Positions 1-64,000 of a stretch of DNA of 64,000 bases are shown in pieces. The stretch is taken from contig NIVC01002585.1 in assembly GCA_002269645.1 (NCBI GenBank), positions 17,279-81,278 on the forward strand, read 5' to 3'. Below the pieces are notes generated by a model. The model had not been told where the DNA came from, ran no database searches, and was given only the letters and a program-made list of their open reading frames with translations. A program made the translations under genes and the position numbers. Each line of letters begins with the position of its first letter. The stretch's first letter is position 1. Source of the DNA: Macrostomum lignano. Lineage: Eukaryota.

Positions 1-960
1 CTAACAGGTGAACACTCCTATCTAACATGTGAACACTCCTATCTAACAGGTGAACACTCGTATCTAACAGGTGAACACTCCTATCTAACAGGTGAACACT
101 CCTATCTAACAGGTGAACACTCCTAACTAACAGGTGAACACTCCTATCTAACAGGTGAACACTCCTATCTAACAGGTGAACACTCCTATCTAACAGGTGA
201 ACACTCGTATCTAACAGGTGAACACTCCTATCTAACAGGTGAACACTCCTAACTAACAGGTGAACACTCCTATCTAACAGGTGAACACTCCTATCTAACA
301 GGTGAACACTCCTAACTAACAGGTGAACACTCGTATCTAACAGGTGAACACTCCTAACTAACAGGTGAACACTCCTATCTAACAGGTGAACACTCTTATC
401 TAACAGGTGAACACTCCTAACTAACAGGTGAACACTCCTATCTAACAGGTGAACACTCCTATCTAACAGGTGAACACTCCTATCTAACAGGTGAACACTC
501 CTATCTAACAGGTGAACACTCCTATCTAACAGGTGAACACTCCTATCTAACAGGTGAACACTCGTATCTAACAGGTGAACACTCCTTATCTAACAGGTGA
601 ACACTCCTATCTAACAGGTGAACACTCCTATCTAACAGGTGAACACTCCTATCTAACAGGTGAACACTCCTATCTAACAGGTGAACACTCCTATCTAACA
701 GGTGAACACTCCTATCTAACAGGTGAACACTCGTATCTAACAGGTGAACACTCCTTATCTAACAGGTGAACACTCCTATCTAACAGGTGAACACTCCTAT
801 CTAACAGGTGAACACTCCTATCTAACATGTGAACACTCCTATCTAACAGGTGAACACTCTTATCTAAATCTAACAGGTGAACACTCCTATCTAACAGGCG
901 AACACTCCTATCTAACAGGTGAACACTCCTATCTAACAGGTGAGCACTCCTACCTTGCAT
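1..960. repeat. 21-bp minisatellite (CTAACAGGTGAACACTCCTAT)n in an ANKAR-like intron, runs off the left edge
   Basis: About 45 near-identical 21-bp units are directly visible. The ORFs 575-769, 712-978 and 744-1070 are translations of this repeat. Confidence 0.97.
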
Positions 961-1055
961 CTGAACACTCCTTAGCAAAAGTTAGCAAAACGAAAATTGT
1001 GGTTAATTTTATCATCAAGCAAAACCGTGATGCGGTATATTCCTTATATTCCTAC

Positions 1056-4000
1056 CTGTATAAAATCTAGCAGAGTTTGAATGCCAATCATGGTTGCCAT
1101 GGTCCGGCGCTCAACGGGGTCGGCGCCAGCCAGGCGCCAAATTGCCAGGGCGCTGATCGCCTGATTCTCCTGCGATCTGGCGCGCTTCAAATGCGACAGC
1201 AACGGTAGGACAGCGCCGTCGCTTAGCAGAGAGCGCTGCGTGTCGGGGTTGCCGTCAACCAGGACTCGGAGGCAGTCGATGGCGGACTGTTGAAGGTCCT
1301 TCGATTTGGCCCGGCAGAGGAAGACAATGCTGGGGCCGGCGCCCGCCTCTACCAGACTGCACTGGTTGTCTGCGATGCGTTGGTGAATGGGTGTTGGTGA
1401 ATAGGTGTTGGTGAATAGGTGTTGGTGAATGGGTGTTGGTGAATGGGGTGTTGGTGAATGGTGTGTTGGTGAATGGTGTTTTGGTGAATGAGTGTTGGTG
1501 AATGGGTGTTGGGGAATGATGTGTTGGTGAATGGTGTGTTGGTTAATGATGTGTTGGTGAATGGTGTGTTGGTAAATGGTGTGTTGGTGAATGGGTGTTG
1601 GTGAATGGGGTGTTGGTGAATGGTGTGTTGGTGAATGGTGTGTTGGTGAATGGGGTGTTGGTGAATGGGGTGTTGGTGAATGGTGTGTTGGTGAATGATG
1701 TGTTAGTGAATGGGTGTTGGTGAATGAGTGTTGGTAAATGAGTGTTGGTGAATGAGTGTTGGTGAATGGGGTGTTGGTGAATAGGTGTTAGTGGATGAAT
1801 TTGGTGAATCGATGTTGGTGAATAGGGTGTTAGTGAATGGGTGTTGGTGAATGAGTGTTGGTGAATGAGTGTTGGTGAATGGGGTGTTGGTGAATAGGTG
1901 TTAGTGAATGAATTTGGTGAATCGATGTTGGTGAATAGGGTGTTAGTGAATGGGTGTTGGTGAATGAGTGTTAGTAAATGGACGTTGGTTAATTGGATAT
2001 TGACGTTAATGTTGGTGAAAGGTTACTAGCTAGTAGTTTAGTAAAAACGTTTTGGTAATCGGCAATATTTAATAGTTGTTAGTTGTTTAAAATGTCCTGC
2101 TAAATGAGTGCTGGTTAAAATGTGTTTTGTGAATAGATATTGGTGAATAGGTTGCTGAATGAAGCAGCAGTGACTATAGATTCTGAATCAATGACCAACA
2201 GTCACCTCGATGACCCTCAGCCAGAGACGCGACGCAGTGGGTGAGGGCGAACAGCAGGCCTTTGTGCAGGCACGGCTGTCCGTCGGAGCTGCGTCGATAG
2301 AACGACACCAACTGTCGAATGTTGGTCGGCTCTTTGTTCACCTGCGACTGGTGACTGGGGTTGCCCTGCGCGGTTGGTGGGTTTTGGTTATCATTAGCGC
2401 AGACGTTCAGTGATATTAGGGACTGCTTTCTGTGAATTTGTAATTAAAATGTTTTTGGAGAGAGAAAGAACTTTTGGCGCCTTTGGAACTGAACTTTTGG
2501 CGCCTCTGAAACTGAACTTTTGGCGCCTCTGAAACTGAACTTTTGGCGCCTCTGAAACTGAACTTTTGGCGCCTCTGAAACTGAACTTTTGGCGCCTCTG
2601 AAACTGAACTTTTGGCGCCTCTGAAACTGAACTTTTGGCGCCTCTGAAACTGAACTTTTGGCGCCTCTGAAACTGAACTTTTGGCGCCTTTGGAACTGAA
2701 CTTTTGGCGCCTCTGGAACTGAACTTTTGGCGCCTCTGAACTGAACTTTTGGCGCCTCTGAAACTGAACTTTTGGCGCCTTTGGAACTGAACTTTTGGCG
2801 CCTCTGAAACTGAACTTTTGGCGCCTCTGAAATTGAACTTTTGGCGCCTCTGGAACTGAACTTTTGGCACCTCTGGAACTGAACTTTTGGCGCCTCTGAA
2901 ACTGAACTTTTGGCGCCTTTGGAACTGAACTTTTGGCGCCTCTGAAACTGAACTTTTGGCGCCTCTGAAACTGAACTTTTGGCGCCTCTGAAACTGAACT
3001 TTTGGCGCCTCTGAAACTGAACTTTTGGCGCCTCTGAAACTGAACATTTGGCGCCTCTGGAACTGAACTTTTGGCGCCTCTGGAACTGAACTTTTGGCGC
3101 CTCTGGAACTGAACTTTTGGCGCCTCTGAAACTGAACTTTTGGCACCTCTGAAACTGAACTTTTGGCGCCTCTGAAACTGAACTTTTGGCGCCTCTGAAA
3201 CTGAACATTTGGCGCCTCTGGAACTGAACTTTTGGCGCCTCTGGAACTGAACTTTTGGCGCCTCTGAAACTGAACTTTTGGCACCTCTGAAACTGAACTT
3301 TTGGCGCCTCTGAAACTGAACTTTTGTCGCTTCTGGAGCTGAAGTTTTGGCGCCTCAGGAACTGAAATTTTTGGCGCCATTGGAACCAACACTAAATCTA
3401 AGATATAGCTAAAACAAACCTTAACCATAGCTCCGATAGCTTCAACAACTTCGGCCAGAGCGTCCGGTTCGGATTCTCCGGACAGCAGGCCGAGACAGCG
3501 GCACAGGGCGCCCAGACCGCCAGCTTTCACGCAGACGCTGGCCTGCTCGGGACGCGAGCTGCTCAACAGTCGGTACAGACGGCCGAGCATCCGCATCAGA
3601 GCCGGAGCATTCCACGAACTGTTGCCGGCACTGTTGGCTGCCGCGGTGGTGTCAACCAGACGATTTAAAACTGTCAGAGCGTCGGGATGCGCCAGTATCG
3701 CCGATTGCACAGCGGGGGCCGGGGTCAGATGGAGCAGCAGTCGGAAGCTGGTCAGCTTGGCTCGAGTGTCGATGTCATTTTTCAACGACGCAATCACAGC
3801 CGGTACGACGCCGTTGGATAGGGCCGCCTCCCAGTGCCGGCTCACGCTGCCGTCTGCCCGCTCCTGCGGCGTGGTGGGTGTTGATAGTGGCACTTAAATG
3901 TGTGTGAATGTGGCATTTGTATCTGTGTGAATGTGGCACTTGTATCTGTGTGAATGTGGCACTTAAATGTGTGTAAATGTGGCATTCAAATGTCTGTGAA

Positions 4001-7000
4001 TGTGGCACTTAAATGTCTGTGAATGTGGCACTTGTATCTGTGTGAATGTGGCACTTGTATCTGTGTGAATGTGGCACTTAAATGTGTGTAAATGTGGCAT
4101 TCAAATGTCTGTGAATGTGGCACTTAAATGTCTGTGAATGTGGCACTTGTATCTGTGTGAATGTGGCATTTAAATGTGTCTGAATGTGGCACTCAAATGT
4201 TTGTGAATGTGGCACTTAATGTTTGTGAATTTGGCACTTTCTGTTACTATCCCTGTCACTCTATGTCACTCTTGTCACTCTTTCAGTCATCTTTGTCACC
4301 CTCTGTCACTCTCTCAGTCATCTCTATCACTATCTCTGACAAAATCTTAGTCTCACTTAGTCACTTTCTCTGTCACTATTTTTAGTCACGCTCTCAGTCA
4401 TCTCCGTCACTATTTTAGTACTTATGTCACTATCTCGGTCAATATCTCAGTCTCGCTTTGTCACACTCTCTCTCTCTATCTCTCTCTCTCTCTCTCTCTC
4501 TCCCTCTCTGTAACTATCTCTGTCACTCTCTCAATCACTTAATTGCAGTCACTCAGTTTCAACCCAATGCCTCACCTGCAGCAGCGGTTTCAAGCACCTG
4601 GCTGCAGTGTGCACATCGTCCTCAGCCAGAGAGGCCAGCAGTTTAAACAGGGTTGGCCACGGCTGCAGCTTGGGAGAGTTCAGCGTCACAAAATAGTCCA
4701 CAATATCCGTGTGCCCCTCCGCTGCCGCGAGTTCAACAGCATTCAGTCCCTGAGCAGTGGTGGCGTCCAGCTGAGATCCCAGGTCGGTCAGCAGCTTGAC
4801 AGCCGTGATTTGGCCATATTTGACGGCAACAAGAAAAGCGGTGAACTTGTACTCATCTTGGGTCTCCAGTTCCAGTTGGTTGCGGTTTGTCTGCACAAAT
4901 TTCTCAATTGATTTGAGCAGGGATCGCTGGGCCGATTGGTGAATTGGAGCGTAGCCGTGTTCGTCGTACTCATTCATTGTGGCGTAATATTCGCGAATGT
5001 TGCGCAGTGTGTTGGCGTTAAATAAGTTCTTGGTGTTCTTCGCCACCAGAACCTGGGTGGCGCTGCAGTAAAAGGAGATAACACTCGCATTAGATTAATT
5101 AATGATTACACCTACCCTAATTGGGCCAGATGTGCAACCGACAGCTCAGCCGCAGCTATTGCGCGGCGCATCTGAAGGCTGCGTACGGCTGTTCAGTCCA
5201 AGGACTGGGGGGGTCGCCACACACCCTCAATTACCGCAGCTAATGCTGGCACCCATTTTACAGCTGGGTGAACTGAAGCAATGCAGAGTTAAGTGTCTTG
5301 CTCAAGGACACAAATTGTTCCAGTAGAATCGGGAATCGAACCCCCGATCTTCAAGTCGTAAGTCCGACGTTCTTAACCACTAGGCTACAACCCCCTATTC
5401 GATTAACAAAGAACAAGTCCGTCAAATGAGTTGCTGTGGCAGAGTCTGACTTTCGGGCCACGACCCCTTGATTTAATTCCGTGGCTTGCATGTGCTCAGG
5501 GGTGAGCGGAATGGGAAGAATTGCCGTCAGCACTGGCTGTGGGATGATTCTGCCAAAGGAATTATTGTTATTATTGCAGAGGTGCACACTCTGTGCCCAT
5601 ACAACCAAGGTGAACCAAAGCCTGTGTATTTTCAGGGGCGTAGCCAGGAATTTTGATTGGGGGGGGGCGTGAGTTAGGGGGCGCCAGCTTCTTATAGGGG
5701 GGGGGGGGCGCCAGTTTCTTTTAGGGGGGGGGCGCCAGTTTCTTTTAGGGGGACGCCAGTTTCTTTTAGGGGGCGCCAGTTTCTTTTAGGAGGGGGGCGC
5801 CAGTTTCTTTTAGGGGGCGCCAGTTTCTTTTAGGAGGGGGCGCCAGTTTCTTTTAGGGGGGCGCCAGTTTCTTTTAGGAGGGGGGCGCCAGTTTCTTTTA
5901 GGGGGGGCGCCAGTTTCTTATAGGGGGCGCCAGTTTCTTTTAGTGGGGGCGCCAGTTTCTTTTAGGGGGCGCCAGTTTCTTTTAGGGGGACGCCAGTTTC
6001 TTTTAGGGGGACGCTAGTTTCTTTTAGTGGGGGCGCCAGTTTCTTTTAGGGGGCGCCAGTTTCTTTTAGGGGGCGCCAGTTTCTTTTAGGGGGACGCCAG
6101 TTTCTTTTAGGGGGCGCCAGTTTCTTTTAGGGGGCGCCAGCTTCTTTTAGGGGGACGCCAGTTTCTTTTAGGGGGCGCCAGTTTCTTTTAGGGGGCGCCA
6201 GCTTCTTTTAGGGGGCGCCAGTTTCTTTTAGGAGGGGGGCGCCAGTTTCTTTTAGGGGGGCGCCAGTTTCTTATAGGGGGCGCCAGTTTCTTTTAGGGGG
6301 ACGCCAGTTTCTTTTAGGGGGCGCCAGTTTCTTTTAGGAGGGGGCGCCAGTTTCTTTTAGGGGGGCGCCAGTTTCTTTTAGGAGGGGGGCGCCAGTTTCT
6401 TTTAGGGGGGGCGCCAGTTTCTTATAGGGGGCGCCAGTTTCTTTTAGTGGGGGCGCCAGTTTCTTTTAGGGGGCGCCAGTTTCTTTTAGGGGGACGCCAG
6501 TTTCTTTTAGGGGGACGCTAGTTTCTTTTAGTGGGGGCGCCAGTTTCTTTTAGGGGGCGCCAGTTTCTTTTAGGGGGCGCCAGTTTCTTTTAGGGGGACG
6601 CCAGTTTCTTTTAGGGGGCGCCAGTTTCTTTTAGGGGGCGCCAGCTTCTTTTAGGGGGACGCCAGTTTCTTTTAGGGGGCGCCAGTTTCTTTTAGGGGGC
6701 GCCAGCTTCTTTTAGGGGGCGCCAGTTTCTTTTAGTGGGGGCGCCAGTTTCTTTTAGGGGGGGGGCGCCGGTTTCTTTTAGGTGGAGGGGGCGCCAAGGC
6801 CAGAGTTGGTGATTATGGGGGGGCCACGGCCCCCCTTGCCCCCCCCCTCTGGCTACGCCCCTGTGTATTTTAGCGCTATTTTATAGCATATAAAAGATAT
6901 TAAAGTGAACCGAAGTTCATTTGCTTCCCGGCTAAAAAAACGCTCTAAAATATCAATAACAGATTTTAGAATTGAAAAAGAAAGTTGAACAAAGCAGACA

Positions 7001-7110
7001 GACTTTTTGTGGGCAGCTTACATGTTTTTAAACATTTCCTTGCCAGCGAGGCGTTTCTTTAGCATGCTGTTGCTAATTGAGTTGGATTTTAAATAGTCGA
7101 CTTGATAAAC
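1056..7110 (-). CDS. ANKAR: Ankyrin and armadillo repeat-containing protein (ANKAR-like), 5' portion; gene continues beyond the left edge
   Basis: Phase-consistent GT-AG exons (minus): 7110-7022 (possible ATG at 7065), 5062-4576, 3863-3420, 2365-2206, 1369-1056. They give ankyrin repeats (GYAPIHQSAQ..., FTAFLVAVKYGQITAVKLLTDLGS, GLNAVELAAAEGHTDIVDYF) followed by ARM repeats (NQCSLVEAGAGPSIVFL...ISALAIWRLAGADPVERRTMATMIG), the ANKAR domain order. The true start codon is uncertain. Confidence 0.8.
1381..1985. repeat. ~14-16-bp minisatellite (GGTGAATGGGTGTT)n, intronic
   Basis: Visible tandem array that starts about 10 bp from the acceptor of the 1369-1056 exon. Confidence 0.93.
2468..3382. repeat. 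23-bp minisatellite (AACTTTTGGCGCCTCTGAAACTG)n, intronic
   Basis: Visible tandem array between ANKAR-like exons 3420 and 2365. It accounts for the spurious K/R-rich tail of ORF 2394-3893. Confidence 0.95.
3890..4235. repeat. ~20-21-bp minisatellite (GTGTGAATGTGGCACTTAAAT / ...TTGTATCT)n
   Basis: Visible tandem array in the ANKAR-like intron. Confidence 0.9.
4240..4555. repeat. Degenerate GTCACT-rich repeat with (CT)n microsatellite
   Basis: Repeated GTCACT/CTCTC motifs, with a CT run at about 4466-4508. Confidence 0.8.
5130..5394 (-). mobile_element. tRNA-derived SINE with CORE-like central domain (copy 1)
   Basis: The minus strand has a tRNA-like head with A box (TAGTGG) and B box (GGTTCGATTCCC). 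It is followed by GTGTCCTTGAGCAAGACACTTAACTC...CAGCTGTAAAATGGG, resembling the MIR/CORE domain. It is near-identical to the copy at 21171-21460. Confidence 0.85.
5633..6863. mobile_element. hAT-type MITE whose interior is a ~20-22-bp GGGGGCGCCAGTTTCTTTTA tandem array
   Basis: Perfect 15-bp TIRs CAGGGGCGTAGCCAG (5633-5647) / CTGGCTACGCCCCTG (6849-6863). Perfect 8-bp TSD TGTATTTT at 5625-5632 and 6864-6871. Confidence 0.92.
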
Positions 7111-7718
7111 CTGATATAACCTACGCAGCTTAGGTGTATGTAGCTTTGCAAGTCCAGAACTATCTGAAATTTATACCCCAGATAGTTATGGCAGGCCGCC
7201 CCCATCTCAGCAATGCTGAATACTCAATCGCGTACTTGAGTTGCACGTAGGCACAGCTCAGCATTTGCAGAACTCAAAGGCAAGGATAGAGAGATAGGGA
7301 AGAAGACAGAACAGCCACGCGATCAACCCATGCAACCACATTTTCTGCAGACAGCGCGCCATTATCGAGCCCTGACTCCCAGCGTGTTTCTTTCCAAAAT
7401 TTCCTACCCCATCCCGATCCCAGTCTCTTAAGCTCTATCTCTGGAGCGAGGCTTAATAGAGTGAAATTAGAAGTCACGCTGTACCTGTTGGGGGGGTGCG
7501 TGCATTCTCGCGGGTTCATGATGCTGGACTCTTTTTCTCCTGTGCAAATTATCCCTGAGCCCCGGAATCTCTCACTCGGGCTTCTTCAGCCACCCCTGCC
7601 GCTGGCCAAGGCCACTACAGAATTAAACAATGGAGAGAGGAGAGGGGGAAGCAGCCAACCCACTCAAAAATAAAGCATCCCCATCCTACAAAACAACGCG
7701 TGCCTTTGTCTCTCGATG

Positions 7719-7733
7719 GTTGCCCATGGCAAC
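7719..7733. promoter_or_regulatory. RFX X-box-like palindrome upstream of the ANKAR-like gene
   Basis: GTTGCC-CAT-GGCAAC matches the X-box consensus GTNRCC(N0-3)RGYAAC. A further GGCAAC half-site follows at about 7740. Confidence 0.6.
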
Positions 7734-9514
7734 CGCAAGGGCAACTGCAAGCTAAACCGACTACTGCATTGAATGATCATGCTTTCCTATAAAAAACTGT
7801 TTAGAATGCACAAGAGAGGAAAGAGAGGAAGAGAGGGAGAAGTATTTAGGAAAGGGGGAACGAAGAAGCGGGAATTTACTTCGCGTGGCAAAATTCCTAA
7901 AGAAGCCGTAGGCTTGTTATTTTCTCTTTGTACCAGCTCAGTCAGTTTGGTCAAGAATAACAAACTGGCTGGCATAATAAACGCATTCAATAATTTTTTT
8001 GCATCTGTAATAGCCTACGATGGATTAAGCGGTAAGAATTTTATCATATTATTTTTATTTTGAAATAAAATGCTTTTTAGAAAGATTGGAAACGAAATTT
8101 TGACCCATGAAATGTTAAGGCTTTCTAGTTGATATCTAAAACTGCGTCATGATTTAAAGTTAAATTTAAAGAAAAAAAGAATTCACAACGGTAACGCTAA
8201 TACTTATTAAGCCACTATAAAATGATTAAAACTCAAACTAAACTACTATTAGCAATATTGCAAGGTCATAGGTGCCTAGCTTACTCAAATCGTTAATTAT
8301 GGCAAAATTTAGGCTATCACGCTATCTCTAACTAGTTAAAAGTAACCTTGTACTGTGTACATAACTATTACGAGTACATTTAATTCTTACTTTTGTGAAT
8401 TTTCGCATTTTCTATAAAAACAAAAACTAGTGCCTATTCTTACTATGTGTACTTGCAGAACTACATGTATTTATCAAAGTATGAATATACAGTTAGAAGA
8501 TTGATATCATTGCAATAAGATCTAAGTCTGATAAAATATATGCCACTTTTCAACCAAATAAAGCAGAACAATAAGATGTCACTCATAGTTTTAGTGAAAG
8601 TGCTAATACTAAACAGTTCTAATTATTTTTTGTGTTTTTATATCATATAAATAGTTAGTTTAGAAAAATGAAGCAAATTAGTATGAGTGTATTCAAAAGA
8701 ACTTTCTCAAGATTACAAATTTATCGAAGGAAACAAAGCTTAATTGTACTGCATTTTAACTGTGAAAGTTGATATGTTTGTCAAAATCATTTAATATAAA
8801 ATAAAGTATGACTATAACTTGTATATTAGCAGAGCACCATAAGCAACGCAACCAATAAATTTGGAGCAAAATCCAAAAAATATTCCTGAAAAACATGTAT
8901 TTATTTCTATATACTTATTATATTAATTTATATATATATAATCAAAGCTTATTAATAGATATAGATATTGATTAAGCGAGCAACTTTACCACAGTTATAT
9001 ATCTACATTTATATCCTAAATTATAATCCTGATGTATATAACCAATTCGATTCACTATTTTCCAGTTTTCTATTGTTATTTTTAATTCAACACTCCAGTA
9101 GACCAAAGATAAACGAAAATATAAATATTCTTTAAATGTTTGATTCTGCAGACATATTTAATAAACGGTAACTCTAAGTATACTTTAAGTAGATTTATTA
9201 ATAGTAACTATACATAAATATTAACCGACAATGCTTGATACTGACACACAAATAAATTTAATTAAATAACCTTGACGAAGTTAAATTCGCCTAGGAATCA
9301 ACCAACGCTAGAAACTATTAAAACAAACAAAGTAGCTTAAAGTATTAAGAAAGACTTTTGGCAGATATTGTACGTTATTCAGTACAAAAAAATTGTGCTA
9401 AATTTATTGGACCTGTCAAAAGAATATTTTACCAGTCATACGCATGTCAGATACGGACTACATATGCCATAACTCAATCACAGATACTTCAACGGTGGAA
9501 GGGGGTGAGAGGTT

Positions 9515-9737
9515 CAGAGTCGGGTTTAGAAATAAAAAATGGGGGCGGATTTTAACCATGAATGGGAGCTCCATAATATACAGTATGAAGGCCAGGGGCG
9601 CCATACCATATAGAGGGAGCCACTGAGCAAACTATGGGCATGCTGCAATTGAGGAGGACCTTATAGGGCAAAGGAAAAGGGGAGCCATCATCGCCAGCCA
9701 CAAGGGAGAACAGCCGCCCCCTCTAAATCCGTCACTG
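9515..9737. mobile_element. Small degenerate hAT-type MITE
   Basis: Imperfect TIRs CAGAGTCGGGTTTAGA / TCTAAATCCGTCACTG (13/16). Flanking 8-mers GAGAGGTT / ATGAGGTT (6/8) form a decayed TSD. Confidence 0.6.
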
Positions 9738-10274
9738 ATGAGGTTCGCTCAGTTTTTGATCTACATGCATGTACTGCATGCAAAGATTTGGTTGAGTCAA
9801 ATAATTGATTTATGATTTTATGGTCGCGCAGCATAAAGCTAATTACGAGAGTACATGTATACCCTACTCTCCTTGCATGGATAAATCATGGATGAAGCAT
9901 CCATGATGCCATGTATGGATCATACCTGAACATGTATGGAGCCATACCTGATCATACATGGTTCCACGTAAACTTCATCCATGGTTACTTTCCATCCATG
10001 TACATTGATGTATGATTTTAAATATAATTTTCCTTACTACACTACTGTTAGTAGAACGCAATGTTTGCGTAGGTTCATTTTAAAGCTGAAATTTTCTAAA
10101 CAAATTCGGCAGCATCTTTAGTGCTGCTGAGAAATATGTTTCCATTCCCTTATAAATCACTTTCAAAACAAAAAAGTATCAGAACAAATACTTATGCAAT
10201 TAAATGTAGAAGTAATTGAAAACTCGTATGATGACCATTTCGAGACTTATATTATTAATGATAATTAGGCATAA

Positions 10275-10682
10275 TTCATTTCAAAGTACTGTAAGAAAAA
10301 ATAAGACAGCTCAGTCTCAGAGAGCTTTAAAATACAGAATGGACAGAATTTGACGCATTTCAAGGTACTGTAAGAAAAAATAAGACAGCTCAGAGAGCTT
10401 TAAAATACAGAATAGACAGAATTTGACGCATTTCAAGGTACTGTAAGAAAAAATAAAACAGCTCAGAGAGCTTTAAAATACAGAATAGACAGAATTTGAC
10501 GCATTTCAAGGTACTGTAAGAAAAATAAAACAGCTCAGAGAGCTTTAAGATACAGAATAGACAGAATTTGACGCATTTCAAGGTACTGTAAGAAAAAATA
10601 AAACAGCTCAGAGAGCTTTAAGATACAGAATAGACAGAATTTGACGCATTTCAAGGTACTGTAAGAAAAAATAAAACAGTAA
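10275..10682. repeat. 72-73-bp tandem repeat (~5.5 copies) inside the EnSpm element, downstream of the transposase
   Basis: Unit TTTCAAGGTACTGTAAGAAAAAATAAAACAGCTCAGAGAGCTTTAAAATACAGAATAGACAGAATTTGACGCA, with starts at 10431, 10504 and 10576. Confidence 0.93.
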
Positions 10683-11008
10683 ATTTTACTGAACAGTCAA
10701 TAAATAGAATTAGCCGAATTCGGTACGCATTAAGGGCAAGGGCCGACTAATCCTTTACGAAACGAAGTTAATGCTGCATTAGTCAATTATTTGCGCACAG
10801 AAACTTGGAGATTTTGAATATGGAGAGATCGGACAAAGAGAGGTAACGGTGGGAGTCTGAGAGGGAGGAAGTTGGGCATCTGGAAAGTTATTCTGATTCC
10901 CTGATGGTTTTATCTTGGTCATGGAGCATAATTTTATTTTCTGCCAGACTTTGCAGCATTAATAATAAAATAATCGGATCTAAGGTACGGACACATACTC
11001 GTACCTTT

Positions 11009-13309
11009 TTAATCATGTTCAAACTCTTTGAACAATGGCACAGCGCAATAACAGTCTTTGCTGAACGATTCTACTGGAACAGCGATGCAGGGTCGATCGA
11101 CCTCTGAAAAATTAACTATACGTTCGCGTCTGGCCGATCTGGGCGCATTAGACAGGGATATCAATACAAAATTGAATGTCGAAGACTTTTTGAACATGGA
11201 TTCCAGCAATGCTTTCCAATTAAGTAAATCGATGGGGAAAGTTGCTGCTGGTACTCGTAAAACAAAATCAAACAGCGAACCAATGGGATCCAAAATTTGC
11301 ACTCGAATAGTATTAGGCTCGAGGAACTCTGCAATAGTGCAGATTTCGCCGGACTTCAATTGGCAAAGATGGTTAGAATTTTTCGACGCACAAGCTGAGC
11401 TTGTCGAGAAAAAATGTCCATTAAAATAAGCAAGTGAGTTTCGAAGAATACCATGTGGCCTGGATGGCTCTAAAGATATAGAGTTAACTGCATCCACTAC
11501 AATAGAGTCCTTAACACAAGAAAAGTAGTGATGTAGCAACTTTTGAAACAAAAACTTGCGAACAAGCTGTGGGCCAAATGACACAGTTCCGCATAAGAAC
11601 TTTTTGAACATGCCAATGGAGCTCTCAAATGCGAACATAGAATAATTAAATACAGGTCCGTACAATTCGTACTGTTCAGCCATATGCAAAAGCAGGTGGA
11701 AATTAAGGCGGAGTACTTTCGGTCCGAATATTTGCTGAGCATTGGAGATAAAAGCTTTGCATAGCTTTTCGATATCAGTCTTATTTGATTGGGGGCTATA
11801 CAACATGTGATAAATAAGAACTAAATTAGTTAACAGCAGTTTCAATGGAAAATGCGAAATTCTCTGCAAAAACGTAGGAAGAAGAAAGTATAGCGCAAAG
11901 TTTTTAAAATGCTTTGCTTTCCAATCTGAAAAGCCTTTAAAATTTGTGTTGATTGTGATGCTAGAAGGAGTTATAGATTGACGAATACAATTAGATATGA
12001 AATCCATGCAATTAGCTGAGCAAAAATACAACTCGCGCCTGTTTGCAGGTAATGACAGCTCTTCTAGTAGATACTTGGTGTGGCCTTCGAAAAAGCAGTG
12101 TAAACTGTCAATAGGATTGCAGCTGGGAAACGGAACATAGTCTAACAAGCAACTGCGCATCTTTACGCCAAAAACAGGCCGATTTCGAATTTGTGCGAGC
12201 CGACAGTGTTCAAGATGGGAAGATGGGTTTCTCAAAGGAAACAAGTAGCCTTCACCATAGCGGAAGATCCAGTTTTTACCTTTCTCGGATACTTTAAAGC
12301 TCTCACCTGGGTGCAAGCACCTAGGACAGCTAAACGCACCATTGTACTGGTGAATGCAGAAGAGCTTAGCAAGAGCGGGCAAGTCACAAACAAAGAGTGT
12401 GTAATGGACATGAACGGTGTATTCCGAGAATATAAACTGTTTTGGCAAATTGTTCATAATTTCAGACAGAAAAGACTGGAAATGCGGGACTGCCTTCGAT
12501 GAAACAAGAGCAATTAGAATTAAATTTGCAAAGCGTTGACGGATGTAAACAGGAAGGTTTAGAAGTTGAGCCTGAAATGGCCAAAAGCTACTCTGAACAG
12601 ATTCAAAAAAATTGGCGCCATCAGCTGAGATTAGAAGATGCAAGTGAAGCGACTTGCCAGAAGATAGGCTTAAGCCTTGTTCTTTAACTATTTTGGAATT
12701 CAAAACGTCTGTGTTTTTATCCTTTTGCAATTCTTGCTCATACTGCAGAATAGTTGAAGTGTGGCTGCTTAAGATAGTCCGCAGCTGTGGAACAATATTG
12801 AGCTGTGTCACAGCAACCTTTGACTTTGGGGAATGAACCTGACACTGGCTTTTGCATTCTGGGCAAAAGCCAAATTCAGACACGTCACTATCATCAAGAG
12901 GGCAAGTATCTTGAATCAATGATTTGAGCAACTTGACGCTATTTGGAAGAGCTAGAGAATCTCTACTAAAAATAGAAAGTAGCTTCAGGAGTCTATCAAG
13001 AGCAGCCTCTGAAACTCCGGAAGTAATTGCCCACTGAAAAATCAGAGCCGCCTGCACACTGGGATCTGAGATGGAAGCCAAATTCGCTAAGCTATCTGAA
13101 CTCTCCTCAAGCACAGGCACAGCATTGTTTTCACCAATAAAAGTTTCCACAGCGTCAGGACAGCTGTGCGAGTGCGTTACACCGGCTTCGCTTGAAATTG
13201 AACTCCTATTACTTGTAGAAAAACTATTTGAGGGAGAAGAAATCGCCTGACAAGAGTAGGCTGAGTAATTAGTAGAAAGAGAGTGCTCAGATTCTGATTT
13301 ACTAGACAT
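11009..13309 (-). CDS. CMC/EnSpm (Transposase_21/Tnp2-like) DDE transposase, intronless, 766 aa, uninterrupted
   Basis: Motifs ISADGANF, SFWP, LNLPVYIR...NLIL, VCDLPALAK, GAFSCPRCLHPG, DSLHCFFEG, WKAKHFKNFALY, HLLLHMAEQYELYGP...SMFAFESSIG, as in animal EnSpm transposases. Confidence 0.88.
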   Translation of the reverse strand: MSSKSESEHSLSTNYSAYSCQAISSPSNSFSTSNRSSISSEAGVTHSHSCPDAVETFIGENNAVPVLEESSDSLANLASISDPSVQAALIFQWAITSGVSEAALDRLLKLLSIFSRDSLALPNSVKLLKSLIQDTCPLDDSDVSEFGFCPECKSQCQVHSPKSKVAVTQLNIVPQLRTILSSHTSTILQYEQELQKDKNTDVLNSKIVKEQGLSLSSGKSLHLHLLISADGANFFESVQSSFWPFQAQLLNLPVYIRQRFANLILIALVSSKAVPHFQSFLSEIMNNLPKQFIFSEYTVHVHYTLFVCDLPALAKLFCIHQYNGAFSCPRCLHPGESFKVSEKGKNWIFRYGEGYLFPLRNPSSHLEHCRLAQIRNRPVFGVKMRSCLLDYVPFPSCNPIDSLHCFFEGHTKYLLEELSLPANRRELYFCSANCMDFISNCIRQSITPSSITINTNFKGFSDWKAKHFKNFALYFLLPTFLQRISHFPLKLLLTNLVLIYHMLYSPQSNKTDIEKLCKAFISNAQQIFGPKVLRLNFHLLLHMAEQYELYGPVFNYSMFAFESSIGMFKKFLCGTVSFGPQLVRKFLFQKLLHHYFSCVKDSIVVDAVNSISLEPSRPHGILRNSLAYFNGHFFSTSSACASKNSNHLCQLKSGEICTIAEFLEPNTIRVQILDPIGSLFDFVLRVPAATFPIDLLNWKALLESMFKKSSTFNFVLISLSNAPRSARRERIVNFSEVDRPCIAVPVESFSKDCYCAVPLFKEFEHD

Positions 13310-13358
13310 AAAAATAGCAATTCAAATATTCAAAAGTTACTAGAATTTTTTCCGCAAT

Positions 13359-15309
13359 TCACGGTCCCATTCGCCTTGAGCGGGAAATGGAATCCCCTGA
13401 CTCGGGTCCAGAAGCAGCAGTTGAAGTTCGCTTTCTCGCCCGTGTCTCCTCCCTGGCCAGCTGATTGAGATGGTCTCGTACAGACTTCCAGATTTCGTGG
13501 AAGTCGTAGCCAGATGTTCGATAGCACAATTGAAGCAAACCTGAAAATTCACGAGTATAGTAAAATATTTTTACAATAGACATTGTGTACTGTGTTTATA
13601 GTAGAAATAGGCTAAATTTAAAAGGAAGTTGATTTATGATGCTAATCATTAAATAGGTCAATGGGATGTATTGAACTTTAGAACTATTTTTCCTCAATTT
13701 CTTTTATCTCAGACCTAAATGTGTTTTTTTAGAAAATATCCCAAGTATTGGATTCAGATCATTTAGCATTAATTAGCCTAAATTGCTTTATAATAAAAAA
13801 ATTGCACAAAACTGTGAAAAAATTATATATATATATTTACGTTGAAACTCTGTCACATGCTCAGATGGAGCAGGCCTTCGGGAACTGCGAGCACCACAGG
13901 ATGAATCGATTATATGCTCAAGCAAGTAGCCTTCGCCAAATCGCAGCTTGATATACCTTCGGAGGAACACCTTAGGATCGTTGCAAAGAATTGAAGACAG
14001 CTCAGCTAGGGAACCATCAATGCACCTAAATTCCTAAAAAATGTTATTATATAGTAGAACTTTTATACTACAGACGTGATGCTGCTGATGCTAAGAAAAA
14101 ACTGACATACCTCATTTTGGTATTCTTTAATTGTTAGCATTCCACCAAAGTTGTCATCCTTTTTTAAAAGTCGGCATATCCTTGCAGCAAGACGCTTCTC
14201 AAGAGAAAGCAACTCGGATTGAATGAACAGTTTTAGATCTAGAGTAAGATATATGCTCATATATAAAAATATGGTGATTTTGATTTTTAATAATGTGATT
14301 GTATCATATTAAAAAAATAAAATTATACCTTTCATTGTTGCATCCGATTCACTGTTTACTATCTGTACCCCTCGGAGGGGTTGCACTTCTTGAATTGCAC
14401 CTAGTGATAAAAAAGGCTTATTGCTACAAAAATATTGACTCATTTGGTATTTGGTTTTCAATTAGGTGTAATAGAATATACAAACTTGATTCCAAGAGGC
14501 CTGTGGCACGAGCTTGCTCATTTTCAACCAAAGATGCCTCTCTCTCAAATGCAGAAATGGCTTTTTCTAAAAAATAATAATTAATCAAATAATACAACAA
14601 AAAAAACAAATTGCAAACAATTAATAGTTCATATATATTGCAGTTTTACTCATTGATTGAGTAGCTGGTATCGCCAAATTTGGTTCGCCACTTTCACTAT
14701 CCACTTCATAAAGCTCGTCAAGTAGTCCATGCTGATGACAACTAGAACTTGAAGCAACCTGCTTTGAACTAGATGACCTTATTGTCCTTACATTTGCAAT
14801 GCCAGCTTGGGGATCTTTCATTGCAAAAAGCTCAATAGCTTGGCTAATCAATGAATCAGTATTTTCAGCCTCACTAACCAAGTTGGAAAGTTGGTTCATA
14901 GTTGAAGCCATTTGCCTTTCACTACCTTTTGCCACAAGTGTAGCAGAAAATAGTTTGCCATACATGCGTAAAAAGACTTTAGTCCCCTAAAATATAATTT
15001 AATAAAGTAATATTACATTTGTAGTTGGAATAATTTGTTTTAGAAACCATGTACTCAATAACAAAATATTATGCATATAAATCCAACTTAAAATCTTACT
15101 TGTGCAAGTTCCAACTTTTCATCATTAGTTATTGTACTTGGCCAATAGGGAGACCCAAATGCAATGGTCACATATTGCTCATCATGGCCAACATTGTGAA
15201 GAATAAAGCAGAAAAACAATGCTGAATTGTCATTTCCAAATTTAGAAGTACTTTTTGTCTGCTTTCGAAGAGGCCTAGAATTAGATGCACTTAATCCAAT
15301 ATCATCCAT
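13359..15309 (-). CDS. Six-exon transposon accessory protein (~376 aa, TnpA-like position) with a BEN-like C-terminal domain
   Basis: Exons 15309-15100, 14986-14650, 14566-14486, 14238-14111, 14033-13841 and 13540-13359 all have GT-AG borders and matching phases (0,1,1,0,1), giving one open frame of 1131 nt. C-terminus PKVFLRRYIKLRFGEGYLLEH...FQRLLQLCY...EIWKSVRDHLNQLAREETR resembles the BEN-domain helical pattern (by eye). Confidence 0.72.
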
Positions 15310-17844
15310 AACAATTTGTTCTGAAAAAGTTTCACAAGGAGATAAGGTTTGAAGAATCAATCAAGAGGCCAATGACAAACCAATTAGAATTGTATATAAA
15401 AAAAATTTAATGTAGGGACCCTAGGCCCCTATGATTTTAAATAAAAATTATAATATAAGGCCTAGGCCCTATATATAGGCCTATAATTATAAAGTTGTGC
15501 CATTGTGGATTTTCTGATACAAAGTAGACAATATTAGGCCTAATTGGGCCTAGTCTAGTCTAGTTTTGATTATAGACTGTATATTAGATACAAAGGACAT
15601 GAAAGGTCTCGAAATTAAGTACCAATTACCATAATATACTATTATTTTTTATTATTTTGAAACTGTCAGCCTACCATGTGATTTTTATCATTAGGCTATG
15701 GCCTAGGTCTAGGATGCCACTTTAGACTAGGCCTTTGGCTTTGGTTAGGCCAACCTATCATTATAAAAATGCAGCAAAATATCATTCAAAAATATACATC
15801 TAACCCCTATAGGTTATCTTTGCATCCCAAATATAATATATAATAGGGTTTCTATTTTCTAATATATCTACAAATACAATTTTCACTGAAGGAGTGAAGA
15901 TCAAAATTAGCATGTCAAAAAACCTTACAAGCCACCGAATTTTAAAACTAGCTACCAAAAGTGGAACTGGAAGTATATAGCTAAGAAAAAACATAAACAT
16001 AAACATAGCACATAGTGACACATAATGAAATGATGACAACATGCAAGAGTGACAGAGTCCTCTTAGAAAGGAAAAATAGGCCTAGTAATTTATGTTTATG
16101 GGAAGTTAAGTCCGTAATTAACTAAACCGAAACAAAATGGCCAACAAAATTGCTGGTAATATATTCAAAGCAATTTGTAGGTGAAGATTTTAACAAATTT
16201 ATTAAACTATTTTTTGTATTTACAATTTCGCTTTTATTAAATATATTTAAAACTTTATTAGATATACATAAAATAGCCTGAAATTTTTTATAAGCTTAGT
16301 TATTTATTTTCCCGTATGAACTCCCTGACATGGATGATTTTACCATGGAAAGTTTTAAAAATCCATGCATGAAAATACCATGAACATGCATGATTTATCA
16401 ATGGATCATGGATCATAGATGATTTATCCATGATAAGAGAGTAGGGTAATGCCTGAATGAGTTTTTTGCGCTACATGTATATACAATTAATTATACTTTT
16501 AATTCACCGTAAATAATTTTCTTAAGTATATATACTTCTTGTACCTTTACAAATGTACCTGATCTGCATGTTCAGGGTGAATCTCACTCAGTAAGTCGTG
16601 GCAATTAAATATCATCAGATAAGCCGGCTAAGTTTAGTAGCGTATCACTCTGTTACATTATCTCACTGAAAAGCCTAGCTTGTCTGCGGATTTATAATTC
16701 ATCGGGTCTCTCTATTATTGTTTTTCTCTGTGGTAAACTATACAGTGTACATGTAAATGCTGGAGCACATCTTGTTGGCCATCTGCTGTTGCTGAGAGCA
16801 AATTGTTGCTTGATTGTTGACCATGGAAGGCACGCTATAAGCATAATATATTAGATTTGGATAACGGAAGCTAGTTTTGAAAAGCTATAGTTTTGGATGA
16901 CGTGTATTTTGTGAGGACAATATGCTTCTGCGCGCAGGTTCGGGCGCCTCCGCGACGCTCTCCTTCTCCCCAGCTGCTAGGCCAGCGCGTTATGGGATGT
17001 CCGGAAGTAGAAGTAGTAGTATAGTAGCCAGTAGTAACTCTTGAGTCTCACTCTCACAAAACTATAATACGTACGAGCGCGTAGGCTCGTGAAAGATTCA
17101 GTGCGCAAGTGTACATGTACTCTCTCTATAAGGTCTACAGTTGTATACATACATTGGACAGTATAAGTTCTCACAATTTCTCAGCCAAGTGCAACTCTGA
17201 CTAATCTTACTCGCGCTTTTCTCTCTCACTAATATTCTCTTCTCTCCAAACCCACAAAGTACGTATACTCGTACATGTACACTGTCGAAACCTCTCTCCC
17301 CTTTCACACTTCAGTGCAAGGTCCAGGGAGAAAATGACAGAGCCGCTCTATGGCCAGCTACATACGTACACAGCTATAACCAGCCAGTTCTTGCATCCTA
17401 AACAGCCACGCGGTGCACTTACTGGCCGCCGCATTCTGGATGTGCACTGCAAGCCCCGGACGGAGTGAATTGAAGCATAGAAGTAGCTATAGGCGGATCC
17501 TGGAACCTTCGAATTCTCTGTACAGATTCTGGATAAGGAAGATCCTGACGTGTAAGTATACTGACGTACTTCAGCAAAAGATTTAACTGGCATAAACGTT
17601 TAAAGGAACTGTACAGTCATCATCAAGATTTCGACGTTTCATCTGAATAGAATTTCCTCAAATGAATCCGATCGAATATGAAACGAGGAAGCTGGGTTGA
17701 CAGCTAGCTGACGAATAACGGAAACTGCAGGCTATATGAGGCGTGGCACGCAAACGTCGTAAGTGCGTGCTTATATACGATCGTAGCTCAATCAAGACAG
17801 AAGACTTCAAGGACACTACCGTTGGCTCAACTACCACGTCGGCA

Positions 17845-20141
17845 ATGGATTCGCCTGTTACAAGCCCAACTGATGGATATTTTCTACCGGAGATGACTCC
17901 AAGCGACTTAGACACTGTCCGTCATCAGTTTGAACCTCTTGGCTTAGTGTTCACCTACCAGATGCACGTGTACCACATACCTTGCGTAGATATTGAAAAA
18001 TTGTTAATGGCAAATTGTTCAAGCTTTCAAGGCATGACAGATGCGCAACAGTCGTATCTGTTGGAGAAAATCTCTAAAGCTTCTGACTCTGCTAAAGATG
18101 GTCACGAAAATGTGCGACGAACCATGTCTATAATCAGCAGTTATTTGCAACCGTTCATGCCCGAACTCACCAGTTGTTTAAGCCCCATTGGCAAGCTCCG
18201 GGATTTTGATTGGCCAGACTGCATCGAGAAATTCTCGGCGAGTGTCAAAGTAACCGATCTACAACTTGTTGAGATCAGCGATAGACATTTGCGCAAAATT
18301 CGTCTGGCAGAAGATCCTGGACAACACTGCCTGTCAAAACCCATCTACGGCAACGAGCAAGCGTTTCCGTTGGATGCCGAAATAAATCCGGAAATTCTGC
18401 GTGCTGAAATTTTGCTGAACAAAATTGACAGCGCCCGCGACTGCGGAAACGGTTGGGACCGTTCTGGAGTTGATGCGGGATGCTGCTTTGACAGAATCTT
18501 CAACAATAGACCAAATGGCTGCTTGTGTGATTCAGGTATGCGTTTTCTGTTAATTGTGCAGTGTTCTTTGAGTTTGAAGAGGGTGTCGTTTAAGTTTGAA
18601 GAGGGTATCCTTTGAGTTTGAAGAGGGTGTCCTTTGAGTTTGAAGAGGGTATCCTTTGAGTTTGAAGAGGGTATCCTTTGAGTTTGAAGAGGGTGTCCTT
18701 TGAGTTTGAAGAGGGTATCCTTTGAGTTTGAAGAGGGTATCCTTTGAGTTTGAAGAGGGTATCCTTTGAGTTTGAAGAGGGTGTCTTGTCGGTTGAAGAG
18801 GGTGTCTTGTCGGTTGAAGAGAGTGTCTTGTCCGATGAAGAGGGTGTCTTGTCGGTTGAAGAGGGTGTCTTGTCGGTTGAAGAGGGGGTGTCTTGTCCGA
18901 TGAAGAGGGTGTCTTGTCGGTTGATGAGGGTGTCTTGTCGGTTGAAGAGAGTGTCTTGTCCGATGAAGAGGGTGTCTTGTCGGTTGAAGAGGGTGTCTTG
19001 TCGGTTGAAGAGGGGGTGTCTTGTCGGTAGAAGAGGGTATCTTGTCGGTTGAAGAGGGTGTCTTGTCGGTTAAAGAGGGTGTCTTGTCGGTAGAAAAGGG
19101 TGTCTTGTCGGTAGAAGAGGGTGTCTTGTCGGTTGAAGAGAGTGTCTTGTCCGATGAAGAGGGTGTCTTGTCGGTTGAAGAGGGTGTCTTGTCGGTTGAA
19201 GAGGGGGTGTCTTGTCGGTAGAAGAGGGTGTCTTGTCGGTTGATGAGGGTGTCTTGTCGGTTGAAGAGAGTGTCTTGTCCGATGAAGAGGGTGTCTTGTC
19301 GGTTGAAGAGGGTGTCTTGTCGGTTGAAGAGGGGGTGTCTTGTCGGTAGAAGAGGGTATCTTGTCGGTTGAAGAGGGTGTCTTGTCGGTTAAAGAGGGTG
19401 TCTTGTCGGTTAAAGAGGGTGTCTTGTCGGTAGAAAAGGGTGTCTTGTCGGTTGAAGAGAATGTCCTTTGAGTTTGAAGAGGGTGCATGTCCTGTTGGCT
19501 GGAGGGTATCTTCTGTTCCTGTGTAAAGTTTTCAATTTGTTATAAAAAACCCTGCTTTTATAAAAAAGTCGGCAATAGTTAGTTCCCTAGCGGGTGTCAG
19601 TGGGCTGAGCATTTATATTCTTTTTACTAAAGATTCGATTGTTTGAGTAGAAGCAGCTCACGGCAGTTTTAAACCCCCTAGAGATAATCAAGCTCACTCT
19701 GTCTCATTACCAGATCCAGTGCCAGCGCTGATTGAGCCGTCCCAGCTGTACAGACCCTACCTCAACAACTGGCAACCACTAGACTTCTCCGACCCAGTTG
19801 TCCCCAACTTCTCCAATGCCAACAATATCGAAGAGTTTCAGTCGTTCGACTCGCAGTCACTCCAACGAAGACGCCTGCTGGCAGTGACTGGCGGACTCAC
19901 CTGGCGCCAGAAGCAGCACCGTCAGCAGCTGCTCGCAGTTCGACTGGCTACTCGGTCAGCCCTGATCGGTCTGAAGCACAGCATCAGTGTGGAACCGGCT
20001 AAAAACTACCTGGAACTCTACGTGAACATGATTAGCAGAGCTGTGGAGGCCACATCGGTTCACGTCAGACGTTGGTCATTTCATTTGGAGCACAGTTGGA
20101 AAGAGTTTAAAGATTTGGCAACTGAAGAGCTACCTTATTGA
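17845..20141 (+). CDS. Uncharacterised protein, two coding exons (about 17845-18535, 19714-20141)
   Basis: The long ORF 17743-18615 has a donor TCAG|GTATG at 18535 (phase 1). It joins acceptor TTACCAG|AT at 19714 in frame with ORF 19719-20141. First in-frame ATG is at 17845. No family recognised. Confidence 0.6.
18568..19485. repeat. Compound 22-bp (CTTTGAGTTTGAAGAGGGTATC) and 21-bp (TTGTCGGTTGAAGAGGGTGTC) minisatellite, intronic
   Basis: Two related unit types share the core TGAAGAGGGT. ORFs 18550-19488, 18744-19052 and 19021-19221 are repeat translations. Confidence 0.95.
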
Positions 20142-20159
20142 TCGATTAATTGAGTTCAG

Positions 20160-20725
20160 TTAACCTCCCCTCAGTGCCCTCGCATCACCTTAGTAGTGCC
20201 CTCCCGTCACCTCTTTCAGTGACCTAAAATCACCTCCATCAGTGCTCTGATATCAACTCCATCAGTGCGCTGATATCACTTCCATCAGTGCCCTAAAATA
20301 TCCTCCCTCAGTGCTTTAAAATATCCTCCCTTAGTGCCCTAAAATATCTCCCTCAGTGCTTTAAAATATCCTCCCTTAGTGCCCTAAAATATCTCCCTCA
20401 GTGCTTTAAAATAACCTCCCTCAGTGCCCTAAAATAACCTCCCTCAGTGCTTTAAAATAACCTCCCTCAGTGCCCTAAAATATCCTCTCTCAGTGCCCTA
20501 AAATATCCTCCCTCAGTGCCCTAAAATAACCTCTCTCAGTGCCCTAAAATAACCTCTCTCAGTGCTTTAAAATAACCTCCCTCAGTGCCCTAAAATAACC
20601 TCCCTCAGTGCTTTAAAATAACCTCCCTCAGTGCCCTAAAATATCCTCTCTCAGTGCCCTAAAATATCCTCCCTCAGTGCCCTAAAATAACCTCTCTCAG
20701 TGCCCTAAGATAACCTCAGCGCCCT
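20160..20725. repeat. ~23-24-bp minisatellite (CCCTCAGTGCCCTAAAATAACCT)n, 3' of the uncharacterised gene
   Basis: Visible tandem array. Confidence 0.9.
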
Positions 20726-21170
20726 CACATCACATAGTTTTTTACATACAATAAAAATAACACAATATTGACAAAATTAAATTAACCATACGTCTATATG
20801 TACGAATGATACAACGAACTTATAAAAATATCAGGTTTTTTTGTCTATACAAAAATTATTCCAGAAAATTAAATTGTTTTATTTTCGTATAGAAGTTTAT
20901 ATGCATAGATTTCTTTCACTGAAAAACTGTATACGAAGTATGTTTTTATTTGACATTCAAATGTCATTTCAAACTAGTCATTTAGTAAAAAACAATCTAT
21001 GCGAACCTGAGTTGATCAGCTGTCTGTGCATGTTGTGTGTCTTATTTTATTCAGAAATATATACGGGCATCCAAACTATTTTTTTGAGTTAAACGAAACC
21101 TTTTTTGTTCTTTCGTTACGTTAAATTACGTTTGTATTGAACCGAAAGATAGATTAAATTTTTTATTGAA

Positions 21171-21460
21171 GGGGTTGTAGCCTACTGGTTGGAGCGTCGA
21201 ACTCACGACTGAAAGGTCGGGGGTTCGATTCCCGATCCACCACTCGGAACAATTTGTGTCCTTTAAGCAAGACACTTAACTCTGCATTGCTTCAGTTCAC
21301 CCAGCTGTAAAATAGGTGCCAGCATTAGCTGGGGTAATTGAGGGTGCGTGTGGCGACCCCCCAGTCCTTGGACCGTACGCAGCCTTCAGATGCGCCGCGC
21401 AATAGCTGCGGCTGACTGACTGGTTGACACATAGACAACAGACAGATACAGACAGACAGA
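21171..21460 (+). mobile_element. tRNA-derived CORE-like SINE (copy 2) with AGAC-type tail
   Basis: GGGGTTGTAGCCTACTGGTT...GGTTCGATTCCC head and a body near-identical to 5130-5394. It ends in ACAGACAGA repeats. Confidence 0.85.
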
Positions 21461-22419
21461 AAGCCAGAAAATTAAACAAACCATGAAACACATTAGGAAT
21501 GATTTACAATGTTTTACTCAAACGCGCATAGGAGCTAATATAGCATGTGTATTATTTGTACAAAGTACTTGGTAAAAACCGTGTATTCTTACTTGAAAAT
21601 GGTCAGCACTAAACATCGTAGAGTTCATAGTTACACCACAAGCAAAGCATATTAGACTGAGTATAAATTAATAATTGAAAAAGTTGTCAGCAAACAATCC
21701 TGATTTCAATAGCCAAGTGCACAGAGTACTACTTAATAACAGAAGGGAATAGAGGTTTTTACAACTTTTTTTAGAACAAGGAAAAAACGATTTGGTAATC
21801 ATTAGCATATAAATATAGACCATTGCAAGAATTTTTAGAAGTTTGTTTAGATCTGCCGCTGAAATGATCAAAACTATAAAATGCTAATAAACTGTAAAGA
21901 GAAAGTATTAAACACAATAAAAAACAAGAACAATGTTTATGTACCTGATTAAATGTACATTTATATGTATTTAAAAAGTCTTCAACAATCTTAAAACATA
22001 GATTTACACCAAGAAAATGTACTACTATAAGTAGCTAAAAACCTCGACAGATTTTGGAATGCTCTTGCTAAATATTGAAACAAAAACCCGATTTAATGCA
22101 TAACAAGTACATTAAAATTGTAAATATATAATTATTTATAAAAACCAATTACGAAAAATTCTTAACTCTGGAATGTAACAACTGTTATAACAAAATGGGA
22201 ATGTTAAGTAATTTACTATTAATCATTAAAGAAATCAAAATATTAATAGCACATTAATAGAGTAATTATGGTACAATTGTACATTCAAACATATAAAACT
22301 TTTAGTGCTTAGATACAATTCATTCTTATAGGTACTTTAGCTCATTTTTAGCAAAGCCGTTTATGCAAAATTTCTGTGAGTTGTAATTATTAGTTTTAAG
22401 ACTTCTAAATTTGTGTCTA

Positions 22420-23150
22420 ATATAGATAATGATCAACAAACCATCGAATCTATAGACACTGCTCTACAAACCATTGAATCTATAGACACTGATCTACAAA
22501 CCATTGAGTCTATAGACACTGATCTACAAACCATTGAATCTATAGACACTGATCTACAAACCGTTAAATCTATAGACACTGATCTACAAAACGTTAAATC
22601 TATAGACACTGATCTACAAACCGTTAAATCTATAGACACTGATCTACAAACCATTGAGTCTATAGACACTGATCTACAAACCGTTAAACCTATAGACACA
22701 TCTACAAACCATTGAGTCTATAAACACTGATCTACAAACCATTGAGTCTATAGAGACACTGATCTACAAACCATTGAGTCTATAGACACTGATCTACAAA
22801 CCGTTAAACCTATAGACACTGATCTACAAACCATCGAATCAATAAACACTGATCTACAAACCGTTAAACCTATAGACAAATCTACAAACCATGATCTATA
22901 GACACTGATCTACAAACCATCGAATCAATAAACACTGATCTACAAAACAATGAATCTATAGACACTGATCTACAAACCGTTAAACCTATAGACACATCTA
23001 CAAACCATTGAGTCTATAGACACTGATCTACAAACCATTGAGTCTATAGAGACACTGATCTACAAACCATTGAGTCTATAGACACTGATCTACAAACCGT
23101 TAAACCTATAGACACATCTACAAACCATGATCTATAAGCACTGATCTACA
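22420..23150. repeat. 30-bp minisatellite (TCTATAGACACTGATCTACAAACCATTGAG)n
   Basis: Visible tandem array just downstream of the SLC6-like stop codon. ORFs 22413-22715 and 22433-22699 are repeat translations. Confidence 0.93.
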
Positions 23151-23212
23151 AATCTACAGACAAAAGGTATATCTTACAAATGAAAATCCAGCAATAGAGC
23201 ATAATAAATCAA

Positions 23213-26200
23213 TCAAATCTCAGAGCCGTACATTGGTCTGGACTGCAGCGTGGCAGTGTTGGACCTGCTTTGCATCTGATAGCTGTGCTGGGCCGGGTGC
23301 TGGTACTGCTGCTGCTGGAACTGAAACCCTGTCCCGGTGCTGCTCAACTGCTGCTGCTGGCGCTTCCTCTGCTCTGCCAGCTGGTCTTCTTCCGGCAGGA
23401 AATCGCCGTAAAACAAGCGTTGACACCTACTGCCGCTGGAGCTTTCGCCACTGCATAGCATGACGAGCAGGCCGACAAAGAACCCGAGAGCTGGAGGCCC
23501 GATAGCAACTAGCCAGCCAATAGCGTTGAAGGCAGTTGGAATTGGAGTGACGCTACGTTCGGGCGTCTCGTAGTGACAGCCGGATATCGACGGGGGATTA
23601 TTGATGGAGGCGCAGTACCTAGGAATGGATTAGTGAAATCATTGCAGGCGTCACTGGCTAAGTCAATTTCCTAAATTAGGCTGGTATTTCCTAAATTAGG
23701 CTGGGATTTCCTAAATTAGACTGGGATTTCCTAAATTAGACTGGGATTTCCTAAATAAGACTAGGATTTCCTAAATTAGACTGGGATTTCCTAAATTAGA
23801 CTGGGATTTCCTAAATTAGACTGGGATTTCCTAAATTAGACTGGGATTTCCTAAATTAGACTGGGATTTCCTAAATAAGACTAGGATTTTTGAAATTAGA
23901 CTGGGAGTGGGATTTCCCAAATTAGGCTGGGATTTCCTAAATTAGACTGGGATTTCCTAAATTAGACTGGGATTTCCTAAATTAGACTGGGATTTCCTAA
24001 ATTAGACTGGGATTTCCTAAATTAGACTGGGATTTCCTAAATTAGACTGGGATTTCCTAAATAAGACTAGGATTTCCCAAATTAGACTGGGATTTCCCAA
24101 ATTAGGCTGGGATTTCCTAAATAAGACTAGGATTTCCCAAATTAGACTGGGATTTCCTAAATAAGACTAGGATTTCCCAAATTAGACTGGGATTTCCCAA
24201 ATTAGGCTGGGATTTCCTAAATTAGACGGGGATTTCCTAAATTAGACTGGGATTTCCTAAATTAGACTGGGATTTCCTAAATTAGGCTGGGATTTCCTAA
24301 ATTAGGCTGGGATTTCCTAAATTAGGCTGGGATTTCCTAAATTAGACTGGGATTTACCAAATTAGACTGGGATTTCCTAAATTAGACTGGAATTTCCTAA
24401 ATTAGACTGGGTTTTCCTAAATAAGACTAGGATTTTCTAAATTAGACTAGGATTTTCTAAATTAGACTGGGATTTCCCAAATTAGACTGGGTTTTCCAAA
24501 ATAAGACTAGGATTTTTGAAATTAGACTAGGATTTTCTAAATTAGACTGTATTTTCTTAAATTAGACTGTATTTTCTTAAATTAGACTGGGATTTCCTAA
24601 ATTAGACTGGGATTTCCCAAATTAGGCTGGGATTTCCTAAATTAGGCTGGGATTTCCTAAATTAGGCTGGGATTTCCTAAATTAGGCTGGGATTTCCTAA
24701 ATTAGGCTGGGATTTCCTAAATTAGGCTGGGATTTCCTAAATTAGACTGGGATTTCCTAAATTAGACTGGGATTTCCTAAATTAGACTGGGATTTCCTAA
24801 ATTAGACTGGGATTTCCTAAATTAGACTGGGATTTCCTAAATTAGACTGGGATTTCCTAAATTAGACTGGGATTTCCTAAATTAGACTGGGATTTACCAA
24901 ATTAGACTGGGATTTCCTAAATTAGACTGGGATTTCCTAAATTATACTGTATTTTTTAAATTAGAGTAGAGTAGGATTAGAGTAGAATTATTTCTATACA
25001 TATCGGCTTTTTTTCTCCAGCTTTAATTAGTTTTCGATACATATCGGCTTTATTTCACTAGCAGGAGGGAAGTCTTACCAGCAATAGATAGCCACAAACA
25101 GTACCACGGAGAGGCCCAACGAGATGAGGCACAGGAGTCTGGGCACCAGAGAAGCCGCCTTAGTCCGATAGTAGGCCATAAAGAAGGCCACCCCAGCGCC
25201 AGCCGCAATCAGCAGCATGAACCTGTCCATAAAGACGTCCATCAGCCGCAGCCACCAGAATCCAGATTTAATTATAAACGGAAAACTCAAAGCAAACAGA
25301 ACAGGACAGGTGAGTCCGGTCATGAGTCGGTAGGTTCGAACTTTTCTCTGCTCAACCGACCGATACCTGGACCGCATATAGTCTACAATGGTATCCGCAG
25401 AGGCCACGAACAGCAGTGACTGCGCCAGCAGCAGGAACAGATAGAGGCTTAAAAAGAAGCAGACACCAACAGCCCGGTTCAGAGCCAGCCGGGACAGCAT
25501 GTGCGGAATCAGGGTGAAGGGCTGGGCAAAGCCATAGGTCACGTGACAGCGCAGGTAGTCCAGGTCGTAGGCTGCGGATTGGGGAGTACGACCTTGTATT
25601 CGTAGATTCTTTATGCGTGCTTTTGTGCATTTTTTATGTTTGCTTTCTATTCTTATAATCTCTCAATCGAGAGATTTATGAATTTAGCGTGTATATAATC
25701 TTGCCTATCTCTTATAATGATATATATTATTATCATCTCTACAGATATCTAATCTCACCATCTCTATAGACGTCTAAATCTCTCCATCTCTATTCTCTAC
25801 GGATATCTAATCTCACCATCTCTATAGACATTTAATCTCTCCATCTCTATTCTCTACGGATATCTAATCTCACCATCTCTATAGACATTTAATCTCTCCA
25901 TCTCTATTTTCTACGGATATCTAATCTCACCATCTCTATAGACATTTAATCTCTCCATCTCTATTTTCTACGGATATCTAATCTCACCATCTCTATAGAT
26001 ATCTCATTTCATCATTTTTATTTTTCTATTTATTCTCCTTATCTTTATTTATACATCTTATCTCATCATATTTATTCATATATCTATCGTCTTCATTTTT
26101 ATTATAATATATAATCTCACCATCTCTACAAATATCTAATCCCACCATCTCTACAGATATCTAATCCCACCATCTCTACAGTCATCTAACCTCACCATCT

Positions 26201-29200
26201 CTATAGATATCTGATCTCATCATTTTTAATTATGTATCTATTTTCCTTATCTTTATTTATACATCTGATCTCATGATATTTATTCATATATCTATCGTCT
26301 TCATTTTTATCCTTTTATCTGATCTTACCATCTCTACAGATATCTAATCCTACCATCTCTACAGGCATCTAATCTCACCATCTCTACAAATATATAATAT
26401 CACCATCTCTAGAGATATCTAATCCCACCATCTCTACAGACATCTAATCTCACCATATCTACAGACATCTAATCTCACCATCTCTACAGACATCTAATCT
26501 TACTATCTCTACAGACATCTAATCCCACCATCTCTACAGACATCTAATCTCACTATCTCTACAGACATCTAATCTCACTATCTCTACAGACATCTAATCT
26601 CACTATCTAATCTCACATCTAATCTCACTATCTCTACAGACATCTAATCTCACTATCTCTACAGACATCTAATCTCACTATCTCTACAGACATCTAATCT
26701 CACCATATCTACAGACATCTAATCTCACTATCTCTACAGACATCTAATCTCACCATCTCTACAGACATCTAATCTCACTATCTCTACAGACATCTAATGC
26801 CACCATCTCTACAGACATCTAATGCCACCATCTCTAAAGACATCTAATCTCACCATCTCTACAGACATCTAATCTCACTATCTCTACAGACATCTAATCT
26901 CACTATCTAATCTCACATCTAATCTCACCATCTCTACAGACATCTAATCTCACTATCTCTAGACATCTAATCTCACCATCTCTACCCTCTACAGACATCT
27001 AATCTCACTATCTCTACAGACATCTAATCTCACTATCTCTACAGACATCTAATCCCACCATCTCTACAGACATCTAATCTCACTATCTCTACAGACATCT
27101 AATCTCACTATCTAATCTCACATCTAATCTCACTATCTCTACAGACATCTAATCTCACCATCTCTACAGACATCTAATCTCACCATCTCTACAGACACCT
27201 AATCTCACTATCTCTACAGACATCTAATCTCACCATATCTACAGACATCTAATGCCACCATCTCTACAGACATCTAATCTCACCATATCTACAGACATCT
27301 AATGCCACCATCTCTACAGACATCTAATCTCACCATATCTACAGACATCTAATGCCACCATCTCTACAGACATCTAATCTCACCATATCTACAGACATCT
27401 AATGCCACCATATCTACAGACATCTAATCTCACCATATCTACAGACATCTAATGCCACCATCTCTACAGACATCTAATCTCACCATCTCTACAGACATCT
27501 AATCTCACTATCTCTACAGACATCTAATGCCACCATCTCTACAGACATCTAATCTCAGCAATCTCCCCGAGCACTCACCGGCAGCATAGCTCACAACAGC
27601 CAGCAGAGAAGGCAGTTGCACCACCAGACCGAAGATGAGCAGTACTCCCAGAAAGCTGAACTGCATAGTCTTACGTCCCCTGGGCACCCAGGACCCGACG
27701 GAGGGCCAGACTCCATGCCAGATATGCATCATGCTGGCCAGCTGTACAATGGTAGAGAACAGGCCCCACAGAGGCGGGCTAAAGTCGTAGGTATCCCAAG
27801 CCAATCGATTCAACGGTATGGTCGATGCAAAATTCTTATAGAATCTTTGCCAGTATTTGTCCAGCTGCTGATGAGACGCGTTGCCAATGATAACTCCGAA
27901 TGGAATTAAGAACAGAATCAGAGCCAGGGGGGCTAAGATGTACAGTAGGATGCCCAGCACGCGAGGTCCCCACAGTACAACCAGAAATATGAATATCCAG
28001 TTCAGCAGATGCGGCACAACATTCAATCCGTCCATTAGAAACCAGCGCGGGAACCAGATATCCGAGATGCTGTTGCTGATGTCCATGTTGAAGTACAGGT
28101 AGAAGCCTTCTTCTGGAGTGGGCCCGTGCTGTGTCTGCGCCATCAGGCTGAAGGAGTAATCGGAACTCAGTGGGCTTATCATCCACTATTGATTTCTGTC
28201 TCCCTTCATTTATATATAATCTCGCTGCCGTTCAAATGTAATCTCCATCTATATCTAATCTCCATCCATATCTAATCTCATTATATTCATATCTAATCTT
28301 AGTGAATCCATATCTTATCTCACTTAATCCATATCTAATCCCATTTATCCTATATCTAATCACCTTAATCTCTATCTAATATCACTGAATTTGTATCTAA
28401 TCTCACTTCATCCATATCTAATCCCATTTATCCCACATCTAATCCCATTTATCCCACATCTAATCACCTTAATCTTTATCTAATATCACTGAATTTGTAT
28501 CTAATCTCACTTCATCCGTATCTAAACTCATTTATCCAATATCTAATCTCCTTCATCTCTATCAAATCTCACTTCATCCATAACTAATCTCACTTCATCC
28601 AGATCTAATCTTATTTATTTCATATCTAATACCCTTAATCTATATCTAATCACCTTTTATGTATATTTAATTTCTCTATCCATATATCCCTAACCTCATT
28701 CATTTCATTCATATCTAATCTTCATTTATTCATTCTTTTTCTATTTAATATCAGATCATACTGTATTCGATCTCCCTGCCATCGATATCTAATCTCACTT
28801 CATCCTTATCTAATATGACAGATATCTATAACATCTATAATTAGCTCCATATATACTACTCACGGGCGGCACTCGATTTTCTTATTCCACTCGTCGGCGC
28901 AGCTGCCCCACATGTAGGTGGCGCCAACGCAATAGCGACTATCGCACGGGTAAACAGAGAAGAATATGTACGACAGGCAGTGCGTCATCACGCCCGAGAT
29001 GTAGATTATGCTAATTAGATTGCGAATGATCATGGCTAAACCGAAACCTGCGATTTTTGAAAAAAATGATGCATTTAATCAAATTTAGTTTGACTATTAA
29101 TAAATGTTAATTAAGATATATATCATTTATATTTCATTTATTAAAAAAAATTTGTTAACTATTTTTTATGATCAATTTTTTTCCTACGATTTACCAATTT

Positions 29201-29883
29201 TCAACTATAAGTGTTTGAGAAAACATTTTGCAGGCTTGTATTTTAGTTAGTTGTAATTAGAATTCATCATCAATATTATACATAATAGATGTTGTTTTTT
29301 CATAAAGTAATTATTATTGACTCTGGGTATTGAGTGATGTTTAATATTAAAACATTTTTTGCAAACTCAATGTTCTTTTCTAGGCCTTAGGATATTGATT
29401 TAGAATACAGTAGATCTAGGATTTAAATAAACTTAACACATTTTTCTCGTTTTCAACTGTGATTTTTTGTAGAATATGCTGCATCAAATAGGGTTCTACC
29501 ATAGACAGATTTATGAAAAAGAAGAGAAACCTCTCACGAACAATTGCTACTTATTATCTTATATCTTGCTACTTATTAGTAGGCAGTCAAAGATGATCAA
29601 TGAACTTACCAAAGCTAAATGGAAAGAATTTCTTCATCAATCCAAGAATGCCTCTCTGGTACTGATTGCCCAGCCGGATCTGTATGTACAGCATTGGCGA
29701 GCCAATGATCAGCATGAACAGTACAAAACCCATCAAAGTCCAGCCCGAACCAAAATAGAAGCACTCCTGCAGCTTGACAAATGCAGCCAGAGACATGCAG
29801 CACAGGGAGGCCAGCACCAGCTGCACTACTGACCAGCTTGGGTGGCTGTCTACAAAATCATCTGACTGGTCGTCAAGCCACAT
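23213..29883 (-). CDS. Divergent SLC6/neurotransmitter:sodium symporter-like transporter, ~641 aa, 5 coding exons
   Basis: Exons 29883-29610, 29047-28864, 28147-27579, 25571-25079 and 23618-23213 are phase-consistent (1926 nt). SLC6 landmarks appear in order: IIGSPMLYIQIRLG (TM2), GFGLAMII (TM3), WGSCADEWN...C and TPEEGFY...ISNSIS...RW (EL2), MQFSFLG (TM6), GFWWLRLMD (TM10). Confidence 0.82.
23663..24945. repeat. 20-bp minisatellite (CTGGGATTTCCTAAATTAGA)n, intronic
   Basis: About 60 near-identical units. Confidence 0.96.
25720..27557. repeat. 25-bp minisatellite (GACATCTAATCTCACTATCTCTACA)n, intronic
   Basis: Visible array, degenerate on the left and homogeneous on the right. It contains a duplicated AT-rich spacer. 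Confidence 0.94.
28245..28815. repeat. Degenerate ~21-bp ATCTAATCTCACTTCATCCAT repeat, intronic
   Basis: Shares the ATCTAATC core with the 25-bp array. Confidence 0.75.
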
Positions 29884-31595
29884 TTGAGTGCTGCTTGTGT
29901 CTTGGAATGGCAGTAACAGTAAAAAATGAATTAAGCAATTAAAATTGACACAAAAATTACATACCAAATACATGAGAAGCCTGAGGATTATTTAAGCTAC
30001 TGTAATATATCAAAGAATTTATTTTTTGTTTCAGAGATGATGAGATTAGATATCTGTAGAGATGATGAGATTAGATTTCTGTATAGATAGTGAGATACAA
30101 TTTATGTATAAATATTGTGAGACTAGATGTCCTTAGAGATAGTAAGATTAGATACTGAGATTAGTTTACTAGATTTGTTTTTAGTACATTTTAAAACCAC
30201 CGACAGCTATAAAAAATATAGCAATTAACACAAGGGTTGATTACAACAGTATTTTCAAACTATCCATATACTAAAACTTTATACTATGAATGACATGAAT
30301 ACTCAAATGATATAAAATTTTAGCCTCAATCCCTTGCATATGTGCCATTGAATTAAACATTTTTAGCTTTTCTTAGCATAATAAAACATTTTTTTTATAA
30401 ATTTACAGTTTAGTAAAACAGACCAGTAGCTAACTTTTAGCTCATTTTGATATTTTATAACTTACATTTAGAATGAACAAAATTTGTCAAACTTTGCAAT
30501 ACTCTTTAAAGAAAAATAGTATGAATGCTAATTATATCAAAAAGTGATAGAGTATCTAACAAAGCATAAAATAGGATAAAAAATAATGTAAAAGGTTATT
30601 CAAAATTTATATAAACATATAGTTCTTAATTTTAATTTTATGAATTTAAAAGGCAGTAACATTCTACATCAGGGCTACTACCTACTAAAATTATTATCCA
30701 CTGTTTATAGCCATTGCTTACTTCTAATGAGTATAGTTGTAGTACCCCAGAACACTGAATCAAGACTTTCAGATTCCCTATATAAGTGGAACCTTTTTTC
30801 CAATGATTTCTCATTTATCTTCTATAGTTTGGAAGGCAACATGTATGTCAGGATTTCCTGGTATACAACAAGAGTACTTGCCATTTTTTGCATATATTAG
30901 CATACATCCCAGTGTACATGACACAGTGGACAATTTTTAACTTACACTTACATCTATGACATATCTACAGACATGTTAGGATCAAATAAAGTGACTTTAC
31001 ATAGAATACGCTACATGCAATACTGTTATTATGGAACATAGAATAAGAAAAAAAAACAATTTTAAACTTTGTGTCCTTAAAAACTTGTTTTTTTCTTCTA
31101 TTTTTAGCAAATAAAAAGTATTTAAAGTACTTCAATAGAAGTTTGACTATTTTGCATCCAAATGATTTCTGCTATATAGAATTTACCTGCAAACTATTTT
31201 GCCTATAAACCAGTTTAGCTATAGGGATTTTGGTCATAATGCTTAATAGCTTGTATGCCCTATTTGAATAAATGGACAAAGGGTGTCTGACCATCTGTTG
31301 CAATTTGGGAATTTTCTAGTATTACATTGTGACTGGAGTAAAGGCAGGTAGTGTCACAGCATGGAACAGTTTTGGGTAAACAGCAGGAATAACCATAATT
31401 TTCTTATTAAGGCTAAATGCCTTGTTATCTAATTAGTACAACTATGCTTCTATTTAATGCAAAAGTTAAGATTATCTGTGTTGCATTGCATTTTTTAGCT
31501 ACAATTTTAGACCCCATATCACATATTTGCAGGTTTTCAACACTTATTCCAAAAAGGCTAAATATGTTATATGCATATACATATATGTAGAATAG

Positions 31596-34500
31596 GTACA
31601 CAGTGATTTTGTCTGCCACCTTTTTGTCTGCTAGGAGACAAGACAGCTTTTTCTAGCAGACAAATTGGATGCAATTGTAGAGAGTGAAACTAATTGAGAG
31701 CCTGAGAGTTGTGTCTATATTTATTTATCAGCAACACTGTGTGCAGACACACACTAGATGTACATAGCATTTGTGTGCCAGGAATAACATTAATTTTGTC
31801 ATGCAAGCACTAGGCAGTAGGTGCCTATTAGCAATGTGGGCCATACTATGATGCATGCAACACCCCCTAGTACACTGTATATTAAATCAAGAGTCAGTTG
31901 ACTATTGTGTTAAATTTGGCATGCTATAGCAAAATGACAATCAAAACTTTTCTAACTTGGTCCTGTCAACAAAATGAGCAAATGTATTGCATGTCTAAAT
32001 GCTGTCAGAACAAAGCAACAAGCTTTTCAGTACAATAGATATGACAAGTGGCAATATTGGACATGTCATTCATGTAAATTCCTAAACAGTGAAACTTTAA
32101 AATTCCTAATTCTTAATAATTTAGTAATGTAGAGATATAAATACATGTACCAAGTAGACCTATATGTACATTTTGGTTACAGTTTAACAGTTTAAAGTTG
32201 CATTGCAGGCATCTCACAGGATGAGTACCGCAAGCTGAGTGCTAAAAGTGACTGTGTTTATTTGGCTATGCACACATTACAAAACTTTAGATGTAACACC
32301 TTTGGAAGTTGGAATCGCCATGAACTATGGCGTTGAGATTATCAATATTGAGGTGGTTGAAGTGATGGATTTCAATGCTGAAGAAGCTGATGTGGAAGCT
32401 GAGGTAGCTGATATGCAGGAGGCTGAGGTGGCTTATATGCAGGGGGCTGAGGTGGCTGATGTGCAGGAGGCTGAGGTGGCTGATATTCTACATGCTGAGG
32501 TTTTCAGTGTTAAAGTGAAAGTGCTAAAGAGGCTGATGTCGTGTAAGAAGCTAATGAGGCTGATGTCATTCAGGAAGCTGATGAGGCTGATGTGCAGGAG
32601 GCTGGGGCATTCAATTTGCAGCTTGGTGCTAGCAAGCAAGGTGGCGATTTACTAATATTGTCTCTGGGCTCATACATGCGCAACCTCCAAAATTCAGTCG
32701 GCCATGCGACTTAGTTTTTGGCCAAAAAATGCAAAAAAACCCTAAAGCAAAATTAACGCAAGTTTAGGTAAACGACAGGAGTAACTATGACTGTCTTATT
32801 AAGTCAAAATGCCTCGTCAGCTACTTAGTACTACTACTTTGGTGTTTTTTGGGTGGGCATTTTTGCGACTTCCTTGGTTGGCCGCCAAATTGGTCGGCCA
32901 GATCGGCCGACTCGGCCGACTGTTGCGCATGTATGTCTGGGCTATGTTCTTGGATGCGATGGAGAGAAAAGTGGCTCCAAGTATTAGAAATGTGTAGTAT
33001 ACAATCATTCAGTCAGGTGTGCTGGCAACGTTACTGAGTCACCTGGTGGCACATATCACCTATCGAAGAGGCATACTTGTGAGCCTAACACTGATGCTGA
33101 TTTGTGTAGAATAATTGCACTAGAAGTCAAGGGTGCTGCAAAGAAGGCAAAATATGTTCCGGCTAAGGCTCTATCTAAGGCAGCCATGAGCAAGCATGCA
33201 GACAAGTTTCAAGTCCAAGCTCCAAACCTAGACCAGTTGGTACATCAGGCAAATTGGCTCTGACAGAATCAAAGGCAACAGCAACCAGCAACACTCAAAT
33301 TCCAGTTGAGCAGTGACAACATCCCTCAACCTTTTCTGCATGCAGATGTGGCAGTTGCATGGACAAGGAAGAGGCACATTGTGCTTTCAAGTCCTGAGCA
33401 GCTAAATGCACTATCACACTGCCTAGACTGGTTTCTTGATAGGACATTCAGCATAGTTAAGGAGCCATTTGTACAATTATATAGCATACATGGTGTGGTT
33501 GAATCTGGTGGAACAAAACGGATCTGTGCACCTGCATACATAATCATGTCTAGGACTCTAGATGCACAAAGGCTGATTATGTGGCTGTATTTGTCACTCT
33601 TTGTTGCATGCTTTTTGAAGCTGTAGTGACACATGCAATGCTAGACTTTGAGCCTGCTATCTAGCAGGCACTGAGAGAAGTCTTCCCAAATGCGAAACTA
33701 AATGGCTGCATATTTCATTATAGCCAAGCAGTTTATTGTAGAATTGGCCTGCTTGGCCTTATCCCAGCATACACAACATACAGACCTATCTGCGCTTTGT
33801 GCAGACAGCTAATGGCCCTGCAATATTTGCCTAGCTAGCAATATTGAAGCTGCATTTGAAGGCCTATAGCCACTGGTAACATCATAGCTAATTACAGATC
33901 TATTTAACTACATTGATTCTACATGGCTGTCACATTCTATCTGGAGTATTCAGTCCCTCTCAGCATACCTACTTGTTGATAGGACAAACAATGCTATTGA
34001 GGGTTGGCACTAGGGATTGAAAAGACATACTGCTGCATATATGAATATATTTGCTCTAAAAGGTATCCTAGCAGAGCAAACAACCCTGCTAGGGCTACAG
34101 CTTTGTGGCCTAGCACCTTTGCCAATATTGCACTCAAAGCAAGGTGGCAGATGTCATAGTGCCACACTACAGGTTGCATGGACAGCCTTATTAGGCTAGT
34201 CGTCTTACTGTTGCTGGTCTTCTGGAACACTGTAGTGAGGTTGTTTCACTGTAAGTACATAGCTATAATGTCACCTTAACTATAGGCCTATCTAACTATA
34301 TGATATCTATTGCCAGGACCTGCACCAGAGCAGTTACGAAAATTAGATTTCTCAGTAGTTGCACGCACTCTTTTGCACTACTTGAGTAGTCTGATTTTCG
34401 TTTGGCATGGCTGGTTCCAGAAGGTAGTTCCTCTGGATAAAAGTGCTTACCGCGCCCATTGGCTTTCCAGCTGCCTTAATCGTTTCCGGTGATCTTGTGT

Positions 34501-35009
34501 GCGTGCTTTCAACTTGATTGGCTGCAGCAAGCTTCGCTTGCTCTTTCTCGCTATCTACTATATGATATCAGCTGTCCAATTTTTACTTTATATCTTTGAC
34601 TTTATCTCTCCACTTTTTAATGCTCAATTTAAAATACTTTTACCTTCAAATTTTTAGTAGCTGTCCAATCCTTAGCTTCTAATTTGTAGCCACAAACTTT
34701 GAACTTCAAAATCTTTCCACTTTTTAATGCTCAATTTAAAATACCTTTACCTTCAAATTTTTATTAACTATCCAATTTAAATATTACCAATATAACATTT
34801 CAAAGATTATCAAAGAAACAAATATTAGTTTCAGTTTTATAGCCCAATATCTAAAAGATAAGTTAAAAGTTGGATGAGTAGATTATATAAAATAGACCTA
34901 CCTGAACATTTCCATAGCAGACAAAATGACCCCATTGGTAGTTGAAATGACTTTACAAATATTAGTAGACAAAAAAGTGGCAGACAAAAGTCACAAAACT
35001 CTGTCAACC
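31596..35009 (+). mobile_element. Decayed Mutator-like element (MULE) with FLYWCH-type transposase pseudogene
   Basis: Imperfect TIRs GTGATTTTGTCTGCCACCTTTTTGTCTGCTA (~31603) / TAGTAGACAAAAAAGTGGCAGACAAAAGTCAC (~34993). TAGAATA lies in both flanks as a possible decayed TSD. Exact ends are uncertain. Confidence 0.75.
32809..34020 (+). pseudogene. MULE transposase remnant (stops and frameshifts)
   Basis: FLYWCH-like Y*KC...C...HTC (~32990-33080), WFLDRTF...FVQLYSIHG, MLDFEPAI*QALREVFP...GCIFHYSQA and RTNNAIEGWH: the canonical MULE DDE motifs, with in-frame stops. Confidence 0.85.
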
Positions 35010-36289
35010 ATAGAATAAGGCTTATAGTATACTAGTGTAGCATGTAGTATTATAATATATAAATAAAAATATAATATAAATGATATAACACAACTTGTTA
35101 TAAATACTGATCATAGTTTTCTATCTCCTTCTCCTAATAGCTAAAAATATACTTTAACTAAAAACTCTGATAGGCCTCAGGTTTATTGTTTGGCTAAGAT
35201 ATTAACTTGTTTTATTCTAATTGATTGACTAAGTATTTGACTGTTCTGTTATAGGTTCTGTTATAGCATATGACTTTTTTCAGCTTTCTCTTAATCAGCT
35301 CTCTAAGATTTGTTCCAGCACAGTTGTGCTATGATTCTGACTATGGGAGGGGAGGCCACTAGGCCTATGCCACTATTGTATTTACTTTAATTTGGCTTTG
35401 ATACTAAGTCTAAATCCAAGACAATATAATAGTTATGTACAGGCAAAATAATACTAAAATTGTTATTAGTTACATTTACACTTAGCTTAAGTTAATCCTT
35501 AGGCCCTAGCTTATCCTAACCTAACACCAGTAAAAAAGGTCATTAAAGGAAGCCATTTAAAAGCTAAAATAAGTCTGAAGTTGAAAATTTACGAATCGAT
35601 GAGCAATACTGCAGCTGATGTGACTAATATATCGACACTATATGATACAACAATATCAAGAATCTCTAATCGAAGGTAGATGTATGATATGATACCATTA
35701 GGCCTACCAAACGGTTTGTTTTAAATAAAGCAAGCAAACCCAAAAATTAATAAAGCAACTACATGTTTTTTCTTATTGCTTTAACTTTTATCCGTCTGTC
35801 ATTGCTAACACTTCCCAAATTAGTCTAGGTTCTGCCAGGTTAGGTTCTGGTGACGATTTCTTATCAACATGACCCTCGATTGCTTCCTGGTTTTCGTAAT
35901 TCCTGTAAACAGTATATGTTAAATTTATACGCAAAAGTTCCAGTTAGACCAAAGTAGCGCGTTTTCTGATTTATTATTTTTTCCAGTATGCCACTTAGTA
36001 GACATAATCACAGTGAAAAATATAGAATTCTATTCAATTTAGATTCTTTCATCAGTTTGTTTATCTGAGACTCGAATATCCATGGATATTGCACGAGGGC
36101 TCCGTATCGTAGGATGTAGTTCACAGAGATTGATAACTGTTTGCTTGGTAAAACTTCTATTTCTGTTGTATGCTGCATTAATTAGGTCAAATTGCATTTA
36201 GAGTTTGCTTTAAAAGCATTTTAGGAACTCATATCAAATCATAATTGCAGTACAGCCTTGACTTACTGTATTTGACTTAGCTGCAGGGT

Positions 36290-38590
36290 GCATATGGTCC
36301 GTATACACAGCGGGAAAAGCGAGGGTGGCCCATTCCGCTAGCCCCTGAAGGCCCACAGACAGGCAGAGGCGTGGGGCCGGTCAGGGTGGTCCGCCGGTCC
36401 GTCCTGCTGCAGTGTGATCTTCCGTGGGGAAGAAAGTGGCTCGTCTTAATTGTCGCCCGAAGGAACTTTTGATGAGCCGTGGGATGCTGTCAGGCTGGCA
36501 GACCTCGTCAATGGACGGGTTCGGCCCCAGGTAGCGTAGCCGGCCTCTGGTAAAGAAAGGGCATGTGACAAAACAAAGTGCTGTCGAGCATCTTCATTGT
36601 CGTCGTACTCTCGCAAAAAGCGCAAAGTTTACTCTCGAGGTCGCCTAGCTCGGAGAAAGCACAGTATTGCTACTGGCCAGGAGGTTGAGCTGCCGGACGC
36701 AGTCGGCGACTGTCCGGGAGTTCGTTGTGGTGTGGCAAAGGGCCTGTAAGGCCGCTTTGGCTATCAGAGTGGATGTCAATAAAATATATAGTCTCTCCTC
36801 TCGTACCCTTAACTGGCGTTAGCTCTGCAGCGCAGGAGCTGATGGAAAGGACTTCGTTCTGGAAGACCGTAGAGAGTCTGCCAGTGTGCTGGGCATGCGT
36901 GGCAATGACGCGGCCGTTGATGATGCAAACCCCAAAGTCGGCGAGGCCATCTTTGATGGATCCGTCGTCCGTGTAGCAGTGGACCTCCTGGAAATTCCAG
37001 TGTTCATTGCATGGCAGCATCCCTAGAGGGGATGGTGACCTTATGTATCTTTTCGAAAGAAACTTGCTTGTAGCGCTGAAAGAGGTTGAGAGTGCGGGGT
37101 TCACCGTCAGATAAGACGTGGAGCCCGCCCGCCGCCGTCTCTCAAGTCTTTGAGGCAGAGGTAGGCGTGAGACAGGAGCTTGCGCTTAGCCATGGCCCTG
37201 TGGGACAGGATACGAATGCCCAGCGTCAATTAGGCGGCGGGCAGTCCTAGCCGCTTCCCTGCGGACAAAGACGTCCAGCGGGGGAATGTTGAGGAAGGCG
37301 TTGAGGCCATCGTAAAGGAGCAGACGGGGGTGCGCTCATGATCATGCGGCATGCCCGCCCTTGCGTTCTCCTGAGAGCCTCCAGGCAGGTCTTTAACTGC
37401 AAGGCGCTAACCACAGATCAGGCCGCCATACGAGATAGCAGGCCTAACCATTATGCAGTGTAGATGAACCAGAGGCGCTTGGGGTTGAGCCCCCACCCAG
37501 GTGGTTTTACAGCCCTGCGCAATTGCGCGAGGACGGAAAGGGCCCTCTTGGCTTTCGCATGAAAGTGGGGTGACCAGTCCAGCCTGTGGTCCTGGGTATT
37601 ACCTAGACATTTAGTCTGCTTGCAGAAGGGGATTTCCCTTCCGTAAAGCGTGAGCGGCCGAATCTGCCACTTCATGGTCCTGTGAGAGGTTTGTTCTTCA
37701 GCTCAACAGAGAGAAGGCGCCAAAGCACCAGTCTCTCCATCAGCTTGACTGCAGGGAGGAGGTCAGGCTGATCGGTCTGAAGGATTTGATAGAATGGTAG
37801 TCCGGACGCCCTGGCTTAGGGATAAAAATCACCTTTGCCTCGGTCCATGCCTGTGGGACATAACCAAAGCGTGACGCACGCCCGAAAAAGGCTGCAAAGT
37901 TTACGCAGGAAGCCTGCATGGGAATTTAACCGCCTCCCGGTACAATACCGTCGGGTCCTGGGGCTTTGAAAGGCTTGAAGTAATTTGCCGCTCTCACGAT
38001 GCGGTCCTCCGTGATGATAGAGGCAGCCAGCGCGTGACCTCCCTCCGAGTGATCCGGAGTGGTCGGGTTAGCTGGCTCGTTGGGGAAAAACGCAGTGAGC
38101 ATTACATCAAGCGTTTCCCCTGGGTTGTCCGTGGACGTACCGTCGGTGCGTTTGACCCAGGAGAGCTTAGACATTTTGTCCAGCGTGAGCGCTTTCACAA
38201 CTCTGGAGGTGGGGCGTGAGCCCTCTAGCTCCTCACAGTATTATCGCCATCGCGACGGAGGTTGCCGAGCTCTGGATTCCACCACGGCGCGGATTTTTTT
38301 CCCTTTATAGGCTTTTAAAGGGCAGGATGCCTCAAAGGCGGTGGTTAGCGTCTCTGTCAACTCAGTCGCGCACTCATCTGCCTCTCGACACGACGTGATC
38401 GTGGATGGTTGGCCAGGAGACCGATGGAACTCCTTCAGGGCGAGCCTGAAGGTTTCCCAATCAGTGTTTCTGGCGTTCCGTCTCCACGTAACACGAGTTG
38501 CGCTACGCGCGGCCATCAGGTTGAAGGAGATGAACTTGTGATCCGAGAGTGAGGACGCAGGAAGTACCCGCCACGCCCCAATGCTTTGGT
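36290..38590 (-). mobile_element. 5'-truncated, degenerate non-LTR retrotransposon (R1/LOA-like) with APE end, partial RT and RNase H
   Basis: Minus strand: WRV...SDHKFISF (APE C-terminus), KAPGPDG, WTEAKVIFIPKPGRPDY...FRPISLTS, KCLG...RLDW, WGLNPKRLWFIY, then the RNase H motifs YTD...TVFQNEVLSI...IHSDSQS. Frameshifted, with the central RT (YADD region) deleted near 37680. Confidence 0.85.
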
Positions 38591-39199
38591 ACAGCCTACT
38601 CTTTTACGCGCAATCAGATACAAAAAACAAAAGTTGTTAAAGCTAATTAGAAATATGCGCATTAATCGGGTGCTAAGTTTAACTAAGACGCTCGGAAAAT
38701 AATTAGGAATGATTTGAAAGCTTCTTTGTATTTAATTTTCTTTATAGTAGTTTTTATGATTGCAGAAAAGAATTGTTGGCGAAATTTCTATATTAGCTCG
38801 TAGAATGAGACAAGAATTGTAAGCTACGGTGTTGCAATATGAATGGGATATAGCGTCGTGAAAATCATGCATTCTACTAATTAATGAGCGGAAAAAAAAG
38901 TTTTGAACATCTACCAAAGCTTAATTTAATTGCGTTAGATTTATAATAACTAATTAACTAATTTATTCTACGACTACTTAATGGTGCAAATTTTGAGAAA
39001 AAAAACGAAAAACTTCAATTTCTAAGAAATGACAAGACCAATAAACAAATATTAAACTTATTGCAGTACGTAGTGGACTGGCAGTGTTGTTTGTTTGAAA
39101 AAATTACAACAGAATAATAACAAAGTTTAAAACACAAAAACTACAAATTTTGAAGCTTCATGGTTTTCAAAAAAATCAACCAATCAATCACGTTGCTGA

Positions 39200-43609
<4,410 letters not shown>

Positions 43610-45569
43610 GTTTTTTTTCGAAAAAAAGACTTTTTACAATCTTGATATATGCAAACAATTGGCATAAATGTTTTGTCAGATTAGAGTAAATGAATTTTTA
43701 ATTAGAACTAAACATTTACTTAAAAATCAAGTATAAGTAATATTCTAGTTATAAAAGAATTAAGATTTTGAATAATCTAGGTCAATAAAAATAAAGCATT
43801 TAAGTTCAAGTGTTAGCTAGCTCTAGCCTATAGGTTGCATTCATCCCACAAAGCCTTTCTATATGGCCCTTAAGTCCTTTAAAACTTTATAATAGAAATC
43901 TGGCCTTGTCAAGGTTTATGTATTATCTCTCTTATCTTCTTTTTTCCTTTCTCTTATCTTTGCTTTTCTTTCTCTTGTCCTTTTTTCTCCTATCTCTTTT
44001 TATTTTTCCTCTCCTCTCTGACTCTCACTCTTCCTCTCTTCTCTCTCTTTTTTCTTTGTCCATTAAACAAATCTGATAGAAAATTAACTACTTTCTAATA
44101 AAATAGTTTTTAAACAATACATTCTTAATTGTATTATATTTATTTAAAAATTGCATTAGTAGGCCTATCAACTGGGATGCAATTTGTATCTCAATTTTAA
44201 AAAACTGCACATGAAGTATTTTGTTTAGTTGCAAATTTGCATTATAATGTTTAATAAAAAGCTGTATTAATTTACTTTGGAAGTTTCAGAAATTACGAGC
44301 GACGACGCCTACGAGTACGAGCTAATTTATAAAGAAAAATATTTTTTATAAATTATAACCTAGTATTAGTTATACTTATAGTTTATAAACAAATTAAACT
44401 ATAACCTATTATTTAGGGCCATCTAACTCTGCTATACTTGCATCATTTTGGCTTACTAGACTACAAAAATTTACCAATAGCTCCTGTAGGCTACCATCTC
44501 TCTGCATTTATATTATTGCCTGAAGATGCCGATTGTTCGGCGAAACATGTCGCGCGAAGATTAATGGTATAATTAAAGAAAAATGCGAATGTTCGTTTTT
44601 GCTTTCGTTTTCCTGGCTTTGCTCAAACGATGTACCTTACCTCGAACCTAGTATTTATTAGCATTGTCTTACAGAATACGAAAGACAAAAAATACTACAA
44701 ATTTCGTTAAAATGCCTACAGGAGGCTTACAAACTATGTACTGCAGAAAGCATTTTCTTAGAATCTGCACAAGTTGAAAGCGGAAAATAGTTTTATTTTC
44801 ATGTTTACATTTTATTAATTTAAAAAAATAATTATCTGCTATTTATCTAGCCTTTAATTAAAATTTTGTAATTTAACGCCAGATACTTGAGTTTTTAGTT
44901 TTCTTTTTGTTTTACAACCGTGGCTCCTTAGCAAAACAGATTCGCGCAGATTTAACATTAGCAAGTTATAGTTACATTTTTTCAAAGACTTGAAACTCGA
45001 GCTCATGTTGTTTGTCATTTGCAAAATGGGATCTATTTAACCGGGCCAGATATCATCTACTTTCACAAAAGTTTGTCTGATTGTACTCGGTTTTCAGGTC
45101 GCCTATTTAGATTATAGACTTGTAATTGTAGGCATTACTTTTTAGATTATATTTTATCTTGCTTTTGTCAAACGACTTTTTATAAGTATAAAGTTTTTTT
45201 CAATTATTTATTTTTAATATAAACTTCCTGGAAAGTGTTTTAGGCATGACATCAAAAAAATTGTAGACGAATAAAGTTAGTTCTTTACTCCTACATATTC
45301 AGAGAACTATCAGATTAAATTTTTGGTTTTTATAAGATTGTCATGAAGTCTTAATTTGAATATGTAATATGGAAATTTCAGATAGTAAATGCCATAATTG
45401 TTGCAATTTACTCAATCTAGCAAAAGACCACGTAATTTCAAAATGAAGAAAAAAATAAGTAAAGAAAGCTGTTTAGAATAGTTTCATATAACATATAGTA
45501 TTGTATCCATGTGACTTCGCTTGTTATCATAATGCATATCAAACTTATAAGAAATTCCAATATTAATGC

Positions 45570-48500
45570 ATGATGGATGAGTGTGTGAAATGGTTCGAAA
45601 GAAAATTGGAGTTCGCGGTGCAAGCAACTATCCCAGAAACAAAAAATCTCATTGAACAAGATGAATACAAGTAAGAATGTTTGCGCATTTTTGCCATCTA
45701 ATTAAGTCACTGCTGATAATGCTGATGCTTATATAGTATTGAAACTTTTATATCCAATATTATTTTAGACTCGCATTTTACGAGTTCATCGACAATGAGG
45801 ACGTCAAGAAGCTGTACGCCTACAGACGCAACGGAGCTTTGCAGGTGTCCCTGTATCCACCGTACGATTTCCAAGGGAAATCTGTCTTCTTCCTCAAGAA
45901 GAGTCCTATTAAAATAACGCCAGAAAATATCAGTACGTGAAATATGCAACCTTTGATGCATCTATTTTGGGATTATTTCAACACAAAGTTTTCTTATGTG
46001 AACTACAGAGGGAAATCAAAGAGGGGTTCTATACGTGAGAATCGACCAAAGTCTTTTAGTGGGAGTCCTTGTCTTTTAGTGGGAGTCCCTGTCTCTTGGT
46101 GGGCGTCCCTGTCTCTGGGTGGGCGTCCCTGTCTCTTGGTGGGCGCCCCTGTCTCTTGGTGGGCGTCCCTGTCTCTTGGTGGGCGTCCCTGTCTCTTGGT
46201 GGGCGTCCCTGTCTCTTGGTGGGCGTCCCTGTCTCTTGGTGGGCGCCCCTGTCTCTTGGTGGGCGTCCCTGTCTCTTGGTGGGCGTCCCTGTCTCTTGGT
46301 GGGCGTCCCTGTCTCTTGGTGGACGCCCCTGTCTCTTGGTGGGCGCCCCTGTCTCTTGGTGGGCGTCCCTGTCTCTTGGTGGGCGTCCCTGTCTCTTGGT
46401 GGGCGTCCCTGTCTCTACGTGGGCGTCCCTGTCTCTACGTGGGCGCCCCTGTCTTTTATTTTGTGGGGGCGCTTTGGTTGGAGGGGTGTTCGCGGCCCCC
46501 CTCTATCGCTGTTCAGCATGATTTGTCGTCAAGGCACGTCACTGACGCAATCAATCACTCAAACATTCAAAAATCACACAGACTCAGAGGTCAGCTGCAC
46601 CGAGGGCTCATCCTCGCTGCTCAACCACACCCACCTGCTACTGCGGGAAATCTTCCTGCCGAGCCTGTGCGCTGCCAGACCTGCCGCCGCGGTGCCTTCG
46701 TCCACGGCGTCCTACCAGCCTAGCGAGGCCGGCGATGCCGCCGCAGCCGCCGCCGCCGCAGCCGCCGCAGGGGGCGTCAACGTGGACAAACTCTCCGACT
46801 TCTTGCACAGGCTGATGGCAACAGTGGAGTCGGCTCATTACCAGTCGCAGGGCGACACTGTGCTGTCGTTGCCGAACCTGGAAGTGCTGACGCAGGCCAG
46901 CGAAACCAGAGGCTTGGCCGTGGTGCACATCTTAGAGACTACCGTGGTCAACTGGATGAAGCAGATTCGGGTGAGTATTGGCGCTGATCTTCTGTTGGCC
47001 ACTACAGGTGCAAGTTAAAATTTCCTGTAGTGCTGCAGGACATAAACGCACAGTCCAACAAAATTGGCTCTAAGTTAAATTAAATGTCGCGAAGTCAAAC
47101 GAAAATGATGCTAAATTAAATTAGACAGATGATTATCTATCAATATGTTCAATCTGATAGAGTAGATGTATGGTTGAACCATTAGAGCAGGTACGTCCTT
47201 GGAATTGTGCTTGTTGGAACACTTTAAAAAAAGATTTACCTGTTGACACAGGTGTTGATTTTTTATATATTGTAGTTACCTCATCATCCAAGAGCATTTC
47301 CACTATTTGTGAGAAGCTATCGAAGTAAGCAATCGAAGACATATCTTTCTATTGAAACGAACACTTGCGACCTACAGGGTAGACCCTATGTGAGCGTGTT
47401 TATGAGCGCGGGTCTGAGTGTACAGTATTGGCGGGCTTGTATGTGCTGCAATTATTAAAACTATATAAATAACTACTCACACAGAGCGCTATCCGAGCCG
47501 ATCCCATCGAGCAGCTGCAGCACAAGTACGGCGCAGACGCGGGCCCGCTAGCCGAGATAGAAATCTGGCGCGATCGCGAGAAGACTTTCAAGAGTTTGCA
47601 GACCCAGCTCGAACAGCAGGAAACCGTGGACATCATGTCCTACCTGCATGCCAGCTCCAGCAATTACGCTGCTTCGTTCAACGAAGTCGTGTTTGAAATC
47701 GACTCGGGCAGACAGTTTGCTCAAGAGATACTCAAATACCTGGGCCCGCTGGAGGCTTGGGTGAACGAGCTTAGGGAGGCTCGAACGCTGACTGAGAAAG
47801 CCGATCGATTGAAACCAATACTGCGTATTGTGCTGCTGCTGTGGAGCAATCACAGCTGGTACCATCAGGTGAGAGACCTGCCTATATATGGGTCTTCTTG
47901 TACACGCATCTATGCGTAGGTGAGCAATGCAATCGAGAAGTCAAACGAGAAGCTTTGGGAATCTCAAAAATGTCGATAGGAAATCTTCAGGCGAATCCAA
48001 GGAGAATCTCTAAGGGAATTCAAGGGGAATCTCTGATAGACTCCAAGGAGAATCTGTAAGGGAATTCAAGTGAAATCACTAAGTGAATCCAAGGGGAATC
48101 TCTAAGGGAATCTCCAGTGGGAATCTTTAAGGGAAACTCAAGGGTTATCTCTAAGGAAATCTCAAGTGAATCTCTAAGGGAATCTACAAGGGAATCCAAG
48201 GGGAATCTCTAAGGGAATCCAAGGAGACTCTCTAAGGGAATCTAAGGGAATCTCTAAAGGAATCCAAGAAGAATCTCTAGGGGAATCCAAGGGGAAGCTC
48301 CAAGGGAATCCAAGGGGAATCTCCAAGGAAATCCAAGGGGATCTCCAAACGATCCAAGGGGAATCTCTAAGGGAATCCAAGGGGAATCTCCAAAGGAATC
48401 TAAGGGAATCTCCAAGGGAATCCAAGGGGAATCTATCTCCAAGGGAATCCAAGGGAATCTCCAAACGATCCAAGGGGAATCTCTAAGGGAATCCAAGGGG

Positions 48501-51500
48501 AATCTCCAAAGGAATCTAAGGGAATCTCCAAGGGAATCCAAGGGGAATCTCCAAAGGAATCTAAATGAATCTCTAAGGGAATCCAAGGGGAATCTCTAAG
48601 GGAATCCAAAGGTAATCTCTAAGGGAATCCAAGAGGTATCTCTAAGGAAATCCATTGGGAATCTTTAAGGGAATTCAAGGGGAATCTCTGGGGGAATCCA
48701 AGGGGAATCACTAAGGGAATCCAAAGGGAATTCGTAAGCAGAATAATCCAGCACCAAGCCTTCCTTCCTCCTTCTCCAGAGCCGGCACCTGTGTAACTTG
48801 CTCCAACTGCTGGCTAACGAAGTTGTCCATCTAGCCATCGACTACGTTGGCAAGGACGTACTGAAAGATCCGCTGCAGTCGTTTCACAAGCTGAAAGACG
48901 TTCAGAAGTTCTGTGCCGCATTCAAAGGCGCCTACGTGGACTGCCGCGAGGAGGCCGACGCCATCAATAAGAAAAATGTGGCCGACAATTTGGAGAAAAT
49001 GTGAGCCTTTTGATTCTGAGCAGTTCTTATGTGATGGAAATCGATATTTTGCATTCGTTGCTTTTTCACGCTCCGGTTTGAGTTCCCCACAAAAAGGCAT
49101 AGACTATAAGGCTTAGACTAATCTTATGCTTGATGCTCATAGACTAATCTCATGCTTGATGCTCATAGACTAATCTCATGCTTGATGCTCATAGACTAAT
49201 CTCATGTTTGGCGCTCATAGACTAATCTCATGCTTGACGCTCATAGACTAATCTCATGCTTGACGCTACGCTCATAGACTAATTTCATGTTTGGCGCTCA
49301 TAGACTAATTTCATGTTTGGCGCTCATAGACTAATCTCATGCTTGACGCTCATAGACTAATTTCATGTTTGGCGCTCATAGACTAATCTCATGCTTGATG
49401 CTCATAGACTAATCTCATGCTTGATGCTCATAGACTAATCTCATGCTTGATGCTCATAGACTAATCTCATGCTTGATGCTCATAGACTAATCTCATGCTT
49501 GATGCTCATAGACTAATCTCATGCTTGACGCTACGCTCATAGACTAATCTCATGCTTGATGCTCATAGACTAATCTCATGTTTGGCGCTCATAGACTAAT
49601 CTCATGTTTGGCGCTCATAGACTAATCTCATGCTTGACGCTCATAGACTAATCTCATGCTTGACGCTCATAGACTAATCTCATGCTTGACGCTCATAGAC
49701 TAATCTCATGCTTGACGCTCATAGACTAATCTCATGCTTGATGCTCATAGACTAATCTCATGCTTGACGCTCATAGACTAATCTCATGCTTGATGCTCAT
49801 AGACTAATCTCATGCTTGACGCTCATAGACTAATCTCATGCTTGACGCTCATAGACTAATCTCATGCTTGATGCTCATAGACTAATCTCATGCTTGACGC
49901 TCATAGACTAATCTCATGCTTGACGCTACGCTCATAGACTAAGCTCATGCTTGACGCTCATAGACTAATCTCATGCTTGACGATCATAGACTAATCTCAT
50001 GCTTGATGATCATAGACTAATCTCATACTTGACTTATTCGAACCCCGGGGTTGACTCTGTAGCGAGCGTCAGCCACTTAGCAGTCTGCCGCGCAACAACA
50101 GTTCTTGATATTTCTATTTTTATCTACAGGAAAAATGATCCAACCTACAAGTCTTCATACCATGCATTCGCGTAAGGAGAAACCGAAGTTCAGTCAAAAG
50201 ATGCTGAGAATTTTTGTTTGTTTATTAGAAAGTTCATTTTGTTTCTATTTTGCCTGTTCAATTTTTGTTTAAAACTTTCTCAAACTTATAGACAGTTGAC
50301 ACCCCTCTATTTAAGCTACTAATTTAACAGATTTGCCTTTGCATGTACTACTCATAATACCTACATGAGGTTGCATCAAATTACATGAAATTAAGAACTT
50401 AGAAAACACGTGCATGAATTTTTGTGTGAACTAATTAAATTCTGTACTCTCTGTGCAAATCAAATTTGATTCAGTTTTCTTTTAAGTGCCTGCAATTTGA
50501 TGCATCCTTAACCTACATCCCATTCATAACCTGTTCCAATTTAGCTGGCAAAGGTTTTCCCAGCCTTGACTTCTAATCTGTCGATTTATTGATTTAACAA
50601 TCTTATCCAATGCCCAATGCTCAACTTTAACCTGCAGCAATCACATGCCAAAGCCGGAGATTTGGTCAGTTCGAATGTACGGACCGCACAAGTACAATTT
50701 CAAGCACGGACTGAAACGGTCGGAGTACTTGAACGACCCGGAGTATCAGGTTGACCCGGTGCTGCTGGACAGTCCCTGGCCAGCTAGGAATGCCCCGTGC
50801 TTCGCCCTGTTCAACGCCTTCATGGAGCGCTGCACGGACTGTCTGGAGCTGGTGCAGACAACGCAGCACTTTCGCCTTCTGGCCGATGCTGCAGAGATCG
50901 GCGGCGCCGGCAGTCAGTCATTGGACGCGATCGTTCGAGAGATACACGAGAAATACAGCTCAGCCATGAGCGACTTCTTTGAGCAGGTCACTAACGTGCT
51001 CGACTTGAACCGGCCGAAAGAGTTTGAGAGAGCGTTTTTCGATTTTCGGACGGTGGTTCGGGTGAGTGCTGGCACTAATCTGTGCTCGCATGTTTGTTAC
51101 AGAAAATGCCGATGCCAGTTATAGTTGGGACAGGTGCTTAGTCAGAAGGGGTCATCCAGTACAGTTTTGCAGTAGCTTTGGCGCTTCTGGTGCTGGCGCC
51201 TCTGGTGCTGGCGCCTCTGGTGCTGGCGCCTCTGGTGCTGGCGCCTCTGGTGCTGGCGCCTCTGCTGCTGGCGCCTCTGCTGCTGGCGCCTCTGATACTG
51301 GCGTTTCTGGTGCTGGCGCCTCTGGTGCTGGCGCCTCTGGTGCTGGCGCCTCTGGTGCTGGCGCCTCTGGTGCTGGCGCCTCTGGTGCTGGCGCCTCTGG
51401 TGCTGGCGCCTCTGGTGCTGGCGCCTCTGGTGCTGGCGCCTCTGGTGCTGGCGCCTCTGGTGCTGGCGCCTCTGGTGCTGGCGCCTCTGGTGCTGGCGCC

Positions 51501-54500
51501 TCTGGTGCTGGCGCCTCTGGTGCTGGCGCCTCTGGTGCTGGCGCCTCTGGTGCTGGCGCCTCTGGTGCTGGCGCCTCTGGTGCTGGCGCCTCTGGTGCTG
51601 GCGCCTCTGGTGCTGGCGCCTCTGGTGCTGGCGCCTCTGGTGCTGGCGCCTCTGGTGCTGGCGCCTCTGGTGCTGGCGCCTCTGGTGCTGGCGCCTCTGG
51701 TGCTGGCGCCTCTGGTGCTGGCGCCTCTGGTGCTGGCGCCTCTGGTGCTGGCGCCTCTGGTGCTGGCGCCTCTGGTGCTGGCGCCTCTGGTGCTGGCGCC
51801 TCTGGTGCTGGCGCCTCTGGTGCTGGCGCCTCTGGTGCCAACACGAACAAAGAGGAGACGCTGTAAAGCGCAGCCCATTGAATAAACGTTTCCATGGCTA
51901 CGCCCTTGCATTGGAAGTAATTCTAAAAGTAACTACAGTGTGTGAGTGTGCACGCATTTCAAAAACAGAGTTTTAAAGATATAAAATGCACACACGAGCA
52001 GCCCCCATGAGACTCTGGCAGAAGCCTGTGCATACTCTTCATTCCTAAAGATTCTTAACTATCGCAGAAATCTAATCTAATAAATCTTTTACTATAAACA
52101 TAACAAAGACAACTTAGGTCTGCAATTATCTGTATAACCTGTTGGTAAGTCTTCAACTTTGCAAAAAGTAAGTTATTTAGATGCAATATTTTATACGCAA
52201 GGACTTGGAAATATTGCAAAATTGTAATTGCACTTATATGATATCTGTCAAATTGTACTTTTGTCACTGTCGCTGTATTTATTGTCACGGCATACTGCTA
52301 GGAATGATAGCTCTTGAATAAATGTTATGGTCGCTTGAAGAAATAATTTACCTATGAAATCGGTTGCCAATTCACATCACACAATTGATACTTAAATCAC
52401 AAAATCGCACACAAAACGCACAACAGGGCTACTGACTGATCAGTAGTATGCCAGTAAACTGAATCCAATGGCAATTTTTTTAAAATCTACGAGAAAAACT
52501 ATATAAAAACTGCATTTTCAGGACGGTGGAAAATATACCGAAGGAGTAGGTTTGACTTTTAAAATGAATTTGTTGTACTAAAATCCGCCAGAAAATTCCT
52601 GTTTTGCGTCAGTGTTTACTAGCTACTAAATAAATCATCACTACGATGTCAGGAATTAGACTTTAGCTTTTCAATTTTTATTGCCATTTCCTATTAGCGG
52701 GGTTGAAATATACTCTGTGTCTTACGTGGTTCTAGCCACGTCAGGCTCGCCACTTGAAGGTCGGGGGTTCGATTCCCGTTGCCGTACTGTAAGTTTGCAG
52801 TACTAACAACCCCCGTTTGAATTACAGGCATCCATAGATGTCAAAATTAAAAAAAGAATTTTCATGTACCAAATTAAGTACGATTTCATGTAAAAAAACG
52901 TTCCACCGAAGTCAAATTTGAATGCACGCGAATTTTCAAGATATTACTAACAAAACAGTTACTAAACGCATTTTTTTATTTACTGACTCAAAAGTACTAA
53001 TATTTTACAGTACAAATTTATATATATTTTCAGGATCCAAATAATTTATCTCAAAGCTTTAAATTTATGTCAAATATCATTCAAATCTTACAGGAACTCG
53101 AACGTTGTCTGGCCAAAATTCTTAGCCAAAGTCTGCAACAGTGCCCAACAGTGCTGGCTCAGCTACGACTACTGGAGGTCTTCGAGGGCATCAGCGGACG
53201 AGAAATTGTACAGGTAGGTGAGCAGACCCCAGCGGTTGTGAGAGCAATTCTTAATGTGTGGCTAAAACGATATTAACGACTTAAGATACATGTCAAGATC
53301 TGAGTTCTGAGATCCTGAGCTCGTTTTCAACTGGTCTCCATCTGTGAACTCACTTTTGTGCGATACACTTTCAACTTTTCAACTTATTAAACATTTTGTT
53401 AAAGTCCACATTTCCTACTTTTACCTTTTACCAGGAGGTTCTCAAAGACAAGGACGAGCTAATAGTGAAGAGTTTTATTGACGATCTGATGGTGGTGCAG
53501 GAGATCTTCCGCAGTCAGCGCGCTAACCCACCGCCGATCCGACACATGCCGCGGTTCGTCTCGACGCTGTACTGGTTGCGCGGCCTACGACAGCGTCTGG
53601 AGCAGCCGTGGCTCAAAATTCACAAGGTGTCGCCGCACATGCTTACTGGCGAGCTGGGCTACCAGCTTAAGACTCTTTACGCCGAGGTGTTCGAACAGGT
53701 GACTAGCGAGGAGGCTGCACTGGTTAGCGAGTGGCAAAACGGCGTCACCGACTCTCTGTTCGACTACATGAAGAACTCTCTGCTAGTGTGCAAGGAGACT
53801 GGTGACCTAGATCAGTACGAGGTCAACTTGGATCCGAGGCTGGTGCGACTGTTGCGCGAGATGCGTCACGTGACCGGGGAGCCGTTCAACCTCGGCCTGA
53901 CCGCGGCTGGTCGTCGACTGGCTCGCCTGACGGACTTGGACAAGCTGCGCACCCTGGCCGCCCGATTGGACACCATCGTTGCCACGTACAACGGCATCAT
54001 GCAGAGCCTCACCGAGTCCGAGTTCTTCCTGCTCCAGAGTCACGTGCTCGACGCTCAGCAACTATTCCGACAGGGGTGCAGCGCGTACACCTGGAAGTTA
54101 GAGGAGTCGGCTGACTTTGTCGAGCGTTCGCACGTTCTGGTGCTGGAACTGTTGGCTAAGACGCTGAGAACTTTGAAGAGCAACTGCGACGAGATTCGAT
54201 CAATTGCCGACGCGTGGACGTCCGGAGTGTTGGATATTTTTCAGGTAAGGCTCAGACTTCGATGGGTAGCTAGAAAATTAAATCGCCATTTATAAAATAT
54301 AATGAAAGCCTGAAAATAAAGTAATGAGCATGAAGGCCAAAACTCTTAGGTAAAGTGTTTGTTTGCATGCGAGTTCAGCACACAACTACGGAACTCCAAT
54401 ACATTGACCATATTGTAGGGTCGCGAGCCGGGCGTCAGCTACGAACCAGAGCAGCTCAAACTCATGCACCGACAGCTCACTGACAGTCTGGAGGCTCGAA

Positions 54501-57500
54501 TGCAGCCAAGCAACAATCGAATCCACGCGCTAGTCGAGTCCAGCTTCCAATCGTTGAGCATCAGCAAGGCCTCCCCAGTTTGGCTAGCCTACGTTCGTGT
54601 TATCAATGAAGACATCGTGTTCGCCCAGCTCAAAGAGTCGGTCATGACTAGCCTGGACAACATGGCCAACTGCCTGGCGCTAGCGGGGCTCACCGGGCCG
54701 CACAACCCAACTGCGCCGATCCTGACTGTCAGACTTGACCTGGTCCAGTGCCGCATCAGCTTCAGACCGCCATTGGACGAGTTCAGCTACGAGAGCAGCG
54801 TCACAGAGATGGCTCAGAGCTGGATTACTGACTTCCTGAGTCGAGCTGGTCTCCTAACAAACTTACTGGCCGATCTGCCAGAAAACGATGATCAACTAAC
54901 TAAGGAGGAGCGAGCGCCGTTCCTAGACAAGATCCTAGCCGATGTCGAAGTTACCGACGCTCGCGCTAAGATTCTCGAAGCGGTGGTGAATAACTCCGCC
55001 AACTGCATCGAGTACGTGGAGTACCTGAACGACTATCGCTACCTATGGGTGCCGGATATCGCTGAAACCTTTCAACAGTTCCTTCAGGGTCGAGCATCGC
55101 CAAACCCGGCTCGAACGCCTAGTCGATCGATGCAAAACGCCTCGTCGACGGTATTTCAGACGTCCAGATCGAGGCCGAGCTCAGTGAGATCGCGTTTGAC
55201 TGCCCAGCAGGAGGAGAACATGGACGCCGAAGCTGGAGGCGGCGAGCTCTCGCTTGGCGAGCGAGCCTTCCTGACGCCGAAATCGTCTGGCCAAGCTGGC
55301 ACTTGTGTGCCGTCGCTAGCCGAATTCCAGGACGAAATCGAACTCTACCTGGAGGCTAGACAGGAAATCCAGGAGATGCCAGATAGCAGCAATCAGGTAA
55401 AGTTCTGTTGCGATGTTAATTTACGAGTATTATCCAGGATTATCCTATCTAAAACTTTCACGTGCTTCTCTACTTTTTCACCCTGCAGGGTTGGCTACTA
55501 ATCAACATGCGGCCGTTGAAGCAAGTGCTGATTACACTAGCCAATAAATGGGTGTACCAATTCACGTCTTACCTGACTGAGCAGGTGCTTGTAACACTAC
55601 GCGAGTTGGACGAATTTCTGCAAAAAATCGAGCCTCAGATTGAAAGGATCAGTGGCCAGGAGAAGGACACTTACAGCTTCATGCGGCTGATGCGGCTGTT
55701 CAATGAAATTTCATCCAAGCAGGTGGAAATGGACGCCAGATTTGACGTTATGCGACGAACTATTCGACTATTAGACACGTACGAATGCGAGCTGCCGGAG
55801 GAGATTCGCGATCCAGACGGTCTCGTGAGCGTTCATCGCTGGCAACAGTTGAAGAACAAAGTCATCTCCGCCAAGCAGAAGCTCGGCCCCAGAATTCACA
55901 ACGAGCGAAAAACTATCGAGACTGATTTGGTCAACTTCCAGTCCAACGTGCAGTCGCTGTCGGACGATCTGTTCGAGTCGAACGTCTTCAACTATTCCTG
56001 CCTGCTGTCAAAAGTTCAGGAGTTGCTCGCTGACTTCTCGCGCACTCTGCGCGACGTTGAAGAAGAGGCTCAGGATCTTCGAGAGGTGCAAACTCTTCTC
56101 GGTAGTGACGTCATCGAGTTCGAAATGATTACCGAGTGTCGGGAAACGCTGGACAATTTGAAGATGACCTGGGAAACGGTCCGATTGCTGCTCTCCGAGC
56201 AGGCTGACTGGAAAAAGCTCCGATGGAAGCGGCTGAGTCCATCGCAGCTGATCGAGGCCTGCTGCACCCAACTGGCAAGGTTAGAACGGCTGCCGAACCA
56301 GTGCCACGACTGGGACGTATTCGAGGGAATCTGCGGCGAGATCGCGGCAATCAAACGTGTGCTGGAACTCATCGACCAGCTGAAAGATCCGGCTATGAAG
56401 CCGCGGCACTGGAAGCAGCTGGTTCGGCTGACTGGCGGTGTGATCCAGATCAACTCCGAGTCACTCGAGGTCATGACGCTTGGAGAACTGCTCAAATTGG
56501 GACTGCAAAGTGAGTAAATTGCCAGTAACAGTTCTCTATCTGCGCGCTTGTATGTGCTCAGTAGTCAGTGAAATGGACAGAATTGCATCACAGCTGGCTG
56601 CACCAGGGTGGCAAGAACCCTACTGCGAATATTTATGCTTCACTAAAAAGTTATCCCCAAATTTCAGACAATGCGGATCACGTGACATCGATTGTGAAAC
56701 GAGCGAAAAGTGACAAGGAGATCGAGGAGGCGATCAAAAACTTTGACAACCTGTGGATGAGCAAGGTGTTCGACTTGAAGCTGCACTACATGACGCCGGT
56801 CGGCGAAAGCTCAGAAGACGCCGACGGAAGAGGGCCGAATGTAAGCCTGGACCACTGGGGAATTAGTGCTAGATTCAAAACGAGAAACTGCCATCTCGCT
56901 TCACTTTTGCTTTATGACTTGAGTAACTATAGTAACTTGTTATTGAAAAAGTCAGAAAAGGGAACAAAACCTTAGTTTATGTACAAAGACTCTTTCCACA
57001 ACACGTCTTGTATCTGAGCTACATGTAGCTTTCTGTAAGTTGTCTTTTTTCTTTGGATAGTTTATATTTGATCAGTCACAACCTTCATTGTTTTTGTTTA
57101 ACTCTAAAAGCTTAATTTCAGACACTTACATAGCTACCATTCACTTCTGCTATGCTCTATTTCTATTTCAGATGACAGTAGCCTCAATTGAGCCACACGT
57201 TTCGAGACGAAAGCTTAGACAAGTAATCAGACAAGGAAAAAGATTAATTTTGCTCGTAAACTGATTGATTAATAGAAGGAGATAAAAATTTGTAAAGCAT
57301 ATTTTAATAGCAAAATGTTCCACAACTTGTCCTTAGTGAATTGCCACACTTTTCAGCGTTGTACAATCCATTTGTTACTAATCAGATCTGAAGAAAATCT
57401 GAAGCAAATGATGGTCCCGCTCTCAACTAACTAAATGTAATACGAGTAAATCAGTAGTGATATTGTCAATCTTTACTTTGTGTACACTCTAGAATTCGCC

Positions 57501-60500
57501 TGTAACCCTTTTACCGAGAAAAAAACTCATCAAAACTATTGTTTATAGTGTATTTCACGTATCCTGTATTGTGAATTTTTGTTTTATTCGTCGTGAAACT
57601 AACTCAGAAACGTATTAATTGCATATTAATCAAATTTAAATCGCATAAAAATATTATAATCTATTCCTCGAATCCGCAGGGCTCAGGTGCCGGTTCGGCC
57701 AGACGAACTTCGATCAGCCGGATGTCCGGTCGCAGTGCCGGCATGCAGAGCATCGCCTCGCTCCCAAGCAGCCTCATTGGTGTCGAGATGGAATCCGATA
57801 CTCAGATCTACTTGTTGGACAACACCGACAAAGTGTTCGCTGAGCTGGCTGAGCACCAGGCCTCGCTGGCTGAAATGCTGGCCAGCTCAACTGCTGGAAG
57901 CTACGTAGATGACATTGGTAAATGGCAGAGAACTTTGCAGCACATTGAGACAGTGCTCATCCTGTGGCTGCGCGTGCAAGACAAGTGGTTACAGATGCAG
58001 AACATCTACGAGTCGGAGAAGGCATTCTCTGCTCTGCCTGAGTACGCCAAATTTCAAATTGCTAGCGCCGATTTTAAACGGCTGATGCAGGCGACTAAGA
58101 AGAATCAGAATTTATTGCAATGCTGCAATCGGAAGTGTAAGTAGAACATGAGCTTATGATGCAGAATTTCTTTACCGTCTTGTGTAGATTGTCTTTATGA
58201 AATTAGCATTGTTACCCCGGTCACTTGGCTGCTTCTGTCATTGTCGGTTCCTTTGCAGCATATTACCAACATCATCGCCCCCATCCCGATATCGATACCT
58301 GTGTCAAATCGGCACCTTACCAATGTTTCCTTTAGTCCAATGCTCCGGGTATCGGTACCTCTGTCCCGTCATCATGTACCGATCGATACCTCTGTCACAC
58401 TGACATTTCTGGGACAAACCTCTATCTAGCAGAAAACGAATGCCTCGCTGACTACCTCAACCTGTCACCTTCAACAGACATCGTGCCAATCCTCGACCGC
58501 ATGGACAGCCTGCTTCGCAAGTGCCGGGAAGAGCTGGTATCCTATCTAGACGGCCAGATACGCGCCAAGTTTCCTCGGTTCAACTTCCTGTCAGCCGAGG
58601 ATCTGTTCCTGGTGTACGGCAGTTGCCACGACGCGGAGCTGTTAAACCGTCACATTGGCAAACTGTTCGAGAACGTCGGCGAGCTGGTGTTCACCAGACA
58701 GAGGACAATCCGGCCGTCTGCGAGGTGACTGGGATTCGCAGCCGACTTGGCGAAGAACTGCCGCTGACCAGCCCAGTAGTCTGCCGCGGCCTCGACTGCA
58801 GTTGGCTTGGCGATCTACTGGAGGCGATTCGAGCGCCCTCAAAACGCAACTCGCCGCTACTTTCGGTGAGGCGGCGAAGTCACCCGACGCAGACGAATAT
58901 GAAAATTTCGAGACGAAGCAACAGCACAATGACGAGCCGACACCAGAAGAAGAAGAAGAAGAGAATGAAGTCGTTGAAGGAAGCAAAAAAGAAGTTAATT
59001 CGAGGCCTCAGTCACAGTCGCAGTCAGCTTATCAGAAGCAGCAGCAAGAAAAGCAGCAGCAGCTTCAGTCCATTCTAAAGCGTCGGTTGCCGAAGAACGA
59101 CAGGGAGGCGCTAGCAATGATGGCTGGTGAGCCGATCAGTTCCGTGTTTAACGACGCGCTGGAAAGACTGGAAGCCCCCAAGGGAAATAAGCAGCAGCAG
59201 CAGCAGCAAGATGAGGCTTCGGAAAAGCTTGAGTTGTCAGCAAGCCAGCTGCTGGACAGCGTAGCGGAAGTGTGCCACCTGCGAGCTCAGATTGACTTTT
59301 CAACTCAAGTCGATCAAGCTGCCTACGCCAGCGATGGCTGGAAGGAACAGCTCGGCAAGGTTCGATCTGGCCTGCGAGGAAGCCAGGACCTCTGTCGACG
59401 CTTGCTTATACTTTTCGACAGAATTATCGCTGAAGCCGAGTCCATCAAAGCTAAGGAGCGAGCAGCAGCAGCTGAGGCGGCGGCCATCTCGAGAGCCGCG
59501 TCAAAAAAAGCCGTCCGATTGAGGCAGCCGCGCGATGAAGGCGAGAAGAGAACGATGCCGATTCGGACGACGATGAGGAATATATGGATCTGGAGGATGA
59601 GGCCGCGGAGGACCGCAGTCTGGCGGACACCATTCGAGAGAGAGCCGCAAGTGCAGCGACACCAGCGGCTTCAGGCGCAGCTGCTCACGCAGAGCCCGAT
59701 GCTGACGAACAACAGAAGAAGGCAATGAAGCCGCAAAGACGACGCGGAGAAGCCAGCATCTGGCGATGATGATGAGACAGGTGAACCAATCGAAGGACAA
59801 GGCGATGAAGAGAAGCCAGAAGACAACGAATCAGCAGCTCAGGAGCCTGCTGCAGAAACCATCGACGAAGTGAATCAATTTGACTTCAGCGACACAGCCC
59901 GTAGAAGATCCGATGGTGAAGATTCGAGCTAATGCCAGGCTATTGCTAGTTCCGGCACAGCAGGCTAAGCTGCGCCAGCTCATTCTCCTGTTTGGCTACC
60001 AGATTGCCCTTATTGACGCGTGGACCGGGCAGGAGAAAGATGGACATGAAGAACGCAGATGAGGTAACATGCTATAGTATTTTAGTCATGAGTTTACTTA
60101 GACAGTACAGAAAAGTTCATAAGGTTATAAATTACGTTTTCCACAGGCACCAGACACTGAAAACAGCGGCAGTGAGGCAGACGTGCGGCAGCGCTTCCTA
60201 GACCAGTGGGCCGGCGAGTTGCGCTACACCCGGTCCTCCGAAGACGGCTCAGTGCAGTTGCACTGTTGCGGACAAAGTCTCTCCTACGGCTGGGAGTACA
60301 TCGGTTCAGCTGAGCGCTGTCCTCAGAGCACTAATGTGGCGGGCAATCTGATCTATAATACTAAGCATCGATTCCCAACGCTCTGCCATTCGGACAATAG
60401 TGACAGTGGAAGCTCTGGGGGTAGCATGGAATTGTTCGCGGCATTGTGGAATCTCGCTGTGGCTGCCGGACGTCCGCTCTACTGCGTCGCCTGCTCACCG

Positions 60501-63500
60501 GAGCTGCCAGACCTCAGTCTTGAGTACGCTTTTGAAGGCTTAACTACAGCGGACGGCATCTGGTTGTGCCTTCGTTCGGTGGACTCTCTCTGTCTGGAGT
60601 CGGCGAACAAGCTGGCTCGCTTGCTGACACAAGTTAATGTCGCTCCGGCGGCTGCGTCTCAAGCGCCCAAAGACTCAGTAGATGACGGAGAGGACGCTCC
60701 TTCAAAGCAGCAACAGCAAGACGATGAGCAAGAAGCAGTCATGACAGAGAACAGCGCATGTTTCTGCACTTTGGGAGGTAACACCCGGTCTCAGAAGCGA
60801 CATAGCGATACTGTACCGTTCGCTGTGAGACCCATCGAATTTGAAGATTTTGCAGCCGCTCTGCCTATTTCGCTGCTCACTCGACTTGTGCCTCTGCGCA
60901 TCACGGAACCGAGTGTCTTCACCCAACGCGCTCAGGCTGAAGCTAAACTAGACTTAATTGGTTTTAAGCATCCTAAACTACTGGCTGATAGACTTGTGGA
61001 CTTTTTGGCTAGTTACAGAAGCATTTGCGACCGTCTGGAAGACTCCTTCGGTAAGTGACAGGGCTTAATCAGTGCAATGCGCGTAACAATTGATGTAGAC
61101 TGATTGAAGTAAAATTATATTCGAAATCTAGTACTCAAAGAAAAAATTCATTAATAAATTGAAATTTCAGCTGATCGCGACCGGGAGTTCCGCACACTAC
61201 AGTTCCTCAGCCAAGTCGTGGATGCGGCGGAGCGGCACTATCCGAGGCAGGTGGAGTTGCACCTCAACAAAATCAACGTTCACATGCACAATCAGTTTGT
61301 GACAAACCAGCGCATGCGAACGGAGATGAGCAGCCTGATGGCTCAGTCGGAGCCACGCCCCGAGCCCCTGACTAAACTACCAGAGGATGTTTTGCCAGAA
61401 GTTCAAAGCCACAGTCTACTGCTCGGCCTGCGGGACCTGCTAGCGCCTGCATTTCGACGCCAGTCTGAGGGTCAGCTTTTTGAGCAGCTGGCCGTTGAGT
61501 TATTCCCCGGCTGCCCTCCGAGCTTAGACTTTCGCGAGGCTAACAGTGCTGAAGAGCGCTTTGAGACGCCCAAGTCAGAAGATGGAGCAGATGCAAAGCC
61601 GCCAGCTACGGCTGCGTCTACCACCGCTGGTGCGAAGAGAACGCCCGAAAGTGCTGCAGTCGAAACGACACCTCTAAGCCTGGTGGCGGCTCTCGATCAT
61701 GTGTTGAACGGGGACCGTTTCATCAACAGCGTCCCTTTCGAGTGCAGCTTGACAAAGCTTTACAACATGGCGGAACACTCAAACGCCGTTGCCATCGTTG
61801 GACCAAGCGGCGTTGGCAAGACAACAGTATTCCGCGCTTACGAGCGCCTAATGCAGCTAATGCAAGTGCCGATGCAAGTACAGTGTCTCTATCCGGGTGC
61901 TCTCTCAGCCGAAGAGCTCGTTGGAGCATTTGAAAAAGGCCGATGGCAACCTAGTGTGCTAGGGGCACTTTTGAGTCAGTTTACGTCATGCTCAACTGAC
62001 GAAACTAGTAGCAACGATTCTACTCGGCGCAATTTGCTGCGACTTGACGGTACCTGCAGCGCAGCCCAGTGGGAAGTTATCCAGAGCCTGTTAGATAAAC
62101 CAAACTTCATCACACTTCTTAGTGGTCAGAAGCTTATCTTTCCAGAGCCTATTCGCGTCGTCTGGGAGATGGAAACTCTAGAGGACTGCAGTCCAGGCCT
62201 GGCCTCGAGAGTGCAACTCATGTTCGTCGGTCCGATTCCTCCCCGGTGCCACCGTTTCTAACGCGCTGGCTGGAGGATCGTCCTGGCGATGAGTCGTTGA
62301 GCTTGATGACTGTGTTTGACAAGTATTTGCCGAAACTGCACGGGTTCGTCACCGAGGCCATGAAGCAGCCAACGCTGGGACGGCCGATGGGAGGACTACC
62401 AAGGCTTGAGCGACTTATCAACCAATCGTACGAGAGTTCGTTGCGTACAACACAACGGCTGTTGGAAAGTCTCATCAATTCAGCTTCGCTGCATCAACTG
62501 CGCGACGAAGACTATGAGCAGCTGGTCGTGTTTGCCGCTGTGTGGGGCTTCGGCGCCAATTTAACTCAAGATAGTCAGCGAAAAATGAGCGAATGGTGGC
62601 GAGCTACGTTTGAAAACGAGAGAATACCGCAGCAAGGCTCAATATTCGAATACTACTTGGATGTGGATCGGCTAGAGTGGCAGCCCTGGCAAGAGCTGAT
62701 ACCTATGTATCAGGGCACCATCAATTCCGGCATTCCAACGCACGCTTTTGTCCAGACACCGTCTAGTCAGGCGGTGAGTTACTGTCTGAGCCTCCTGTCT
62801 GACTTGGGCACCCCGGTGCTGCTGGTTGGGCCTCGCGGCTGCGGCAAGTCGGCCATTGTCGGCGAGCGCATCCGTACCGTCTGCAGCAGTGAAGTGTCCG
62901 AAATTCTGAACGTCAGCGTGTACGCGAACCGTTACACAAATGCTCGCCTCATTACCGAGAGGCTCGACGAGAAGCTCGAATGGAAGGACGGCAAGCTGTA
63001 TGTACCTCTCGGCGGCAAGCGACTCATGTGCTTTGTTGACGATCTTAATCTAGCCGCCACAGACGATGCGGGACGTCAGACTTCCAGTGAACTGCTTCGT
63101 CAGCTCATCGACGAAGGCGGGCACCATTTTGCAGCAACACAATCCTGGCGAACATTGAAGTCGCTGCACTTCATCGCCGCACTCAACCCAGGCATAGCCG
63201 GCGGCGCCACTGTCAAGCAGCGATTTGTGAATCATTTCAGCGTGCTGGCGGTCAATTACCCCAGCCAAGCTGAGCAGTGCCGCTTGTTCTCCACGATGAT
63301 AATGGCGCACTTCTTTCAGCACAATGAGACGGCGCTATCGCCCGAGGAGATTCGCGTCATGCACAGCTACGGGCCAGATCGATCGGTTCGATCGCTGCTG
63401 GATCAACTGGTTCGGGTTACAGTGGATTTGCAGGTAAATTCGGGTATAGTTGATTTTTAATTCGAGGGTTTTAAGAATTTACTGAATCGAAAATTTGATG

Positions 63501-63933
63501 TTCTGCATCAGTTTATGATACAAATTTCGAGCACTAAAAGTCTGAAATAGGATAGCAAACATACCTGAAAGTAATTAATTCGTTCTTTTTGAAAAGAAAT
63601 GTTGATGAAACATTCTAAAGTTTATTGCGCAAGTTCCTTTAATTGCTGCAAAAATAACATTACGTAATTTTCTTTCGACAGGAGAACCTCCGTTCGATGT
63701 TCCTACCAACGGCTCGTCGCAGTCACTACGTGTTCTCGCTGCGAACTCTGAGCACCGTTTTCCGCAACCTCTGCCAATCGTTGAACAGCGACGTGCAGAA
63801 AAAGCCACTTCTGCAATTGTGGCGCAACGAATGCGACTGGGTGTTCGCCGAACGCATGGTTGACTACGTCGACAAGGATCGGTACAGGCGAGCCTTTGCC
63901 AACGCCGTGAAGAAACAGTTTGCGGAGGAATAC
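45570..63933 (+). CDS. Axonemal dynein heavy chain-like protein (outer-arm beta/DNAH9-11-17-like tail), 5' part through AAA3; AAA1 degenerate; several frameshifts; continues off the right edge
   Basis: Exons: 45570-45670, 45769-45932, 46588-46970, 47485-47868, 48780-49000, 50130-50171, 50638-51061, 53094-53213, 53435-54244, 54419-55396, 55489-56509, 56668-56840, 57680-58136, 58478-60063, 60147-61050, 61171-63433, 63682-63933. Motifs GPLAEIEIWRDR (DHC_N1), GWLLINMRPLKQ, MKPRHWKQL, WLRVQDKWLQMQNIY, FPRFNFLSAEDL (DHC_N2), LSYGWEYIG, GPSGVGKT (AAA2), GPRGCGKS and CFVDDLN (AAA3), FLPTARRSHYVFSLR. Confidence 0.9.
46052..46455. repeat. 20-bp minisatellite (GTGGGCGTCCCTGTCTCTTG)n, dynein intron 2
   Basis: Directly visible. 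Flanks resemble decayed MITE ends (CAGAGGG...AGAGGGG / CCCCTCTATCGCTG). Confidence 0.93.
47990..48735. repeat. Degenerate ~11-23-bp AAGGGAATCC/AAGGGGAATCTCT repeat, dynein intron
   Basis: Directly visible. Confidence 0.9.
49115..50032. repeat. 26-bp minisatellite (CTCATAGACTAATCTCATGCTTGACG)n, dynein intron
   Basis: Directly visible, about 35 units. Confidence 0.96.
51131..51908. mobile_element. Older hAT-type MITE of the same TIR family as 5633-6863, filled by a 15-bp (GCGCCTCTGGTGCTG)n array (51177-51838)
   Basis: Left CAGGTGCTTAGTCAG (12/15 to CAGGGGCGTAGCCAG), right ATGGCTACGCCCTTG. Flanking 8-mers AGTTGGGA / CATTGGAA (5/8). The array itself is certain; the MITE frame is less so. Confidence 0.65.
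52716..52785 (+). mobile_element. Degenerate SINE head / tRNA-like fragment, dynein intron
   Basis: CACTTGAAGGTCGGGGGTTCGATTCCCG matches the SINE head B-box region. The A-box side is degraded. Confidence 0.55.
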
Positions 63934-64000
63934 GTAAGCAATCTTACGCGTTTATATACGGATTTTTTTATTTGCGCATTTACCAGTTGTGCAGAGCAGC

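Follow-up and report, generated by a model that had tools for sequence, protein, structure and literature searches.

Non-motile dyneins are a known concept, and for one axonemal heavy chain, DNAHX, which belongs to a family other than the one treated here, the lack of motility has been shown experimentally: found by cryo-EM in sea-urchin sperm, it is locked and forms a pair with another heavy chain (Chai et al. 2025, bioRxiv 10.1101/2025.01.18.633724). The human 'orphan' heavy chain DNHD1 was once deemed a 'ghost gene', yet neither sperm flagella nor nodal cilia can do without it. A further group, class 13, has been classified before but is little studied. As defined by Kollmar (2016, Mol Biol Evol 33:3249; PMC5100056), it comprises metazoan-specific dyneins with a tail like that of class 4 (outer-arm beta), a longer AAA5 and low-complexity C-terminal extensions, and the beta-tailed class 13 is split from class 12, which has an alpha/gamma-type tail and an aberrant stalk. 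The ATP sites were explicitly left unanalysed in that work (PMC5100056). From the descriptions, DNAHX is apparently a member of class 12.

The gene described here comes from the flatworm Macrostomum lignano. Taken as a whole, we consider it probable that it encodes a transcribed heavy chain of a beta-derived family (most probably class 13), in which AAA1 is dead and which acts as a non-motile head.

Gene structure and copies

The window analysed is a stretch of 64,000 nucleotides, and the region under study (60147-63433, + strand) is, on the most probable reading, the AAA1-AAA3 part of an intact, transcribed M. lignano dynein heavy chain gene. These coordinates, proposed in the initial annotation, are exact splice boundaries (acceptor AG before G at 60146/60147, donor CAG before GT at 63433/63434). 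The parts of the gene are as follows:

45573..58135, + strand: tail and first part of the linker, 12 coding exons, placed by exact-match mapping of annotated protein P0151 (Pfam DHC_N1, DHC_N2)
45573-45671, 45770-45931, 46584-46970, 47485-47868, 48780-48998, 50639-51061, + strand: tail/linker exons 1-6
53094-53213, 53435-54244, 54419-55396, 55489-56508, 56670-56840, 57680-58135, + strand: tail/linker exons 7-12
58480..60063, + strand: linker exon, ending in the last linker helix (AKLRQLILLFGYQIALIDAW)
60147..61050, + strand: AAA1 exon, 301 codons and 1 base, phase 1 at its 3' end
61051..61170, + strand: intron of 120 nt (GTAAGT...TTTCAG), the spliced product being the annotated protein
61171..63433, + strand: AAA2/AAA3 exon, with the end of the AAA1 small domain, an N-terminal insertion of AAA2, AAA2, lid and AAA3
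63682..63933, + strand: next exon, AAA3 lid and start of the AAA4 region (ENLRSMFLPTARRSHYVFSLR...), the gene continuing past the window end

Minisatellites crowd the introns between the tail and linker exons (45573..58135). The linker exon holds an acidic/poly-Q low-complexity insertion of ~350 aa (~58835-60050); at these sites the insertions of vertebrate orthologues are shorter. The AAA1 exon codes for the large domain of AAA1 and most of its small domain. AAA5, the stalk/MTBD and the C-terminal extension of the M. lignano protein lie beyond the window and the gene models.

The GenBank products are each annotated as 'hypothetical protein' (PAA56712.1 for the window copy, PAA93228.1 and PAA89001.1 for sister copies). 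Once spliced, AAA1-AAA3 yields a product that matches PAA93228.1 (P0001) at 100% identity. At the sister locus L001 (NIVC01000031.1) the ORF is intact, and its AAA2/AAA3 exon is one unbroken ORF (12243-14543).

Alignment with L001 places seven single-base frame breaks in the linker exon of the window copy (58700..60049, + strand), with a base missing at 58700, 58833, 59544, 59709 and 59733 and an extra base at 59895 and 60049. An eighth, one missing base at ~62231, falls in the AAA2/AAA3 exon. At each missing-base site, the protein mapping onto the window re-uses one base. The initial description of a frameshift-free exon is correct for the AAA1 exon only, as the AAA2/AAA3 exon needs a 1-nt correction and the linker exon seven. 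In all, the window copy differs from L001 by nine exonic or near-exonic indels, with zero exonic substitutions and zero in-frame stops.

It may be that the window copy is a decaying pseudogene, a redundant leftover of the recent DV1 duplication, with the dead AAA1 as part of the decay. Besides the eight exonic breaks themselves (58.7-62.3 kb), the matching GenBank protein of this copy (P0152, 1,829 aa) ends at the first of them. The M. lignano PacBio assembly is highly redundant, and the DV1 line has a recent genome duplication, with 180 Mb of its genome in duplicated blocks (PMC5730564). However, the intact sister locus carries an identical AAA1 exon, the exons between the breaks are all open, and the indel-only pattern fits consensus errors of long reads that went uncorrected, polishing being ineffective in a duplicated region, and does not fit mutation. 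Because the breaks are absent from the sister locus and no exonic substitution accompanies them, they are most likely assembly errors. AAA1 degeneration is also common to orthologues more than 500 million years apart, and is therefore far older than any recent decay. We regard the decay of a redundant copy as unlikely; the intact sister ORF, the Mlig_3_7 gene models, which were built from RNA-seq transcript assembly (PMC5730564), and orthologues across Metazoa argue that the gene is not a pseudogene, the possibility that the initial annotation had raised against itself. The window copy itself could still lack function while its sister copies work.

Nucleotide-binding sites of the ring

All of the motifs originally quoted were found at their sites on the + strand. 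With the further motif positions of AAA1, AAA2 and AAA3, they are:

60279-60305, + strand: anchor LSYGWEYIG
60387-60437, + strand: AAA1 Walker A position, HSDNSDSGSSGGSMELF in place of GPAGTGKTE, without the lysine and without a P-loop
60564-60590, + strand: AAA1 Walker B position, LCLRSVDSL replacing GCFDEFNRI, with neither acidic residue kept
60759-60779, + strand: AAA1 sensor I strand, CFCTLGG replacing FITMNPGY, with an insertion after it
60861-60911, + strand: LFRP arginine region, LPISLLTRLVPLRITEP in place of LPENLKALFRPCAMVVP, arginine lost
61185-61211, + strand: AAA1 sensor II position EFRTLQFLS, in the AAA2/AAA3 exon, sensor II lost
61800-61823, + strand: AAA2 Walker A GPSGVGKT, intact
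62040-62075, + strand: AAA2 'DG' Walker B region RLDGTCSAAQWE
62828-62851, + strand: AAA3 Walker A GPRGCGKS, canonical for axonemal dyneins
63026-63049, + strand: AAA3 Walker B MCFVDDLN, canonical for axonemal dyneins
63173-63205, + strand: AAA3 sensor I IAALNPG

In a homology-based alignment, the degenerate strings of AAA1 fall on canonical GPAGTGKT, CFDEFNR, MNPGY and LFRP. The site had been called dead, and Walker A, Walker B, sensor I, sensor II and the LFRP arginine are indeed all absent; no alternative exon with canonical AAA1 motifs occurs in the six frames of the window and the sister locus. Judged by these motifs, canonical binding or hydrolysis of ATP is not possible at AAA1. The AAA1 exon matches outer-arm alpha/beta AAA1 at E 3.6e-4 (phmmer) and a canonical AAA1 HMM at 28.5 bits (E 7.8e-8). 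A canonical AAA1 profile gives the exon 21-28 bits, compared with 117-179 bits on orthologues that cover most of the module, and Pfam AAA_6 has no match in the exon. Its 301 codons are open, an outcome with a probability of 4e-6 from base composition and found in none of 20,000 shuffles. An AlphaFold model of the AAA1 module had a pLDDT of 42, too low for use.

The P-loops of AAA2 and AAA3, originally reported as intact, are so, with GPSGVGKT, GPRGCGKS and CFVDD all present. AAA3 matches Pfam AAA_7 at 2e-37, plus the dynein lid, and matches DNAH17 and DNAH9 at ~9e-44. The AAA4 P-loop is lost in all three members in which it can be read (M. lignano, salamander and gar). The proposal of a non-hydrolysing ring stands as far as AAA1 is concerned, but falls short of the full extent of the loss, since with the AAA4 P-loop also gone the ring is deader than was claimed.

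Tail, orthologues and class

As first proposed, the gene product is a complete dynein heavy chain, and its tail is of the outer-arm beta type, which matches Chlamydomonas outer-arm beta at 5.9e-94 (319 bits), Tetrahymena beta at 1e-81, DNAH9 at 4e-48 and DNAH17 at 6e-37, versus 1.7e-25 (92 bits) for DNAH5 and 3e-19 for Chlamydomonas gamma. In a neighbour-joining tree of AAA2-AAA3, the clade is a long branch outside both outer-arm groups, and beta ancestry is not recovered for the motor.

After M. lignano itself, the best matches form a separate group (E 1e-110 to 1e-73), with canonical dyneins following from 4e-68. Its members include Pleurodeles (5,410/5,702 aa), Protopterus (5,930 aa), Lepisosteus (5,254 aa), Acipenser, Erpetoichthys/Polypterus and Saccoglossus. 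Orthologues of 5,200-5,900 aa occur in salamander, lungfish, gar and bichir, and sturgeon, acorn worm and sea urchin give partial matches, the last being a Lytechinus pictus fragment recovered with a clade profile (1.8e-103). A cephalopod is probably a further source of partial matches, as an Argonauta protein falls in the clade in the tree. The M. lignano tail and linker align end to end with those of Pleurodeles (35.7% identity, 1138 bits); fish DNAH11 gives 302 bits.

The Walker B DE pair is lost in every member covering AAA1, and the remaining AAA1 catalytic residues have degenerated to a different extent from member to member, the Walker A threonine being replaced or the P-loop lost across the clade (GKRS, GKKS, GKKT, GRRE, GRVE or none). 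Besides these Walker A and Walker B changes, shared derived characters are 'EY.GS' past the anchor, an insertion past sensor I, a degenerate AAA4 P-loop and insertions whose sites coincide across the clade, a tail insertion of 36-39 aa among them. The AAA1 of M. lignano is more degenerate than that of the other aligned members and, with no P-loop left, is by alignment an extreme case in the family. Constraint in the clade is, on these comparisons, inverted relative to canonical dyneins: tails and linkers (33-41% identical) are better conserved than AAA1 (16-27%), whereas fish DNAH11 and Phytophthora beta are 65-68% identical in AAA1 and 22-28% in the tail. The sequences point to an old animal family derived from an outer-arm beta heavy chain, of which the M. 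lignano gene is the flatworm member.

This family had been suggested to be a little-studied invertebrate clade, a description that fails, as it includes salamander, lungfish, gar, bichir and sturgeon and matches class 13 of Kollmar. Judged by described features and taxon distribution, and not by a joint tree, it is most probably that class (DHC13). Common to both are a metazoan distribution with no human member, a tail homologous to class 4 over its whole length and a divergent motor that is hard to find with canonical queries. The longer AAA5 region and low-complexity C-terminal extension are seen in vertebrate orthologues; that of Pleurodeles has insertions in the AAA5 region and an acidic extension of ~550 aa past the canonical C-terminus. 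The loss of AAA1 motifs, the loss of the AAA4 P-loop and the conservation of tail over motor found here go beyond Kollmar 2016, and no description of AAA1 loss in class 13 was found in the literature examined.

Relation to other heavy chains and possible role

The M. lignano protein might instead be an orthologue of DNAHX, which is also outer-arm-derived and extra long (5,272 aa), with many disordered insertions and a non-catalytic AAA1 whose motifs are poorly conserved across its subfamily. The taxon range is similar, from sponges to amphibians among aquatic animals and not in amniotes, and the Lytechinus pictus relative in the clade has valine for the Walker A threonine (GRV), a substitution reported for DNAHX. 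Orthology nevertheless seems quite improbable. DNAHX is annotated as DNAH8-like and branches with outer-arm alpha (DNAH5/8, the alpha/gamma lineage), whereas the M. lignano protein derives from beta, its tail scoring 319 bits with beta against 92 with DNAH5. In the sea-urchin protein, AAA1 still has Walker B and a P-loop that binds nucleotide, and ATP is trapped there; neither motif survives in the M. lignano protein, every clade member covering AAA1 is without Walker B, and in the Lytechinus fragment the P-loop lysine is missing as well. The stalk of DNAHX is folded back, and insertions occur in its stalk/MTBD and AAA4 small domain, but from AAA2 to the AAA5 region the orthologues of Pleurodeles and gar are free of insertions of at least 25 aa. 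Kollmar likewise separates class 12, with its alpha/gamma tail and aberrant stalk, from the beta-tailed class 13 (PMC5100056).

There is very little likelihood that the protein is the flatworm orthologue of DNHD1 (class 11, metazoan; PMC5100056), although that chain too has disordered insertions and a degenerate AAA1, reported to be without Walker B catalytic residues. No link to DNHD1 was found among the named close matches, the ten best of which include no mammalian protein; the named close relatives are from non-amniote vertebrates, a hemichordate, sea urchin and cephalopod, and their NCBI names are beta-chain-like, DNAH9-like or DNAH17-like, none of them DNHD1. DNHD1 is set apart here by description and not by sequence alignment: it is present in mammals, and classes 11 and 13 are separate in Kollmar's tree, the beta-like tail being in 13 (PMC5100056).

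Least credible is an ordinary outer-arm beta heavy chain (a DNAH9/11/17 orthologue) in a fast-evolving lineage, since, although canonical beta chains (class 4: DNAH9, DNAH11, DNAH17, Chlamydomonas beta) share its tail architecture and sequence (319 bits with Chlamydomonas beta), have AAA2 and AAA3 P-loops as it does, and are the best AAA3 matches and the best solved-structure matches for tail and AAA3, its closest relatives form a separate paralogous family, named only beta-chain-, DNAH9- or DNAH17-'like' or 'uncharacterized', and the AAA1 of canonical chains is still 65-68% identical between fish and oomycete. These vertebrates also have canonical DNAH9/11/17. Flatworm cilia beat using outer arms, and a motor without any AAA1 P-loop cannot be a force-generating beta chain. 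The M. lignano protein further differs in lacking AAA1 catalytic motifs and an AAA4 P-loop, in its inverted conservation profile and in its large insertions in the linker and before AAA2.

As a beta-derived heavy chain with a dead AAA1, the M. lignano protein is probably a non-motile partner or scaffold in cilia, a role in keeping with the 'brake, spacer or scaffold' originally envisaged; its loss of motility we infer from motifs only. Its family keeps the linker, the nucleotide sites of AAA2 and AAA3 and the beta-type tail, the part for dimerising, binding intermediate and light chains and docking on the doublet. Since an AAA1-driven power stroke would be beyond the capacity of this ring, the protein would take its place in an outer-arm-like complex with two heads, contributing a head that does not move. 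As a partner of fixed conformation it could hold, inhibit or position another heavy chain; alternatively, it could serve as a static cross-bridge. In either case it would not generate force. AAA2 and AAA3 probably bind nucleotide, either structurally or as a regulatory switch. By analogy, DNAHX would be the best working model for how the protein acts. DNAHX is linked to sperm and external fertilisation, whereas M. lignano copulates and its sperm are aflagellate. Because sperm throughout Macrostomorpha lack a flagellum (PMC4446793), the site of action in M. lignano would have to be the somatic motile cilia of the epidermis and protonephridia.

Gene structure and nucleotide-binding sites

The dynein heavy chain gene was located by mapping of the annotated protein and by Pfam, and its exons were delimited by their splice boundaries. 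The coordinates 60147-63433 of the initial annotation are genuine splice boundaries. The composition is that of eukaryotic DNA: the exons are GC-rich, and the introns are AT-rich and filled with minisatellites.

~45.6 kb to past the window end, + strand: dynein heavy chain gene
60147-61050, + strand: AAA1 exon
between exons 60147-61050 and 61171-63433, + strand: intron, 120 nt
61171-63433, + strand: AAA2/AAA3 exon
between exons 61171-63433 and 63682-63933, + strand: intron, 248 nt
63682-63933, + strand: next exon

The upstream exons, encoding the tail and linker, match DHC_N1 (3e-35, 6e-22 and 2.5e-11) and DHC_N2 (1e-22 and 6e-22), the AAA3 part matches AAA_7 (2e-37) and Dynein_AAA_lid (9e-20), and the AAA1 exon has no Pfam match at all. 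DHC_N1/DHC_N2, together with an AAA ring bearing dynein-specific lids, mark the predicted protein as a dynein heavy chain, and its matches among solved structures are all dynein heavy chains. In an exhaustive HMMER search, the spliced AAA1-AAA3 product is 100% identical to PAA93228.1, annotated as "hypothetical protein BOX15_Mlig011306g2" from Macrostomum lignano; sister copies in GenBank are PAA89001.1 (3,854 aa) and PAA56712.1 (1,829 aa). A literature search with the gene identifiers Mlig011306 and Mlig007579 gave no matches. Within the linker, an acidic low-complexity insertion of about 350 aa, rich in poly-Q and poly-E, is encoded at 58835-60050, between the WL...helix region and the last linker helix; insertions at the same linker sites in salamander and gar are shorter (~50-100 aa).

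The motif strings from which a dead AAA1 with intact AAA2 and AAA3 P-loops had been proposed are all present, and homology-guided alignments place them on the canonical AAA1 positions, confirming that description.

AAA1 motifs, canonical form and form in the M. lignano protein
Walker A: GPAGTGKTE; HSDNSDSGSSGGSME
Walker B: CFDEFNR; CLRSVDS
Sensor I: ITMNPGY; FCTLGGN
Arginine motif: LFRP; RLVPL
Sensor II: WGLRA; FRTLQ

All five of the near-invariant class-4 AAA1 motifs (GPAGTGKT, CFDEFNR, MNPGY, LFRP and GLR) are replaced, with neither the P-loop lysine nor the Walker B acidic residues present. AAA2 (GPSGVGKT, LDG) and AAA3 (GPRGCGKS, CFVDDLN, ALNPG) are canonical, and the AAA4 P-loop is degenerate, reading AEGNPGIS in M. 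lignano and GEGCPKSS in orthologues. An AlphaFold2 model of the AAA1 module, built from a three-row alignment, has an AAA-like order of strands and helices at a confidence too low to use (pLDDT 42). No other stretch of the window or of the sister locus (NIVC01000031.1, a second M. lignano copy of the gene) matches the canonical AAA1 profile or motifs in any frame, and an alternative exon supplying a canonical AAA1 is thus excluded within the available sequence.

Frame breaks and the sister locus

The annotated protein matches the window exactly once the reading frame is corrected at eight places in the exons, all between 58.7 and 62.3 kb; at six of them one nucleotide has to be used twice. Aligned from 57.6 to 63.87 kb, the window and the sister locus differ by two substitutions, both intronic, with no exonic substitutions and no in-frame stops, and by single-base indels at 58700, 58833, 59544, 59709, 59733, 59895, 60049, 60071 (intronic) and 62231. 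Because indels are many and come without substitutions, the frame breaks are read as uncorrected long-read consensus errors. The assembly, Mlig_3_7, was made from PacBio reads with Canu and contains 180 Mb of blocks duplicated at >=95% identity; its gene models were built from RNA-seq transcript assembly (PMC5730564). Such duplicated blocks are where short-read polishing is weakest, and the indels are probably PacBio errors that polishing left uncorrected in one such block. The GenBank product of the window copy, PAA56712.1, is truncated by them and ends at the first frame break. It may be that the window copy is itself defective, which would concern that copy and not the gene.

Pseudogene status, raised as an alternative by the initial annotation, is contradicted by several observations. 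The AAA1 exon is open across 301 codons (chance probability 4e-6; none of 20,000 shuffles open) and is identical in the two loci, AAA2 and AAA3 form a single uninterrupted ORF in the sister locus, and the exons carry no substitutions. The AAA1-AAA2 coding sequence is identical between the M. lignano loci, and other species are saturated for dN/dS. Tiny introns do not account for the frame changes, as neighbouring coding segments share one base and the additional base is present in the sister locus; a ciliate-type genetic code is dismissed on the exon GC content of 52-54%, the ordinary splice sites and the exact match of the annotated protein.

A further difference between the loci concerns the segment 63197-63907 (the AAA3 exon end, an intron and the next exon), which is present twice in tandem in the sister locus (14991-15796 there, compared with window 63197-64000) and is not repeated in the annotated protein. 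This 0.7-kb repeat is either a true duplication or an assembly artefact.

Family membership and relation to described dynein classes

Homologues came first from an exhaustive HMMER search, for which the spliced AAA1-AAA3 product was the query, and then from a clade profile. Word-indexed searches with the AAA1 exon and AAA3 returned nothing, the AAA3 cut-off being too strict and the index missing relatives at 30-40% identity. After the self match, a distinct group appears at E values of 1e-110 to 1e-73 (31-41% identity), with canonical dyneins following from 4e-68. Its proteins are very long or fragmentary, and carry database names such as "dynein beta chain-like", "DNAH9-like", "DNAH17-like" and "uncharacterized".

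Members of the clade
Pleurodeles waltl: 5,410 and 5,702 aa
Protopterus annectens: 5,930 aa
Lepisosteus oculatus: 5,254 aa
Further members: Acipenser; Erpetoichthys; Polypterus; Saccoglossus kowalevskii

The clade profile retrieves a Lytechinus pictus fragment (1.8e-103), and a distance tree adds two environmental sequences and a protein of Argonauta hians. Named members span Platyhelminthes, Mollusca, Hemichordata, Echinodermata and non-amniote vertebrates. Over the full length of its tail and linker (residues 1-1877), the M. lignano protein aligns with Pleurodeles at 35.7% identity, scoring 1138 bits, compared with 302 bits for fish DNAH11. Shared derived characters include "EY.GS" after the anchor, an insertion after sensor I, and insertion sites in the tail, linker and pre-AAA2 region. 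At Walker A, either the threonine is replaced or the P-loop is gone (GKRS, GKKS, GKKT, GRRE and GRVE, with none of these in M. lignano), and among members that span AAA1 none retains the Walker B acidic residues. The canonical AAA1 HMM scores 117-163 bits against full-length vertebrate members, 179 bits against Saccoglossus and only 21-28 bits against M. lignano; because of this far lower score, the flatworm protein is taken as the extreme of a family-wide trend.

Two other proteins from the search bear on the spread of these characters. P0012, a 2,647-aa protein from environmental ENA contigs, has no AAA1 P-loop left (Walker A position ISDNILLAKK, Walker B position LFSDLHN) and falls within the clade in the tree, a second lineage with complete P-loop loss. 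P0009, from the ichthyosporean Chromosphaera perkinsii (4,745 aa), matches the M. lignano tail at 603 bits, where canonical beta chains reach 302-456 bits, and has the clade's AAA3 "DDLNLA" signature; its AAA1 has lost Walker B (LICKEVG) and kept GIGKT, and its AAA4 P-loop is kept. On these features, the clade itself, or a precursor whose AAA1 was half dead, may be older than animals.

The initial annotation was also correct in calling the tail outer-arm-beta-like. Tail matches are strongest to Chlamydomonas outer-arm beta (5.9e-94) and Tetrahymena beta (1e-81), followed by trypanosomatid chains (1e-57), DNAH9 (4e-48), DNAH17 (6e-37), DNAH5 (1.7e-25) and Chlamydomonas gamma (3e-19). In bits, the tail scores 92 against DNAH5 and 167-319 against beta chains, and AAA3 scores 153 against DNAH17/DNAH9 and 77 against DNAH5. 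By homology, the tail is unambiguously of the outer-arm beta type. A neighbour-joining tree of AAA2-AAA3, which has no support values and no labelled class-13 sequences, places the clade as a separate long branch at the midpoint root, and was dropped as evidence of alpha or beta ancestry.

Kollmar (2016) widened the dynein classes to 17, of which class 11 is human DNHD1 and class 12, found in Holozoa, has a class-3-like (DNAH5/8) tail and "an extremely unusual stalk" (PMC5100056). Class 13 is restricted to metazoans and absent from human; it is described by a tail homologous to class 4 (outer-arm beta), a longer AAA5 and a low-complexity C-terminal extension, its motor grouping apart from the nine canonical classes (PMC5100056). 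The clade likewise has a beta-type tail and is metazoan and non-mammalian, although the ichthyosporean P0009 shares some of its features. Among the ten best named matches of the HMMER search there is no mammalian protein, and the fish and amphibian relatives are not named DNHD1 by NCBI. Orthologues carry 24-49 aa insertions in the AAA5 region, and beyond the canonical C-terminus Pleurodeles has ~550 aa and gar ~170 aa of acidic low-complexity sequence; these C-terminal features are seen in orthologues only, as the M. lignano AAA5 and C-terminus lie outside the window and its gene models end in AAA4 or the stalk. The clade thus appears to fit class 13, judged from Kollmar's described features and not from labelled class-13 sequences. 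The suggestion of a little-studied invertebrate clade does not hold, since the family is already classified and includes salamander, lungfish and gar.

A different non-motile chain, DNAHX of sea-urchin sperm, is a 5,272-aa, DNAH8-like, alpha-derived protein with insertions in the stalk, MTBD and AAA4-small domain (Chai et al. 2025, bioRxiv 10.1101/2025.01.18.633724). It holds ATP trapped at AAA1 with Walker B still present, is locked in a pre-power-stroke state, and pairs with an unidentified second heavy chain of normal stalk (bioRxiv 10.1101/2025.01.18.633724). The nearest canonical relatives of DNAHX are alpha/gamma (DNAH5/DNAH8), whereas the M. lignano tail and AAA3 are nearer beta. DNAHX keeps Walker B and bound ATP, whereas Walker B is gone from all clade members covering AAA1, and M. 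lignano lacks the P-loop lysine as well. The stalk and MTBD of the M. lignano protein lie beyond the window; in the Pleurodeles and gar orthologues there is no clade-specific insertion of at least 25 aa between AAA2 and the AAA5 region, and the MTBD region aligns with DNAH11. On its described properties, DNAHX apparently belongs to class 12 and not to the clade. The clade's tail is of the beta type, Walker B is missing from it, and its orthologues have no insertion of that size from AAA3 through the stalk. At reported DNAHX positions, the Lytechinus pictus fragment is ambiguous (V2221 and K2393 match, S2322 does not); its identification as DNAHX was rejected, as these matches are outweighed by the absent Walker B and P-loop lysine.

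Class 13 as a family is thus already known, as is the concept of a non-motile dynein, established for the sister family. Kollmar left ATP hydrolysis sites out of the analysis by his own statement (PMC5100056), and neither that paper nor the DNAHX preprint gives an account of class-13 AAA1/AAA4 decay, of inverted conservation or of a flatworm member.

Possible function and surroundings of the gene

Between M. lignano and salamander or gar, identity is 33-41% in the tail and linker and 16-27% in AAA1, whereas between fish DNAH11 and an oomycete beta chain it is 22-28% and 65-68%, respectively. The conservation profile of the clade is, in these alignments, inverted relative to canonical dyneins, a pattern that shows selection apparently acting on the tail, linker and AAA3-AAA4 region and not on the engine. 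As the motifs and domains show, the predicted chain keeps every part for building into a two-headed outer-arm-type complex, along with the AAA2 and AAA3 nucleotide sites, and has lost the AAA1 P-loop, Walker B, sensors and arginine and the AAA4 P-loop. At the sequence level, there is good support for reading it as a pseudo-motor. Such a chain would be unable to run an AAA1-driven linker swing, and its head would therefore be non-motile. By analogy with DNAHX, it may be a partner fixed in one conformation, by which another heavy chain is held or inhibited in transport or assembly; or it may form a cross-bridge at outer-arm positions, either static or switched by nucleotide.

Non-motile dynein heavy chains have recently been shown (DNAHX, bioRxiv 10.1101/2025.01.18.633724), and DNHD1 is required in human sperm and nodal cilia. 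Here, a beta-derived sister family has also lost its AAA1 site, in M. lignano completely, and the AAA4 P-loop besides. Sperm of Macrostomorpha are aflagellate (PMC4446793), so that the role in this animal must be in somatic motile cilia. Retention of the family in a flatworm with flagellum-less sperm argues against a purely sperm-related role, and a somatic role ill fits a purely sperm or external-fertilisation explanation of pseudo-motors.

According to Kollmar's proposal, class-12 and class-13 chains pair in an outer-arm-like heterodimer (PMC5100056). It is conceivable, if rather unlikely, that class-13 chains, including the flatworm gene, are the unidentified second heavy chain of "dynein-X", pairing with class 12 (DNAHX) as predicted to form a wholly non-catalytic "pseudo outer arm", with class 12 contributing the alpha/gamma-type tail and class 13 a beta-type tail and normal-length stalk. 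If so, the complex would be a general motile-cilia device (for assembly, transport or static cross-bridging) and not a sperm adaptation to external fertilisation. Existing sea-urchin data from cryo-EM and mass spectrometry offer a test of such a heterodimer. Transgenesis and RNAi exist in Macrostomum lignano, and its ciliated tissues are transparent; pseudo-motor dynein function is therefore directly testable there.

Beyond the dynein gene, the window contains the following:

11009-13309, - strand: intact 766-aa ORF with weak DUF1258, Transposase_21 and DUF4218 matches
17740-18612 and 19647-20138, + strand: long open segments of 291 and 164 aa, no Pfam match
1-972, 2468-3378, 5703-6782, 23666-24965, 25794-27565, 49114-50033, 51179-51838 and others: minisatellites

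The 766-aa ORF, upstream of the dynein gene, is likely to encode a DNA-transposon transposase. The two open segments, separated by a 21-bp minisatellite at 18574-19485, may belong as exons to an unrelated gene lying upstream. Minisatellites are dense throughout (14-50 bp units, up to 65 copies each), and several lie within dynein introns, where they produce long spurious ORFs in all frames.
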